In this document: piece after piece, positions 1 to 64,000 of the stretch
Layout of the letters: every line of letters starts with the position of its first letter
Position numbering within the stretch: position 1 is the stretch's first letter
DNA from: Gemmatimonadota bacterium
GTDB taxonomy: Bacteria > JBHIER01 > G020348925
Assembly (NCBI GenBank): GCA_020348925.1
Contig: CP070758.1
Coordinates: 3,425,688 to 3,489,687, forward strand
DNA length: 64,000 nt
Reading direction: 5' to 3'
Position numbers and translations under genes: made by a program
The notes under the pieces: generated by a model
Databases searched by the model: none
Told to the model about the DNA's origin: nothing
Seen by the model: the letters and a program-made list of their open reading frames with translations, nothing else

Positions 1-1728
1 CGTCGCATGACGAAGAAGCACCGTGCCTTTCATCCCAGCGTTGACAGGTTCGGCAACATGGTGTATATAGTTCAGAAACGTGGGCAGACGAATCTCTGTT
101 TACAAAAAGAAGGGGATGAAGAAGTTGTGTTGATAGAGGGCGCTGATGAGACGTACTTCTTTGCTCCACAATTTTCACCGGAAGGGAATGCGGTTGCGCT
201 CCCCGTCTGGCAGAGGGGTGGATTGATGGATCTCTGGATATATCAATTTGAGGACAGTTCATTCTTCTCCTTGTGCGAAGATGAAGCGTGGGATATCACG
301 CCATCCTGGTCACCCGACGGGAGATTTATTCTGTTTTCATCGGATAGAACAGGCGTCTTCAACATTTTTGCCTATCATATTCGCGATGGTGCATTTTTCC
401 AAATTACGAACGTCGTGGGCGGAGCGTTTTACCCTCGAGTTTCTCATGACGGACAAAAAATTGCCTTCGTCGGTTACCATTCGAATGGATTTGATGTCTC
501 CGTGATGGACATGCCGGATATTGAAAATCTAACCTCTTTTCGTCTCGAGGACAATGGTGCTCACAAGGGAGATCATTTCGTATACGGTTATAAAAAGAGT
601 TCATCCGCCTTCATAAAGAATACTTCAATACCAACGATTCTCACTCCTGGTGTCCCAGTGAGGAAATACAACCCGCTTCAAACACTTTTCAAGCCAATTC
701 GCTTTCCGTTTTTATCTGTCGATGATACGAGCGGTGTTTTGGGAATATTTCTGTTGGGGAAAGATGTGTTGAATCAACATTTTTACACGGTCCTCGCTTC
801 GTACAGTCTCGGGCACAAGCGTCCGATATACAGCATTGATTATCTCAACTCGCAGTGGTACCCCAATGTCTTATTCCATGCTGAGGATCTCATACTGCCC
901 CGTGACCTGGATGCTCCGTTGAGAAATGATGACAGCGAATTTTATTGGGAACGCGTTCAAAAGTACGCCATCGGTATTGAATTGCCATTTGTAAAAATTG
1001 ACCGGAAATTTTCTGTCCAAGCAGGACTTGGTCTGTCAAAATATACGGATGCTGAAGGAGAATTTCCGTCGGAAAACAGTCCCTATTTTCAGGGACAATT
1101 GGGTTATTCCTACGGCACTCTTAGATATTCAAGTGCTCGTCGATACCCACGATACATAAGTTATGAAGAGGGTATCTCTGTTGAGACCGGATTCGAACGA
1201 TATGACAAAGCGCTCTCAAGCGATCATACCTTTTCTCTGGGAAAACTGTCGATTCAGAAATATATTCGAGTGCCTGGTACCCGGCATCATGTCCTCTTTA
1301 CAGGGTTCGGTGTCCACTCGACCGATATTCAAAACACAAGAAATTCATTATCGATTTTGTCCAAATCCATCAGAGGATTTGTGGATGTCGACTGGCGAAA
1401 AAGAGCCTATGAGAGTACGCTAGAATATCGCGTGCAACTCATGAATGTCGAAAGGGGCTATGGAACGTGGCCCGTTTATCTGAGACAAATCCATAGTTCA
1501 CTGTTTACAGACTATCTATACTATTTTGATACACAGAGAACTGCGAACGAATTGGCTTCATCTGGAATCGAGCTCTCTGTTGATTTCCTGGTGGGGTACT
1601 TGATCCCAGTGACGCTATCCTTCGGTTACGCGCACCCCTGGAAAGGAGACGACAGCTTCTTTCATTCAAGAGTGTACTGGAACGTCAACCTCAGTCTGGG
1701 AGGTCTGTCTCATGCGTCTTCACGATGA
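1..1728 (+). CDS. Outer-membrane protein with TolB-like PD40 beta-propeller repeats and a C-terminal BamA/Omp85-like barrel (5'-truncated by window)
   Basis: PD40-type repeats (PQFSPEG, PSWSPDGRFILFSSDRTGVFNIF, PRVSHDGQKIAF) followed by an aromatic, beta-strand-rich C-terminus (LEYR, SSGIEL, LSFGYA). The frame is open to base 1. Confidence 0.7.
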   Translation, partial: RRMTKKHRAFHPSVDRFGNMVYIVQKRGQTNLCLQKEGDEEVVLIEGADETYFFAPQFSPEGNAVALPVWQRGGLMDLWIYQFEDSSFFSLCEDEAWDITPSWSPDGRFILFSSDRTGVFNIFAYHIRDGAFFQITNVVGGAFYPRVSHDGQKIAFVGYHSNGFDVSVMDMPDIENLTSFRLEDNGAHKGDHFVYGYKKSSSAFIKNTSIPTILTPGVPVRKYNPLQTLFKPIRFPFLSVDDTSGVLGIFLLGKDVLNQHFYTVLASYSLGHKRPIYSIDYLNSQWYPNVLFHAEDLILPRDLDAPLRNDDSEFYWERVQKYAIGIELPFVKIDRKFSVQAGLGLSKYTDAEGEFPSENSPYFQGQLGYSYGTLRYSSARRYPRYISYEEGISVETGFERYDKALSSDHTFSLGKLSIQKYIRVPGTRHHVLFTGFGVHSTDIQNTRNSLSILSKSIRGFVDVDWRKRAYESTLEYRVQLMNVERGYGTWPVYLRQIHSSLFTDYLYYFDTQRTANELASSGIELSVDFLVGYLIPVTLSFGYAHPWKGDDSFFHSRVYWNVNLSLGGLSHASSR

Positions 1729-1883
1729 TATGTGCAGAGGGTCCGACCGGACGAACAGAAAATGTTTCGTCGCGTGAATTTGTGAGTACAGAGTTCCGTT
1801 TCTTCGGAGTGATTTTCAGCATGGACGGCGCGAAGGCGTGGCCTCAGGAAAGAGAAAAAGAAGCAACAAGAGGGGATTAAGCC

Positions 1884-2468
1884 TTGATACAACACGATTC
1901 ACAGGAGAGAAAAGGAAAAATCGCCACACGGCATCTTGTAGCGGTTGCTTTCTTTGTGGCATTGACGGCAGTTGGGGCGAAAATAGAGATACCTCTGCCG
2001 TATGTCCCCTTCACCCTGCAGACTCTCTTCGTCCTGTTGGCCGGGATGCTTTTAGGCTCACGACTCGGAGCTTTGAGCCAACTGATGTATCTGGTCATAG
2101 GTCTTATAGGTGTGCCGGTGTTTGCCAGGGGTGGGGGCGTGGGCTATATACTCCAACCGACCTTCGGCTATCTTGTCGGCTTTGTGCCAGCTGCCTATGT
2201 GGTCGGAGCGCTCGTCGAGGGAAAAAAAGAAATCCGCTTTTTTTACGCTCTCGTGACTTCGCTCTGCGGTCTCCTGATTGTATATCTGTTCGGCCTCACA
2301 TATCTGTGGATCTGCACAAACTTCATTCTCGGTAAAGATCTGAATCTGATGCAAACGGTAAAAGTCGGTTTTCTTCTCCTGCTCCCCGGGGCGGCTGTGA
2401 AGGCGGTTTCTTCGGCTCTTATTGGGATCGAGGTCCGCAGACGATTGATGAACATTGTTCGAATGTAA
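1884..2468 (+). CDS. bioY: Biotin transporter BioY
   Basis: Hydrophobic 194 aa with PLPYVPFTLQTLFVLLAG, GVPVFARG and PTFGYLVGF signatures. Confidence 0.93.
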   Translation: MIQHDSQERKGKIATRHLVAVAFFVALTAVGAKIEIPLPYVPFTLQTLFVLLAGMLLGSRLGALSQLMYLVIGLIGVPVFARGGGVGYILQPTFGYLVGFVPAAYVVGALVEGKKEIRFFYALVTSLCGLLIVYLFGLTYLWICTNFILGKDLNLMQTVKVGFLLLLPGAAVKAVSSALIGIEVRRRLMNIVRM

Positions 2469-2538
2469 AACGGACCGTGCGGAGGACGGTGCGTGGTGTC
2501 GGTGGTTCGTACGGAACGGAGAGGGGAAGGAGGGAAAC

Positions 2539-3567
2539 CTATAAAAGCGCACTCACCGTGATACGATGAACGAAGCCAAGTTCCCCAAAGGAGGATAAGG
2601 CGTAATCGAGGGTATAGGAACGAAGATTGAGCCCAAAACCTCCGGTGAAACCGACAAAGGTGTCTTTGCTGCTGCCCACTTTGAGATCCGAACTGTTCAC
2701 CCTGTAACCCATCCTGAAATGAAGGAGATCGTTCGGGGTCACTTCCGTCCCGAGGTTGAATTTGAAATTCGGTTCGTCGAGGTCCACGGGTCTGGCCAAG
2801 TCGATCGATTTGTTTATATCGAGGGCGATCAAAATTGGGAGATGGGCCAGTCGTAAGCCACCACCGAGTTTGAGATTTGCCGGAAGATCGTCTTTGTGGT
2901 CGTCGGTGAATCCGTTCAGAGTTGTTCCCAGATTCTGGAAAGCAGCGCCGACCGTTAATCCGGCCTCTACAGGAAGATGGTACTGGAAACCGAAGCTGAA
3001 GGCGACAGCTGTGGCAGAGTATTGATCGATACTCTCGCGGATGAGAGGATAAAGGGTTGCACCAACTGATATTTCATCGGTAACCAATCGTCCGTAACTC
3101 AGACCAATGGCGATATCATGAGCTCCGAAGGAACCACCGTGTTCAATTTGACCAGTGGTTTCATTGAAGTCAATCTGATCAATATTGCCGTAGTTCACGT
3201 ATTGTACCGTGATCCCAAAGACGCCCATGTTTTTGTACGGCTGGGTATACCCGATGAATCCCGATTGGATGTCCAATAAGTAATTGCGGTAGGTCGCAGT
3301 GGCTTGTTTCGCCTCGATCCAGGCCAAGCCGGAAGGATTCCAATAGGAACAATGAATATCGCCCCGCACCCCGGCGAAGGCACCGCCCATGGCAACCGGG
3401 CGAGCCCCTGCCCCGATTTTCAAGAAGCCATACCCCGTCGTTCCCGCTTTCGAATCAATGTCTGAGCATAACACAGGTTGGGATATAAGAGTTACCGCGA
3501 GAGCTGTCAAGACAAGTGCAACAAAAAAGACTGAGCGCATAATTTTCTCCTGTACTGAATCACACAT
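2539..3567 (-). CDS. PorV/PorQ-family outer-membrane beta-barrel
   Basis: Signal peptide, FLKIGAGARPVAMGGAF, YWNPSGLA, and C-terminal DYA...LG..HR motif. Confidence 0.8.
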   Translation of the reverse strand: MCDSVQEKIMRSVFFVALVLTALAVTLISQPVLCSDIDSKAGTTGYGFLKIGAGARPVAMGGAFAGVRGDIHCSYWNPSGLAWIEAKQATATYRNYLLDIQSGFIGYTQPYKNMGVFGITVQYVNYGNIDQIDFNETTGQIEHGGSFGAHDIAIGLSYGRLVTDEISVGATLYPLIRESIDQYSATAVAFSFGFQYHLPVEAGLTVGAAFQNLGTTLNGFTDDHKDDLPANLKLGGGLRLAHLPILIALDINKSIDLARPVDLDEPNFKFNLGTEVTPNDLLHFRMGYRVNSSDLKVGSSKDTFVGFTGGFGLNLRSYTLDYALSSFGELGFVHRITVSALL

Positions 3568-3610
3568 GATACATCAAAAGAACGCCCGGCTCGAACCGAA
3601 GTTCCCCGAA

Positions 3611-3639
3611 AGTATAACGTTCCAAAATGCGCAAGTCAA
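3611..3639 (-). promoter_or_regulatory. Sigma70-type promoter for porV-like gene
   Basis: TTGACT-17 bp-TATACT on the minus strand. Confidence 0.55.
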
Positions 3640-3726
3640 GAAATTTTTATAAGATAGCAAACTATACGGTGAGCCATCGGGGCATCCCTTCCTGCGGCGT
3701 TTTTTTCCCACACTGTTAAAAAATGC

Positions 3727-3755
3727 TTGACTTTCCATACTATACATTGTATTTT
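3727..3755 (+). promoter_or_regulatory. Sigma70-type promoter for smc
   Basis: TTGACT-17 bp-TATTTT, about 50 bp upstream of the smc ATG. Confidence 0.5.
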
Positions 3756-3804
3756 GAAGTTCCAATAGACCCAAGGTGTTGTGTTTCTATGAGAAAAGAG
3801 TAAA

Positions 3805-6800
3805 ATGTACCTTTCAGAATTACAAATTGTCGGATTTAAGTCCTTTGCACAGAAACTGAACCTTGAATTCGGAGACGGCATCACAGCGATTGTTGGCCCG
3901 AACGGATGTGGAAAAACGAACATCGTCGACGCCATTCGCTGGGTTCTGGGTGAACAACGCCCCAGCATCCTCCGTACGGACCGGATGGAGGAGGTTATTT
4001 TCAACGGCTCCAATGGACGAAAGTCGCTGGGCATGGCTGAGGTCTCCCTGAAGATCGAAAATACGAAGAATATCCTGCCCATCGAGTTCTCCCAGGTTCA
4101 GATCACCCGTCGTCTGTTCCGGTCCGGCGAGAGCGATTACCTGTTGAACAAAACGTCCTGTCGACACAAAGATATCATCGATCTCTTTCTCGACACAGGG
4201 ATGGGCGCCCATGCCTATTCCGTTATTGAATTGAGTATGGTGGACGATATTCTCAGCGACCGGGCCGAGGCGAGGCGCCGCCTTTTTGACGAAGCATCCG
4301 GGGTCATGAAGTATAAGGTTCGTCGGCACGAAGCGATGAACAAGCTGAGGGCGACTGAAGCGGATTTGCTGCGTATCAGTGATATCGTGTCCGAAGTGGA
4401 GAAGAAAGTTCGAAGTCTGAAGTATCAGGTGGGCAAAGCTCGTCGATTCGAAACCTACAAGGATCGGTTGAGAAACTTGGAAATCGCTTCAGCAAAAAGG
4501 GAGCGAGAGGCCATTCACAGGGAACTCGGTCCTCTTCAGGAGCATTTGTCTCAGTTCCAGGAGGAACAGGAACGCATTACAGAACACATTGCCCAGGAGG
4601 AGGAGACACTCCAGCACCTCCGAACGCAATACCAGAGTGCATTACGCGAACGCTCCCAACTTCAGGTCCGGATTCAGGAATATGCCGATGCAATGCACAA
4701 GGTTGAGGAGTCTCTATCCGTCGCCCGGGAGCGGGTGCGATCTCTGGAAGAACGCATAGAGCGTAATTCGGAGGAAACGAAGGGATTGCATCAACGAATG
4801 AAAGTGACCGGGGAACAAAAAATCAGATCTGAAAAAGATTTGGTTCAGGTTTCTCAAGATCTTGTTGAACAGAGAAAGGCGCACTCCGAAAGTCAGAAGA
4901 AACTCTCCGACAGCGACAAAACATATGTCCAACATAAAATTGCTGCTGCCCAGGGGGAAAGAAAAATCGCAGAACTGTTGCCTTTGTTTGCGGAACAAGC
5001 CAAGGAACTCGATCATTTGAAAGCCCAATATGACATGCTCCATGCGAGAAAAAGTGAGCTGGAACAGGAAAAGAAGCGCGTTCAAACGAGCACTGAGGAA
5101 CTGGACCGGAACATTCTGAGGGTTCGGGGCGAGCTCGAGGAGACACACAAGACGCTCCAGAAAATGTTGGTCACAAAGGGCGAGTGTGAAAAAAAGCTTC
5201 ACACGCTCGAGCGTGATCGAAAACAAAGCGATGAGGCATTGTGGGCTGTGAACTCGGAGAGTGCATCACTGCAGGCCAAACTGAGGGTGCTTGAGCAATC
5301 ACTCGATGAGGGACAAGGATACTCAGCCGGGGTGAAATATATAGTCTCTCACTCACCAAGAATTCCCGGTGTTCGGGCAGTTTTTGGAGACATACTTGAA
5401 ATACCGTCCGAGTTGACAAAGGCCCTCCAGGTGGCGTTAGGCAGCGTCGAACAATATATTTTGACGGACAATACCGCGGCTGCACTGAAGGCTGTTCATC
5501 AACTCCGGGAGAGCGAAAAAGGATGCGCCTATTTCCTCCCTTTGGACGCCATCCCCCGGCGTGAAGCGAAGCGGTTTGATCCTGCCACCCTCAAGGGAAA
5601 CGGATTTGTCGGCTGGGCCACAGATCTTGTATCGTGTTCACATGAATTTCACCGGGCCAAGGAATTTCTCCTTCGTGATATTATTGTGGTCGAGGATGTA
5701 GAGAGCGCTCTTGCCTTCCAACATAACCTTCGTGAAATGACATCTATTGAAAATGGGTACACTGTGGTTACGCTTGACGGCACTCTTGTCCGGTCCGGCG
5801 TTATCGGAGGCGGTACGGCAGGGGAGGGAGGGGATGGCTTGATTGGTCGCAGGGCTGAGGTTGAGCAACTCAACTCGCAATTGCGAAACCTCAGAATCAC
5901 ACTGGACGAAAGAAAGAAGCGGCACGATGAAATTCAGGCCAAGTGCGACCGGACACTGCAGGAGATTGAATCCCTTAACGGTCATGTCGAGGAACATCGC
6001 ATCAAAGTGCTGGAGCTCGAGAAATCTATGGGAAATTTGGAACTGCAAAAATCAGGTCTCCGTGACAGATCGCAATCGCTCGGTACTTCACAGGAGACTC
6101 TGGTATCCCAAGCTGAAGAACTCAGCGAGCGGATTCGATTGTCTGAAGCTCGAGTCACGGAGATTGAACAAGAGAAGAAAGAGGCCGAGTCATGTGGACG
6201 GCAGCTTCGTTCGGAACTCAGCGAGTACGAGGCAGAGAAAGAAGCCAAAACGAAGGAGGTTCAGGAACTCAACTTGAAAGTCGTAAGCTTACAGTGGCGC
6301 TGCAATCAACTGAAGGAGGATATACAGCGGCTTGGGGAGATTGAGAAAGACATCAAAGGGACGTTACAGCGGAAAGTGAAGGAGACAAGCGAGGCAAAGA
6401 GTGAAATTGAGCAGCTGCAGTGTGCAATAGCCGAAAAGAATGCGGAGCTTGAAACACTCCTTCAAAAAAATACGGATCTCAAAGAGAGGCTATCAACCCA
6501 GGGGGAAGCGTATACTACACTGGAACAAGACATTGAAGCTTGTGAGGAAGAAATCAGAGGATTGCGCCTATCCGAGCAAGAGACCCGCGAGAGGGTCCAC
6601 GACTCGGAGATGAAAATTTCAGATCTCGAACACCGCGCCCGGCATCGCAAGGAACGCATTCTGGATGAATACGGGATAGATGTGGACGCCGCCGAACTGT
6701 CGGAGGACTTTGACGTCGAACATGCTCCACAATCAATCGAACGGTTGAAAGAGAAGATACGACATCTGGGACCGGTGAATCTGCTCGCGTTGAAAGAGTA

Positions 6801-7368
6801 CGAGGAGGAGCATGACCGATTTGAGTTTCTTGCTTCTCAGCGCAATGACTTGTTGGAAGCCAAGGAATCTCTCAAAGAGACGATTACGGAAATCAACAGG
6901 ACGGCTCGAAAGCGTTTTACGAAAACCTATACCCTCATTAGAAAGAATTTCCGAGAAACGTTTCTTCAATTCTTCGGAAAAGGGCAGGCGAATCTCCAAT
7001 TAACACCCGGAGTTGATCCTTTGGAAGCCGACATTGAAATTCGCGCCTGCACTCGCGGAACGATACCTGGAAGTATCGATGCCTTTTCGGGCGGCGAAAA
7101 GACCCTGACGGCGATATCGCTTCTTTTTGCCATCTATCTCGTGAAGCCGAGTCCCTTCTGTATTCTCGATGAGATCGATGCCCCGCTTGATGACGCAAAC
7201 GTCGTCAGATTTTCGGCCGCCCTGAAAGAGTTTGCCAAATCGACTCAATTTATCGTTGTGACGCACAATAAAAAGACAATGGAAGGTGCTGACAGACTCT
7301 ACGGAGTGACCATGGAGGAGGAAGGTATCTCCAAACTCGTGTCGGTAAAATTCGAGGAAGCAGCTTGA
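3805..7368 (+). CDS. smc: Chromosome segregation protein SMC
   Basis: GFKSFA, Walker A GPNGCGKTN, long coiled coils with hinge, SGGEK signature, Walker B ILDEIDAPLD; 1187 aa. Confidence 0.97.
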   Translation: MYLSELQIVGFKSFAQKLNLEFGDGITAIVGPNGCGKTNIVDAIRWVLGEQRPSILRTDRMEEVIFNGSNGRKSLGMAEVSLKIENTKNILPIEFSQVQITRRLFRSGESDYLLNKTSCRHKDIIDLFLDTGMGAHAYSVIELSMVDDILSDRAEARRRLFDEASGVMKYKVRRHEAMNKLRATEADLLRISDIVSEVEKKVRSLKYQVGKARRFETYKDRLRNLEIASAKREREAIHRELGPLQEHLSQFQEEQERITEHIAQEEETLQHLRTQYQSALRERSQLQVRIQEYADAMHKVEESLSVARERVRSLEERIERNSEETKGLHQRMKVTGEQKIRSEKDLVQVSQDLVEQRKAHSESQKKLSDSDKTYVQHKIAAAQGERKIAELLPLFAEQAKELDHLKAQYDMLHARKSELEQEKKRVQTSTEELDRNILRVRGELEETHKTLQKMLVTKGECEKKLHTLERDRKQSDEALWAVNSESASLQAKLRVLEQSLDEGQGYSAGVKYIVSHSPRIPGVRAVFGDILEIPSELTKALQVALGSVEQYILTDNTAAALKAVHQLRESEKGCAYFLPLDAIPRREAKRFDPATLKGNGFVGWATDLVSCSHEFHRAKEFLLRDIIVVEDVESALAFQHNLREMTSIENGYTVVTLDGTLVRSGVIGGGTAGEGGDGLIGRRAEVEQLNSQLRNLRITLDERKKRHDEIQAKCDRTLQEIESLNGHVEEHRIKVLELEKSMGNLELQKSGLRDRSQSLGTSQETLVSQAEELSERIRLSEARVTEIEQEKKEAESCGRQLRSELSEYEAEKEAKTKEVQELNLKVVSLQWRCNQLKEDIQRLGEIEKDIKGTLQRKVKETSEAKSEIEQLQCAIAEKNAELETLLQKNTDLKERLSTQGEAYTTLEQDIEACEEEIRGLRLSEQETRERVHDSEMKISDLEHRARHRKERILDEYGIDVDAAELSEDFDVEHAPQSIERLKEKIRHLGPVNLLALKEYEEEHDRFEFLASQRNDLLEAKESLKETITEINRTARKRFTKTYTLIRKNFRETFLQFFGKGQANLQLTPGVDPLEADIEIRACTRGTIPGSIDAFSGGEKTLTAISLLFAIYLVKPSPFCILDEIDAPLDDANVVRFSAALKEFAKSTQFIVVTHNKKTMEGADRLYGVTMEEEGISKLVSVKFEEAA

Positions 7369-7476
7369 GGGACAATAAATTCTCTTGATCGTAGAGTTCT
7401 CGTATCTTATCTTTTCCGGGCGGCCCATGTGGGCCGCTTTTTCATTGACACAAATGACACAGGAGGCTCAATCAGA

Positions 7477-8400
7477 ATGGGTATCGTCGAACGACTGAGA
7501 GAGGGGCTGCAACAGACCCGGCAAAATTTGATCGGGCGGATAACCGATGCCATCATCGGCAGGAGTAAAATTGATGATGATCTCATGGATGAAGTCGAGG
7601 ATATTCTACTTCAAACCGATGTCGGCGTGAACATGGTCTCGAAAATCATCGATAACATCAGAGATCGCATCGACAAGGAGAGTGCGAATGCTCCAGAACG
7701 TATCGTCCCGTTCTTGAAGGATGAAATCAGAAGCGTGTTTATGACTGAGAGGGCACCTGCCGGACCTTTGCCCCCATCGTCGTCAACTCGTCCTCATGTT
7801 ATTTTAATGGTCGGTGTGAATGGTACGGGGAAAACGACGACGATCGGAAAACTGGCCTATCGCTATAAAAACCAAGGGAACAAGGTCCTTTTGGCGGCAG
7901 CCGACACGTTTCGCGCGGCGGCCATTGAACAGCTTGAAATTTGGGCAGACCGTGCGGATGTGGATATCGTGAGCCATCAAATGGGTGCCGATCCAGCATC
8001 GGTGGCCTTCGATTCCTTCAAGGCGGCTCGCGCCAGGGAGGTCGATGTGCTCATTATTGATACAGCGGGCCGTTTGCAAACGAAAGTAAACCTCATGGAG
8101 GAGGTAAAAAAAATAAAACGAGTTCTGACGAAACAGCAGGAGGGAATCCCCCAGGAAACCCTCATGGTGCTTGATGCGACGACCGGTCAGAACGGAATAT
8201 CCCAGGCGAAGCGCTTTCATGAAGCGTTGAATCTGACAGGTATTGTTTTGACGAAACTGGATGGAACGGCCAAAGGGGGCATTGTCGTTGCCATCAAAGA
8301 TCAATTGAACATTCCGGTTACGATGATCGGTATCGGCGAGAACATCGAAGACCTGCGTGACTTTGATCCCGAGGAATTCGTGGACGCTCTTTTCGGGTAA
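7477..8400 (+). CDS. ftsY: Signal recognition particle receptor FtsY
   Basis: GVNGTGKTTTIGKLA, DTFRAAA, DTAGR, TKLDGTAKGG; follows smc. Start chosen at the ATG after GGAGG. Confidence 0.96.
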   Translation: MGIVERLREGLQQTRQNLIGRITDAIIGRSKIDDDLMDEVEDILLQTDVGVNMVSKIIDNIRDRIDKESANAPERIVPFLKDEIRSVFMTERAPAGPLPPSSSTRPHVILMVGVNGTGKTTTIGKLAYRYKNQGNKVLLAAADTFRAAAIEQLEIWADRADVDIVSHQMGADPASVAFDSFKAARAREVDVLIIDTAGRLQTKVNLMEEVKKIKRVLTKQQEGIPQETLMVLDATTGQNGISQAKRFHEALNLTGIVLTKLDGTAKGGIVVAIKDQLNIPVTMIGIGENIEDLRDFDPEEFVDALFG

Positions 8401-8521
8401 CCTTGCATGGAAGTGATGAGGTTCGAAAGGATCTATGAAGCGGGCAATGAGGGGAAGGGTAGGATTGATGGCTCCGGAACACTTTCAAAGTGTCGAATGA
8501 ATACTTCATTCCAAGAGACCT

Positions 8522-8905
8522 TTATGGTCTCTTGGAATTGCTTTTGTAGCTTTGAACAAACTCCTCATCGAAATCATAACCGTCCTTGAAATCCTCGATA
8601 CTGTCACTTTCAGTTTTCCCCATCAACCCAGCCTCGACAAGATCGAACACAATTCGTCCAAAATTCTCTGTTTTTGTCACACCCCAGTATTCGAAAACGG
8701 TTTTGGTCATCGGCCCATATTCGGATTTCCCAAATTCACTGATGCCCTGGAGTAACTCCTGTCCTGTGACATGTCGGCGCTCGTTCAATTTTCGGAGGGT
8801 GTACTCCAAGGCCTCAAACATGAAAAGATACGCTTCTCTCTTATATTTCCCGCTTTTTTCAGCTATGGTCTCTATGAGGTCGATCGCCTCTTTTGTGAGT
8901 TCCAT
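8522..8905 (-). CDS. Minf_1886-like (Verrucomicrobia/Planctomycetes-type) conserved protein
   Basis: YKREAYLFMFEALEYT, RHVTGQELL, YGPMTKTVFEYWGV, FGRIVFDLVE, DSIEDF match my recollection of this family. Confidence 0.75.
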   Translation of the reverse strand: MELTKEAIDLIETIAEKSGKYKREAYLFMFEALEYTLRKLNERRHVTGQELLQGISEFGKSEYGPMTKTVFEYWGVTKTENFGRIVFDLVEAGLMGKTESDSIEDFKDGYDFDEEFVQSYKSNSKRP

Positions 8906-8912
8906 GGAACAG

Positions 8913-10382
8913 TCATCCTGTTTTCCCAAATGTTGTGTCATGCGCTGTGGCCACAACCACCTTGTCGAGGCCGCTGTGCTTTGCCTCGTATAAGGCCTTG
9001 TCGGCACGCTCAATAAGATCGTCCTTCGTGTTTACGTCTGGGTGCGGATAGGTGGCAACGCCGAGACTTATGGTAATATGAATTGTATCATCCGAAACGT
9101 GGAAGGCATGTTCTTTCACCGCAACTCTTATGCGTTCAGCAAGAAGTGCACCGTTTTCCGTTTGTGTCTCCGGCAGGACAGCGACGAATTCGTCTCCACC
9201 GTATCGAGCGAGAAGATCAACCTCTCGTGTGGATGTTTTTAAAATGTCGGCGACTTCCCGCAGAACGATATCCCCTTGGAGATGTCCATACGCATCGTTT
9301 ACTTTTTTGAAGAGATCGATGTCGAGCATAATGAGAGATAAGGGCGATCCGTACCGCCGGGATCGGTCCAGTTCGTGTTTCAGGCGCTCGTGGATTGTCC
9401 GATGATTGAAGAGTCCTGTGAAACCGTCCGTTGATGCCAGAAGTTGCGTGTGACGATGTTTTGAAGCGTTATCAATGAGGGTCGCGACGTAATCGGCGAT
9501 GATGGTGAGAAGCTGAGCGGTGTCAGCATCAAAGGCGGCAGAGCTCGCCCGAACAATCTGCACGAGTCCAATGACCTTCGACTGCACCAGAAGCGGTAAA
9601 CACAATTCGGAGTTGAAAGTACCGGCTGATACCTTTTCTTGTTGCTCCAGCTGTTCGGCTTTATAGTAGACTTGAATCGTCTCCGAGTTGAATTGTTTTT
9701 CACTCAGCGTCTTCCACGTTGTTATAAGGTTTTTTTTCATTTCAGGAAGATAGGTCTCAAAACCCGATTCCTTGCTGCGCACATGGAGCTGCGCCTCTTT
9801 TTCGCTCATGAGAAGTATGGCATAAACTTCGGCGGGCAACAGCGCCTCCAAGCCACGCAGAGTCGTGTCAATGATGTGATGGTAATCCACGGATACAATG
9901 AGATGCCTGCTGAGTTGAGAGAGACCGATCAAATCGTGAAGATGTTTTTTTACATCGGGTCGGAGTACTTCGGACTCTTTTAAAAGATTTTGTGTCTTTA
10001 ATGCGAACGAACGTTTTGCCAGAGCCTGGTTGATCTGGATTTGGAGCTCCGAAAAGGTGATCGGTTTTTCAATAAAGGAATTGGCGCCCAGGTTCAATGC
10101 AGCTACGGCCGAATCCACTGTAGCCTGACCCGTGACAATAATCACTTCTGTCATCGGATGATATTTTTTCGTCCGCTGTAAAACTTCCAAACCCGAGTAC
10201 CCATTCAGCGTGGTATCGGTGATTACAACCGCGTACTCTTGATGTTCGATCGCATGAAATGCACGATGCACATCGTCTTCGAGTTTGACGTCATACCCCA
10301 TGTTTTGGACGAGTTCGTTTAGAACGGTTTGTGACTCAAGATCTTGGTCGATGACTAAAATGGTATCGTTGTCTGCATTCAC
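8913..10382 (-). CDS. Response-regulator receiver-GAF-GGDEF diguanylate cyclase
   Basis: N-terminal REC (VVITD, IIVTG, FIEKP), GAF (LCLPLLVQSKVIGLV), GGDEF (DGFTGLFN, MLDIDLFKKVND, RYGGDEF) and an RxxD I-site (REVD). Confidence 0.92.
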   Translation of the reverse strand: MNADNDTILVIDQDLESQTVLNELVQNMGYDVKLEDDVHRAFHAIEHQEYAVVITDTTLNGYSGLEVLQRTKKYHPMTEVIIVTGQATVDSAVAALNLGANSFIEKPITFSELQIQINQALAKRSFALKTQNLLKESEVLRPDVKKHLHDLIGLSQLSRHLIVSVDYHHIIDTTLRGLEALLPAEVYAILLMSEKEAQLHVRSKESGFETYLPEMKKNLITTWKTLSEKQFNSETIQVYYKAEQLEQQEKVSAGTFNSELCLPLLVQSKVIGLVQIVRASSAAFDADTAQLLTIIADYVATLIDNASKHRHTQLLASTDGFTGLFNHRTIHERLKHELDRSRRYGSPLSLIMLDIDLFKKVNDAYGHLQGDIVLREVADILKTSTREVDLLARYGGDEFVAVLPETQTENGALLAERIRVAVKEHAFHVSDDTIHITISLGVATYPHPDVNTKDDLIERADKALYEAKHSGLDKVVVATAHDTTFGKTG

Positions 10383-10499
10383 TCTTTATTCTACCTTCGT
10401 TGTCTCCACCCGTGTACCTTCACCTACATCTGTTTCTCTTTTCTTCTGGACGTGTACCAGGTCGGCAGAAAAGACTGACACTTACTTCCATCAAAAAAT

Positions 10500-10515
10500 C
10501 GCAAAATACATGCCA
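10500..10515 (-). promoter_or_regulatory. Sigma54 (-24/-12) promoter
   Basis: TGGCAT-GTATT-TTGCG on the minus strand, about 120 bp upstream of the diguanylate cyclase start. Confidence 0.65.
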
Positions 10516-10682
10516 TTAGGGAAAAGAAGAGCGGTGTTCCAAGGGAAATTGTCTATCTCCAATGCTCGAAGATACCTACGAGAATCAACCTTGAATTGAT
10601 TTCAATCTCGGGATCTCTTTTTTGACAATTTTTTGCAAAACACACCATCAAAGTACCGTGTGAAGAGAGAAGGTATCCGCAA

Positions 10683-11087
10683 TTATTTTTGTTTTTCGAC
10701 CAGTTCGATGAGGACGCCGTGAGTATCGAGGGGGCGTAAAAATGCAATCTTTCGTCCCTGGCGAACAACTCTGGGATTCCGGTCGATCAGGTCCACGCCT
10801 TTCTCGGTCAACGTCCCGAGGGCGGCGTGGATGTCATCCACTTCAAAGCATATGTGTTGAATACCTTCACCTCGTTTCTCGATAAATTTGGTGATTGTCG
10901 AATGATCACTCAAACCTTCAAGCAGTTCGATCTCGACATCTCCCAATCTCAGATCGGCCAGCCGGAGTTGATATTCATCGATCACTTCCTCATTCAAGAG
11001 TTCAAGTCCAAAAATATCCGAGAAGAGGTGTTTGGCTTTCTCAAGGTCCTTCACGGCGACACCGATGTGGGCAATTTTTTTGAACAT
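10683..11087 (-). CDS. mce: Methylmalonyl-CoA epimerase
   Basis: VOC fold: HIGVAVKDLE, IELLE, KFIEKRGEGIQHICFEVDD, AFLRP..THGVLIELV; adjacent to the mutase. Confidence 0.9.
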   Translation of the reverse strand: MFKKIAHIGVAVKDLEKAKHLFSDIFGLELLNEEVIDEYQLRLADLRLGDVEIELLEGLSDHSTITKFIEKRGEGIQHICFEVDDIHAALGTLTEKGVDLIDRNPRVVRQGRKIAFLRPLDTHGVLIELVEKQK

Positions 11088-11105
11088 GCGCTCTCCTTTC
11101 CTTCC

Positions 11106-12731
11106 TCAGGTATTCTGCCCGCCATACACTCCGAAGACTTCTCGCAGAACGTCCGATATTTCACCAATTGTCACATAGGCCTCAATGCATTTTAAGATGG
11201 AAGGCATGACATTCCTGTGGCTCTTTGCCGTGTGCATCAATTCGCTCAAAAGAATTCGAGTCTGATCTTTTTCTCTCCGTTGTTTGAGGTGTGTCAGGCG
11301 TTCAACCTGATCTGTCCGAACATGCGGGTCCACAGTGAGAAGGTGCTCCTTTTCGTCCTTCTCGGAGGTGAATGCATTAACGCCGATTACGGTTCGCTCT
11401 CCGTTTTCGATCTCCTTCTGGTATCGATAGGCACTCCGATGGATTTCCTGCTGGATATATCCCTGTTCGATGGCTTTGAGCGCACCACCCATGCTGTCGA
11501 TCGTTTCAAGATATGCAACAATCTGCTTCTCGATCGTATGGGTGAGATACTCAATAAAGTACGATCCGCCCAAAGGATCTACCGTATTCGGAACGCCGCT
11601 TTCATACGCGATGATTTGTTGCGTGCGCAAGGCAATTTGCGCCGATTCTTCGGTCGGAAGGGAGAGTGCCTCGTCGCGCGAGTTCGTGTGAAGCGACTGT
11701 GTCCCGCCGAGGACAGCCGCCAAAGCCTGCAGGGTGACTCGAACGACGTTGTTGTCGGGTTGTTGGGCTGTCAGCGTACATCCGGCAGTCTGCACATGAT
11801 ATCTCAGCTTGCATGATTTCGGATTGTGAGCTCCAAAACGGTCCTTCATAATCCGGGCCCAGAGCCGACGCGCAGCCCGGAATTTTGCGATCTCCTCAAA
11901 AAAATCGTTATGAGCGTTAAAGAAAAATGATAATCGCGGTGCGAAACGGTCGATGTCCAAGCCTGCCTCCAGCGCAGCCCGGACATACGAAGCCGCATTG
12001 GCGAAGGTAAAGGCGATTTCCTGAACCGCTGTTGCCCCTGCCTCGCGAATGTGATAGCCGCTTATACTGATGGGATTCCATTTGGGAACATGCTCACTGC
12101 AGTATGCAATCAGGTCCGTTACAAGTCGCATCGAAGGAGCAACGGGGTAGATGTATGTACCGCGGGCCACGTATTCCTTTAGGATGTCGTTCTGCACGGT
12201 TCCGGACAGGTCGCTCAACGATACGTTTTGTTTTTTGGCCAGTGCCATATACATGGCGAAAAGTATCGGTGCCGTGGCATTGATCGTCATCGAGGTACTA
12301 ACCTTGTTCAACGGAATCCCTGCAAAGAGTCGTTCCATGTCTTCCAGACTGTCGATGGCCACACCCGTCTTTCCAACCTCACCTTCCGCCAAAGGATGGT
12401 CGGAATCGTATCCCATTTGAGTCGGGAGATCGAAGGCAACCGAGAGACCGCTTTGTCCCTGATCCAAGAGATAGTGATACCGTCTGTTTGTCTCTTCAGC
12501 GGTTCCGTAACCCGCGTATTGGCGCATGGTCCAAAGCCGTCCGCGGTACATGGTCGACTGAATACCTCGGGTGTACGGATAGTGGCCCGGCTCCCCAAGC
12601 TCGCTGGCATAATCAAGGTTTTGAGTATCTTCGGGCGTGTAGAGCGGTGCGAGAGGAATCCCGGAACCTGTCACAGGCAATTCCTGTCGCTCCGATAATT
12701 TTCCTTTCGGTGTCCTCATAGTCTCATTCAA
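11106..12731 (-). CDS. Methylmalonyl-CoA mutase, substrate-binding (N-terminal-domain) subunit
   Basis: [59 protein letters not shown]; lacks the DxHxxG B12-binding domain. Confidence 0.93.
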
Positions 12732-13230
12732 TAATCACTAAAACGCTCTCTTTTTCAACCGTATCGCCTTTTTGGACGCGCACTTCTTTGACCACACCGT
12801 CAACTGGAGATTTCAATTCATTTTCCATTTTCATCGCTTCAACGATAACGAGCCCGGAACCCTTCGTGACCGCATCACCCGCATGCACCTCGACCTCGAC
12901 GACCATTCCCGGCATAGGCGCTTTCACTACTTCGGCGCCTGAGCTCGACACTTTTTCAGGGATGACTCCTTTCAGCTGCTGCTCTCGTTCACTCCGAACC
13001 AAGACCGGGTACTCGTGTCCATGGATATGAACATGATAGATGCCACTCTGTTCTTCAATAATCAGCTGATAGGAGACATTATCGAGAAGCAGTGAATAAT
13101 CGATTTCTTCCGCCAGCTTGATAAAATCGACGTTCAACGTTTTTCCATTCATATGGACAGACAGATGACGACCCGTTTCCTCAATATCGATCTCGAACCT
13201 TCGATCGTCGAGCGTTGCAGTATATTTCAA
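12724..13230 (-). CDS. Biotin carboxyl carrier protein
   Basis: APMPG and EAMKMENE biotinylation motif. Confidence 0.93.
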
Positions 13231-13400
13231 GGGTATTTCCTTTCACTTCGTCCCAGGCGGTTTCACGGATGATGGATCATCTGCTGCCAACCACCTCAGT
13301 GCTCGATCCATACATAATCGAACAGCCTTCTCTTCGCAAGCAAAACAAATTCTGGGATGATGAATTGTCGTCACGGAGCGTAGCGTCTTCTTTGTCGCAC

Positions 13401-14912
13401 TCAGATCCCTCGACGCAATCCCAGTCTTCTTCCCTCCATTTTCCAGGGACTCGAGATCTCTCCTTGTGCCGCACCCTTCTCACGCATGGAGCTTTTCTGT
13501 GCTCGGTGGGCAGCGAGTGCTGCGGCCAGCGCGGCAATTTCGCACTCATCTCCATCGCGGCCGCTGGGTCCGTGTTCCAGTTCTTTTTCAATAAAATGTG
13601 TGTCGAAGGTGCCCCTGACGAAGCGCTCGTTCTCCATCACTTTGAGACAGAACGGGATCGTGGTTTTAATTCCAGTAATCATGTATTCCCTCAACGCTCG
13701 CTTCATGCGCGCAATGGACTCGGTACGATCCTTTCCCCAGACGACCAGCTTGGATATGAGGGGATCATAGTAGAGGGACACTGAGCACCCCTCATACATG
13801 CCGCCGTCGTCGCGAATGCCTGGTCCACTGGGCTTGATGAGGTGCTGAATTGTGCCTGTCGACGGATAAAAATTGTTGTCCGGGTCCTCAGCGTAAATTC
13901 GGCATTCAATTGCCGAGCCGCGTATGGTGAGCTCTTCCTGCGTTCGATGCAATTGTTCACCGGCAGCAATACGTATCTGTTCTTTGACGAGATCGAGCTG
14001 CGTTACGAGCTCTGTAACAGGATGTTCAACTTGAAGTCGCGTATTCATCTCCAGAAAATAGAATTTTTTCTTTTTATCGAGGAGGAATTCCACTGTGCCG
14101 GCGTTCGTATACCGTGCGGCCTGTGCCGCACTTACTGCTGCCGCACCCATTTTTTGACGCAGATTCTCATCCAATGCCGTTGAAGGGGACTCTTCAATCA
14201 CCTTTTGATGGCGTCTCTGAATGGAACACTCACGCTCCCCAAGATGAATGACATGACCATGGGCATCGGCTAAAATCTGAAACTCGATATGCCTCGGTTC
14301 CTGCACGTATCTCTCGATAAAAATTCTGTCGTCCCCGAAGGCGGATCCGGCCTCAGAGCGCGCACCCCTGAGGGCGCTGGTCAATTCATCTGCATGATGA
14401 ACGATCCGCATGCCCTTACCACCACCACCGAGGGCGGCCTTTATCATGATCGGATAGCCGATGTTCTCGGCTATCTCTCGGGCTCTGGTTGGATTATCAA
14501 CAGTTGCTTCTGTTCCAGGAATGACCGGCACTCCGACTTTGATCATCATTTGACGGGCTATGGTCTTGTCACCCATGGCCTTCAAAGCTTGATGCGAAGG
14601 GCCAATGAAGACAATGCTTGCAGACTCACATGCCTGGGCAAACGTATCGTTCTCCGCCAAAAAGCCATAGCCCGGATGGATCGCCTCAGCATTCGCTTCC
14701 TTGGCGACATCAAGAATGCGGTCAATTCGAAGGTAGCTTTCCCGGGCAGGAGCAGGACCTATGAGATACGCCTCATCGGCAAAGCGGACGTGAAGAGCGT
14801 CTCTATCGATCTCCGAATACACGGCCACGGCACGAATCCCCATCTCCTTGCAGGCTCGTATGATGCGGACCGCGATCTCCCCACGATTGGCAATGAGAAT
14901 TTTTGAAAACAT
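13401..14912 (-). CDS. accC: Acyl-CoA (propionyl-CoA) carboxylase, biotin carboxylase subunit
   Basis: KILIANRGEIA, HPGYGFLAEN, GGGGKGMR, ERECSIQRRHQK, EMNTRLQVEHPVTE. Confidence 0.95.
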   Translation of the reverse strand: MFSKILIANRGEIAVRIIRACKEMGIRAVAVYSEIDRDALHVRFADEAYLIGPAPARESYLRIDRILDVAKEANAEAIHPGYGFLAENDTFAQACESASIVFIGPSHQALKAMGDKTIARQMMIKVGVPVIPGTEATVDNPTRAREIAENIGYPIMIKAALGGGGKGMRIVHHADELTSALRGARSEAGSAFGDDRIFIERYVQEPRHIEFQILADAHGHVIHLGERECSIQRRHQKVIEESPSTALDENLRQKMGAAAVSAAQAARYTNAGTVEFLLDKKKKFYFLEMNTRLQVEHPVTELVTQLDLVKEQIRIAAGEQLHRTQEELTIRGSAIECRIYAEDPDNNFYPSTGTIQHLIKPSGPGIRDDGGMYEGCSVSLYYDPLISKLVVWGKDRTESIARMKRALREYMITGIKTTIPFCLKVMENERFVRGTFDTHFIEKELEHGPSGRDGDECEIAALAAALAAHRAQKSSMREKGAAQGEISSPWKMEGRRLGLRRGI

Positions 14913-14974
14913 GATCTTTATAGGAAAGAGACTTTTTAATAAATTACTTTCAATAAAAAATAGAACTCTTTGTT

Positions 14975-16525
14975 CTACAACGGTATATTACCATGTTTCT
15001 TTTGTGGGTTGGAATCTCGCTTGTTGGACAGCATATCCAAAGCCTGAATGAGCCTCGGTCGGGTTTCCTGGGGTTCAATGACATCGTCAATATATCCCCT
15101 GGCCGCTGCAATGTAGGGGTTGGCAAATTTCTCGCGGTACTCCTGAATGAGTCGAGCCCTTTCGGCCTCGGGGTCTTTGGCTGCTGCGATCTCTTTGCGA
15201 AAGATAATATTCACGGCTCCGTCCGGTCCCATGACGGCTATTTCCGCCGTGGGCCAGGCATAACTGATATCGCCTCTGATGTGTCTCGAGTTGAGCACGT
15301 CGTAGGCTCCACCGTACGCCTTTCGAGTGATGACCGTAATACGGGGGACGGTGGCCTCACAATAGGCATACAACAGCTTTGCCCCGCTGCGGATGATGCC
15401 CCCGTGCTCCTGGGCCACACCGGGCAGGAATCCAGGCACATCCTCAAAGGTGATGATGGGGATGTTGAAACAGTCGCAGAACCGAATGAAACGGGCACCC
15501 TTTATGGACGAGTCAATGTCCAGAACGCCGGCAAGAACGGCCGGCTGCTGGGCGATGATGCCGATCGAATGGCCGGCCAGCCTGGCAAAGCCGACAATGA
15601 TGTTCTGAGCCCAGTGCTCGTGTACTTCGAAGAAATCGTTGTCGTCCACGATCCGTCTGATCACTTCTTTCATATCGTACGGTTTGTTTGGATTCTCGGG
15701 AACGATGGTGTTGAGGTTTTCATCCATCCGCTCGGGAGGATCATCGGTCGGCAGAAACGGTGGATCCTCCATATTGTTTTGCGGAATAAAACTCAGCAAT
15801 CTGCGAATTAAAGCAATACAATCCTTTTCATCCTCCGCCGCAAAGTGGGCCACGCCACTTTTTGTATTGTGCGTCATGGCCCCGCCGAGTTCTTCGAAGG
15901 ACACCTCCTCGCGGGTCACCGCTTTGATCACGTCCGGGCCGGTGATGAACATGTGGCTCGTATTCTTCGTCATAATGACGAAATCGGTGATCGCCGGTGA
16001 GTACACCGCTCCTCCGGCGCATGGACCCATGATGGCTGAGATTTGCGGAACCACGCCTGAGGCGAGTGTATTCCGCAAGAAGATGTAGGCATAACCGGCC
16101 AAGGAGACGACACCCTCCTGGATACGGGCTCCGCCGGAATCATTGAGGCCGATGACGGGGGCGCCGTTTTTCATGGCCATATCCATGATCTTGCACACCT
16201 TTTCGGCATGGACCTCGGACAGGCTTCCGCCGAAAACGGTGAAATCTTGCGAGAAAACGTAAACCAGGCGGCCGCTGATATATCCCCACCCAGTGACAAC
16301 GCTATCGCCCAATATTTTTTGTTTATCAATGCCGAAATCTGTGGCTCGGTGGGTGACGAACACGTCCAACTCATGAAAGCTTCCTTCGTCCAGAAGCAGT
16401 TCGATTCGCTCTCTCGCTGTCATTTTCCCCTTGGCGTGTTGCGCATCTATCCGCTTTTTCCCACCTCCGCGTTTGGCCTCTTCTTTAAGCTTGCTCAGTT
16501 GTTCAATCCGATCACTGTGATTCAT
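14975..16525 (-). CDS. pccB: Acyl-CoA carboxylase beta subunit (carboxyltransferase, PccB/MmdA family)
   Basis: [41 protein letters not shown]-terminal KKHGNIPL. Confidence 0.93.
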
Positions 16526-17162
16526 GCAATATCCTTTTTGGTTCAGGATTTTTGATTTTTAGTTTTAAAGTTTTAATCTTTTCCCACACTTCTTTGGCCT
16601 TTTCTTCTAACTCTTGCACTGTGGCGTTGTTTGTAATAAGAAAATCGGCTTTCGTCCTTTTCTCCTTAAAATGAGATTGCGCTTGGATTCTGTCCTGGGC
16701 TTCCTTTCGAGTCAATCCTGCAGTTTGTATGAGCCGTTCCGTTTGTTTTTCCTCTGTCGTCTCCACAACAAGAAGGACATCCAGGAGTGAATGAAGGTCC
16801 CACTCCAAAAGAAGGGCAGCGTCGATGACGACCACAGCTTCCCGATTTTCTCCGAGCCGCTCTCGAACATTTTGTGTGAGCTCGGACAGCAGGGTGGGGT
16901 GGACGATGGCATTGAGTTTCCTGCGAGCGTTTTCATTATGAAAAACGATGTGCCCCAATCGTCTTCTGTCGAGGGTTCCGTCGTCATGAAAAATGCCGTC
17001 TCCAAAAACTTTTGACAACTCTTTCAGAAGAGCGGGATTTTTTTCGACCACCTCTTTTCCGATCTCATCCGCATCGACAATATGAGCGCCCCATTTTTCA
17101 AAGAACTTACAGACGGTTGTTTTTCCGCTGGCGATCCCGCCCCCAACACCGATGACAGGCAT
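16512..17162 (-). CDS. coaE: Dephospho-CoA kinase
   Basis: [41 protein letters not shown]. Confidence 0.93.
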
Positions 17163-17508
17163 ATCTCTCGATTACATTAATATGGTTGTAAGATCTTTTG
17201 TCATAATCTTCTTGGTACCTGCAACAGAGAGTTCAACAAACACAAAGTACGACTAAATCTATGAAAAACTGAAGCTGTTTTCAAGTGAAATGAAGATTTT
17301 AAAATGTTTCAAGTTTCAGATTTTTAACTCATCTGAAAAAGAAAAATCTTCGTAAATATCTCTCAATTTCATGTTGCATTTATACTACTTTGTTACGCCT
17401 TCGACTGTCGCATATTATCCACAGTTAAAAAATTTTATAATTTTGCAAATTTTTTCATCCCCAAATAAAAAGTGAACTTAGGTATGCTACTATGGATTCC
17501 TTGAAAAA

Positions 17509-17524
17509 TGGTACACAGTTTGCA
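17509..17524 (+). promoter_or_regulatory. Sigma54 (-24/-12) promoter candidate
   Basis: TGGTAC-ACAGT-TTGCA, one mismatch to consensus, in an AT-rich intergenic region upstream of the 17743 ORF. Confidence 0.55.
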
Positions 17525-17742
17525 TAATTCAGAATTTGAATCGGTTAGTCTCTTCCTCATAACCGATCAAACTTGAAGAAAGGAGGTGATTGTGACCCAA
17601 GGCAATTTGTTAAGAACCATAAAATCTTTCAAGGAGGTGAACGATGCATAATCTATCGCAATTGTAGATAAGGATTACAGTTTTTTTGAAATAGCACCTT
17701 GAAAATGAAGTCAAAATCCTTTTTAAAAGCGGAGGAATTACA

Positions 17743-18092
17743 ATGAAGTGGAAAAAAATGGGTTCTCATTTGGATTTCATATTGACAGTTTCTGTTGTAT
17801 TGTTTAGTTTCACAATCTTCACACAAAACATCGAGGTTTTCTCACAGTCCTTAGATTTAGAGGGAGCGGGTTATATTTCCTACCAAGCCGTGATGGTGGC
17901 TGATGTGGATAATGATGGGCAGGATGAGCTCCTTGTTGCGACATCGCAGGGATTTGAGGGATTGCCACCGCCGACCACAGGAGGTGGTGTGATCATCTAC
18001 GAATATACGACTTCTCCACGGGGGATCACGTATATGCCTGTCTGGTCAACCACGTTTCCTGGCGAAGCATATGAAGTTGCTTTCGATGTTGG
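17743..18092 (+). CDS. Secreted FG-GAP/VCBS-like repeat protein (3' end lost in gap)
   Basis: GGAGGA RBS, signal-like hydrophobic stretch, VADVDNDGQDELLVA repeat; runs into the Ns. Confidence 0.65.
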
Positions 18093-18192
18093 NNNNNNNN
18101 NNNNNNNNNNNNNNNNNNNNNNNNNNNNNNNNNNNNNNNNNNNNNNNNNNNNNNNNNNNNNNNNNNNNNNNNNNNNNNNNNNNNNNNNNNNN
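18093..18192. other. Scaffold gap (100 N)
   Basis: Run of exactly 100 Ns; true gap size unknown. Confidence 1.
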
Positions 18193-18319
18193 ATCGTATT
18201 ATAGCTGCTGCGGACGATTGATCCCCCTCTTTCATCGTGTCATCCGATACTACAAAACCACCTGTAAACCAACGACATATCGATGACATCCACATCTGAA
18301 CTCTCTCCTCTCCTTTCAT
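18193..18319 (-). CDS. 5' fragment of an unknown gene running into the gap
   Basis: AAAGGAG RBS then ATG (MKGEERVQMW...), about 50 bp downstream of a consensus sigma54 promoter; open until the Ns. Confidence 0.45.
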
Positions 18320-18368
18320 GGTCCATCTCCTTTCTTCAGCAAACATTGTCCATTTTTTCCAAATAAAT

Positions 18369-18384
18369 TGCAAACCCCGTGCCA
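18369..18384 (-). promoter_or_regulatory. Consensus sigma54 (-24/-12) promoter
   Basis: TGGCAC-GGGGT-TTGCA on the minus strand, a perfect match to TGGCAC-N5-TTGCW. Confidence 0.75.
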
Positions 18385-18503
18385 GTTCATTTTTCAAAAG
18401 GACAATATTTAACAGGAATAACTGAATTCTCTGTATTTCAATGGATTAAGGGAGATGTGCCTCTATGGATTGAAATGATGTGCACTGTCTGGGTGATGAA
18501 AGG

Positions 18504-18554
18504 GGTGCCCTTTCGGACCCATAAACACAAAAAGTGAGTCGATTCGGACTCACT
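18504..18554. promoter_or_regulatory. Tandem candidate enhancer (UAS) sites
   Basis: Palindrome AGTGAGTC-GATTCG-GACTCACT (18533-18554) and the related GGTGCCCTTTCGGACCCA 31 bp away. Confidence 0.4.
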
Positions 18555-18726
18555 ATCAGGCTGAGATTATGGAAATTCTGCGAACTGGTTCACACAAGCA
18601 AAATATCCTGACCGCACAGGCTTTGAATCTCAAAATTGACCGCAGGCGATCATGTCAATTTCCAGACTTCCAGATGGCCAGATTTACAGATGACCAGAGG
18701 GGACGCACACAACACGGAAGCCGAGG

Positions 18727-18783
18727 TCGATCGCTCAGGATATGTATCCCCCCATCGATCGCACAGGATATGTATCCTGTGCG
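18727..18783. repeat. Short tandem/palindromic repeat
   Basis: TCGATCGC(T/A)CAGGATATGTATCC twice (18727, 18755). The second copy forms the perfect hairpin CGCACAGGATA-TG-TATCCTGTGCG. Confidence 0.7.
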
Positions 18784-18947
18784 GAAGACCTGTAGGGACA
18801 TTCATAGCGATCAAACTGTCAAAGCGTCCTATTCTCATACTGTATGGTTTGTAAAGTTATTGAACGATTTACGGGGATATACATCCCGATGAAACTTCTT
18901 CGCCCAGCATACAAATACTGGGCGATCATGAAAGCGCACCTGGTGAT

Positions 18948-19640
18948 CTAAAGTTTATACCGCCTGGCAATCTTTTTTGCCAGTTCATATTTTTCCTTTT
19001 GCACGGCTATGTCACAGTATCTGCTTATCAATTCCATAAATTTCTCATGAGGGATTTTGTTCTTTTTCTTGATCTTGTCGATCTGTTTGAACAGTTCGTT
19101 CGACTGGAGACGTCCCAGAGCAATACGCCGTAAAAGCAATTCAATCTCACCCATCGAAACTACAATCAATCTGTCCGAGCCAAGATTATAGTTTTCAATC
19201 AATTTCCTCGCTATAGCAAAATTCTTCTGGTCCATGGCATTATTATAATATCTTTCCACCAATCCCATAAAGTGTTCATCAGGAACTTTGTCTTTTTTTC
19301 TTATCTTTTTAATGAGGATGAATGGCTCGTCGATTTGAGGATTAAAGGCAATTTGCTTGAGAAGCACCTCAATTTCACTGAGCGAAACCATAATCAATTT
19401 GTCCGAGCCAAGATTATAGCTCTTGATCAATTTTCTTGCTACTCTGTATTTCCTCCGTTTTACGGCAATATCATGATATCGGTTCACCAATTCCATAAAT
19501 TGTTCATCAGGAATTTTGTCTTTTTTCCGCATTCTATCTATTTTCGATACTATTTTATCCCTTTTCTTCTCATGAAGAATCAAATCATCGAAGAGTTTTT
19601 TTATCTCTATAAGCAATATTTCAATGAGCTTCGTACTCAT
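18948..19640 (-). CDS. Hypothetical basic helical protein made of three ~76-aa repeats
   Basis: KK(D/N)K(I/V)P(D/H)E.FM.L..RY...A......A.K....Y.L occurs three times (Pro at 44, 120, 197); GGGG RBS; AT-rich. Confidence 0.8.
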   Translation of the reverse strand: MSTKLIEILLIEIKKLFDDLILHEKKRDKIVSKIDRMRKKDKIPDEQFMELVNRYHDIAVKRRKYRVARKLIKSYNLGSDKLIMVSLSEIEVLLKQIAFNPQIDEPFILIKKIRKKDKVPDEHFMGLVERYYNNAMDQKNFAIARKLIENYNLGSDRLIVVSMGEIELLLRRIALGRLQSNELFKQIDKIKKKNKIPHEKFMELISRYCDIAVQKEKYELAKKIARRYKL

Positions 19641-19794
19641 GTTCCCCCTGTTCGAATGAAACCCGATTGATCATGAATCTTCTCCCTCAACCATTTACAA
19701 TGTCCATGCTATTCCGCACCTCTTTGGGGTGTTCTCCTGCGATGCCGCGCTCAGAGTCGAATTTAATACCTTTTTCCAGTACACTTCACACATA

Positions 19795-19999
19795 CTGAGG
19801 AATACTTTCGTCGCATCCGTCAGGGGCACATCCGCCGGTGCCAATTACAAATCTTTTAATACTTCTCCCGGATGAGCAGGTTTATGCCTTTCCTTGATTG
19901 ACCTTTCACCTCGTGACAATCAAAGGAATCCAGGGCACACACATCTTCATACTTTAAAGTGAAAAGAACCCGCTTGTTCCCACTTCGTTTGATTGAGAT
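19795..19999 (-). pseudogene. Decayed HigB/HigA toxin-antitoxin remnant
   Basis: Manual translation gives [29 protein letters not shown] (HigB C-terminus-like), then HKPAHPGEVLKDL*LAPADVPLTDATKVF (HigA N-terminus, TAA at 19845-19847). Confidence 0.7.
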
Positions 20000-22545
20000 T
20001 ACAGTCGCTCCGATTCATTAATGCCATACTTCTTTATCTTTTTATGAAGATTGCGGCGGCCGAGCTGGAGGGCTTCAGCCGTTTTTGACTTATTCCAATT
20101 GTGTCTCTTCAGTGCTTCAATAATGAATTCTCTCTCAAACCGCTCCATTGCTCCGGTTAATGTGATTTCTTCAGAGACCTTCTCAGAGACTGAGACGGTC
20201 TCCTTAATATTCGGCGGCAAATCCTCGGCCTGAATCATTAAACTTTCCCGCAGCAGAAGAGCTCTCTCAATACACTGCTCCAGCTCCCTCACATTTCCCG
20301 GCCACGTGTAGCTCATGAGAAGCCCCATAGCTTCGTCACTGATACGAAGGGGCTCCTCACCCGCCCTCCGATGGAGAGCATGTTTCACCAGAACAGGAAT
20401 ATCCTCTTTTCGCTCCCTGAGTGGTGGCATGTGAATCGGGATGAGATTGAGCCGGTGGAAAAGATCCTCCCGAAACCGGCCGGCCTCCATTTCGGCCTGA
20501 AGATCCTTGTTCGTGGCGGTAACGATCCTGACGTCGACGCGAATGGTCTCGGCCCCCCCCACCCGCATGAACTCCTTGCTCTCGATGACGCGCAGGAGCT
20601 TGGCCTGAGTCCCCGGAGGCATGTCGCCGATCTCGTCCAAAAATATCGTCCCGCCATTGGCCAGCTCAAACTTGCCGACCTTCTTCGCCGTTGCCCCGGT
20701 GAAGGCCCCCCTTTCATGGCCGAACAGCTCGCTCTCGACCAGTTCCCTGGGAATGGCTGCGGCATTAATAATGACTAGCGGCCCGTCCTTCCTGCGGCTG
20801 TTATAATGAATGGCCCGGGCAACGAGCTCCTTGCCGGTGCCGCTTTCACCAGTGATGAGGACGCTGGCATCCGACTCGGCCACGCGATCCACAACTTTGA
20901 GAATCTCTAGGACCTTCGACGAATCCCCCACAATGTGGGAATACTCGCCCCGAAGCTCTTCTCGCTGCGGACCTGTCCCCGCCTTCGCGAATTGATACGC
21001 CTCGGCCCGCTTCAAGCGCCCGGTGACGTGCGACAATTTTCCCTTCAGGTCTCTCGTCTGCTCTTCAAGCTTCTCCCGTTCCTTCACCAGAAGTTCCCGT
21101 TCTTCCATGATTATTGCCACCCGGTCCGATATCTCCTCATCACCCATGGCCTCAAGATCCTTCTGCCGATTCTCGATCTCCCCCCTGATTTTATTGAGAT
21201 GCCGTTCTCGCGTCAGCAGGTCTTCACTCAACTCAAGAGCCCTTCGTTCAGCAGCGAGCCTCTCCTTCTCCTGACGCCGGAAGAGATAGATATGAATGAA
21301 GAGGGTCGAAAACACGACGCCCCCCCACGTCTGGTTGACACGCATCCAGACATTCCCCATGGCAAGGGACAGGTACGCGTACACACCTGTGGCGATCAAG
21401 AGCAGGATTGAGATGATCGTTCCCCGAACCGTTCCCACGTTCGGAAAGAGAAAACCGATGACGAGCGCACACAGAAGAATACTGAACAGGACAGATCCCA
21501 CTCCTGCCTTTGTAACGAAATTCCCCTGCAGGATATTATCAAGAATGTTCGCTTGAATTTCAAGAAGCGGTTGATGATCGGCACAGGGCGTCGGCCGCAC
21601 GTTGGCTGCCCCTGTAGCCGTCATCCCCACGAAAACGATCTTGTCTCTCAGTTTCTCGAGGGAAAGAAGCGGTTCCTCGCCTTCAAGTATTTGTCTGTAG
21701 CTCTGGAGGATCTGGATGAAGGAGTAGTTTGTGTAGCGACCCGGACCGCCGGCATAGTTGACGAACATCTCACCTTTCGACGTCACAGGGATTCGGACAA
21801 AAATCCCATCGGAGCCCGTCATCATCATCCATTTTCCTTGAATGCGAACGTCACTTTTTTCAACGCCCAGAAGATCACCGGCCATGGACAGGGCCAGGGA
21901 CGGGTAAAGTTCACCATTATATTCGATGACAAGGGGACTCTTCCTCACGACGCCGTCCTCATCGGCTAGGATATTTCCGTGGCCGGTTCCGGAAGCCGCA
22001 AGGATAAGGTCCTGAAAGGGGAAAATCCCGCCGAGCGCACGGTTGTATTTCGTCTCTTTCTCCGGAACCGGTTCACCGATTCTGGCCACATCCGAGGAGA
22101 CCCAAAACTCCTCAGGGATAAATTGCTCCTCTTCGAGATAAAAGAAATAGGGGTACGAAACATTGCCGGAGGAACGGGTCAGGTTTACCAACTGCTCATC
22201 GTACTCGGGATGCTCGGTGCTCCGCTCCGAAAAGAGGAGGTCGAACCCGACAGCCCGGACATCGTATTCGGACAAAATGTGCAGGAAAGTGGCGTAGAAA
22301 TCCCGGCTGATGGGCCAGGCTCCGATCTTCTCGATAGTGTCGTCCCCGATGAAGACGAGGATTATGTCCGGATGGGGGTCGTACCCCCCACGAAGCCTCA
22401 GGAAGATATCGTAAGTCCTTTTCTCGAAACCGATAAAGAACGAAGTGTAGGACAGCCCGAAGAACAGGAGAAAGACGACGACGGCAAGAGTCGCACATAT
22501 TATGCTTCCCCGCAGATCGATTCTATTGTGCCAACTCATATTCAT
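19999..22545 (-). CDS. Membrane-anchored CHASE2-domain sigma54-dependent transcriptional activator (CHASE2-TM-coiled coil-AAA+-Fis HTH)
   Basis: N-terminal TM; CHASE2 ([48 protein letters not shown]); three TMs; coiled coil; [39 protein letters not shown]-terminal HTH. The ORF track extends to 22650 but the ATG at 22545 is more plausible. Confidence 0.9.
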
Positions 22546-22735
22546 AATAGTTCTAAAAGTATAATAAAACTCATCGGGTCCCCGTTCTTCTTCTTCAAAT
22601 ATAGGGCTGGAAGACCGCGTTCCGCAAACAATTTCTGGTTCGAATTTCAAATTTTGAGTATCGGATTTCGGATTTACGATTCCAGAGGGCGAGGGTCCTC
22701 ACGAACTGATACGAAGAGAACGTGTTCCTCAACAA

Positions 22736-22840
22736 TTCCGTCATTCTGAGCACGGCGAAGAACCTCCATATTTGGTGAAAGAGATCCTTCGTCACGGAGT
22801 CTATCCCGTGCAACGACACGGGATTCCTCAGGATGACAGA
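22736..22840. repeat. Palindromic interspersed element, copy 1
   Basis: GTCATTCTGAG...CGAAGAACCT...AGATCCTTCG...CTCAGGATGAC nested inverted repeats; 59 bp (22782-22840) identical to 26210-26268. Confidence 0.9.
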
Positions 22841-22913
22841 CACGCGGGAAAAAGAGTGCCCTCACGAATCGGTGCGACTTCAGTTTGGATACCAGGAACC
22901 ATTTTCCCACTCA

Positions 22914-25796
22914 CTAAGGTGTCAAGCAGGTCCCGAGGCCCAGGGTGACATTGACGATCCCCAGCACATCGACGATATCCACCAGGTCATCGTCATTGCA
23001 GTCAGCAGCCCAGTATTCGAGATCACTCGGTTCCTCAGTGCCCAACACAATGTTCACCCCAAGCAGGGCATCGATAATATCGATCATCCCGTCATCATTC
23101 ACATCGCCCTTCAATCCCTCGTGGATAGTGATGGAGAGATCCTGAATATGGCTGAGCATCTCCGAATCCCTCACCTCAACGCTGACGGCCATTATGCCCG
23201 CGGTTGAGGGCGTCCCTGAAATCACACCCTCAGTGGGCTCAAGGGTCAGCCCCTCCGGCAGTGAACCGGCCACGATACTCCAACTGAACGGCGGGGTTCC
23301 TCCCACGACGAAGAGAGTCTCGTTGTATGCGAAACCGACATATCCATCCTGCATTGCGTTCGTTACAATAGTCAGGGAGGGGTCATAGAAAATGTCGTCC
23401 TGAAAAGGCTCGGACCAGTTCCCGGCCACATCTCGAAATTGAACGGAGACGGTTTTTACGCCATCGAAAAGGTCGCCGCCAAACTCTGCGGCCGTCAGGT
23501 CCCACCCGCTCTTGACACCGGCGTAAGCTTCAGGCTCGGACCACAAGGTCCCGTCGTTGCTGAACCGCATGCGGGCCCCAGCGCCCATGCCGCTCAGGGC
23601 ATCCGCAGCCCTGAGATCATCCAGACCAACGATGGCCACGGTGGTTGTGTCATCACCACCATGCACCGAGATTGTGCCGTCCGTCGGTGCCGAAAGATCA
23701 ATCCAGAACGGCCCCACATGGAAAGTATTTCCCCAGTTGCCGGCGACATCCCCACACCGGATGTGGAAGTAATGGTCGTCACCACCACTTAGGGGCGGAG
23801 AGGTGGCTCGCTCCTCACCCTTTCCAACATCCACCGTTTGATCGGGCACAACACTTGGAAATCTGTTCCACACAACCGAATATCCGTCGAGGCCGCTTCC
23901 AGGGGCAGGATCAGCGGCATCGGTCCAGATGATCTCCAGGGTGGGGTTGTCGGACCAGAGGCTCACATCATGGCTCGGACTGGCGACATCGGTCGGCCCC
24001 TCCGGCGGGACAGTATCCTTGGAGAACCACCAGCTCCAGCTGCACCCACCCCCGACGTTGTCGGCGCTGTCATCGACCTTGAAGTATATGGTGTGACTGC
24101 CTTGAGACAGATCGTCGAAGCCGGGGACGGACCAGCCATCGTCGTCCCAGGAGACACCGCCCCAGTTAGTAAAGAGCTCCAGCCAAGCGCCGGAGCAGGA
24201 GTTGAGTTGATACCAGCCGTCATCCAACCCGAACCCGTCGTCAAACCCGAAGTTGGAAAAAGCGGGCGAGGTGCTGTACCATGCACCCTGTGGCTCGGCG
24301 ATGGGCTCCATGGTCGGCGGTGTCGCGTCGGCACCCTGCTGTGCGGTATAGGTGTAAGCGAGACGAGTCCCCCACGAGGACAGGACCACCGGGATGAGGA
24401 TGATCCGGCTCGAGCTTCCCCAGTCCGCGGACATGGAACCGGCGTCACCTCCACCGAGATTCATCTCCTCGAAGCCCACCCCGGGATAGTAGGCCACCAT
24501 GGCCGCCCAGTCGCGTCCGTCCTGCCCGTCAAAGGTGATATGCAACCCTTCCTCCACCCCCAGTGCCGGTCTATTCAGCTGTATAAAGTTCGTGCCGTAG
24601 TAGTCGGGCGGCTTGTTATCCTGATTCCCCTCCGCCGGATAGCTGGTGTGGATGTGGGAAGATCCCACGTAGGAATCAATCCAGCTGCCTCCCTCCGAGA
24701 AATGCTGCCCGTCATCCCTCGACCCGGTAAAGTACCGCCACACCGAGTACTCCTTGAGAGCCTCCTCGAAACTGCTGCCGTAATGCGTGGAGAGGACATG
24801 GTCAATATCATCGAGCGTATGGTTTCCCTGATTCGCGCCGTTGCGGTCCCAAACTCTTCTCGGCATGTCGTTGTCGGTGTGCCTTTCGGTCAAATAAAAG
24901 ACCCACACACTGGCCCCGTATTCGTACTCGCCGTTGGCCCTGGTGATGGGCAGCTCCGGCCAGTAGAGGGGGTTCTCCCACCCGCTGGAGATATAGTTGG
25001 AGTAATCGTTCACCCGGTCGTAGACCATATCCTCCATCCACGTGGCGCAGTTCTCGTACCAGAAATCCGACTCCCGGTCGCTGTAGCTGAACTGGCAGGC
25101 GTGATTGAACTCATGGGCGACCGTTACCTGGGCCAGGTCCAGCCCAAGGCCGGCCGCAATCACAATATAACTCGTCACGTCCTCCTGGTTGGGATCAGGC
25201 CCGTCCTGTTCCGGCTGGCAGTAACCGACCCAACCCCCCATGCCACTATCCACGATGTAGAAATCGTATTCATCCCCATCGATTCCGTCCGGCGGCGGAG
25301 CGTCCCAGCCCATCTCCTCAACCTCTTTGCTCCAGCTCTCCTCCGCATAATCCGAAACATTTTCGGCATATCCCTGAGACACCGCATCCACACCCGAGGT
25401 GGTGTAGTGAATCCTGAAATGGGCGGTCGTGATCACGGTTTCAGGTCCACTGAGTGTGGGGCGCTGCATGGAACTTGCGAGGATGTTTCGAGTGGTTTCG
25501 CTCACTCTGTGCACATCCCGCCAGGCATGCAACAGGGGCAACATCCCGCACCGCGTTTTTTTCTCCCCCCGGAATTTTTCGGGCAGCTTCCCGTAGTCCT
25601 TGACAGCGTAAACATTATAGGTACGCGCGGTCTCGTAGTCGATTTCGTTCGATTGATAAGCCTTCACTATTTTTCCGAAAGCGGTCGCATTCAATTTTTG
25701 AGGCCTCTTCTCCTCCGTTGCGTGGACTACAACTTTTCCGAAGAAAAGCGGACACAACACCAACAACAGCCCCAGTGTCAAACGGATATGTCTCAT
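22914..25796 (-). CDS. Secreted zinc metalloprotease (MXAN_6640-like) with Ig-like modules and C-terminal dockerin-like domain
   Basis: Signal peptide, HFRIHYTTSG, AHEFNHACQ (HExxH) plus WYENCATWMED, putative Ig (GGTPPFSWSI..GSLPEGLTL), dockerin GDVNDDGMIDIID...ADCNDDDLVDIVD. Confidence 0.85.
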   Translation of the reverse strand: MRHIRLTLGLLLVLCPLFFGKVVVHATEEKRPQKLNATAFGKIVKAYQSNEIDYETARTYNVYAVKDYGKLPEKFRGEKKTRCGMLPLLHAWRDVHRVSETTRNILASSMQRPTLSGPETVITTAHFRIHYTTSGVDAVSQGYAENVSDYAEESWSKEVEEMGWDAPPPDGIDGDEYDFYIVDSGMGGWVGYCQPEQDGPDPNQEDVTSYIVIAAGLGLDLAQVTVAHEFNHACQFSYSDRESDFWYENCATWMEDMVYDRVNDYSNYISSGWENPLYWPELPITRANGEYEYGASVWVFYLTERHTDNDMPRRVWDRNGANQGNHTLDDIDHVLSTHYGSSFEEALKEYSVWRYFTGSRDDGQHFSEGGSWIDSYVGSSHIHTSYPAEGNQDNKPPDYYGTNFIQLNRPALGVEEGLHITFDGQDGRDWAAMVAYYPGVGFEEMNLGGGDAGSMSADWGSSSRIILIPVVLSSWGTRLAYTYTAQQGADATPPTMEPIAEPQGAWYSTSPAFSNFGFDDGFGLDDGWYQLNSCSGAWLELFTNWGGVSWDDDGWSVPGFDDLSQGSHTIYFKVDDSADNVGGGCSWSWWFSKDTVPPEGPTDVASPSHDVSLWSDNPTLEIIWTDAADPAPGSGLDGYSVVWNRFPSVVPDQTVDVGKGEERATSPPLSGGDDHYFHIRCGDVAGNWGNTFHVGPFWIDLSAPTDGTISVHGGDDTTTVAIVGLDDLRAADALSGMGAGARMRFSNDGTLWSEPEAYAGVKSGWDLTAAEFGGDLFDGVKTVSVQFRDVAGNWSEPFQDDIFYDPSLTIVTNAMQDGYVGFAYNETLFVVGGTPPFSWSIVAGSLPEGLTLEPTEGVISGTPSTAGIMAVSVEVRDSEMLSHIQDLSITIHEGLKGDVNDDGMIDIIDALLGVNIVLGTEEPSDLEYWAADCNDDDLVDIVDVLGIVNVTLGLGTCLTP

Positions 25797-25919
25797 ACGA
25801 AAACTACCCTTTCTTGGAAAGAACACACAGCGAGATACGTTTCTTACTGATACGAAAAACACGTACATTGAACAGCAACCCGACCGAAATTCATTCCTCC
25901 ACATTCGACCTGAGGGGTG

Positions 25920-25948
25920 AATATAATGGAAAAAGGGAAAATCGACAA
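25920..25948 (-). promoter_or_regulatory. Sigma70-type promoter candidate for the metalloprotease
   Basis: TTGTCG-17 bp-TATATT on the minus strand. Confidence 0.35.
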
Positions 25949-26035
25949 GGGTATCTTAGGGATCCTGAAGGTCCAGGTCTCTCTCGGTCTCCTCGTGCCC
26001 AAACAGAGTTTTGAATCATGGAGTGCTCATCCGCA

Positions 26036-26112
26036 ACAAATCCGAAAATCAAATGACCACATACCCTTTTTTCCGATCAAATTTTTGATTTTGATTTTTG
26101 GATTTTGGATTT
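26036..26112. repeat. Short-unit inverted repeat element (AAATCCGAAAATCAAAT...TTTGATTTTGATTTTTGGATTTTGGATTT)
   Basis: Tandem 6-8 nt GATTT(T/C)G units in inverted arrangement; related GGATTTC units at about 22650-22680. Confidence 0.55.
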
Positions 26113-26173
26113 ATAAATCCTGGTAGGGATAGTGTCCTCGCGAGCCACTACGAATAGATTATGTTTCGAACAC

Positions 26174-26268
26174 TTCCGTCATTCTGAGCAAAGCGAAGAA
26201 TCTCGACACAGATCCTTCGTCACGGAGTCTATCCCGTGCAACGACACGGGATTCCTCAGGATGACAGA
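26174..26268. repeat. Palindromic interspersed element, copy 2
   Basis: Same arms as copy 1, same orientation, 59-bp identical core. Confidence 0.9.
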
Positions 26269-26310
26269 AGCACGGGAGAGCGTGTATCTGCTCTGCCGTC
26301 CTACTCAATT

Positions 26311-26464
26311 CATCATCCTGCCTTTCGACAGGCTCAGGACAGGCCTGACCGGACTTGATCCGGGTTTCGGGACAGGCTCCGTGAGAAATCTGTACTCTTC
26401 GTACCCAAATTCCTATTGAGAACCTGAGTCTCCTGGATTGCCCGATCAAGTCGGGCAATGACAC
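26311..26464. repeat. Additional palindromic elements (TTCGACAGGCTCAGG; CCGGACTTGATCCGG; ATTGCCCGA-TCAAG-TCGGGCAAT)
   Basis: Perfect hairpin at 26437-26459 and a related GACTTGATC core at about 26352. Confidence 0.6.
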
Positions 26465-26482
26465 CGGAGAGGGCTCGTAACC

Positions 26483-28864
26483 TCAACGCCAGATGAAATT
26501 CCCTCTTGTGGGTTTTCCCTGTCTCTCTTTTTTCTGATTGTCCGGTTTTGTTTCCAAAAATTCGAATCGCCCTTCATAGTCGGGATTGATTTTAACGGCC
26601 TCCTCATACTCACGCTGCGCCTGTTCCAGATCGCCCAACTCAAAATAGAGAAAGGCCAGATTCAAGTGGACATCGGCATCGTCCGGATTGAGGCTGAGAG
26701 CCCTTGTGAAAGCCTCCAAAGCCTCCTGAGAAAGACCTCTCTTGGAATACGCCACGCCCAGATTGTTGAAGACCTGTGACGAGCTGCCGTCAATCCGGCA
26801 CGCCTTCTGAAGCATATCGATGGCCTCGTCCAGCAACCCCGCCCGACCCAAGTGGACTCCAATCTCATTGTACGTCGAACATGCTGGCGCATCAGCCTCA
26901 AGAAACGTCTCGTACCCTGTCAGAATGTTTTGGTACTTTCTGCTTCTGATCTCGTCAAGATCTCTTGAGAAAAGATGTGTCCCCGCAGCTTCGATTGAGA
27001 CCGGCGGGGCTTCGACATCAATTTCATTAGAAGGATACGATTGCCAGGCCTCATCCACTTCAACCACCTGAAGCTCCTCGCGCCGTTGCTCGACTGCACT
27101 CACTCCTTCCTGCCAGGCCTGGTGAAAGGGACTCCCAACCAGTGTCGCCTCAACCGGCATCCACATTTTACCATTGTGACTCAGGAAAGCGTTCTCCTCA
27201 AATCCCAAAGGAGCCCCATCGCCTTCACCAGATCCGACGTCCACGGCTAAAAGCAGATGGCCCGGGACGTCAAGTATGGCCGTCGGGATGCCGATGTTTT
27301 CCAGACAGGAGGCGTACAGAACGACGAAGTCATCGCAGTCGCCGCGCTTCTCGATCAGGGTTTCGAGGGGATACTGGACATGATCGATGATCTCATGCTG
27401 ACGGCTCGCCGACGAATACGGCGTCTGCGGGTCCGGGGTATAGACCAAGCCGTACTCCCCCAAAAGATCGAAAAGAGCGATGGCGTGCAGAAGATTCAGC
27501 GGGAGAAAGGAGACATCCTCATCGAGGATATTCAGGGCACGGCTCGTCACAGTCCGCACGCTCTCGTCCTTGGGCTCGATAAAAGCGGCCACCTTCCGAA
27601 CATCGTCCCACCGTATGGCGTTCCGTCCGTAGACGTTCGCTTTCTGGGACGTCTCCATGTCCCGTTCACGGCTCTCCTCTTCAGAAAAAGAGAGAAGGGA
27701 GACACGACCCTGAACCGTACAATCGACCCTCACGCTTGAAACATTCCGGTTGAATATGACGAACAGGGGAATCTCTTTCGACTCCTCCGGCCCGAGAATG
27801 ACCGCCTCGTCACTGTAAAACGGCCCGTCCGTGAGCGTGTTGAACTCGATGCCGGCCCTGACCGAAATGGTTTTGTCGCTGACATTGACAACGCTGATCG
27901 ATCCGATAGGATGCTCGACATACCTTTTATATTGCGCGGCGAAAAGATCGTTCAGGCGGACCCATTCGATCCGCACCCACGGTTCCTCCTGCTCGAACCG
28001 CAGGGCGAAGGAGACGCGGTGGGTGCTGGGCAGGGTCGGCACATCCACATAGGCGTAGTCGAGTTGAAATATTTTGAACCGGAACCCGGCCCCACAGGAC
28101 CAGCTGAGGGGTTCGTTCGATTCGAGATCGTCCTGAAGACCGGCCCTCAGAGCAAAAGCATCGGAGAGCCAGTATTCACCGCCGTAATGAAGCCGATCGT
28201 CCAATCCGCCCGCTAAGAGCAGTCGGTCCGTCAACCGATATGCGATGCCAAAAGAGATCGATTGTTGCAGGACAGGCGCCGAGTTTCCCGTATCGTATTC
28301 GACCTGTGTATCCCCCATATCCTTGAGCGTGAGCCCCACATTGAATCCCTCGAAATATCGAAATAATAATCCCACATCAAAACCCCACCCGTAAGCATCG
28401 CCGAAGCTTCGGTTTTCATATTCGGCATCGGTCCGCAGGAGTTTTGTATTGACGCCGAAGGAGACCTTATATGGCAACTGCAAAGCATAGGAGAACAGAA
28501 ATTGGTTCTCCCCATAGGTGAGCTCGAAGTCATCAAACCCAATTCTGGACCAGGCCAATCCGAAACTGCCCCAGTTTCTGAAGGGAAAGGCCAGGCCGAG
28601 GAGGCTGTGTTGGATACCGGTAGCATAGAGGTTGGCATACATACTGTGTATTTCAATATTTTGGAGCAGACTCAAACCGGCAGGATTCCAAAAGGCAGCG
28701 TTCCCATCGTCTCCGATAGCCACAAAGGCCTCCCCCATGGCCGCGGGCCGGGCTCCCAGGGGCACATCCTGGGCGTCACTGATGGAAACACTCACAATCA
28801 CCCACAACGGTATCACGAAGGCGATGAGAGCTACTCGATCTTTAAGGCTAATAACGTTGCACAT
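26483..28864 (-). CDS. PorV-like barrel + Ig-like + transglutaminase-like + TPR fusion protein
   Basis: Signal peptide; GARPAAMGEAF, FWNPAGL, LDYAY...THRVSF; then RGDCDDFVVLYASCLE, PGHLLLAV, WMPVEAT; three C-terminal TPRs (VFNNLGVAY, VHLNLAFLY). Confidence 0.8.
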   Translation of the reverse strand: MCNVISLKDRVALIAFVIPLWVIVSVSISDAQDVPLGARPAAMGEAFVAIGDDGNAAFWNPAGLSLLQNIEIHSMYANLYATGIQHSLLGLAFPFRNWGSFGLAWSRIGFDDFELTYGENQFLFSYALQLPYKVSFGVNTKLLRTDAEYENRSFGDAYGWGFDVGLLFRYFEGFNVGLTLKDMGDTQVEYDTGNSAPVLQQSISFGIAYRLTDRLLLAGGLDDRLHYGGEYWLSDAFALRAGLQDDLESNEPLSWSCGAGFRFKIFQLDYAYVDVPTLPSTHRVSFALRFEQEEPWVRIEWVRLNDLFAAQYKRYVEHPIGSISVVNVSDKTISVRAGIEFNTLTDGPFYSDEAVILGPEESKEIPLFVIFNRNVSSVRVDCTVQGRVSLLSFSEEESRERDMETSQKANVYGRNAIRWDDVRKVAAFIEPKDESVRTVTSRALNILDEDVSFLPLNLLHAIALFDLLGEYGLVYTPDPQTPYSSASRQHEIIDHVQYPLETLIEKRGDCDDFVVLYASCLENIGIPTAILDVPGHLLLAVDVGSGEGDGAPLGFEENAFLSHNGKMWMPVEATLVGSPFHQAWQEGVSAVEQRREELQVVEVDEAWQSYPSNEIDVEAPPVSIEAAGTHLFSRDLDEIRSRKYQNILTGYETFLEADAPACSTYNEIGVHLGRAGLLDEAIDMLQKACRIDGSSSQVFNNLGVAYSKRGLSQEALEAFTRALSLNPDDADVHLNLAFLYFELGDLEQAQREYEEAVKINPDYEGRFEFLETKPDNQKKERQGKPTRGNFIWR

Positions 28865-28877
28865 TTTACGAGCGATT

Positions 28878-31274
28878 CTACTGGTTGAGCACCACCACAG
28901 TCTTGGTCCTCGTCTCGGTGCCGCTGCCGTTCGTTATGGTTACCGCGATGATGTACAGACGGTTCGGGACGAGGCGGCCCTCGTCGTCCCGACCGTCCCA
29001 CGTAATGAAGCGCTGATTATCATAGAGAGCAATGCGGACATTCTGGTTCAAAAGCCGAACAAGACGGCCTGCAAGATCGTACACCTTTACTGCGACATCC
29101 GATTCTTCAATGAAATCAAAGGTAATGATCACCTCATCATCGTAGCCATCCCCATTCGGAGAAAAAAGACGAGGCTGACAGTCCAATTCCAGCGAAGAGA
29201 TGACGAAGGGGGCATCCGAATCATCGCTCCCCCATGCATTGTTCGTGTCCGTAGCGACGACCCGCATTCGAAATGCTCTGCCTCGAAGGTCGGAGGGAAT
29301 ATCCCAGAGATAGAGACCGTCGTTTTTCGACATCGACTCTCCAGACGCATCCGTCTCAGGCAGATCCTCCCAACTGCTCCCATTGTCGCGGCTGAGCTTG
29401 ATGGCGATTGCCAGAGATAAAGAGTCATCGTCAAGGTCGGTCGCTGACCATCTGACGGTTTGCTGGCCCGACCAAACCTCTCCGCCATTTGGATTGAGGA
29501 CTGCGACCTGAGGAGCACTATTATAGGTATTGATCCAGAAGAAGAGGGTGTCGGACCACTCGGACGGGAGAGCTTCTGTTTTGATAATGGCCTGCACTCT
29601 GGCGAAATAGCTCTTGTCCTCTTCCAGAGGATCACATGTCTTCGTCGTGTCTCCCTCCTGAGTTTCAAGCACCTGGATCGGGTCGGTCCAGTTGAGATTA
29701 TCATCAACCTGAATTCGATACAATGCCGCCTCGGCTGTATCGAGAGGATCGTTATCACCACCGAAACTCCAAACAAAGGTGGGCGCGATCGTTCTGACTT
29801 CACTACCAATCATCCCGATGATTGAAAAATTTATGGGTGGCTGTGGAGGCTCATCGTACACATCAACGTAAAAATCCTGGACCTCCGACCACGGCGAGCC
29901 CAATTCGGTCGGATCCACGGTCTGAATTCGGTAGAACCAATGGGTGTTATCCGTCAGGGAATCCTGAACCCAGAGTGAGGTCACCCCGTCCTGTGTGCTG
30001 TACAGGAAATCCTCACCATTGGCAAATAATTCATCGTCAATCTGGACCACATAGTGCATGAGCTCATACGGTTCGTCGGCCCCATCCCACTGGACGCTGG
30101 GCTGCTGCTGGCGAATTTCGACGCCTGCCGCGGGTTCGAAACCGCTCCTCGGAGGCTCGGGAGGGACATTGGCATGTCTCAGGAAAATATCCCCTTAGTG
30201 TTCCCAGACCTGCCACAGATTGTCCATCCAGTCCGTGGCAAGAGCAGGAGCCCGATCATCCCCCACATACGCTGCGGTGGTATCCAAGGTGGACCAGGAA
30301 GAACCATCGTAATATCTGCCTTGAATATTCTCATCGTCCTCCTCCTTTGTCCAGACCACCCAGAGATTTGACGAGGCGTCGCCGAAGATGCACGGATTCT
30401 GATGCACGTAATATCCGACCGTCACCTGAAAGACGGCACTCAGTGCGACATCGTAGAACCGAGTGAAAATGTTAAAATTGGACATCCAGGCGAACCACAC
30501 ACGCCCTCTGCTGTCAACCGAAATCCGCGGTGAAAAATCACCGCTCGGCCCCGAGGCAATGTGAAGAGGTGTATCCAGCCAGGCCTCACCATCGTAATAC
30601 GTGGCATAGATGTCCTCATTCCCCGCACGATCGCTCTGCCACACGACCCAGACATGACCGGAGGAGTCCACCGCGACCTTCGGGAACCCGTCATTGGCAG
30701 GATGCTGGGTGATGTTCAAGGGATCGGTCCACTCCACACCATCGTAATACTTAGCGTAAACATCGGCGCTGTCCAGGGCCATACTTCCCGGTGACTGCCA
30801 CACCACCCACAATCTGTTGGACCGATCGACAGCGGCATCGGGGGAGAGAGAGCCGACCGTGTTCAGCGGCGATGCTTGGGGCTCGGTCATGGTCTCGCCG
30901 CCGAAGGCCCGCGTGTAAATCTTCCACAGCCCGCTGTGCTTGGACTCCCAGACAAACCAGATGAGGCCGGTACGGTCCCTGACCAATACCGGTGTCAGAT
31001 CGCTGCTGTCCGATTCGGTCATTTGAATGGGAGCGGACCCCACCCCCTGTGTAAAAGAGCGGGCGTAAATGTCCCAGTTCCGGTTCCTGTCCGTCTCCCA
31101 GGCCACCCACGTCGTATCACCCGTCGTGGCGAGAACGGGATCTCGGCACAGATCGGACCCGACGGTCACCGACAGGGTATCGGACCAACGAGCATTGCTG
31201 GCATCCGATGGGAAGGGAAAGAGGACAAGAAGACTTGTAATTGCGATGAAAGTGAAGAATCTCACACTCGGCAA
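28878..31274 (-). pseudogene. Secreted beta-propeller / FN3-like / FlgD-Ig CTD protein interrupted by a single in-frame TAA (30195-30197)
   Basis: ORFs 30195-31274 and 28878-30059 share a frame, and the 45 codons between them are open (WEH*GDIFLRHANVPPEPP...ELMHY). Signal peptide; repeats P.(L/V)AVD..G.VWVVW; C-terminal FSPNGDG, VKVYDLAGRLVRLL, WDGRDDEGRLV. Confidence 0.8.
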
Positions 31275-31324
31275 GCTCCGTATACTCCAGTCATTGTACC
31301 CACCTTTTCGTCCTGTTTTTTCAA

Positions 31325-31353
31325 AGTATAACCCAAATCGCTTGGAGGGGCAA
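31325..31353 (-). promoter_or_regulatory. Sigma70-type promoter for the minus-strand locus
   Basis: TTGCCC-17 bp-TATACT. Confidence 0.45.
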
Positions 31354-31407
31354 CTTCTTTTTCATTGTCCACAGATTTGAGGTCCTGAGCTTTATGTGAA
31401 AAAACGC

Positions 31408-31436
31408 TTGACAAGGCGGACACTTTTTGCTAATAT
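31408..31436 (+). promoter_or_regulatory. Sigma70-type promoter for the M1 peptidase
   Basis: TTGACA-17 bp-TAATAT with extended TG. Confidence 0.6.
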
Positions 31437-31515
31437 GATGCACGTGGTACTGGGAACGCTTCTTTGGGCATCTATCGGAAAAGGATTCATTCATCATACA
31501 CAAAGGAGGTCTGCC

Positions 31516-34398
31516 ATGAAAAGGCTGTGGATCTTCCTCTCTTTTCTGTCGCTGCTCCTTATCCCCCTCTCCGCAGAGAGCGAGCGGGGCAGAGAGCACC
31601 TCGTGCGGATCAGAGAAGAGCGGAGAAGGATGCAGGAGGCCGTTCAAGAGGCCATTCGGTCGGCCAAACAGCCGATTCTCTTGCAGGTTGAAGGCCAGGA
31701 GGATTTTGATGTCACGTATTACCGGCTCGATCTCGATGTCGATGTGGACAATGAAACTCTGGACGGGAGCGTGACCCTCAGGGCGACGAGTCTCATTTCG
31801 GATTTAACCGAGATTGTCCTGAACTTCTACGATGATATGCCAGTAACCTCAGTAACCGGGGATGCCTCGGGATTCACCCATACTGATAATTTAGTGACCG
31901 TCTCGCTTCAGACCTCTTACAGCGCGGGTCAAAGCTTCGAAGTGGTGCTCAACTATAACGGGCATCCCTGGGAGGGAAATTTGGGCCTGAGTTTTGTGAC
32001 CGTTTCCAATAATCCCCTTGTCTATACCGAATGTTCGCCCTTCTTCGCCCGGGCGTGGTGGCCCTGCAAGGACACACCGGTGGACAAAGCGAATTCCATG
32101 GATCTCCATATAACGCTCCCGGACAACCTCGTCTTAGCCTCAATCGGCGCGCTGCAAAGTGTCGTCGACAACGGTGACGGCACCCAGACCTGGCACTGGC
32201 ATGAAGGTCATCCCATCGCCACCTATCTCGTCTCCATTACGGCCTATCCCTACCGAACATTCTCGGACATCTATGAAGGCGCTGGCGGGCAGGCGATGGA
32301 TGTGGACTATTACGTCTATCCTGAGGACTACGCCCTCGCTTTGGAGGACTTTAACGAAATCGTGGACATGATCGAGTTTTTCGCCTCCAAATACACCGAG
32401 TACCCTTTCATCGATGAAAAATACGGTATGGCCGAATACACCGGCTACTATGCGGCCATGGAGCACCAGACATGCACCAGCTACGGTTCCAGTTACATCA
32501 CCGGTGATCACTCTTGGGATTCCATTATTGCCCATGAACTGTCCCACCACTGGTGGGGGAATTCCGTCTCCGTCGGAAGCTGGCACGACGTCTGGCTCAA
32601 GGAAGGTTTTGCCTCCTATTCCGAAGCCCTGTGGATGGAAAACATCGACGGATCGTACGGTTTACAGGATTATATGGTCACGACCCAGCTCGCAGTGGAT
32701 CTGCAAGAATCGGTCTACCGATATGACATCACCGACGCCGGGAACATTTTCGTCTCGGAAGTATACGACAAGGGAGCCTGGGTGTTGCACATGCTGCGCC
32801 ACGTGGTGGGTGATGAAAACTTTTTCCAGATCCTCCAAAGCGTCTATGAGACGTACGCCTTCGGCAACTTCGTGACCGAGGAGTTGAAGGATGCCTGCGA
32901 GCAGATTTCCGGCCAGGATCTGGACTGGTTCTTTGAGGAATGGGTCTACGATGTGTGGCATCCGGAATACTACTGGGGCTGGAACAGCAACGATCTCGGA
33001 GACAGCTTCGAGATCACGGGCTTCATCGATCAGATCCAGTCCAGAGGTCCGGTCTTCACCATGCCCGTCGAAATGGCCATTGCCACAGCCGCGGGTGACA
33101 CCATCATCGTGGAAACCCTCTGGGTCGACGAAGGGTCCGAACGCTTTCAACTCGTGGTGAACGATGAGCCCACGGACGTCCTCCTCGATCCCTACAACTG
33201 GATTTTAAAGGAACAGAGCATCATCACCGACCCCCTCGTCTCGTACGTCATCAATCGGGTCGACGACGGAAATGGGAATGGAGACGGGCGGCCCGATCCC
33301 GGTGAAACGGTCGCTGTGATTGTTACCCTGGAGAACATCGGCACAGACGTCTTCGGGCTGGAAGCAAGTCTGGGTACAACGGACCCGGATATTGAAATAA
33401 CGTCAGCGGTCTCGTCGTACGGCGATGTCTCACACGGGACCATGGTGGGGAACGAGGACACACCTTTCACCATCGAGGTGCATCCCGCGGCAGAGACCCA
33501 CGTCGTCATGTTCAAGCTCAATTTCACAGGACAGAACGGGTACACAGGCCTCGACAGCTTCTACCTGACCATCGGGACGCCGAGGGTCCTGCTGGTGGAC
33601 GACGACGGCGGTGATGAAAACGAGAGACCCTATCTCAATCCGTTATCGATCAAAGCTATTCCCTTCCAGATGTGGGATGTCGCCGCCGAGGGTCCTCCGG
33701 GGGACACCTTAATGTTCTTTGACGTCATCGTCTGGCTGACCGGTGCCGAACGGGACAATACCCTTCGTGCCGCTGATCAGGCGAGTCTTGCCGCATACCT
33801 TGACGCGGGCGGAAGTCTCTTCCTCAGCGGACAGGACATCGGCCATGATCTCTTCGAGAGGGGCAATGGGATCGATTTCTTCAGCAATTATCTCCACGCC
33901 ACCTTTGAGGCCGATGAAACGAGCGAGTATTTCCTGCAGGGGATAACCGGTGATCCCATTTCGGGTCAATTTGGGCTGCTGCAGCTCGATGCTGCCCAAG
34001 AGAGCCCCGACGTCATAGCCCCTGGGGAGGGGGCAAACAACACGCTCAACTACAGCCCCTCGGGAAATGCCGCCGGGATAAAATACGGGGGGGATTACAG
34101 AGTCGTTTACTTTTCCATCGGATTCGAGGGAATACGAACCTTGACCGGTGCCAGCGAACCGATGAGGGCGGATATGTTGGACAATATCATATCGTGGCTG
34201 CAGATTGTGCCGGAAAAGGGAGATGTGAACGAAGACGGATCCATCAATATCCTCGATGTTCTGGCCACGGTCAACATCGTATTGGGCTTGCTCTCCCCCA
34301 CACCGACCCAGCAATGGGCGGCCGACTTCAACGAAGACGGTGCCGTCGATATCATCGATGCCATTACGATCGTTAATTACATCCTGGGTCTCAGGTAG
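31516..34398 (+). CDS. Secreted M1-family aminopeptidase with C-terminal dockerin-like domain
   Basis: AAGGAGG RBS, signal peptide, ARAWWPCKD, AAMEH, HELSHHWWG...WLKEGFA, YDKGAWVLHMLR; dockerin at 34216-34395. Confidence 0.92.
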   Translation: MKRLWIFLSFLSLLLIPLSAESERGREHLVRIREERRRMQEAVQEAIRSAKQPILLQVEGQEDFDVTYYRLDLDVDVDNETLDGSVTLRATSLISDLTEIVLNFYDDMPVTSVTGDASGFTHTDNLVTVSLQTSYSAGQSFEVVLNYNGHPWEGNLGLSFVTVSNNPLVYTECSPFFARAWWPCKDTPVDKANSMDLHITLPDNLVLASIGALQSVVDNGDGTQTWHWHEGHPIATYLVSITAYPYRTFSDIYEGAGGQAMDVDYYVYPEDYALALEDFNEIVDMIEFFASKYTEYPFIDEKYGMAEYTGYYAAMEHQTCTSYGSSYITGDHSWDSIIAHELSHHWWGNSVSVGSWHDVWLKEGFASYSEALWMENIDGSYGLQDYMVTTQLAVDLQESVYRYDITDAGNIFVSEVYDKGAWVLHMLRHVVGDENFFQILQSVYETYAFGNFVTEELKDACEQISGQDLDWFFEEWVYDVWHPEYYWGWNSNDLGDSFEITGFIDQIQSRGPVFTMPVEMAIATAAGDTIIVETLWVDEGSERFQLVVNDEPTDVLLDPYNWILKEQSIITDPLVSYVINRVDDGNGNGDGRPDPGETVAVIVTLENIGTDVFGLEASLGTTDPDIEITSAVSSYGDVSHGTMVGNEDTPFTIEVHPAAETHVVMFKLNFTGQNGYTGLDSFYLTIGTPRVLLVDDDGGDENERPYLNPLSIKAIPFQMWDVAAEGPPGDTLMFFDVIVWLTGAERDNTLRAADQASLAAYLDAGGSLFLSGQDIGHDLFERGNGIDFFSNYLHATFEADETSEYFLQGITGDPISGQFGLLQLDAAQESPDVIAPGEGANNTLNYSPSGNAAGIKYGGDYRVVYFSIGFEGIRTLTGASEPMRADMLDNIISWLQIVPEKGDVNEDGSINILDVLATVNIVLGLLSPTPTQQWAADFNEDGAVDIIDAITIVNYILGLR

Positions 34399-34520
34399 AC
34401 TCGACTGTTTTCAGGTGTCGCTTCAGAGAAGCGACGACTCTGTTCGTGAAATTGAGCTCAACAACAGAGCTTCAGACAAAGGGGGACTTCAAAGAAGTTG
34501 ACGAAAATACAATATTCTCC

Positions 34521-34549
34521 TTGACCTACAGTCGGCATTGCCTTATATT
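34521..34549 (+). promoter_or_regulatory. Sigma70-type promoter
   Basis: TTGACC-17 bp-TATATT. Confidence 0.5.
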
Positions 34550-34665
34550 CCGAAATCAGGGAGGCTGCTGGTGTGACACATACCGTCTCTTTCGAATGCA
34601 TTGCGATCATTTCACTCGCACGCGGCCAAGGTAAGATCTTTATGACGATGAACGCTGAAGGTACA

Positions 34666-35148
34666 ATGAGAAAGGTAAACGTTTCAGGTCTGGCTATTGA
34701 CTCCAATAGCAATTCGCCCGTCGTCCTGCTCAAGGAGTCCGGTGGCTCAGGCATTCTTCCCATATGGATTGGACCAGCAGAAGCCAGTGCGATTGCCATG
34801 GAGCTGGCCGGCCTTAATATGAAGCGACCCCTCACTCATGATCTGCTGAGAACCGTCATCGATGGACTGGGAGCGAAAGTTCTCAAGGTGGTGGTCAACG
34901 ATCTCGTGGGACAGACCTTCTACGCGGAGATCTACCTTCAGCATGAGAATTCACTGGTGAAGATCGATGCCCGACCGAGTGATTCGATTGCCCTGGCCCT
35001 GAAAGCGAAAGCGCCCATTTTTGTTTCGAAGAAGATTTTCGCCTTTGACGAGGAATCCTCCGACATATCCGAGGAACAACGGGCGGAGGAGCTGCGGGCG
35101 CGCCTGCAGCGCATCAATCCTGAAGATTTTGGGAATTACACCTTCTAA
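34666..35148 (+). CDS. Bifunctional nuclease family protein (DUF151)
   Basis: LPIWIGPAEASAI, RPLTHDLL, FYAEIYL, IDARPSDSIALAL. Confidence 0.92.
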   Translation: MRKVNVSGLAIDSNSNSPVVLLKESGGSGILPIWIGPAEASAIAMELAGLNMKRPLTHDLLRTVIDGLGAKVLKVVVNDLVGQTFYAEIYLQHENSLVKIDARPSDSIALALKAKAPIFVSKKIFAFDEESSDISEEQRAEELRARLQRINPEDFGNYTF

Positions 35149-35224
35149 GTTCGTTACATATTCCACCTGTAGCCACACCCAATGTGGTTATCTCTCTTGA
35201 AACCTCATTCTACTCAGAACGTAT

Positions 35225-36973
35225 ATGTTATCACATCTGTTCAGCCCTTTTCGGTTACACGATTCCAAGAGGCACTTTCCGAAACACGATCCGCAACACT
35301 CCGCTGGAACATTATGTATTCTCTTCATCGCCGTCATCAGCGGATTGGGCTCCCCCAATCTCTGCAACTCCTTGCAAGAGAATCCTGAAGCAGAACGTCT
35401 CTTCGTGCAGGCTATGGCCGATTATCAAAGGGGGAAATTTCGTTCGGCCCAGGAACGATTGGAACAAATCCTAACTCTTCCACATAATCAGAGATACTCA
35501 AGTGCTCTCCTGCTGTTGGGCAAAACCCATTACAAGCTTCATGCTTTCGATGTAGCCATCATGAGTGCAGAGAGACTTCTGCGAGAATTTCCGACGTCAA
35601 CGTATATGGACGACGGTCACTATCTTCTGGGGAACTGCCATGAGGGCCAGGGTGACTACGCTCGAGCAGCCGAGGAATATTTGATCACCATCGAAGTCGG
35701 CAGCGATTCAAGGCTCGTGGAACAAGCCCGGTCGCGACTCATAACCCTCATCGCCGAAGAATTAACTTCCGGGGAGATTGAACGTCTCCATCGCAGATAT
35801 CCGGACAGCACTCTTCTGGCTGAAGGGGCGACGCCCAAGCTCTCCCGACTCACAATCGGTGTTCTCGCTCCACTCACCGGCGATTTTTCGGACGCGGGGC
35901 AGGAAATGGTTCAGGGAATCAGACTTGCCGTCCGGTACTCGAACCTGACGAACGTAGATCTCGTCATTGAAGATTCGGCCGGCGATCCCATTCAGGCCGT
36001 GATCGCGACGCAACAACTCACGAATCAGGAATCCGTCCAGGCCATAATCGGTCCTGTGCGGAGCGAAACGACTGTGGGTGCAGCGGCTGTGGCCAATTGT
36101 CAGGCCGTTCCCTTAATCACCCCGACGGCGGCAGAAACGGGAATTGCCGACATCGGTTCCTACATCTTTCAACTCCATGTCACGCCCTCCATCCAGGGGG
36201 CAGCTGTGGCCGAGTATGCTATAGAACACCTTGGGCTGAGACGATTTGCCGTACTGGCGGTGTCAGACCCATATGGCAAGGACCTGGCTACAGGCTTTGT
36301 CCTGAAAACCGAACAACTGGGCGGAACCGTCCTCAGCCACGAATGGTACTACGAGGGGGCAACGGATTTCGGGCCTCAATTGAACCACATCCGGGACGCC
36401 GGGCTGGACCTTGAGCAGGCCGACTCTTCGGCCTGGGAGTGGAAACTCTTCCAACTGAAAACGAGCGGCCTCATCGACACCACCGCTGAAGAGCTCTTTC
36501 CTCCTGTGGACAGTATCGACGGATTTTTCCTGGCCGCCTACCCCGAGGACATTCCACTTCTCGCTTCACAGATCGCCTATCAAAAGATCCGCACCCAGTT
36601 GCTGGGCGGAAGCAGCTGGAATTCGGATGAGGTGCTCCGTAACGGCGGACAGTACGTTGAAGGGGCAATCTTCGCCGCCGATTTCTTCGAGGGAAACCTC
36701 TCCGAGGATTATCTCACATTTGTGGACAGATATCGACAACGCTATGGGCAAACATCCACAAAGGTGGCTGCCCTGAGCTATGATGCTGCGATGTTGCTCC
36801 TGGACAACTTCAGCCGAGGATCGAAATCTCGCAAGAAATTGCGTGACCTCTTGGCGGAAACCCGGAATGCCCGAGGGACCACCGGAATTATCACCTTTCC
36901 CGCCGGGAAACGATCCAACACGCACGTCGTCTTTCTCACCATACGGAATGGTGAAATCGCCGAAATACAATAG
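35225..36973 (+). CDS. TPR + periplasmic-binding-fold protein (LpoA/LppC-like penicillin-binding protein activator candidate)
   Basis: N-terminal TPRs, then IGVLAPLTG, AIIGPV, TDFGPQL, AALSYDAA; start uncertain. Confidence 0.75.
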   Translation: MLSHLFSPFRLHDSKRHFPKHDPQHSAGTLCILFIAVISGLGSPNLCNSLQENPEAERLFVQAMADYQRGKFRSAQERLEQILTLPHNQRYSSALLLLGKTHYKLHAFDVAIMSAERLLREFPTSTYMDDGHYLLGNCHEGQGDYARAAEEYLITIEVGSDSRLVEQARSRLITLIAEELTSGEIERLHRRYPDSTLLAEGATPKLSRLTIGVLAPLTGDFSDAGQEMVQGIRLAVRYSNLTNVDLVIEDSAGDPIQAVIATQQLTNQESVQAIIGPVRSETTVGAAAVANCQAVPLITPTAAETGIADIGSYIFQLHVTPSIQGAAVAEYAIEHLGLRRFAVLAVSDPYGKDLATGFVLKTEQLGGTVLSHEWYYEGATDFGPQLNHIRDAGLDLEQADSSAWEWKLFQLKTSGLIDTTAEELFPPVDSIDGFFLAAYPEDIPLLASQIAYQKIRTQLLGGSSWNSDEVLRNGGQYVEGAIFAADFFEGNLSEDYLTFVDRYRQRYGQTSTKVAALSYDAAMLLLDNFSRGSKSRKKLRDLLAETRNARGTTGIITFPAGKRSNTHVVFLTIRNGEIAEIQ

Positions 36974-37023
36974 CCATATCATTAAATTCGCACAGTAACA
37001 AGAAAGGACGCTCGGGAAAACTC

Positions 37024-37851
37024 ATGACCGTTGATGACAAAATTGAAACGTTGAGGGAGATTTTAAGAGACATGGATAGCCTCCTCGTCGCTTTTTCAGG
37101 AGGTGTGGACAGTACGTTTTTACTGAAAATGGCTCATGATTGTTTGGGCGATAAGGTCATTGCCGTAACCGCGGACTCGGAGACGTACTCTTCCGAAGAG
37201 CTCAAAGAAGCGAAGGCATTCGCAAAATCGTTGGGAGTGCGTCATTTGACCTTCGACTCTCATGAGTTGCATGTCGAGGGCTTCCGGGACAATACGCCTC
37301 TGAGATGTTACTACTGTAAGGGAGAGCTCTTTTCCCAACTGCAAGAGATCGCGCGGCAGGAAAACAGAACATGGGTCGCCGACGGCACGAACGTCGATGA
37401 CACAGGTGACTATCGACCAGGCATGAAGGCCGCCCAGGAGTTAGGAATTCGGAGCCCCCTCAAGGAGGCAGAGTTGACCAAGGACGACATCCGACAGCTC
37501 TCCAAGAAAATGGGGTTGGCAACCTGGGACAAACCGGCCCTTGCCTGCTATGCATCTCGCTTCCCCTACGGAACTGAAATCACGCCTGAAGGTCTTCGAC
37601 AGGTCGGGAGGGCGGAAACTTTTTTGAGACGCCAGGGCATGAGAACCGTCCGAGTGAGACATCACGGCCACATAGCCAGGATTGAAGTCGGCGGTGCGGA
37701 GATGAGCAGGTTTTTCGATCAGCATTTCCGGGCAAAGGTTATCGGGGAACTGAAACGACTCGGGTATGTGTACATCGCCCTTGATCTGGAGGGGTACCGC
37801 ACCGGGAGCATGAACGAAGTGCTGAACATGGAGACCGACGATGGCCACTGA
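37024..37851 (+). CDS. larE: LarE-family ATP-dependent sulfur transferase
   Basis: AFSGGVDS PP-loop, RCYYCK, DGTNVDD.GDYRPG, ACYASRFPYG, DLEGYRTGSMN. Confidence 0.92.
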   Translation: MTVDDKIETLREILRDMDSLLVAFSGGVDSTFLLKMAHDCLGDKVIAVTADSETYSSEELKEAKAFAKSLGVRHLTFDSHELHVEGFRDNTPLRCYYCKGELFSQLQEIARQENRTWVADGTNVDDTGDYRPGMKAAQELGIRSPLKEAELTKDDIRQLSKKMGLATWDKPALACYASRFPYGTEITPEGLRQVGRAETFLRRQGMRTVRVRHHGHIARIEVGGAEMSRFFDQHFRAKVIGELKRLGYVYIALDLEGYRTGSMNEVLNMETDDGH

Positions 37852-38185
37852 GACACACGAACACCGAGAACGGCACAACAAACCCTCTGCTTCCGGGCGA
37901 GAGGATCTCCTGGATAGGCTGGCTCGAAAGATCGTCGATCGGGGCCTTTCAGCTCCGGCCGTCATCTTTCTCGAATCGACGAAACCCCTCAATTTCGTGG
38001 GTTGCCAAGCTCTCAATTTTCTCGAACCTATGGTCCAAAGTGTGTTCAGTATCAAAAGCTACAACGAGTTTACACAACTTATGGAAAACAGATCCAATAT
38101 CGAGAACCTCATTCTCAAGATTGAGGAACTTGAAGAAGAACGAACGCAAGAGAGGAAAAGTAAAGTATCCTCCCCAGATGCCTGA
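37841..38185 (+). CDS. Conserved hypothetical protein
   Basis: Overlaps the larE stop; LARKIVDRGLSAPAVIFLESTKPLNF looks like a conserved protein. Confidence 0.75.
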   Translation: MATETHEHRERHNKPSASGREDLLDRLARKIVDRGLSAPAVIFLESTKPLNFVGCQALNFLEPMVQSVFSIKSYNEFTQLMENRSNIENLILKIEELEEERTQERKSKVSSPDA

Positions 38186-38227
38186 CATTTGAACCGCCGG
38201 ACTCTTGAAAAACAAAGGAATACCTCA

Positions 38228-39976
38228 ATGACGTGGAAACAAGCGGCACTGTTGATAGGTATTGTTGTTACGCATGTGCTCCCCGCGGCGGCTGGCGAAA
38301 GTCCCTGGCCGATGTTCCGGCATGACCGAAGCCACACCGGCCGGACCCCATACAGCGGCCCTGCGACGCCCACTCTCAAATGGATCTTCTCAGCACACGA
38401 TGGCATAGCCTCCTCGCCGACAATCGGTCAAGACGGCACCATCTATATCGGGGCCGGCTGGAATTTCCGAGGGGTGACCGACTCAAGTCTCTACGCCATT
38501 CATCCTGACGGAAGCTTGAAGTGGCGTTTCAAGGTAACGAACGGAATTTTTTCATCACCGGCCATCGGCCCGGACGGGACCCTCTACGTCGGTTCACTCG
38601 ACAGACATCTCTACGCCATCGAAGACTCCGTCACGTACGGGAAATTGCGATGGAAAACGCACCTCAATCATTGGATCTATTCATCCCCGGCTCTCGGTCC
38701 TGATGGAACCATATACGTGGGGAGCATCGATTTTCACGTCTATGCTCTTCATCCTCATGGTGCCGTGAAGTGGAACTACTTGACCGATTGGTGCGTCTTT
38801 TCCTCGCCCGCCATCGGTCCGGATGGAGAGATCTATATCGGCTCCAAGGACCACCATCTGTATGCCTTTGAGGATTCCCTGACATACGCTAACGTCAGGT
38901 GGCAGTATGCTACCGGTCAGTTCTACGACGGTCATCTTGTGGACTCCTCGCCGGCCATCGGCCCGGACGGAACCCTCTACGTCGGAACAGACCCCTACGG
39001 GGCACACGGACAAACCCCGGTGCCGGTGCGCTCCGTGTTCTTTGCCGTCAATCCCAACGGTACTCTCAAATGGGTTTTCCCTATGGACGACGGTGCCGAG
39101 TCATCACCGGCCCTTGGACCGGACGGGACAATCTACATCGGCTCATATGACGGCCATCTCTATGCCATTCGCGATGAGGGCAACAGAGGAGCCTTACAAT
39201 GGAAATTTTCGACCGGCGGCTGGATCGACGGCTGCCCGACCGTGGACGGCTGCGGTGTGATCTACGTTGGCTCGCGGGATTCGACAGTGTACGCCATCAA
39301 TCCTGACGGAACCCTCAGATGGAGTTTTTCGACGGGTGGCGAAATCGAATCCTCGCCCACCATCGACGACAGGGGGATCCTCTACATCGCCTCCTTCGAC
39401 GGAAATCTCTACGCCCTCGGGACCGGCGGACCTGATGTGGGTGTTGCTTCCATTGATCTTCCCGAAAAAATAGAAATAAGCACGGCACTCACCCCTGCGG
39501 CCACGGTCACGAATTATCGCTCTGATCCTCGAAGCTTCACCGTATCATGTCGTATTGACTCCAGCGGCCGCAGAATATATGCAGATACGGTGCGTGTCCG
39601 TGATCTGGCTGAAGGGGCATCGCAACTGGTAGCCTTCGCGCCACGGACAGTGGGGCCCGATCCGGAGACCTTCTATAATGTCACCGTCATCACCTCCCTT
39701 TCCGGTGACGGGAATTGGTACAACGACACCCTTTCGACCCAGATTGAGACAACAGAGGTCATCAGAGGTGACGTGAATGGGGACAAACAGATCGACGGTC
39801 TCGATGCGGTTCTGGCCGTGAACATACTCTTAAAGAGACACGCGCCGACCCTCTTGGAGTTTCGGGCTGCCGACTGCAACGGGCCGGCAGGAAGCTGTGC
39901 GGGCGATGGTGTCATCAATATCCTGGATACAGTCAAGATTGTGAGACTGCTTTTGGGAGTGGAGGAGTGCCCTTGA
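38228..39976 (+). CDS. Secreted PQQ-like beta-propeller repeat protein with dockerin-like domain
   Basis: Signal peptide, WPMFRHD..HTG, eight SSPAIGPDGT(I/L)Y(I/V)GS-like repeats, C-terminal GDVNGD...ADCN...GDGVINILD. Confidence 0.88.
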   Translation: MTWKQAALLIGIVVTHVLPAAAGESPWPMFRHDRSHTGRTPYSGPATPTLKWIFSAHDGIASSPTIGQDGTIYIGAGWNFRGVTDSSLYAIHPDGSLKWRFKVTNGIFSSPAIGPDGTLYVGSLDRHLYAIEDSVTYGKLRWKTHLNHWIYSSPALGPDGTIYVGSIDFHVYALHPHGAVKWNYLTDWCVFSSPAIGPDGEIYIGSKDHHLYAFEDSLTYANVRWQYATGQFYDGHLVDSSPAIGPDGTLYVGTDPYGAHGQTPVPVRSVFFAVNPNGTLKWVFPMDDGAESSPALGPDGTIYIGSYDGHLYAIRDEGNRGALQWKFSTGGWIDGCPTVDGCGVIYVGSRDSTVYAINPDGTLRWSFSTGGEIESSPTIDDRGILYIASFDGNLYALGTGGPDVGVASIDLPEKIEISTALTPAATVTNYRSDPRSFTVSCRIDSSGRRIYADTVRVRDLAEGASQLVAFAPRTVGPDPETFYNVTVITSLSGDGNWYNDTLSTQIETTEVIRGDVNGDKQIDGLDAVLAVNILLKRHAPTLLEFRAADCNGPAGSCAGDGVINILDTVKIVRLLLGVEECP

Positions 39977-40884
39977 GTCCTTTCACCGAACATCTCTTCG
40001 CATACCGGGCTGTCCAGAAGCGGAAGCTCATTCTGTCGCTTTCCATCACGTTGATGGTCATGATCGTCGAGCTCATCGGTGGTTTCTTGACCAACAGCAT
40101 TGCCTTGATCAGCGATGCGGGACATATGTTCACCCACTCTTTCGCAATCGGAATAAGTCTCATTGCCATTCTCATCGCCCGAAAACCTCCCTGCCATCAT
40201 CGAACGTTCGGACTGTACCGCGCAGAAATACTGGCCGCATTCATCAACGGTCTTTTTCTCATTCTTGTTGTGGGTGTCATACTCTATGAAGCGGTTCAGC
40301 GAATTATACATCCGGAGGAAATTCTTGCGCTCCACATGCTACTGATAGCTCTTATTGGGCTCGTAACGAATGGAGCAAGTATTTTCATCCTCCACGGCAG
40401 CCACAAAGATGATCTCAATGTCCGCAGTGTCTTCTATCACATGATTGCGGACGCAGCGTCATCCGTGGGGATCGTCATTGCCGCGATCGTCATTTCGTAC
40501 ACCGGTTGGAATATACTCGATCCTCTCGTCAGTTTTGGGATATCAGGTGTCATCGCCTACTGGGCCTTCGGCATATTGAAAGAATCGGCGCGAATCCTCC
40601 TGGAGATGGCTCCTGCTGGCTTAAATACAGACACCATCAGTGAAGATTTAAAGGTCAGCTTCCCTGAGATCAAAGAACTTCACAGTGTTCACCTCTGGAC
40701 CATTACTCCGGACATTCTCGTTTTTTCAGCTCATATAGAATTCAAGAGTTCTCAAGAGACCGGTCTCTCCTCGAAAATACTCCTATCGAAAATAAACAGA
40801 CACCTGTTCGAAACATACGGGATAAAAGAATCAACGCTCCAGACAGTCACCGAAACTGAGCCTCAGCTCTGTATTTCCGATTGA
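39967..40884 (+). CDS. Cation diffusion facilitator (CzcD/ZitB-like) transporter
   Basis: SIALISDAGHM, TFGLYRAEILAAFING, HMIADAASS, HLWTIT, STLQ. Confidence 0.92.
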   Translation: MPLSPFTEHLFAYRAVQKRKLILSLSITLMVMIVELIGGFLTNSIALISDAGHMFTHSFAIGISLIAILIARKPPCHHRTFGLYRAEILAAFINGLFLILVVGVILYEAVQRIIHPEEILALHMLLIALIGLVTNGASIFILHGSHKDDLNVRSVFYHMIADAASSVGIVIAAIVISYTGWNILDPLVSFGISGVIAYWAFGILKESARILLEMAPAGLNTDTISEDLKVSFPEIKELHSVHLWTITPDILVFSAHIEFKSSQETGLSSKILLSKINRHLFETYGIKESTLQTVTETEPQLCISD

Positions 40885-41036
40885 CGTTGTGTGTCAAGTC
40901 CAATGCACTGTTGAAGTGCTCGGGATACATATGAGGGTCTTTTTATTGGCGTCATCCATTAAAGAATAACCGCACACCCTCAAGGTATCATCTCCACACC
41001 CAAGGGAATTCTCGAAAATGCAATTGTAAAAAAAGC

Positions 41037-41065
41037 TTGACAGCGAATCCTGATAGTACTATTCT
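41037..41065 (+). promoter_or_regulatory. Sigma70-type promoter
   Basis: TTGACA-17 bp-TATTCT. Confidence 0.5.
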
Positions 41066-41338
41066 TGAATAGAAGAAAACATCCCATAACTTCCCATATA
41101 CCAGGAAGCTCTTTAACTGGAACTTTCGGAAATCCATTGCGCAAAGTCTGCGAACATATGGCGTAAATGTGAGACCTTTACAGTTAAAATCATGGTATTC
41201 ATAAAGAATGCTTCCGGTGAAACTAATTATTTTCTTTCAAAAATTGAATTTTGCCTGTTGAGGGAACAATGTTTCAACGTAAAATGTGAGAAGGGAGTGA
41301 CGAACGTGAACGGTCACCACATTCTCTGGGAATGAAAG

Positions 41339-41744
41339 ATGTTGCTGATTTTATGCCTCTCTATTATTGCAGTCTTTTTGGTTGCAATGACCACTTCTGA
41401 AGGTCTGGCTCAAACTGAGGCTGCACTTTCATACTCAGAATTTCTCCTTATGCCGGGCCAATGGAATGGGACAGGCCTTCGTGGCCTTGAGCGATCAAGA
41501 ATCTCCTTATTACAATCCAGCGGGCTTGGGATTGTTTGCTCTCGACCATTACGGATCCTTGACATTCTTTCCTGTAAAGGTCAATTGGTTGCCCGCTTTT
41601 GCCAGTGATTTCAAGTTACATCACTGGGCGGTAAATGTTGGATACAATCTCAGACATACAAAGTTTCGTCTGTCTGTGAGCATAGGTTTAGGGTACTATC
41701 ACATCACAATGGATTGTGGAGAACAAGTGGCTTATGATGGGTGA
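41339..41744 (+). pseudogene. Frameshifted, truncated PorV-like gene
   Basis: Signal peptide + FLLMPG in one frame; ANGMGQAFVAL...YYNPAGLG...WLP in another frame from about 41457; ends at TGA 41742-41744. Confidence 0.75.
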
Positions 41745-41751
41745 GGGAGAG

Positions 41752-41892
41752 ATGAGGCGCAATGACAAACAACCCACAAAAGAGACTTTTTCTATGGTTC
41801 GAGATTCGAATTTGCCTTCAATGGAAAAGGATCGTCGATTGCTTGTAATAATAAAAGAGTTGGTGAATGATTATTTAAACTTGGAGGGTTAG
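41752..41892 (+). CDS. Small hypothetical protein (46 aa, below ORF-track cutoff)
   Basis: GAGGGAG RBS; MRRNDKQPTKETFSMVRDSNLPSMEKDRRLLVIIKELVNDYLNLEG; resembles the next ORF. Confidence 0.45.
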   Translation: MRRNDKQPTKETFSMVRDSNLPSMEKDRRLLVIIKELVNDYLNLEG

Positions 41893-41915
41893 GTGGATTT
41901 CAAAAAGGAGGGGAT

Positions 41916-42104
41916 ATGCCGTGTTCATTTTGGAACGACAAAAAGGGAGAAAAGGTTATTACTTGCCAATATTGCACTTACAGCCCTACAAAGGCACACG
42001 AAAAAAGATTTCTGGAATTGTTGGAGGAGTTAATCCGTGAATATTTGAACTCTAAAAAATCAGGAGGGGGGGCAGCACGACCACCCGAAGGAGGTGATGA
42101 GTAG
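41916..42104 (+). CDS. Small hypothetical protein (62 aa)
   Basis: AAAGGAGG RBS; CQYC plus amphipathic helix EKRFLELLEELIREYLN. Confidence 0.55.
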   Translation: MPCSFWNDKKGEKVITCQYCTYSPTKAHEKRFLELLEELIREYLNSKKSGGGAARPPEGGDE

Positions 42105-42156
42105 TTAAAAAGTGGATTCCCCTGTAATTTATCACCCGTAACAAAGGAGTGATGAT

Positions 42157-42423
42157 ATGTCGCACGAGCTCACCCCGGAGGATCGTCGACGCATTTATGA
42201 AGAGGAAAAAACGCGATCAGAAGCTCAGGACCTCGTCAAACAACAAAAAAAGAAATTTCCTTTTGTTCGGTACATCTTTTTTGGTATCATCTTCTCTATT
42301 GTTATTGCTGCTGTATCTAATAACCCGGCTCATTCCCCTTACATATTCGTCGCCTGGTTGATCCTTTTTCCTCTTGTATGGCGATATAACAAACGACATC
42401 TCGCTAAAAAGGGCCTCAGCTGA
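42157..42423 (+). CDS. Small hypothetical membrane protein
   Basis: AAGGAG RBS; LTPEDRRRIYEEEK followed by two TM segments. Confidence 0.7.
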   Translation: MSHELTPEDRRRIYEEEKTRSEAQDLVKQQKKKFPFVRYIFFGIIFSIVIAAVSNNPAHSPYIFVAWLILFPLVWRYNKRHLAKKGLS

Positions 42424-42475
42424 GCATATAAATGCTCTTCGTTAGATCTACAATTATTTCTCCCGAGCTGAAGCA

Positions 42476-42518
42476 AAGAGGGGCGCTGTGCTACATATTA
42501 GCGCCCCCTCTTCTTTTT
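42476..42518 (+). terminator. Rho-independent terminator
   Basis: AAGAGGGGCGCT...AGCGCCCCCTCTT stem followed by a T-rich tract. Confidence 0.7.
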
Positions 42519-42838
42519 ATTCTACCTCCCTGGTTCAATATATTAAATCATTTGAAATACTCTTTTAAAAGTCATTTTCACGCTTTTTAAAAATCCCTAA
42601 AACCATTTACAATTCTCCTCTATTTTCCCGCATTTTCCTTAAAATACCATATATTCTCTATCGTTTTGTACTTTATTATCTTATGTTTATTCCTCTATTC
42701 CTTAAACCATCCACCCCCCCTTAAACAATTCTTCGCAATGATCGGATTAAGAATAACACTCGCTCTATCGCTGTCTGAAACGATGATGTCAAATTTTAAT
42801 ATTAATTAATAAAATTTATGTGAAACATAAAATATTCA

Positions 42839-42867
42839 TTGACATATTTAAAATAATTCTCTATATT
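42839..42867 (+). promoter_or_regulatory. Sigma70-type promoter
   Basis: TTGACA-17 bp-TATATT upstream of the XRE gene. Confidence 0.6.
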
Positions 42868-42923
42868 ATTTTCCACGACGAGTTCAGGAATAGAGGTCGC
42901 ACTTCATAATTTTTGAGGTTCCT

Positions 42924-43136
42924 ATGGCCATAGAAATTCGACTCGATATGATGCTGGCGAAGCGGAAGATGCCTCTGACGGAATTATCGAACAGAATCGG
43001 CATTTCGATGACGAACCTTTCGTTGCTTAAAACCGGCAAAGTGAAGGGAATCCGATTCAGCACCCTCGAGGCAATCTGCCGGGAGCTGGACTGTCAGCCC
43101 GGTGACATACTCGAATACATTCCCGATTACGTCTAA
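42924..43136 (+). CDS. XRE/Cro-C1 family HTH regulator (YozG-like)
   Basis: LDMMLAKRKM, NLSLLKTGKVKGIRFSTLEAICRELDCQPGDILEY. Confidence 0.93.
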   Translation: MAIEIRLDMMLAKRKMPLTELSNRIGISMTNLSLLKTGKVKGIRFSTLEAICRELDCQPGDILEYIPDYV

Positions 43137-43189
43137 CGACATGATTATTGCTTTAAGAATAATTCTTTGAGGCTGAGGAGATCAAAGAC

Positions 43190-43792
43190 ATGAGCGGCAG
43201 AAAATATTCAGTAGCAGGCTGGCTGGCCATAGCAGGCGCTTTTCTATTTCCCATGGCATTTTTCATCGGTATCATCCACGATATCATTGCCAAATCACAA
43301 TTCCACTATCATGGGCCCAATTTTGGCCCCAGCGACATGCTCTTTATCCTCTTTACCGGGATTTCAGCGTACACGCTGAGCGTGTTCCGAGACCTCCTCA
43401 ATGAACGCTACAACACCCATGAGCTCGACATGGTCATCAATATTGCCATAGGGTGGATTATCGTTTTTCAGGTATTCAGTCTGTGCCTCAAAGGCATTTT
43501 CATGACACTCTGGCCGGTCTCGAAAGAGAGTATGACTATCACCTACCTCTGCTTCATGGCTGTGGCAATGGTGATCATAGGTATTGTGGACATTCTGATC
43601 GCCGTCAAACTGCTTAAAGTTGGCACCGGTCACAACGAACTGTTGAAGGCGTATGCTTACATTAATCTTGTTGCAGGAGCTTTGGAGGTGTCCGTCTTTC
43701 TATCACCCTTGGCAATAATTCTGGTTCCGGTATCAAGTGTCACCCTCGGCATGATCCTCCTGCGGGAGAAAGAGGGCGTGGAATTTGTTTGA
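43190..43792 (+). CDS. Hypothetical integral membrane protein
   Basis: GAGGAG RBS; about six hydrophobic segments; follows the XRE gene. Confidence 0.8.
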   Translation: MSGRKYSVAGWLAIAGAFLFPMAFFIGIIHDIIAKSQFHYHGPNFGPSDMLFILFTGISAYTLSVFRDLLNERYNTHELDMVINIAIGWIIVFQVFSLCLKGIFMTLWPVSKESMTITYLCFMAVAMVIIGIVDILIAVKLLKVGTGHNELLKAYAYINLVAGALEVSVFLSPLAIILVPVSSVTLGMILLREKEGVEFV

Positions 43793-43988
43793 TATAGTCA
43801 CCCTTAATAACAAACGAAATCATATTCATTCACCGTCAAGCAGTCTGTAGAATTACTGGCCTACATAGTATTACGAATGCATATGGTGCCCACAGCCTTG
43901 TCTTGCGATGCCTCAGACACTCAACCTTGGAATTGAATCTTTTGTCACCGAAAAGGGACCAATACATAGTGGTCAGGACAACGTGAAA

Positions 43989-45071
43989 ATGCGACGTTAC
44001 AATAATTGGGCGATTACTACGAAGTCAGTGAAATCGTTTATGTTCTGGATCTTGTTTTTGCTGCTCCTTTCATGTTCATTTCCAAAACATGTCCCTCATA
44101 TGAGAGAAGAACTTGTCTTCCACTCGGGTCGATTTACATTGGCAGGGGAATTGAGAGCACCTGAGGTTGAGGGCAAGAGCCCAGTCATCATATTCGTACA
44201 CGGGGATGGACCCAACGACCGGACGAGCTACGGCACGTATCTGCCCATTATGAGCCGTTTCCTTCGAGCCGGTTATGCCTGTTTCTCCTGGGACAAGCCC
44301 GGAACTGGCAAATCCACAGGAGAGATTGATAGGGACCGGTTGCGGTATGAGCGGGCTGAAATCCTGGTGGATGCCATCGAGATGTTGAAAAAACATCCAT
44401 CAATCGATTCCGCGAGAATCGGCCTCTGGGGGATCAGTCAGGCTGGTTACGTCATGCCTCAGGCATTCACCATGACCGATGCCATTTCATTTATGATCGC
44501 CGTCAGCTGTCCCGGCATGAGTGGTATCAATCAAACGGCATACTTGATCCGGAAACAACTGCTGTGCGAGGGCAGTTCCGAAAATGAAGCCCGGCAGGCT
44601 GAAAAGCATTTTGCCGGACTGTTCACGGCACGGACCTATCAGGAATATCTGCAACACGCACAACCGCTCGTGGAAAATCCAATCGTACAGAAAATGAAAT
44701 TCGTCACAGACATTCGGCCGGAAGAGGAGTGGAAACCCCACGATCTCGAAGGAGAAGGATTTTTCAACCCAATGGAAATTATTGAAATCACCACCATTCC
44801 TGTTTTGGCCTTTTTCGGTGAAAAGGACACGCAGGTAGATCCACTGCAGGGAGTCGAGGCTTACAAGAAAGCACTCGAAAAAGCTGGAAATCAGAACTTT
44901 CGGATTGAGCTCATTCCCAACACAGATCATAACATCATCCAGTGCAAAACCGGTTGTTTGAGTGAAAGAGACAGAAGAAGCTCAGGAGGATGGAAGAACT
45001 ACGCCCCTGAATACCTCGATATTATGGAGGAATGGTTGAGACAATTATCAAAGGCAGTGGAGGATGCATAG
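43989..45071 (+). CDS. Alpha/beta hydrolase (possible lipoprotein)
   Basis: VHGDG, WDKPGTGKS, nucleophile WGISQAG, GEKDTQV, TDH; LLSC lipobox; start uncertain. Confidence 0.87.
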   Translation: MRRYNNWAITTKSVKSFMFWILFLLLLSCSFPKHVPHMREELVFHSGRFTLAGELRAPEVEGKSPVIIFVHGDGPNDRTSYGTYLPIMSRFLRAGYACFSWDKPGTGKSTGEIDRDRLRYERAEILVDAIEMLKKHPSIDSARIGLWGISQAGYVMPQAFTMTDAISFMIAVSCPGMSGINQTAYLIRKQLLCEGSSENEARQAEKHFAGLFTARTYQEYLQHAQPLVENPIVQKMKFVTDIRPEEEWKPHDLEGEGFFNPMEIIEITTIPVLAFFGEKDTQVDPLQGVEAYKKALEKAGNQNFRIELIPNTDHNIIQCKTGCLSERDRRSSGGWKNYAPEYLDIMEEWLRQLSKAVEDA

Positions 45072-45117
45072 TCAAAGAAAGCCGTACTCTGTTGATTTGT
45101 TGTACTATGCGTAAATA

Positions 45118-45215
45118 TCATTCTGAGGAACAGTGTGACGAAGAATCTCTGCTTGCATCATTACGAAAGCATGATCCCTGAGATCCTTCGCTTCCTTGCG
45201 TCGCTCAGAATGACA
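45118..45215. repeat. Palindromic interspersed element, diverged copy 3
   Basis: TCATTCTGAG...CGAAGAATCT...AGATCCTTCG...CTCAGAATGA; same arms as 22736 and 26174. Confidence 0.8.
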
Positions 45216-45273
45216 GGAATCAAAGTTTTGCTGAACAGCTGCAAAATGATGAGAGAAAATAAGAAAGAATTGG

Positions 45274-45308
45274 TCCCCTCCTTTCGTAAAAAGGAGGGTT
45301 AGGGAGGA
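45274..45308. repeat. Half copy of a CCCCTCCTT...AAGGAGGG-TTAGGGAGG palindromic element
   Basis: Hairpin CCCTCCTTT-CGTAA-AAAGGAGGG followed by TTAGGGAGG. Confidence 0.45.
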
Positions 45309-45390
45309 TTGATGAAATTGTAATATCTATCAAAAAGAGTCAAGACGTATGATATGAACACCGTATCCATACCGAAATGAAGGAGGAACA

Positions 45391-46326
45391 ATGAACATAG
45401 CGTATATAAACCCATTATCTCGCGCATGGGGCCGAATGACAAAGGCTCTTTTTAAGCCTTTCGATATACACAAGTGGCTCGTCGTAGGATTCACCGCTTT
45501 TCTGGCCGGGCTGACGGATTGGACCGGAGAGGGTGGATCAGGGGGTGATGGCAGGGGAGATGCCGATGTTGAGGATGTCCTCAACTTCCCGCTTGTCGCT
45601 TGGGATTGGCTTCTGGATCATCCCGGATGGTTCACCCTCATCCTTTTCGGTTTCATATTTGTTATTGTTCTCGGGATCCTGTTAACGTGGCTCAGTTCGA
45701 GAGGGAAGTTTATGTTTCTCGACAACGTGGTTCATGATCGTGCACAGGTCGTCAAGCCGTGGTATGAATTCAGAGGATTAGGGAACTCACTGTTTGTCTG
45801 GCGCCTCTGTTTCGGCGTCATCTGCTTTATCGTTTTCATGGCGTTCCTGGTCTTCAGCTTCTTCGTTTTCCATCATCTCTACGAGAGCTATTTCCCTCTT
45901 TGGACGACTGCCCTGTCCACTCTTGGATTGGCCGTGCTGGCTCTCTCGCTGATCGTCACCGCTGCATACGTCGCACTCTTTCTGAACGACTTCGTGGTCC
46001 CTATCATGTATAAGAACAACGTGACCGTCATCCCCGCCTGGGGCCGATTCCTCCAGCTCTTCGGCCGTCATCTGCTGCACTTTCTACTCTACGGAATCCT
46101 TGTCCTCTTTTTTTACGTGTCAGTCATCATCTGCGTTATCCTTGCCGGCCTCATGACCTGTTGTATCGGTTTCATATTTCTGATTATTCCCTACATAAAC
46201 TCCGTCATCACATTACCCATCTCCTATACGTTCAGGGCCTTCAGCTTGGAGTTCCTGGAGCAATTCGGGCCGGAATTTTCAATATTTCCCCAACCCGATG
46301 AGACTGTGCCCAGGACACAAACATAA
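45391..46326 (+). CDS. Conserved hypothetical membrane protein
   Basis: AAGGAGG RBS; KWLVVGFTAFLA, SRGKFMFLD, DFVVPIMY, TCCIG; several TMs. Confidence 0.85.
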   Translation: MNIAYINPLSRAWGRMTKALFKPFDIHKWLVVGFTAFLAGLTDWTGEGGSGGDGRGDADVEDVLNFPLVAWDWLLDHPGWFTLILFGFIFVIVLGILLTWLSSRGKFMFLDNVVHDRAQVVKPWYEFRGLGNSLFVWRLCFGVICFIVFMAFLVFSFFVFHHLYESYFPLWTTALSTLGLAVLALSLIVTAAYVALFLNDFVVPIMYKNNVTVIPAWGRFLQLFGRHLLHFLLYGILVLFFYVSVIICVILAGLMTCCIGFIFLIIPYINSVITLPISYTFRAFSLEFLEQFGPEFSIFPQPDETVPRTQT

Positions 46327-46422
46327 TCCGACAATGCAGGGATGAAACATTAACAACAACAGCGCAGTCCTATAGTCTAAGAAAAAAGATCAGAACCGGC
46401 CGTACAATGAAAGGATGAAGCC

Positions 46423-48657
46423 TTGAAAAGGAAAGCCCATCACTGTTGTCTACTCTTTCTTCTCACCGCGCTCACCTGGGGTGCAGTTCAAGGGCAATAC
46501 GGAACACTATATTACGATGGATTCGAAAGAACGTACATCCTGCATTGTCCTCCATCCTACGACGGCTCGTCGGCCGTCCCCCTCATCATCGGCCTGCACG
46601 GCGGTGGCAGTTCTGGTTCTTCTTTCGAGAGCATTACGGAATGGAGTCTCAAAACCGATCTCGAAGGATGCATCGCCGTCTATCCCTTTGGCGTCAACGG
46701 CGGGTGGAATTACGGGGGATTTTACGATTCGAATATCGACGATGTCGGATTCATCTCCACGCTCATTGATACTCTTTCGAGTGAATATGCCCTTGATCTG
46801 AGACGCATTTATGTCACAGGCTTCTCCGCGGGAGCACTCATGTCCTACCGCCTGGCTGCGGAACTGTCCGAAAAAATCGCCGCCATCGCACCTGTGGCCG
46901 GTCAGATGGTCTTGGAAGAGATCAATCCGAGTCGGCCGGTCCCGATCATCCATTTCCAGGATGTAGACGATCCGAGAGTACCTTTCGAAGGTGACGATGA
47001 TTTTCCATCGGTCGCATCGGTCATCAACACCTGGATCGAAATAAACGGGTGCGACCCGGATCCTGATACCATTTATAATCAGAACGGCATACTCGGAACG
47101 AAATGGTCCGCGATTTCCACGCGGGCGGACATCATATTATTTACCCTCACAAGAGGTGGACACTACTGGCCCAAAAGGGATATCTATGCAAACGATTTCA
47201 TGTGGGATTTTTTTATCGCGCATCCGATTATGACTGATGCTCCCTCCCCCTATTTTCAGGCCGAGCGAAGAACAGGACACGCGCCATTGGACGTTCAATT
47301 TACGGATATGACGGTGACGCTGCATCCTCTCAGGGCCTGGACGTGGGACTTCGATCATGATAACATCACCGATTCCAACGAACAGTATCCTTTTTGGACT
47401 TACGAGGAACCGGGGACGTACACCGTGAGCCTGGAGGTCTCGAGCGATGCCCTCTCAGGGACCGTAACACGGCAGAGATATATTCAAGTTTTCAACGGTG
47501 AAAGTGCGGTCCTGTTCAACGGTGTGAACAGTTACGTTTCCTGTTCCTCCTCACAACATCTGAATCTTACCGATAATTTTTCATTGGAAGCGTGGATATA
47601 TCCCACCGGCTGGGGTGAATTTCCGACCATCGGATTCGCCAGAGTGATCGAAAAGGGAACGATCTCCGTCTGTCTTGTTGATTCGTTTCCTCCCTGTCAT
47701 AATCACAGCCTGCTCCTCATACTCATGCATGAGGATGGAGTGATGAGTTATTCCAATGCGCCTCAAGGTTCGATTGTACTAAACCAATGGCAGCATATCG
47801 CAGTAACATACAATGGGTACGACTGCGTCACAATATACAGAAACGGCCTTGAACAGGATGTCACATATCCTGTGCCCCCCACCGGTGCCATCAAAGAGAA
47901 CACGGACGTTGATCTCTATATAGGCAATTCTCCCGATCTCGGGGGGTCTTTCGAAGGGCACATCGATGAAATTCGAATCTGGAATCATGAACGAACTCAA
48001 GAGGACATTCAAAAAAACACGAACCACCGTCTGTGCGGCAGTGAAAGCGGGTTGGTGGGATACTGGAATATGGACGAGGGGAACGGAGAGAGGGTCTCTG
48101 ATAATTCTCTCCATGGCAATGATGGGACAGCAGTCAATGTGACCTGGAGTGAAGGCATTCATCATGAATCGCCGAGAGACAGCGACGGAGACGAAATCTT
48201 TGATTGCAGCGACAATTGCCCTCAGGATTTTAATACTGATCAAGGGGATGAGGATGAGGATGGTGCAGGCGATGTCTGCGACAATTGCCCTGAACTCATG
48301 AATCCCGATCAAACGGATAGAGATACTGACGGAACCGGCGATGCCTGCGATTCGTGTACCGACACCGACGGCGATGGATATGGTGATCCGGACTATGCAG
48401 CCAATACGTGTGACGAGGATAATTGCCCACATGTCTCCAATCAGGATCAGGCACCGGTTGAAAGAGGGGATATCGATTGTATTGATGGCGTTGACGTACT
48501 CGACGTCCTATCGGTCGTCAACCACATATTAGGGAATACCCCCTTGATAGGAAGCCCCATCGACCGGGCCGACTGTACAGGCGACGGACAGGTCGATATC
48601 ACGGATGTCGTGGGCATAGTTAACGTCATACTGGGAACGGGAACATGCGCACCGTGA
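46423..48657 (+). CDS. Secreted PHB-depolymerase/LpqC-like esterase with PKD, LamG, TSP3-like repeats and dockerin-like domain
   Basis: GLHGGG, DDVGFI, RIYVTGFSAGA, GGHYWP; PKD (APLDVQFTD, YEEPGTYTVSL); LamG (WQHIAVT, FEGHIDEIRIWN); DNCP..N.DQ.D.D.DG.GD.CD repeats; dockerin. Confidence 0.88.
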   Translation: MKRKAHHCCLLFLLTALTWGAVQGQYGTLYYDGFERTYILHCPPSYDGSSAVPLIIGLHGGGSSGSSFESITEWSLKTDLEGCIAVYPFGVNGGWNYGGFYDSNIDDVGFISTLIDTLSSEYALDLRRIYVTGFSAGALMSYRLAAELSEKIAAIAPVAGQMVLEEINPSRPVPIIHFQDVDDPRVPFEGDDDFPSVASVINTWIEINGCDPDPDTIYNQNGILGTKWSAISTRADIILFTLTRGGHYWPKRDIYANDFMWDFFIAHPIMTDAPSPYFQAERRTGHAPLDVQFTDMTVTLHPLRAWTWDFDHDNITDSNEQYPFWTYEEPGTYTVSLEVSSDALSGTVTRQRYIQVFNGESAVLFNGVNSYVSCSSSQHLNLTDNFSLEAWIYPTGWGEFPTIGFARVIEKGTISVCLVDSFPPCHNHSLLLILMHEDGVMSYSNAPQGSIVLNQWQHIAVTYNGYDCVTIYRNGLEQDVTYPVPPTGAIKENTDVDLYIGNSPDLGGSFEGHIDEIRIWNHERTQEDIQKNTNHRLCGSESGLVGYWNMDEGNGERVSDNSLHGNDGTAVNVTWSEGIHHESPRDSDGDEIFDCSDNCPQDFNTDQGDEDEDGAGDVCDNCPELMNPDQTDRDTDGTGDACDSCTDTDGDGYGDPDYAANTCDEDNCPHVSNQDQAPVERGDIDCIDGVDVLDVLSVVNHILGNTPLIGSPIDRADCTGDGQVDITDVVGIVNVILGTGTCAP

Positions 48658-48800
48658 TATACTGCACCTCTGAAACAGTGGGTTTCTTTCAATAGAAAAT
48701 ACAGAAAAAGTGGCATCAAAAAAAAGATCCATACGAATTCAAGATATCACTCCGGCCCCGTGCCAAAATCTCCTTTTCGTTGCCGAGAGGATTGTAAAAA

Positions 48801-50519
48801 ATGTTCGCCTGTCACCCGAATAGAGCTATCATGGGTTTGGTAGCCCTGTGTGTACTTTGTGGCAGCGGTGATATGCTCACAGGCTCTCCGGATGGCTCGA
48901 AAGCACAGGATGCTCATTCTTGTGATTTTTCTCGTGCTCAAATTCCTCCCTGGTCGAAAAAAATGACAACAGAGGAACGCACCGCACCATCAGCAGACAT
49001 AAGAATATACGAATCGAAACGTCTTCCGTCTTCACCTGTTCGGACGCCGGCCGAGTTTGAACCCTGTCGAGGAGTGATTATTTATTGGGATCTGGAGTAC
49101 GAACAGGATTTGGAGGGTATGTTTCTGCCTTTGATCAGAAACATGGATCCCACCAATATTATCTATATCGGTTTGGAGCGTGAGACCGACCGGGTTTCTG
49201 TAAGGAGAAAAATCGCAAGAACAGGGTGTTCCATGGATAACATCAAGTTTCTTGTCTATCCCTGTTCTCCTTTCTGGATGCGGGATTTTGGGCCCTTCTT
49301 CGTGTACGATTCCAGCCATGATTTGGCGGTCATAAATACGGGCTATCGCCTGTACTTGCCTCAGGCTGACGATTTCCCTCGATTTTTTTCCCTCGAGTTT
49401 GGTTATGAATGTTACGATACTGGATACGAATTGGATGGCGGCCATTTCATAACGGATGGGAGGGGATTGGTTGCCGTGACCGATCACTTCTATTGTTTGA
49501 ATCCGTCATTATCGCGTGCGCAGGGAGATTCTCTGATGGCGGCGTATTTTGGGTGCGATCGATTGCTCGTTTTTGAGACGTGTCAAGAGAGCGGACATTT
49601 CCTTCACATTGATGTGTTCGCCAAGTTCCTGAACGCGACAACGGTTTTGGTGTCACAGTCTGAAGACACGACGATTGTGGAATACAACCTCTTGGAGAGT
49701 TTTGCCAGTGTTTTTGATACCCTCAAGGCCTGGACCGGCACTCCCTTCGATGTGGTGCGGGTCCCATGGAATTATTATTATACATATATAAATTCGCTCA
49801 TACTTGACAATCAGGTTTTTCTACCGGTGTATCAACAACCTGCAGATTCGCAAGCCATAGCAGCATATCAATCTGTGCTGCCGGACCACGAAATTGTACC
49901 AATAAACTGCCAATACTTTTTCAATCAGTTCGGAGGTGCCATCCACTGCCTCACGCGGGAAGTGCCTGAGGCTATCCCCACTTCAGGGGTGAAAGTTACG
50001 AGTGGACCCGATACAGGCAGCGCAGCAGGAGAAGATGTACCGGTTACCTTTACAATTCACAACGAAGGTCTCGTATCGGATACATACGATATCGAAATCC
50101 AAGATGATGAGGGCTGGAATTTGAATTTTCGTTCCTCTGAGCTCACTCTTGCATCAGGAACAGATACAACCCTTTCAGTTAGAGTAACAATTCCCGATAC
50201 GGCCGTTGAGGGATCAATCAATGAAGTTATGCTCACTGCCACATCGCAGATCGATCCCTCGGTGCGAGGCACAAATTCAGTGTCAGTGACGGTCTGCGAA
50301 AAAAACAAGGGCGATGTGAATACCGATTGTGCCCTCAATGTCCTGGATGTTGTCTGGATCGTGAACAGTATTCTTGAATTGAGAGAACTCAGTCCGAATG
50401 AAATGTGGCGAGCCGATTGTAATGGCCCACTGGGCACCTGTGACGGCGATGGAGGTGTCGATGTCCTGGACGCACTCAAGATTGTGAATGTTATTTTGGG
50501 ATTGGATGCGTGTCTCTGA
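48801..50519 (+). CDS. Agmatine/peptidylarginine deiminase family protein with Ig-like and dockerin-like domains
   Basis: PAEFEP, WMRDFGP, HIDVFAKF, YINSLI, GGAIHCLT (catalytic Cys); C-terminal dockerin. Confidence 0.87.
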   Translation: MFACHPNRAIMGLVALCVLCGSGDMLTGSPDGSKAQDAHSCDFSRAQIPPWSKKMTTEERTAPSADIRIYESKRLPSSPVRTPAEFEPCRGVIIYWDLEYEQDLEGMFLPLIRNMDPTNIIYIGLERETDRVSVRRKIARTGCSMDNIKFLVYPCSPFWMRDFGPFFVYDSSHDLAVINTGYRLYLPQADDFPRFFSLEFGYECYDTGYELDGGHFITDGRGLVAVTDHFYCLNPSLSRAQGDSLMAAYFGCDRLLVFETCQESGHFLHIDVFAKFLNATTVLVSQSEDTTIVEYNLLESFASVFDTLKAWTGTPFDVVRVPWNYYYTYINSLILDNQVFLPVYQQPADSQAIAAYQSVLPDHEIVPINCQYFFNQFGGAIHCLTREVPEAIPTSGVKVTSGPDTGSAAGEDVPVTFTIHNEGLVSDTYDIEIQDDEGWNLNFRSSELTLASGTDTTLSVRVTIPDTAVEGSINEVMLTATSQIDPSVRGTNSVSVTVCEKNKGDVNTDCALNVLDVVWIVNSILELRELSPNEMWRADCNGPLGTCDGDGGVDVLDALKIVNVILGLDACL

Positions 50520-50785
50520 GTGATTTCTGCCAATTGTGATCGAAAAACAAGGTTTTTTTAAATGCACACTGGGCTCGGACCACGTTCAACATGTGTTGAA
50601 AAGAGGGGTAGGTTATTTTTTTCATTTCATGGATTTCTCACTTTTGATTTTGTGATAAAACTACTGGCCATGTTCAGATTTCAAATATCTTTAAATTATA
50701 ATTTCGCAACGAGATCCAACAATTTCAGACAGTTTCATGAAATGAAATAGAAAAAAGTAGCCTGTCCCCTTTTCTCTTCAGGGAA

Positions 50786-51571
50786 TCATTTGAGTATTTT
50801 TTGTACCTCCTGTTCCGCCACTTTCATCGCAAATTCATCGAGAAACCTTTCAATTTTCTTCTTCGAGTATTCGACGTCATTATCCCGATCAAGATAATTT
50901 TTACTCATCACACATTGCATCTGTTTGCTACCCTCATCCCACTTCTCTCCGATAATACCTTCAATGTCCCCACTTGATCGTATATGCCTCAGGGGAAGGA
51001 GGAGTTCAATCCCAAACGACGCCATGAAATTTTCATACGCATCGAGAACCGTATCGATCTGGTTGATCTTCACTCTGTCGTCGTGCTTCTCCCTCTCACC
51101 ACCGATGATGAGCTGACACCGAATCTTCTTGGCAAGAGGAATACGAATGGCATGCAAATACAGATGGCATCCGATACACGGTGTGTAGAATCCAAATTCT
51201 CTAAAGAGATGTGACGCATATCTCCCACAGAGCTTCCACCAGAAATCCGGGGAACCGAGAACGAGGGGAAGAAAAACCTTCACGCCACACTCCTGCATCT
51301 TCCCTTTGAGAAACTCCACCTTCTGAAAAGGGATTTCCCAGTCCCCATATTCCGTGGCCGTGTAAGCGATGGTGGGGAGTATGGCATCAAGGTTTCGTGT
51401 TTTTGCGGACTCAATCGCAGCCGCAATGCTGTCTCTTCCGGCAATTTCAACAATGGCGAGATCGTCAATTTTCCGCAATTCGTCAATTTCCGTATCGGAG
51501 AGCATCCAGGTCGGAAACTCAGAGACTAACTGAGGCTTGTTGCCCAATATGTCCAAGAATCGAACGTCCAT
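50786..51571 (-). CDS. Hypothetical protein with degenerate PP-loop-like motif and CxxC
   Basis: AIVEIAGRDSIAA, PCIGCHLYLH, IIGGER, QMQC; 6 bp downstream of apgM. Confidence 0.75.
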   Translation of the reverse strand: MDVRFLDILGNKPQLVSEFPTWMLSDTEIDELRKIDDLAIVEIAGRDSIAAAIESAKTRNLDAILPTIAYTATEYGDWEIPFQKVEFLKGKMQECGVKVFLPLVLGSPDFWWKLCGRYASHLFREFGFYTPCIGCHLYLHAIRIPLAKKIRCQLIIGGEREKHDDRVKINQIDTVLDAYENFMASFGIELLLPLRHIRSSGDIEGIIGEKWDEGSKQMQCVMSKNYLDRDNDVEYSKKKIERFLDEFAMKVAEQEVQKILK

Positions 51572-51577
51572 GAATGT

Positions 51578-52870
51578 CTATCTCACACGTAAAGGCTTCG
51601 CATCGGCCACAATGTACGGTCGATCGACAGGCGAATCCCTAAGTCCCACAAGCTGAGCCCGATCCAGGAAATTTAAAATAAGGTGCATGAGTTCTCTCCC
51701 TCTCACCAACCCAAGTGCTCCTTTCGCGCAGCTTATCTCATTGAATGCCGCGACGTCGTCCCTTCTCGTATATTTGCCCACCATCGTCAAGGGCACGGTC
51801 TCGCCGGAATGGATCATCGCCCCGGAACTGGGCGTCGAATGATCGGAAGTCACCACGAAGAGGATCTCTTCATCAGGGATGATCTCCTCAAGAGCGTAAG
51901 CAAGAGCAAGATCTATTCTCTCAATAACGTCCTTCTTATATTGTGCGCTCTTCGTATGAGAAGCTTCATCGACAGCTTTCGTGTGGACATGAACGAAATC
52001 AAAATCCTTCGTCTCTTTTGCAATTCGTAACCGTTCGCGAAGATCCTTGTCCGGTGCATCGGTATCCCCCACCTTGAAACAATCCATTCCAATCAGGGCA
52101 CACAGACCATGATACACAGCTCCCGAAGCAATGGACATCGCCTTCAATCCCCATCTCTCCCTGAAAGGCGGTACATGCTTCATTCCCCCCGCTCTCTGTG
52201 TCCCCACACCGTTCAACGCGGGCAAGCCTCTCCTCGCCCGGTCCAAATTGACTGGATGCCGTGAAAGTCTTTGATAACACCAGACGAGATAATTATTCAA
52301 GACGTCAGCTGTCCGTTTCCCCTTTTCAGTGTCACTCAGCGGCAGGATTTCCATCAAAGGACGGCCCTCATAAATGGGATTGGAATCCGTAATCCTCGGT
52401 GAAACCTCACCCCTCAAAATGAGAATACCCTGGATCCCCTTTGTCGGTACAAATTCAACCTCTATACCATTCTCTTCGTATCGTCCGACCTCCTTGTGCA
52501 AAAGCCTGCACGTTTCGGCATCAACCTCAGGATTCTCCTGCCGCAATACAAGAAGACGACCCTTCTCCTCAACGCTATATATCCTTGCCAAAAGAGCAAC
52601 GTCTCCATCGCCCATGGAAATGTTCTCCCCAATGGCTTCCAACGGTCCTCGTCCGGGAAAGTCACCAATATCATAGCCGAACAGACAGAAGTGGGCCGTC
52701 TCGCTCGGCATGGCCATGCCTTGCGTGGTACTGTGATACAGACCGTTCACACCCAAGGCCGCAATCCGGTCGAGATGTGGTGTATGCGCAGCCTGAAGGG
52801 GCGTCTCCCCTTCAAAAACATCGTATCCCCTGTCACCAAGACCGTCGAGTACGACCAGAATACTTCTCAT
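51578..52870 (-). CDS. apgM: ApgM-type (alkaline phosphatase superfamily) BPG-independent phosphoglycerate mutase
   Basis: VLDGLGD, TPLQAAHTPHLD, SETAH..LFGY, GRGPLEA, HTKAVDEASH, TSDHSTP, HSGETVP. Confidence 0.8.
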   Translation of the reverse strand: MRSILVVLDGLGDRGYDVFEGETPLQAAHTPHLDRIAALGVNGLYHSTTQGMAMPSETAHFCLFGYDIGDFPGRGPLEAIGENISMGDGDVALLARIYSVEEKGRLLVLRQENPEVDAETCRLLHKEVGRYEENGIEVEFVPTKGIQGILILRGEVSPRITDSNPIYEGRPLMEILPLSDTEKGKRTADVLNNYLVWCYQRLSRHPVNLDRARRGLPALNGVGTQRAGGMKHVPPFRERWGLKAMSIASGAVYHGLCALIGMDCFKVGDTDAPDKDLRERLRIAKETKDFDFVHVHTKAVDEASHTKSAQYKKDVIERIDLALAYALEEIIPDEEILFVVTSDHSTPSSGAMIHSGETVPLTMVGKYTRRDDVAAFNEISCAKGALGLVRGRELMHLILNFLDRAQLVGLRDSPVDRPYIVADAKPLRVR

Positions 52871-53103
52871 ACGAACCTCTTAAATTCCAAATATAGTTTT
52901 CCTTAGTGTATATCACACTTGTTCTTGCTGAACTTTCATCAAAAGTAACACATTCAAAAGAAATTGGCAAGGATCTTTTTCGGCCTGTATGTGTCTTTGT
53001 TACTGAATGTTGGATCGATGACTGCTAAAAACGGTATGTCGCAGACTGAACGGGTCATTCCGGATACTCGGGGTTTATTCCTTGGAAATACTGGATTTTT
53101 GAG

Positions 53104-53131
53104 TTGACAACAGGAGAACTGGTGGTATATT
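53104..53131 (+). promoter_or_regulatory. Sigma70-type promoter
   Basis: TTGACA-16 bp-TATATT with extended TG. Confidence 0.5.
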
Positions 53132-53213
53132 TAGGAAAATTTTTTGGGCGGGGATCGGATCGGGAGTGAGTAGGTTGGCACTCTATGCTCAAATGAGTTA
53201 AAGAAAAGGAACG

Positions 53214-54434
53214 ATGAGACGGATTTTTTTATTCTTTTGTGTCGGAATTCTTCTGACCCTCTTTGGTTGCGACGAGCGCAAGAGCACCCCTGTGGGAAGT
53301 GACGTCATCGACCGAGATGACTGGGGCGAATTCCGGGAGGTCTGCTTTCAGCCAGCCGCGCAGGATACCTTTTACCATGAAGCTATCCCGGCCAATACAG
53401 GTCCCCTGCTCCTTGTGGGTGCATATCATGGCTTTCAGACGAAGAGTCTCCTCAAGTTCGAGCTACCCCAGAATATTCAGGTCATCCAGACCTCAGTCAT
53501 ACTGGCCACATACGATGTTATTTCCGAGGAGCAGCTCTCTGAAGCCGACAGTATGTGGATCATTATCTCCCTGACCGAAACGGACTGGAGCGACAGCACC
53601 CTAACCTTCGACTCCCCTCTGAGCGAGACACCTGTGGAGACCGTAGCAGTAAAGAGTTCAAGTGACAATATATTCTCCTTTTCCCTCCCGCCGGAGGAGA
53701 TCCAATCTTTGATCGACAGTCAGCACCTATTCATCAGCCTTCTCTTGAGCAGCGCCCAGGAGCTTAACACGACGCAAGGGACAGAATTCATCAAGAAATT
53801 CTATTCCTCCGAGTTTCTGACACCTCTGTTAAGCATTACCTGGACCGAGACCGACACCTCCGATACAACACTCGGTTCCATTGAGGATGTCTTTGTCGTC
53901 AACCGAGATATAGACTGGCCGGCCGACGTTTGGACGGACCGATTGGTGGTGGGCAACGGCTACAGAGACAGAACTTCTTTCTCATACCGGAGTTTTTTGA
54001 AATTCGAAATTCCGGATTCAATCTCCGAAGCATCTACGGTGATTTGGGGCAAGCTGACACTTTATCCGGATGACGTCAATTCTTTTTTCAATAACGTAAA
54101 TGTCGGTATTTACGCCGTCACGAGTCCCAACTGGGACGATCTCGAATTCGATTCAGATACTGAGTCAGAGCCGATTGATCAGAAAACGGTAACTCTCGGC
54201 CAAGATGCCATTGTCTTTGATATTCGCAGCGTGATTCAGGATTGGATTAGCGGCAAGAGACAGAATTACGGGCTGAGGGTGAAATCCATCGATGAGGATT
54301 GGGATATAACCTCTTCTGTCTTTCATTCATCGCAAAGCGATCCCGGGCTCGGCCCGAAACTTGAAGTGGCCTACGCCACACCGCCTGAGTTCGGCTCGAA
54401 GGGCACCGAGGAGGTCAGCGAGAGTGAGCCTTAG
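53214..54434 (+). CDS. Lipoprotein with DNRLRE-like domain(s)
   Basis: LFGC lipobox; RSFLKF, FDIRSVIQDWISG..NYGL, PKLEVAY. Confidence 0.7.
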   Translation: MRRIFLFFCVGILLTLFGCDERKSTPVGSDVIDRDDWGEFREVCFQPAAQDTFYHEAIPANTGPLLLVGAYHGFQTKSLLKFELPQNIQVIQTSVILATYDVISEEQLSEADSMWIIISLTETDWSDSTLTFDSPLSETPVETVAVKSSSDNIFSFSLPPEEIQSLIDSQHLFISLLLSSAQELNTTQGTEFIKKFYSSEFLTPLLSITWTETDTSDTTLGSIEDVFVVNRDIDWPADVWTDRLVVGNGYRDRTSFSYRSFLKFEIPDSISEASTVIWGKLTLYPDDVNSFFNNVNVGIYAVTSPNWDDLEFDSDTESEPIDQKTVTLGQDAIVFDIRSVIQDWISGKRQNYGLRVKSIDEDWDITSSVFHSSQSDPGLGPKLEVAYATPPEFGSKGTEEVSESEP

Positions 54435-54435
54435 A

Positions 54436-55656
54436 ATGAAGTCGGTCATAACCATCATTTTTGCCCTGGTTCTCACATCCGTGTACGCCACTGGTTGGGG
54501 CGATTCCATCTTCTCCATAAACGGACTTGGGGAAATATCGTATCCCGTGGATGGACAGGCGAGAGGAATGGGAGGAATCACCCTGGCTTTCCTCGAGGGA
54601 CGCGGGGTCAGTTTCATCAATCCGGCCATCGTCGGTGCTGTGGATACGACGACCGTTACAGCCGTCTTCCTCTTTGAACAACGAAAAGTGAAAGACAGCA
54701 CATCCAGGACGAACATTTACTCCTGGGGACCGAAATTTATGCGCCTCGTAGTCCCCATTTCACATGGTTTTGTCATCGGCGGTGGAATTGCTCCCTACAG
54801 TGATGTCAATTTTCACCTCAGGGACACTGGTCTCCATCTCGGTTCGGATACGGGGACCCCAAATGAGCCTTACACATTGCACGTCTCCGCCGACGGGGGC
54901 ACGCGTCTTGGTTCTGTCACATTGGCCAAGAATTTTGGGAACAGACTCTACTTCGGTCTCTGTGCGAATTTCCTCTTCGGATCGATTACTCAAGAGTGGA
55001 GGCGTGATTTTTCCAACTCGGAGTTTGAGGACTCAGATGATCTCTATGATACGCACTATTTCGGCCAAATCTACTGCGGCGGGATCGCCCTTCGACCCCA
55101 TCGCCGGTGGACGTTCGGGTTTCTCTTCAGCCGATCCGGGACCATTGAGGCGACGACGGAAAGGAGCTCCGTCTCCGGCACAATGGATCAGGAGAAAAAC
55201 GAACTCGATTTCCCCGATGCATACGGCATTGGGACAACCTGCCGGCTTTTCCCTCGAGTCACAATTGGGGCAGACATCTACACTCGAATGTGGAAAAAAT
55301 TCAGATTGAATGGAACCGAAGTCCCAGAATATGAGAATACGACTCGGTACTCCTTTGGTTGCGAGGTAACACCGACCCCTGACAAACTGGCTTCCTTTTT
55401 TCAAAAGAGACCGTGGCGGATAGGGTTCTATCACAAACCATGGTACTACAGGGACGCACGCGGAAATCGTCCCTCCGAGACCTTCTTCACAATGGGGACG
55501 AGTATCTTCTTCAAAGAACGGAGAGGAACGCTTGACATCGCTCTTGAGATCGGCAAGCGAGGGAGTATTGCGGAGAACGGTGCCCAAGAGTGGGTTTTCC
55601 GTCAATCGCTCTCCGTGGTCGGGTGGGAGCGCTGGTTTCAAAAGAGACAGTACTGA
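54436..55656 (+). CDS. FadL/PorV-like outer-membrane beta-barrel
   Basis: Signal peptide, SIFSINGLGE, ARGMGG, INPA, C-terminal ERWF. Confidence 0.75.
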   Translation: MKSVITIIFALVLTSVYATGWGDSIFSINGLGEISYPVDGQARGMGGITLAFLEGRGVSFINPAIVGAVDTTTVTAVFLFEQRKVKDSTSRTNIYSWGPKFMRLVVPISHGFVIGGGIAPYSDVNFHLRDTGLHLGSDTGTPNEPYTLHVSADGGTRLGSVTLAKNFGNRLYFGLCANFLFGSITQEWRRDFSNSEFEDSDDLYDTHYFGQIYCGGIALRPHRRWTFGFLFSRSGTIEATTERSSVSGTMDQEKNELDFPDAYGIGTTCRLFPRVTIGADIYTRMWKKFRLNGTEVPEYENTTRYSFGCEVTPTPDKLASFFQKRPWRIGFYHKPWYYRDARGNRPSETFFTMGTSIFFKERRGTLDIALEIGKRGSIAENGAQEWVFRQSLSVVGWERWFQKRQY

Positions 55657-55661
55657 GATTT

Positions 55662-56459
55662 ATGTCTATGGATCAATTACAACGATTTCAAAGTACAATA
55701 TTTCTAAAACTTGGATCACGATGGGTCTTCGCGAGTTTCACAATTTTGATGGCTCTTTTCATCGTGGGCTGCGGTTCCCACAGGGTTAAAGTAGAACTCG
55801 ACGCTGAAGAGCGATATCACCTCGGCAAGCGTTTACTCGATAAAGGTGATTGTCTCGAAGCCGTTCAAGAATTTCAGAAAGTTATCTTCAACTTTCCCGG
55901 AAGCGATTATGTTGATGATGCGGAGTACGGCCTGGGCATGGCCCACTACTGCGCCGAGGAATATGCTTTGGCCGCTTCGGAATTCCGCCGCGTTTTGAGG
56001 GATTACCCCCGAAGTACCTATGCCGACGACGCCCAATACATGCTCGGAGTGTGCTATTTTGATCAATCGATGCCCACGGGTCTCGACCAGGAGTTCACCC
56101 AGAAGGCGATCGAGGCGTTCCAGAAATTACTTGATGACTACCCGGAGAGCGAACTCGTTGATCAAGCTCGCGAGAAGTTAGGATTGTCCAGGGACAAACT
56201 GGCCAAGAAGGACTTTGACACTGGCCGCCTTTATTTGAAACTGGATTATTTTCAGGCGGCGATTCTCTCTTTTGAGGGAATACTCACTCAATACCCGGAT
56301 TCCAAGTGGGCTGCCGAGGCCCAATACTCCCTCGGTGAAGTCTACAAGAATCAAAAGGAATACACCAAGGCGCTGTCGGCCTATGAGAAGGTGGTCACGA
56401 ACTATCCAACTGAAAAAGTGGCCGAGAAGGCGATGAAAAGAATCCAGGAGATTCGATAG
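55662..56459 (+). CDS. bamD: Outer membrane protein assembly factor BamD
   Basis: IVGC lipobox, TPRs, DQEFTQKAI..FQ.L...YPES, LAKKDF.TGRLY. Confidence 0.88.
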   Translation: MSMDQLQRFQSTIFLKLGSRWVFASFTILMALFIVGCGSHRVKVELDAEERYHLGKRLLDKGDCLEAVQEFQKVIFNFPGSDYVDDAEYGLGMAHYCAEEYALAASEFRRVLRDYPRSTYADDAQYMLGVCYFDQSMPTGLDQEFTQKAIEAFQKLLDDYPESELVDQAREKLGLSRDKLAKKDFDTGRLYLKLDYFQAAILSFEGILTQYPDSKWAAEAQYSLGEVYKNQKEYTKALSAYEKVVTNYPTEKVAEKAMKRIQEIR

Positions 56460-56524
56460 AACAGGCGACGACACAGAGATCTCATACATTCGGCTCAGTC
56501 GAAAATATTGAATTGTAATATATC

Positions 56525-57154
56525 GTGCACGACACTACAAGATTGAAAACAAGTATCACCCGCATTGGAATTTTTGGAGGTACATTCAACCCTCCCCACC
56601 TCGGGCATCTCATCGTTGCTGAGGAGGTTCGTCAGCAATGCTCCCTGCATAAAATCGTTTTTATGCCTTCAGCCAGACCCCCTCATAAAGTGCACTCCCC
56701 CTTGATCGATTCCCAGCATCGATTTATCATGACCCAGCTGGCCGTCCGAGACAATCCCAATTTTGAAATATCTGACATGGAAATGAAGCGCCATGGAAAA
56801 TCATACACTATCGACACCTTGAAAGAGTTTCGAAACACGTATGGTTCGCATGCCGATATCTTCTTCATCATGGGTGGAGACAGTATCTTTGAAATCGATA
56901 CATGGAAAAAACCGGAAGAACTCTTGGGGCTCTGTCATGTCATTGTGACGACGCGTCCTGGATTTGATCTGACAAGGGTCAATGATCGTTTTGGCGACAG
57001 GATCATTTTCGTGGACGTGTTAAACATCGATATCTCATCAACAGATATTCGACGGAGAGTCCGAGAGGGAAGAAGTATTCTCTATTTGGTACCCAAAGGG
57101 GTTGAGGAATATATTCGGGATGAGAAGTTGTATCTCACTGAGAACGTCACGTAA
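56525..57154 (+). CDS. nadD: Nicotinate-nucleotide adenylyltransferase
   Basis: GIFGGTFNPPHLGH, PPHK, SYTIDTL, ISSTDIR. Confidence 0.95.
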   Translation: MHDTTRLKTSITRIGIFGGTFNPPHLGHLIVAEEVRQQCSLHKIVFMPSARPPHKVHSPLIDSQHRFIMTQLAVRDNPNFEISDMEMKRHGKSYTIDTLKEFRNTYGSHADIFFIMGGDSIFEIDTWKKPEELLGLCHVIVTTRPGFDLTRVNDRFGDRIIFVDVLNIDISSTDIRRRVREGRSILYLVPKGVEEYIRDEKLYLTENVT

Positions 57155-57196
57155 CTTGAAAACTCGTGAAGGGCGTTTCACCTTAGAAAGAAAAAT

Positions 57197-58099
57197 ATGA
57201 AAACGGTTTTACCCTACATTTTTTTCATTGCCCTTGCCTTGCCCGGATGTAATATCCTGGGCTGGACGCACAGGAACGAACAATCTCATTTGGATCGAGG
57301 CATGGAGCTCATGCGGCAGGGGGATTATGCACAAGCCGAGCAAGAGTTCGCTCGGGCAAAAGAGGAGAATCCAGCCAGCGCCGATGCCAGATATTATCAC
57401 GCCAAGGCTGTCCAGAGAGGTGCTCACTTTGACATTGTTGATCTGGTCAAGGAGGTCTCTCAGGCGAGAACAGATCGTTGCCAAGATGGGGCTTCACTAC
57501 CCCTCTACAACAATGAGATCGACGTTCTTGACGAGATATACAGGGTCAATCTGATCATTGTGAACGACCTGCGTCCCATATATGACGGCGAAACTCACGG
57601 GAGTATCAGTGCCCGTGACATCGATATTGACCTGGCCTTCGCCTCTCTCCTCACCGCCCTCCCCGGACTGAGAGACACAAACAGGGACAGCACCATCAAT
57701 GATGTGGATCTCCTCCTCGATATCAGATACTCATCGACTTTGGAGGAATATTATATTACGGGATTCCATGAATTTTTGGGAGGAGGAAGTCAGCCTCGTT
57801 CCCTCCCCATCAACGCCTCGGGAGTGAATCCGGAGGATATCAATCCTCTCATCAATTACGTTTTAGATCTCATCGAAGAGAGTGACGACCTCCTCATAGC
57901 GACCCTGCAAAGATGGACCACCGGGACGAGTGAGGAGAACATCAGAAATCTTCTCGAAGACATTCGCACAACCATCGTCAAATATTATTACGACGATGAT
58001 AGGGATAACGACGGCGATGCAATGAGTGACGAGGAGCAGCTCAATGGTTTTGACGACGACGATGACGGCCTGATCGACGAGGATACGGATCATGTTTAG
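57197..58099 (+). CDS. TPR lipoprotein with acidic, Ca-binding-like C-terminal repeats
   Basis: LPGC lipobox, N-terminal TPR, DNDGD...DEE..NGFDDDDDGLIDED tail. Confidence 0.75.
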   Translation: MKTVLPYIFFIALALPGCNILGWTHRNEQSHLDRGMELMRQGDYAQAEQEFARAKEENPASADARYYHAKAVQRGAHFDIVDLVKEVSQARTDRCQDGASLPLYNNEIDVLDEIYRVNLIIVNDLRPIYDGETHGSISARDIDIDLAFASLLTALPGLRDTNRDSTINDVDLLLDIRYSSTLEEYYITGFHEFLGGGSQPRSLPINASGVNPEDINPLINYVLDLIEESDDLLIATLQRWTTGTSEENIRNLLEDIRTTIVKYYYDDDRDNDGDAMSDEEQLNGFDDDDDGLIDEDTDHV

Positions 58100-59255
58100 A
58101 AAGAGAGCGAAAAATTCTATCTTACGATTTTTAACGCCACGGGGATTTCCCTTTGTTCTCATTTTGGCAGTATTGTTCTCCTCTCGAAGTTCCACATGTG
58201 CCGGTTCCCATCCTCCCGTGTTCAGACCTGATATGAAAGCCTTGGGAATGGGCGGAGCCTATGTGGCTGCGGGCGATAATGCGAACGTCTTGGTTTACAA
58301 TCCTGCACTCTTGAGCCGAGTGGGCTTCGACCTCGTCATCCCCAGTCTCCGACTGCGCCTTGACGATAATTTTTGGGACGTGGCAAATTTTATCGTGGAC
58401 CATCAAGAGGATTTCGCACATTTTGACAGCTTATACGCCGGTCAGGGAGACAGCGCATCCCTCGAGAACCTCGAGGAATTTCTCGAGGAAATCACACCGT
58501 ATGAGGACCGGTGGGGCAAGAGCAGGTTCGCTCCCATGTTCAGTCTTTCTTTTAAGCATTTTGGGATCGGGATTTTCAACACGACCGACATCTGGATCAA
58601 AGTGGATAAGGGGATATACAATCCAAAGGTTTACGGCCAGGCTGTTTCAGACCTTGTTTTCGTATCAGGCTATTCACAACCGGTAAGCGACAAAGTCACG
58701 CTCGGGGTAACCGGGAAATATGTCAGCCGCCGTACAAGCGGCTTAGTTCAAATTGGCGCTGCGAACCTTGGCGGAACAAACGAGGTGTTGAAGCCGGCGT
58801 ACAATAATTTGCGCAAAGATGAGAGAGGAATTGGTCTCGATCTTGGTGTTCTCTACGCCCCAAAACCGCGACTTGACTTCGGCTTCGTCATGACAGAGGT
58901 CCTCAGCCAAATAGGAGGTCGGAGTATATCGAGAAATCTCAAAGCAGGAGTTGCCTATCGGTGGGAGACATTGCCCTGGCTCTCTCTGAGGAATGGGGTC
59001 GTGGCCGCCGACGTTGAAGATCTCCTTTTCACCTCTGGAGACAGTTTCTTCAAACAGCTTCATGTGGGTGCTGCGACGACGCTTTTCGTCTTTGACCTCA
59101 GAGCCGGCTGCAATCGAGGCTATCTCTCAGCTGGAATTGGTCTCAACCTCTATATATTTAATATCGATTATGTCTATTATGGAGAGGAATTGGGAACATA
59201 CCCTGGCCACAAGGCCGAGTGGTACCATGCCCTCGAGTTGGCTGTGGGATGGTAG
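58092..59255 (+). CDS. TraF-like/FadL-superfamily outer-membrane beta-barrel
   Basis: KALGMGGAYVA, YNPALL, GIGLDLG, LRAG.NRGYLSAG.G, DYVYYGEELG, terminal W. Confidence 0.75.
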   Translation: MFRKRAKNSILRFLTPRGFPFVLILAVLFSSRSSTCAGSHPPVFRPDMKALGMGGAYVAAGDNANVLVYNPALLSRVGFDLVIPSLRLRLDDNFWDVANFIVDHQEDFAHFDSLYAGQGDSASLENLEEFLEEITPYEDRWGKSRFAPMFSLSFKHFGIGIFNTTDIWIKVDKGIYNPKVYGQAVSDLVFVSGYSQPVSDKVTLGVTGKYVSRRTSGLVQIGAANLGGTNEVLKPAYNNLRKDERGIGLDLGVLYAPKPRLDFGFVMTEVLSQIGGRSISRNLKAGVAYRWETLPWLSLRNGVVAADVEDLLFTSGDSFFKQLHVGAATTLFVFDLRAGCNRGYLSAGIGLNLYIFNIDYVYYGEELGTYPGHKAEWYHALELAVGW

Positions 59256-59362
59256 AGATGATCAAAGCTGCGCATTCAAGAAACCGAAATACCAGGGAAC
59301 CAGGTGAAAGGAATACCCTGATTCAATAGCTTGAGCCTCGAATCCCCGAACCTTTAAGATTT

Positions 59363-60439
59363 TCATTTCCGTGCTTTCACCAGAAGCGTAACTCCAATAA
59401 GACCGAAGATCACGTTTCCAATCCAGGCAGCGGCCAACGGGGGTAAATCACCTGTCCGGCCGAATGCCCGGCCGGCTTCCATCACCGTGTAATAGACGAA
59501 GCAGATAAAAAGGCTGATTCCAAAGCCGACCGCGGCTCCGCTCTTTCGACGGACCGAGGCCAGGGCTGTACCGAAAAGAACAATGATCATGTTCGTGAAA
59601 GGGAAAGAGAGTTTGAGATGAAAGTCAGCTCTCCATCGTTGCGCATCACCCCCCATCCTCTGGACACGTCCAATATATTTTCTGAGCTCGAGAACATTCA
59701 TTTCCTCGGGATCCTTCGGGCGTTGAGCAATATCGTCGGGAGTGAAATCAAAATCCGAACGCCGTAACAGAGAAAATGTTTCGAACTGTTCCTCGTCATC
59801 TTCGAAGGTTCTTCTCTCTCCCTGTTTTAAAACCCAAACGGAATTTTCCCAGATCATAGTACCCGCATCAATCCGTTCGACAAGTTTATCTCCATCGTAA
59901 ACTTGGATGAGGACTTTCTTGGCAGTTCGTGTTCTGCTCGCGTACTCATTGATGTATATGAGTCTCCTTGGCGTGTCTTGGAGATAGATATCCCTTCTTC
60001 GCAGAATATCTTGAGAGGGACGCTTTTTGATTTGCACACGTTCGACATGCGCCCTCCGACGGTTCGCTTCGGGAACAACGAGCTCGCTGAACAGAAGTGC
60101 GAAGAGACTGATCGCAATGCCAATTCTGAAAAGGGGCAGGAGAACTCTATAGAGGCTTACTCCTGAGGCTTTAAGGGCTACAGACTCATTGTGCCGCACC
60201 ATCTGACCGATTGTGAACAGACACGACAGAAGAACGGCCACAGGTAACGTGAGATTGGCCATGAACGGCACGTACAGGAGGTAGTATTTGACGACAAGAA
60301 CAAGGGGAGTGTTGTTATCGATGAACGTGTCGAGGTTTTCAATCAGGTCAATAAGAACATATATCACGACGAATGCAATAAGGGCAGCGCCGAGTGTTGC
60401 TACGAATTGTCTCGTTACGTATCGGTCGATTATGCGCAT
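59363..60439 (-). CDS. lptG: LPS export permease LptG
   Basis: IIDRYV, PVAVLLS, E.VALKASGVSLYR, KLSFP, AAWIGNV; downstream of the lptF paralog. Confidence 0.88.
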   Translation of the reverse strand: MRIIDRYVTRQFVATLGAALIAFVVIYVLIDLIENLDTFIDNNTPLVLVVKYYLLYVPFMANLTLPVAVLLSCLFTIGQMVRHNESVALKASGVSLYRVLLPLFRIGIAISLFALLFSELVVPEANRRRAHVERVQIKKRPSQDILRRRDIYLQDTPRRLIYINEYASRTRTAKKVLIQVYDGDKLVERIDAGTMIWENSVWVLKQGERRTFEDDEEQFETFSLLRRSDFDFTPDDIAQRPKDPEEMNVLELRKYIGRVQRMGGDAQRWRADFHLKLSFPFTNMIIVLFGTALASVRRKSGAAVGFGISLFICFVYYTVMEAGRAFGRTGDLPPLAAAWIGNVIFGLIGVTLLVKARK

Positions 60440-60702
60440 TCAAATATCCTTTTCAAACGTGTCGAGGAAACCACCACCATAAATACGACGGAAACTTTTC
60501 CTTCCTTCCAAAAGACCTTGAAAGCTTTGAAATCCGAAACTCGGAACAACCTCGCAATTCCGACGATCCAAACATATCCTTAATTCCTTTGACTCGCTAC
60601 GCTGACGGTTGTCCATTGAGTTTTTGTCATTTGAAATCCGATCTTTTTGCGAAAAGAATAGTTCTCAATTCTCCCCCCGCGCCGGGACGAGTCAAGTTTC
60701 CA

Positions 60703-62034
60703 TTATGGATCATGGTCGTGTGCTGTCTCACGCCTTCTCCTGAATCGAAAAAACCTCTCAGAGACGGCGCATCTCAGAAGATAGAGTCCGATCCCACCAA
60801 TGACTATATTTGGAGACCACATCGCCCATCCGGCCGGGACGATCCGCCGATCTGCCAACTGCTCACCTCCTATGAGGAACGCCCAATACAAGACGAAGAA
60901 AAAAAAGCTGATCCCCAAAGCGATAGGCCATCCGCCTCGTCGAGTCATAACCGCAAGAGGAGCACCGACCAGAACGAAGACAAGGCATGCTGCTGGGATC
61001 GATATCTTTTTGTGAATTTCGACCTTGTAACGGCTGATCTGTTTCAGGGCATTTTGAATAATGCGCTCCTCCGTTTGCAGTTTCTGAAGAACCCCTCTTC
61101 TCTCCCTGTAAAGCCGATCCATGACTTCCTGCGGAATATCCGACAAATCAGAAAAAGCGGCCAAGGACCGTTCAGGAAGGTAATCCTTGAGATCCGTTTC
61201 AACGATGCGCCTCATTTTTTCTGCGTGTTCCTCCACAGTATCCTCATAATCTCCAATTTTGTCCTGCATCATCCGGATGCCCATTTCCCTATCGCCCCTC
61301 CTCTTCGAATCCGTAAGTTTCAATTCAGTGCCCAATCCCGTCACGTGAAGCACATGTTTCTCGAAGGTGATCCGCCGGTACTGACTGTCCCGATCGTGGA
61401 TCTCACCGTGATACAACGTAATCGTGAATCTATCCATTTCAGGAGAAAAGTCCAGTATTCCCCGTTGGGCTCGAATAGTAACCGGTGCTTTCTTCTCTTG
61501 CTTTTCATAGATGGTGACCCCTTTCATCTCAGAGGTTTTATTATCAATCTTTTCGACGAGAATACTGTAACCGGGGAAATTATTAAACACACCCTCTTTC
61601 AGAGTCAATGTCGGTCGCTTACGGTGAATGGCCGACATAAGGTTCTTGGCCCTGTGATTCGATTCAGGAAGAACGCGGTCGTTGAACCAAACGAGCAAGA
61701 GGGCCAAGCCGAAAGCACATATGAGAACCGGGACAATAAGCGAAAGGAGATTCGTGCCGCTCGCCTTCACGGCTGTGATTTCGTTGTCTGCGGACAAGCG
61801 GCCGAAGGCCATGAGTGTCGACACCAACACGGCCATGGGAAGAGAAAGCGCCAACATCCAGGCCATATTCAGGACGAAAACCTCCAAAACGATGAAAGGG
61901 CTCAAACTTTTTCCGAGAATGAAATCAAATATATCAATAATAAAATCGAGAATGAGCACGAACGTAATGATAGTCAATCCAAAAAAGAAAGGACCGATAT
62001 GAGCCTTTAAAACGTACCGTGTCAGAATTTTCAC
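60703..62034 (-). CDS. lptF: LPS export permease LptF
   Basis: ILTRYVLK, LPMAVL, FGRLSADNEITAVKASG, EIHKKISIP, AMWSPN. Confidence 0.88.
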   Translation of the reverse strand: MKILTRYVLKAHIGPFFFGLTIITFVLILDFIIDIFDFILGKSLSPFIVLEVFVLNMAWMLALSLPMAVLVSTLMAFGRLSADNEITAVKASGTNLLSLIVPVLICAFGLALLLVWFNDRVLPESNHRAKNLMSAIHRKRPTLTLKEGVFNNFPGYSILVEKIDNKTSEMKGVTIYEKQEKKAPVTIRAQRGILDFSPEMDRFTITLYHGEIHDRDSQYRRITFEKHVLHVTGLGTELKLTDSKRRGDREMGIRMMQDKIGDYEDTVEEHAEKMRRIVETDLKDYLPERSLAAFSDLSDIPQEVMDRLYRERRGVLQKLQTEERIIQNALKQISRYKVEIHKKISIPAACLVFVLVGAPLAVMTRRGGWPIALGISFFFFVLYWAFLIGGEQLADRRIVPAGWAMWSPNIVIGGIGLYLLRCAVSERFFRFRRRRETAHDHDP

Positions 62035-62215
62035 CGATTCCTCCCAAACTCAGTATTCATTGGTGGCCGCATCTTCCCCTCGTTCTTTTCTTCACATTGG
62101 AACCCGCTGTCTCGGGTGAACCATCTCTCTGCACTTTGAAATCGATCTCCACGGCAATATCCTCTATGCTTTCATCTCCCTGTCACGCAGTACGCTTCCA
62201 AACGTTCAACGTGCG

Positions 62216-64000
62216 CTATGATAATGCCGCTGTTGGAAATCGAATTATAAATTCTGTGCCCCTTTCATCCCGCCCATTTTCTGAATCAAAGACATTGCAC
62301 TCCAGGGTGCCCTTGAGTTGATCCACCAAGAGCATCACCATTTGCAATCCCAATGACTGAATGTTTCGGAGATCGATATCCCTTTCAAACCCAATACCAT
62401 TATCTCGCACAGTCAAGGTAAGCTGATGCTCGCCTTGGGGATGAAAGCCGATGAAAATTTCTCCTGTGCGGTCCCCCGGGAAGGCATGTTTTAAGGAATT
62501 TGACACCAGTTCATTAAGAATTAAACCACATGGAATAGCCTCGTCGGTATCCAGTAAAATGTCAGTCACGTCAATTTTTGCCTCGATGGTACCGGTTTTT
62601 ACTCCATAGGACTGGAAGAGGTGATTCGTCAAACGTCGGATGTACTGAGATACGTTGATTTTTGATACGCTTCGAGATTGATATAATTGTTCGTGGATAA
62701 TTGCCATTGATTTCACGCGGTTTTGACTTTTCTGAAGAAGTTCGAATATTCCTCCATCCGCAACCTCTCCTTTGTGAAGATCAAGCAAGCTGGATACAAC
62801 CTGTAAATTGTTTTTTACTCGATGATGAATTTCCCTGAGAAGCACCTCTTTCTCTTTCAGCGCAGCTTTGATCTGTCCCTCGGATCGTTTGCGTTCGGTA
62901 ATATCTATCCAGCAGCCGACAATCTCTAGCGGTTTCCCCGTTTCATCCCGCACGAGTTTCATCTCGTCGCGAATCCAGATATATGTGCCGTCTTTCCTTT
63001 GGAATCGGTATTCGCATGTGTGGAATTCCTTCTCAAAAATGGTGGGCAGATCTTCCACAACACGCTGAACATCATCAGGATGTATACGATCAATCCAAAA
63101 ACGAGGAGTTTCAAGAAATTCCTTCGGTTCGTATCCAACCATTCGAATGACGTTTTCGCTCAGAAAGGTGGCTTCGTAATTACCCGAAGTTTTTGCAGTG
63201 TAAATGACTGGCGACGTCATGGAAAGCAAATATTGGAGTCTTTCATTTGCCAGAAGAATCTGTTCCTCCGCTTGCTTGCGCTGGGTAATATCTTCGACAG
63301 TTCCTTCATAATAAAGCGGTTTGCCATACTCATTCCTGACAACTCTTGCACTTTCACGAATAAACACAGTATTTCCATCCTGTCGCACCCAGGCAGATTC
63401 GAGGCCAATAACCGCACCTTCATTTTCCATACGTTCTTTAAATGCCGCGCGCGGGTATTCCGGTTCGAACCCCGTTTCTTCTAAATTGCGGCGAGCAAGT
63501 TCTTCAAAGGAGGTATACCCCAGCATGCGCATCATCGCCGGATTCGCCATAAGTATCTGGCCGTCAGCTGTCGTCCGATAGAGACCGATCATAGCATTTT
63601 CAAAAAGGGTTCGAAACCGTTCCTCCGCCTCAATAAGAGCTTGTTCCATTTTCTTTCGCTCTGTAATGTCATGAGAAATAATCTGAACAGCATGTATTTC
63701 GCCATCGATATCTCTTAAAGGCTGAATGTTCGACCAAAACCATCGCTTCCCTGATGGGAGTTCCATGGCATCTTCGAAACCGCAACTCACACCTGAATCC
63801 ATGACTTGACGATTTCTCTCCAAGAGCTCAACGGCCTTGTCTGGAAAAAGTTCGTGCATCGACTTTCCAATAAAATGTTCTGGCGCTCCGCCAAGATTCT
63901 TCGCTCCTATGACATTTACCATCAAAACAATACCACTTCTGTCGAAAAGTGTTACCGGATTGCCCGAATGTTCGAACAGCAGTCGGTATTTCTCTTCGCT
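62216..64000 (-). CDS. Multi-PAS sensor histidine kinase (HisKA_2 type), 5'-truncated by window
   Basis: At least three PAS/PAC domains; EIHHRVKNNLQ, NELVSNSLKHAF, DNGIG, SLGL; frame open to 64000. Confidence 0.92.
   Translation of the reverse strand, partial: SEEKYRLLFEHSGNPVTLFDRSGIVLMVNVIGAKNLGGAPEHFIGKSMHELFPDKAVELLERNRQVMDSGVSCGFEDAMELPSGKRWFWSNIQPLRDIDGEIHAVQIISHDITERKKMEQALIEAEERFRTLFENAMIGLYRTTADGQILMANPAMMRMLGYTSFEELARRNLEETGFEPEYPRAAFKERMENEGAVIGLESAWVRQDGNTVFIRESARVVRNEYGKPLYYEGTVEDITQRKQAEEQILLANERLQYLLSMTSPVIYTAKTSGNYEATFLSENVIRMVGYEPKEFLETPRFWIDRIHPDDVQRVVEDLPTIFEKEFHTCEYRFQRKDGTYIWIRDEMKLVRDETGKPLEIVGCWIDITERKRSEGQIKAALKEKEVLLREIHHRVKNNLQVVSSLLDLHKGEVADGGIFELLQKSQNRVKSMAIIHEQLYQSRSVSKINVSQYIRRLTNHLFQSYGVKTGTIEAKIDVTDILLDTDEAIPCGLILNELVSNSLKHAFPGDRTGEIFIGFHPQGEHQLTLTVRDNGIGFERDIDLRNIQSLGLQMVMLLVDQLKGTLECNVFDSENGRDERGTEFIIRFPTAALS

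Follow-up and report, generated by a model that had tools for sequence, protein, structure and literature searches.

A CTD-protein and PorV/PorQ-family barrel cassette next to a CHASE2-sigma54 activator gene in a Gemmatimonadota bacterium

Layout of the locus

Do the genes of this locus form one signalling chain across the cell envelope, running from a surface protein to a sigma54 promoter, or do they belong to separate systems? The preliminary description of the window (by which we mean the whole 64-kb stretch of DNA analysed here) proposed a single chain. The co-oriented gene series on which it was built is present on the minus strand in the ORF list of the window, and the domain calls made for it were mostly correct; the proposed trans-envelope signalling chain, however, is not supported. 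We favour, with some reserve, the reading that the locus holds two independent units, with no step connecting the first to the second, which are neighbours in this lineage. One is a two-gene cassette, whose nearest known kind is the PorQ-PorZ anchoring pair, and the other is a sigma54 activator (bEBP) with a CHASE2 domain, to which ordinary bEBPs come closest. From upstream to downstream, the main features are:

26483-31274, minus strand: two-gene cassette of a propeller/CTD gene and a barrel gene
22914..25904, minus strand: HExxH metalloprotease of the MXAN_6640 family, carrying He_PIG and, at its C-terminus, a dockerin; it sits between the units and is a member of neither
19999-22650, minus strand: CHASE2-bEBP, a membrane-bound CHASE2/sigma54 activator (883-aa ORF; the likely start is Met36 at 22545, which gives 848 aa)

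The two units are separated by the unrelated protease gene and by intergenic gaps of 578 bp and about 370 bp. The protease was recognized by NF045524 (163 bits against a cut-off of 140) and by the Pfam domains He_PIG and Dockerin_1, and its G+C content (0.54-0.57) is the same as that of the neighbouring genes. A search of species-representative genomes with the tail module of the barrel protein gave 261 relatives, and the loci of the best 80 were analysed; relatives of the metalloprotease occur at none of these 80 loci (best 80 of 261). Neither T9SS core genes (SprA/Sov, PorK/L/M/N) nor rpoN were found among the long ORFs of the 64-kb window, nearly all of which were scanned. A weak ProA match also appeared in the NCBIfam scan.

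The cargo-barrel cassette and its conservation

As for the cassette, its two genes and their parts are:

30195..31274, minus strand: 5' piece of the cargo gene, with a signal-peptide-like N-terminus and beta-propeller repeats, terminating at an in-frame TAA
28878..30194, minus strand: 3' piece of the cargo gene without change of frame, encoding Ig/FN3-like repeats and ending in a T9SS-type CTD
about 28881-29210, minus strand: the T9SS-type CTD of the cargo gene
26483-28864, minus strand: barrel protein, 793 aa
27998..28765, minus strand: PorV/PorQ-family outer-membrane barrel domain (aa 34-289)
26945..27979, minus strand: Ig-like and transglutaminase-like module (aa 296-640 of the barrel protein)
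26576..26932, minus strand: TPR repeats (aa 645-763) at the C-terminal end of the barrel protein (Pfam TPR_1, TPR_2 and other TPR families)

The cargo gene had been described as encoding one secreted propeller protein that ends in a CTD. The propeller and the C-terminal CTD are indeed there, but not in one open gene: a TAA at 30195-30197 divides it, and the 3' piece has no start codon for 45 codons, the earliest lying at 30059. The 5' piece has a hydrophobic N-terminus and weak propeller matches (Reg_prop at 27.9 bits, TolB and beta_prop_Msarc). At the closest genome locus (L001) the cargo is a single uninterrupted ORF of 832 aa; the 5' piece of the window aligns to its residues 39-393, and the TAA aligns with a GAT (Asp) codon. 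With this stop codon the cassette may be crippled here, or the assembly may be wrong at that base. Reassignment of the stop codon was considered and rejected: TAA ends 9 of the 41 long ORFs, and the other genes are open under table 11.

The 3' piece is the single match of the CTD profile in the whole window. The CTD lies at the extreme C-terminus of the cargo, but in the window the TAA cuts it off from the signal-peptide piece, whereas the arrangement is intact in L001. Its scores miss all cut-offs (CHU_C 26.8 against 27, FlgD_ig 25.4 against 27, TIGR04183 19.5 against 23 and TIGR04131 23.8 against 35 bits), and its match to the C-terminus of PorU (E 2.5e-7) is likewise below cut-off. It carries an SPNGDG motif, and of the sorting-domain models the type B one gives it the highest score (23.8 bits, missing the cut-off of 35). 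The CTDs of relatives exceed the FlgD_ig cut-off, e.g., L001 with 37.8 bits.

The barrel gene follows after 13 bp (28878 to 28864), as first described, and the fusion of a PorV-like barrel to transglutaminase-like and TPR domains was likewise confirmed, the barrel scoring above its family cut-off and the transglutaminase-like core below that of Pfam (Transglut_core at 17-18 bits against 23). In NCBIfam, the barrel domain scores 112 bits with PorV_fam (NF033709), the cut-off of which is 90, and the alignment spans positions 9-325 of the 326 in the model; in the PDB it matches PorV (6h3i_F) with E 0.0018. It fails the PorV and PorQ equivalogs (NF033710, NF033711), reaching 48 bits against 250 for PorV and 41.7 against 220 for PorQ. 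The window holds a second, plain PorV/PorQ gene, which shares 24% identity with the barrel domain. PorV/PorQ-family proteins are 14-strand FadL-like barrels with both ends in the periplasm. Since related PorV-like barrels bear C-terminal OmpA domains (OmpA_C) there, we expect the tail of the present protein in the periplasm as well. The Ig domain that follows the barrel was also tried as a CTD homologue and rejected (hhalign probability 0.1).

Within the tail, none of Cys510, His536 and Glu572 varies among the 18 full-length (A2) and 49 module (A3) sequences, and the three come in the expected Cys-His-Asp/Glu order. Among the 49 module sequences, DUF553 is matched by 42 and Transglut_core by 35 (E<=0.1), and the Atlas structural neighbours of the module are named transglutaminase-like (TM 0.91-0.93 by query). 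A PDB profile search with the full alignment returned TPR proteins only, and one with the module alone gave no match. In several other phyla the tail module is fused to, or encoded next to, beta-propeller proteins: NHL, Reg_prop or DUF5128 propellers precede it in 8 of 14 scanned module proteins, and 13 of 17 short spirochaete forms adjoin a gene for an LVIVD-propeller lipoprotein. Of 19 short N-termini, eight match a second barrel type, OMP_b-brl, with E<=0.05, one of them above the cut-off.

We found the tail fused to a PorV barrel at 11 of the 80 loci (best 80 of 261 relatives), and in 10 of these 11 a co-oriented upstream gene ends in a homologous CTD. The suggestion that a CTD-bearing surface protein is paired with a dedicated PorV-like barrel is therefore supported; the CTD profile matches at all 11 barrel-fused loci and at none of the 69 with a barrel-less tail module (same best 80 of 261). 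The CTD gene is immediately upstream at nine barrel-fused loci, with an overlap of at most 17 bp or a spacing of at most 88 bp. At L040 it lies two genes upstream of the barrel, and L019 is the only barrel-fused locus without an upstream CTD gene. The cargo bodies differ (Reg_prop, FG-GAP with Big_5, TolB-like), while the CTD and the adjacency stay. At E<=0.01, the CTDs match TIGR04183 (12 of 12), the PorU C-terminus (11 of 12) and the PorZ C-terminus (9 of 12). The 11 loci represent about seven lineages, as there is hardly any difference between L009 and L012, and L025, L030 and L040 are closely related; a single origin of the fusion is possible, so that the cargo-barrel pairing may be partly inherited. 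The cassette was found in Latescibacterota, Gemmatimonadota, KSB1 and Cloacimonadota, and also in Spirochaetota MAGs.

Comparison with known anchoring pairs and with LapG

By analogy with PorQ-PorZ, PorV-PorU and SprF-SprB, which are known anchoring pairs (PMC5562754, PMC10947112, PMC9143113), the cassette can be pictured as follows. The cargo, a Sec-exported beta-propeller/Ig protein that carries a C-terminal CTD, would be recognized through this domain by the barrel encoded 13 bp downstream and would in this way be kept on the cell surface. The Ig/transglutaminase-like/TPR tail of the barrel would reach into the periplasm, where, with its Cys-His-Glu set intact, it most likely acts as a cysteine protease/transamidase or as a docking arm, its target being either the propeller partner or secretion components in the periplasm.

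With PorQ-PorZ and PorV-PorU of Porphyromonas gingivalis the cassette shares an exported propeller protein with a beta-sandwich CTD and a barrel of the PorV/PorQ family, the anchoring itself being presumed here, and the CTDs of the partner proteins are similar to the ones found in PorU and PorZ. Unlike in these pairs, the two genes are adjacent, and the barrel bears a tail of roughly 500 residues, presumably periplasmic, that combines Ig, transglutaminase-like and TPR domains; a PorV barrel with a transglutaminase-like tail was not found in the literature searched. Moreover, the PorV, PorQ and PorZ equivalog scores are missed, the domain make-up of the partner varies and the organisms lie outside Bacteroidota. 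In their adjacency the genes rather resemble those for type B CTD cargo (SprB-SprF; PG1035-PorP), which adjoin the gene of the anchoring barrel (PMC9143113), and the CTD of the window scores best with the type B model. Yet, the present barrel belongs to the PorV/PorQ and not to the PorP/SprF family, the type B cut-off of 35 bits is missed and all 12 CTDs match the type A model too.

Instead, the T9SS attachment complex of this group could have the cassette as its core PorZ-PorQ pair, which would make it a secretion component and not cargo with a private anchor. PorZ is a double beta-propeller protein with an uncleaved CTD, and the PorQ barrel keeps it on the surface (PMC5121618, PMC5562754, PMC10947112); BT4663, a sensor of the Reg_prop type, is the closest homologue of PorZ (PMC5562754). 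The partner genes found here mostly encode Reg_prop propellers, and the C-terminal end of the PorZ model is the part matched by nine of the 12 CTDs. We nevertheless regard this identity as improbable. The PorQ and PorV equivalogs are missed by far, and PorZ is matched over the CTD only. The partners are very diverse, e.g., the 3125-aa FG-GAP/Big_5 protein of L014 or the two tandem CTD genes of L025 and L030. The window also has its second, plain PorV/PorQ gene, and a broken partner would be unlikely for an essential secretion part. Finally, the tail module is present at Elusimicrobiota/Spirochaetota loci too, with a CTD at none of the 69 barrel-less loci (among the best 80 of 261).

Another possibility, which we judge to be a doubtful one, is that the barrel protein has its own protease in the tail, for release or processing, which works as LapG does on LapA, cutting the periplasmic segment of the tethered surface protein or cutting the protein in transit, with the TPR part as a regulatory or substrate-binding arm. 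The invariant Cys, His and Glu, the periplasmic location expected for the tail and the consistent pairing of the module with propeller proteins under two barrel types all agree with it. The best PDB matches of the module, both insignificant, are 4fgo (E 0.4) and 4u65_E (E 1.3), and they lie around the catalytic GDCDDF. These two entries, named 'Periplasmic protein' and 'Putative cystine protease', we take to be members of the LapG family. A precedent exists in LapG itself, a periplasmic transglutaminase-like protease that releases a surface adhesin, and, similar to LapG and other bacterial transglutaminase-like cysteine proteinases, the tail would be a periplasmic enzyme with a Cys-His-acid set and a genetic tie to a large protein of the cell surface (PMC3032545), with local similarity around the catalytic Cys. 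Against this, the LapG similarity is insignificant and the PDB profile search with the module gave no match, nor is a cleavage motif or a substrate known. Unlike LapG, the module is fused to barrels or propellers rather than free, and it lacks a LapD-like partner. In many relatives the module and a propeller are parts of the same Sec-exported polypeptide, an arrangement that self-processing or docking would explain just as well.

A more general view of the same module, to which we likewise give little weight, is that it constitutes the periplasmic working end of a device spanning the outer membrane. Attached to barrels of at least two kinds (of the PorV/PorQ type and small, OmpA-like ones) or fused directly to propellers, it would always be partnered with an exported beta-propeller protein, probably surface-displayed in the barrel-fused forms, and would couple outside events to cysteine-protease/transamidase chemistry, leading to release, maturation or cross-linking; in the lineage of the window it would perhaps additionally be read by the neighbouring CHASE2 activator.

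The CHASE2-sigma54 activator and its relation to the cassette

The call of a CHASE2 sensor fused to a sigma54 activator proved sound. The Pfam scores are 180.5 bits for CHASE2 (PF05226; cut-off 26.3), 236.6 for Sigma54_activat and 52 for HTH_8, an AAA lid is present, and the protein contains GAFTGA, the Walker A motif GESGTGKE and a coiled coil. Hydrophobic helices bracket CHASE2 (aa 48-66 and within aa 384-430), and the database copy of the protein is 848 aa long. With NtrC/NifA-class bEBPs it shares the AAA+ sigma54-interaction domain with GAFTGA, the lid and the Fis-type HTH, and with CHASE2 cyclases, kinases and GGDEF proteins the TM-flanked CHASE2; unlike either class, it has both fused in one membrane-bound activator, without receiver, GAF or PAS domains. 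Such architecture was found in 16 of 32 scanned long representatives and in P0041, which makes at least 17 clusters at 50% identity, with source records from Cloacimonetes, Gemmatimonadota, KSB1, Nitrospirota and Ignavibacteriales. In a search for anti-phage defence genes, the sole PADLOC match was a generic AAA+ one, to the activator. Downstream of the activator gene lie:

18948..19640, minus strand: 230-aa helical protein with three repeats of about 76 aa and low G+C
18735..18889, no strand assigned: palindromic motif GGATAYRTATCC, present three times (at 18738, 18766 and 18875); these copies are alternative candidates for activator sites
18533..18554, minus strand: first palindrome, AGTGAGTC-N6-GACTCACT, then a T run; terminator-like, or a candidate activator site about 160 bp upstream of -24
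18504..18520, minus strand: second palindrome, GAAAGGG-CAC-CCCTTTC, about 128 bp upstream of -24
18369-18384, minus strand: exact sigma54 -24/-12 element TGGCACGGGGTTTGCA
18193..18319, minus strand: start of the ORF downstream of the promoter (ATG at 18319 after GGAG; about 42 codons)

The perfect -24/-12 promoter reported 1.6 kb past the activator gene was recovered: TGGCACGGGGTTTGCA is the sole exact match to TGGCAC-N5-TTGCW in 64 kb, where 0.02 are expected by chance and 2 of 100 shuffles reach one. Its proximity makes it the likeliest target of the bEBP. The gene that it would regulate is lost in an assembly gap, as the 100-N run (18093-18192) cuts the downstream ORF; position 18193, at which the preliminary description of the locus begins, is the edge of this gap. 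The tandem palindromes (18504-18554) of that description did not hold up as such. They are two different sequences, and the one at 18533-18554 looks like a terminator, in that TTTTTGTGTTT comes after its 8-bp stem on the transcribed strand (folding -12.6 kcal/mol, z = -2.9), while the one at 18504-18520 folds no better than shuffles (z = -0.75). The GGATAYRTATCC copies lie 350-500 bp upstream of -24, and their number was reached in 0 of 100 shuffles (folding z = -4.3). An Rfam scan of the 550-bp promoter-proximal spacer gave no match at gathering scores or at E<=0.1. The 230-aa protein belongs to no Pfam, NCBIfam or PADLOC family and has weak leads only in the Atlas.

The activator would be a one-component membrane sensor, in which CHASE2 would sense a periplasmic cue and the coiled coil would control assembly of the AAA+ ring, leading to sigma54 transcription from the -24/-12 site 1.6 kb downstream, to judge from its position.

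As for a link between the two units, the first model held that the docked surface protein makes the barrel tail touch CHASE2, whereupon the sigma54 promoter fires, perhaps as a lineage-specific trans-envelope pathway. All its parts are on one strand inside 13 kb, both the tail and CHASE2 are expected in the periplasm, and CHASE2-bEBPs and the cassette share the phyla Cloacimonetes, Gemmatimonadota and KSB1. Furthermore, in one relative with 61-67% identity, the homologues of the barrel (P0005) and of the bEBP (P0044) are each on a 25,792-bp JGI contig. They probably share one contig, so that the neighbourhood appears to be kept at least within this lineage. The co-orientation of periplasm-facing genes across 13 kb, however, was not evidence of a pathway.

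The neighbourhood survey, done from the side of the tail module, speaks against the link. We found CHASE2 at none of the 80 loci and a sigma54 AAA+ protein at one (best 80 of 261), the latter being a receiver-type activator at a locus without a barrel. No bEBP occurs at the eight of the 11 barrel-fused loci that have at least 4 kb of downstream flank (best 80 of 261). The contig of L001 stops 0.7 kb past the barrel gene and is therefore uninformative on downstream content; this 0.7 kb shows no similarity to the window (blastn, tblastx). In the MAG 'Cloacimonetes bacterium 4572_55' both families are present, on separate contigs (146,217 and 24,590 bp). There is no sigma54-like site upstream of the cassette of the window, nor within 500 bp upstream of 12 cargo genes at nine other loci. 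Given also that the cassette occurs much more widely than the neighbourhood seen here, that a protease gene and two long gaps intervene and that the cargo gene of the window is interrupted, we hold a pathway from the barrel tail through CHASE2 to sigma54 to be very improbable.

The reading as two units leaves two subjects of wider interest. T9SS work has so far centred on Bacteroidota, and a literature search for T9SS in the candidate phyla yielded nothing of use; here a PorQ-PorZ-like pair recurs in other phyla. Its barrel carries a conserved enzyme-like tail without a described function, and the 261 relatives of this tail, together with its repeated ties to propellers, mark it as an uncharacterised family of considerable size whose genetic partner is clear. 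The CHASE2-sigma54 activator architecture occurs in at least five phyla; CHASE2 together with sigma54 was not found in the searched literature, and the main text of a census of transmembrane transcription regulators (PMC10269533) does not contain sigma, CHASE or enhancer. Since the fusion with CHASE2 fixes the activator in the membrane, it poses the question of how the AAA+ ring would assemble there and how promoter DNA would be delivered to it.

Gene order and the cargo-barrel pair

Between 18193 and 31274 we found the following minus-strand series, given in order of transcription (CTD, T9SS-type C-terminal domain):

30195–31274, minus strand: propeller ORF, first in the series
28878–30194 (stop to stop), minus strand: Ig/CTD ORF, second in the series
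26483–28864, minus strand: 793-aa ORF, 13 bp past the Ig/CTD ORF
22914–25904, minus strand: 996-aa ORF, MXAN_6640-family HExxH metalloprotease with a dockerin
19999–22650, minus strand: 883-aa ORF, CHASE2-bEBP
18948–19640, minus strand: 230-aa ORF, past the 883-aa ORF
550 bp: spacer between the 230-aa ORF and the short ORF
ATG at 18319 preceded by GGAG, minus strand: short ORF, putative promoter target, about 42 codons, then the gap
18093–18192: 100 N, scaffold gap

The 793-aa protein scores 112 bits against the curated PorV/PorQ family model (cut-off 90), with aa 34–289 matching the full model length, and stays far below the equivalog cut-offs for PorV and PorQ; among solved structures, the closest to the barrel is PorV (6h3i_F, E 0.0018). 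TPRs form the C-terminus, and a tail module of about 345 residues lies between them and the barrel. The preliminary description of a barrel fused to transglutaminase-like and TPR domains holds, although the transglutaminase-like call in the window's module is sub-threshold (17–18 bits vs 23); it recurs in relatives, with DUF553 in 42 and Transglut_core in 35 of 49 module members at E ≤ 0.1. The Cys of GDCDD, the His of PGH and the Glu of PVE are invariant in the module. We found no report in the literature searched of PorV joined with a transglutaminase-like tail. A second, plain PorV/PorQ-family gene is located at 2539–3567 (minus strand; 189.5 bits, PorQ model 163.7 vs 220) and its product shares 24% identity with the barrel of the 793-aa protein.

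An alignment scan with the barrel protein, with one genome per species, gave 261 relatives; the best 80 loci were kept, and ORFs called in all of them were searched with the window's proteins. The PorV barrel query matched in 11 of these best 80 of 261 loci, and in 10 of the 11 a co-oriented upstream gene ends in a domain aligning with the window's CTD. In nine loci the cargo gene lies immediately upstream, with an overlap of up to 17 bp or a gap of up to 88 bp to the barrel gene, and in locus L040 the CTD gene is two genes upstream. Locus L019 has no CTD gene upstream, and a CTD-bearing M14 peptidase is encoded 1.1 kb downstream. Each of the 11 barrel-fused loci has ORFs matched by a CTD profile, the 69 others kept have none, and in the window the Ig/CTD ORF is the sole match; as the profile was derived from the same sequences, the information lies in the lack of matches elsewhere and in the additional ones. 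The cargo bodies vary (Reg_prop propellers; FG-GAP plus Big_5 in the 3125-aa protein of L014; TolB-like in the window), while the CTD is constant. Against NCBIfam (E ≤ 0.01), the type A sorting model matched all 12 CTDs, the PorU C-terminus 11, the PorZ C-terminus nine and the type B model five. The idea of a surface protein paired with a dedicated barrel is supported.

In the module tree, L009 and L012 are nearly identical, L025, L030 and L040 are close, and the barrel-fused rows can be grouped on one side of a weakly supported branch. A fair count of the 11 barrel-fused loci is therefore about seven lineages, not 11 independent samples. The near-identical modules of L009 (10892–11911) and L012 (2703–3722), with branch lengths of 0 and 0.03, come from records labelled Gemmatimonadaceae and Latescibacterota, so that one MAG label or bin is probably wrong.

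The preliminary description of a secreted propeller/CTD protein encoded 13 bp upstream of the barrel gene stood for the gap, the propeller and the CTD. It did not stand for one open gene, as the two ORFs share a frame and are cut by a single TAA (30195–30197), with the next start codon 45 codons further. In L001, the closest genome relative (barrel proteins about 70% identical), a single 832-aa ORF spans both cargo pieces; in the global alignment of the two cargos (543 identities in 834 columns) the TAA stands opposite GAT (Asp), with similarity on both sides. TAA is an ordinary stop here, ending nine of 41 long ORFs. Either the cargo gene was disrupted recently or this codon is an assembly error. 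In the sequence as it stands, the window's CTD-bearing piece is without a signal peptide.

The window also encodes two large secreted peptidases that both end in a type I dockerin, the MXAN_6640 HExxH protein (22914–25904, minus strand) and an M1 family member (31396–34398, plus strand); the M1 and cargo genes are divergently oriented, and so they are in L001. Further along, 48801–50519 (plus strand) encodes a peptidyl-arginine deiminase domain of the Porphyromonas type and, after it, an Ig-like domain. A stretch of about 2.3 kb at 40885–43189 is low in G+C (0.42–0.44), and no ORF above 92 aa, tRNA or Rfam match was found in it.

The tail module family

By their N-termini, 81 module proteins comprise a cluster of 42 with long N-termini, 17 short forms (217–265 aa), 11 with the PorV barrel and a few small groups. 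Propellers (NHL, Reg_prop with Y_Y_Y, or DUF5128) precede the module in eight of 14 scanned proteins, and NHL-fn3-module fusions were also found by the word-based search. The non-barrel forms begin with Sec-type signal peptides. Among short N-termini, OMP_b-brl matched in 8 of 19 at E ≤ 0.05, only the one from L069 being above the cut-off; they look like small outer-membrane barrels. Most short forms (13 of 17) adjoin a gene of one cluster, whose scanned member is an LVIVD-propeller protein with Big_13, a PorZ_N-like propeller match and a lipoprotein-like N-terminus. In the Atlas, Spirochaetota and Fidelibacterota clusters share the module fold.

When the word search was limited to aa 30–640, 23 of 83 matches covered 93% or more of the barrel-plus-module region. 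The same search also turned up many PorV/PorQ-like barrels that end differently (P0133–P0184 among the protein-database relatives), their C-terminal tails being OmpA, FlgD_ig plus OmpA, fn3, CsgG/LpoB-like, SH3 or TPR. Peptidoglycan is the ligand of OmpA_C domains, which would place the tails of these PorV/PorQ-like barrels in the periplasm; by extension from these barrels, the tail of the 793-aa protein would be periplasmic as well. Such varied-tail barrels are common in candidate phyla, the theme of a barrel plus periplasmic tail being wider than this protein.

The CHASE2-sigma54 activator and the nearby promoter region

The 883-aa protein gives 180.5 bits for CHASE2 and 236.6 bits for Sigma54_activat, and a lid and HTH_8 are also matched. 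One helix precedes CHASE2 and several follow it, and the protein has a coiled coil as well as the Walker A and GAFTGA motifs; these scores and membrane helices agree with the preliminary reading of a CHASE2 sensor fused to a sigma54 activator. Met36 is the likely start, since the database copy has 848 aa. When the CHASE2 half was used for a word search, fusion to Sigma54_activat was seen in only seven of 75 matches, all 56–100% identical. The exhaustive search of 1.84 billion representatives yielded 11,492 relatives of CHASE2 (E ≤ 0.001). Of the best 150, 33 have at least 760 aa, as against 117 shorter ones, and 32 of the 33 were scanned; CHASE2 with Sigma54_activat was found in 16 of the 32. 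Adding P0041, a further database relative, gives a minimum of 17 clusters at 50% identity. The source records are from Cloacimonetes, Gemmatimonadota, KSB1, Nitrospirota and Ignavibacteriales. Named proteins with this architecture include OQY29396.1, RMH70143.1, MBN1350578.1, MBI5745992.1 and PIU46030.1. No report joining CHASE2 with sigma54 or sigma-54 was found in the literature searched, nor, within the text available from that literature, a paper on sigma54 fusion among CHASE2-domain transcriptional regulators.

Past the activator gene, the -24/-12 element TGGCACGGGGTTTGCA (18369–18384, minus strand) is, as had been proposed, an exact match to the sigma54 consensus and the sole one in the window (chance expectation 0.02). 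The supposed tandem palindromes at 18504–18554 turned out to be two different sequences. The first (18533–18554), an 8-bp stem plus T run on the transcribed strand, is in the terminator scan list and folds with -12.6 kcal/mol (z = -2.9); it could be a terminator of the upstream transcript rather than an activator site. For the second, the fold is no better than that of shuffled sequences. Three copies of GGATAYRTATCC, 350–500 bp upstream of the promoter, are more repeat-like candidate activator sites than the palindromes. No sigma54 site within two mismatches of the consensus was found upstream of the cargo, protease or activator gene in the window.

The 100 N make the window a scaffold, and 18193, previously taken as the left edge of the element, is the edge of this gap. 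Two ORFs converge on it, the sigma54-promoter target from the right and a signal-peptide FG-GAP ORF (17743–18092, plus strand) from the left; the latter is preceded, at about 220 bp, by a sigma54-like site, TGGTACACAGTTTGCA (17509–17524, plus strand; one mismatch), which overlaps a sigma70-like match at 17501–17528. The cargo of L013 and L014 is of the FG-GAP type. Another site, TGGCATGTATTTTGCG (10500–10515, minus strand), differs from the consensus at two positions and retains GG and GC; about 120 bp downstream of it is a receiver-GGDEF gene (8913–10382). The 230-aa protein (18948–19640, minus strand) consists of three charged, helical repeats of about 76 aa each, and its stretch has a G+C of 0.40 (adjoining genes, 0.54); no family matched it, and the Atlas gave weak RecX-like or TPR-like leads only.

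Search for linkage of the two units, and their proposed working

The preliminary description had joined barrel tail, CHASE2 and sigma54 transcription into one trans-envelope system. In the best 80 of 261 loci, the CHASE2 region, the metalloprotease and the 230-aa protein each matched in none, and the sigma54 AAA+ region in one, L010, with a receiver-domain activator (13640–15046) that lies 2.1 kb past a module gene lacking the barrel. A sigma54-like site, TGGCATTGTTTTTGCT, follows this receiver-type activator at L010 15263. Eight of the 11 barrel-fused loci extend at least 4 kb downstream and at most 10 kb upstream (L001, L012 and L014 are short and uninformative downstream), and none of these eight contains an activator gene. 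The downstream genes are mutually unrelated, encoding RsgA, a GFO/IDH oxidoreductase, a caspase-domain protein or Metallophos, and also aldo-keto reductases on the opposite strand. In 'Cloacimonetes bacterium 4572_55' both families are present and are not neighbours, the activator being on a 146,217-bp contig and the barrel-fused L019 on a 24,590-bp one. In favour of linkage, two database relatives, P0005 for the barrel (65–67% identity) and P0044 for the activator (61%), each come from a single JGI contig that is 25,792 bp long, so that the contig is probably the same. The original observation is partly confirmed; of its interpretation, the cargo-barrel half is supported and has precedent, and the signalling half is not supported.

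For the cargo-barrel unit, Sec exports the cargo, as shown by the signal peptide that L001 and the first cargo piece of the window carry. By analogy with PorV, PorZ and PorQ, the T9SS would then take up the CTD and the dedicated barrel would keep the cargo. Extracellular loops of PorV bind CTDs (PMC10994853), PorZ has an uncleaved CTD and two propellers (PMC5121618), PorZ is anchored by PorQ and PorU by PorV (PMC5562754, PMC10947112), and genes of PorP/SprF anchors adjoin type B cargo genes (PMC9143113). Similar to the latter, the cargo gene described here adjoins its putative anchor gene. The tail would most likely be a papain-like Cys-His-acid enzyme with a TPR arm, which would act either on its partner or on secretion components of the periplasm; one candidate version of this reading, and an attractive one, is a release switch like LapG. 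In the activator, a cue at CHASE2 would pass through membrane helices and coiled coil to the AAA+ ring, which would open the sigma54 promoter 1.6 kb downstream; that the activator acts on this promoter we infer from position only. The partnership of tail module and propeller merits follow-up in its own right, as does the membrane-bound sigma54 activator.
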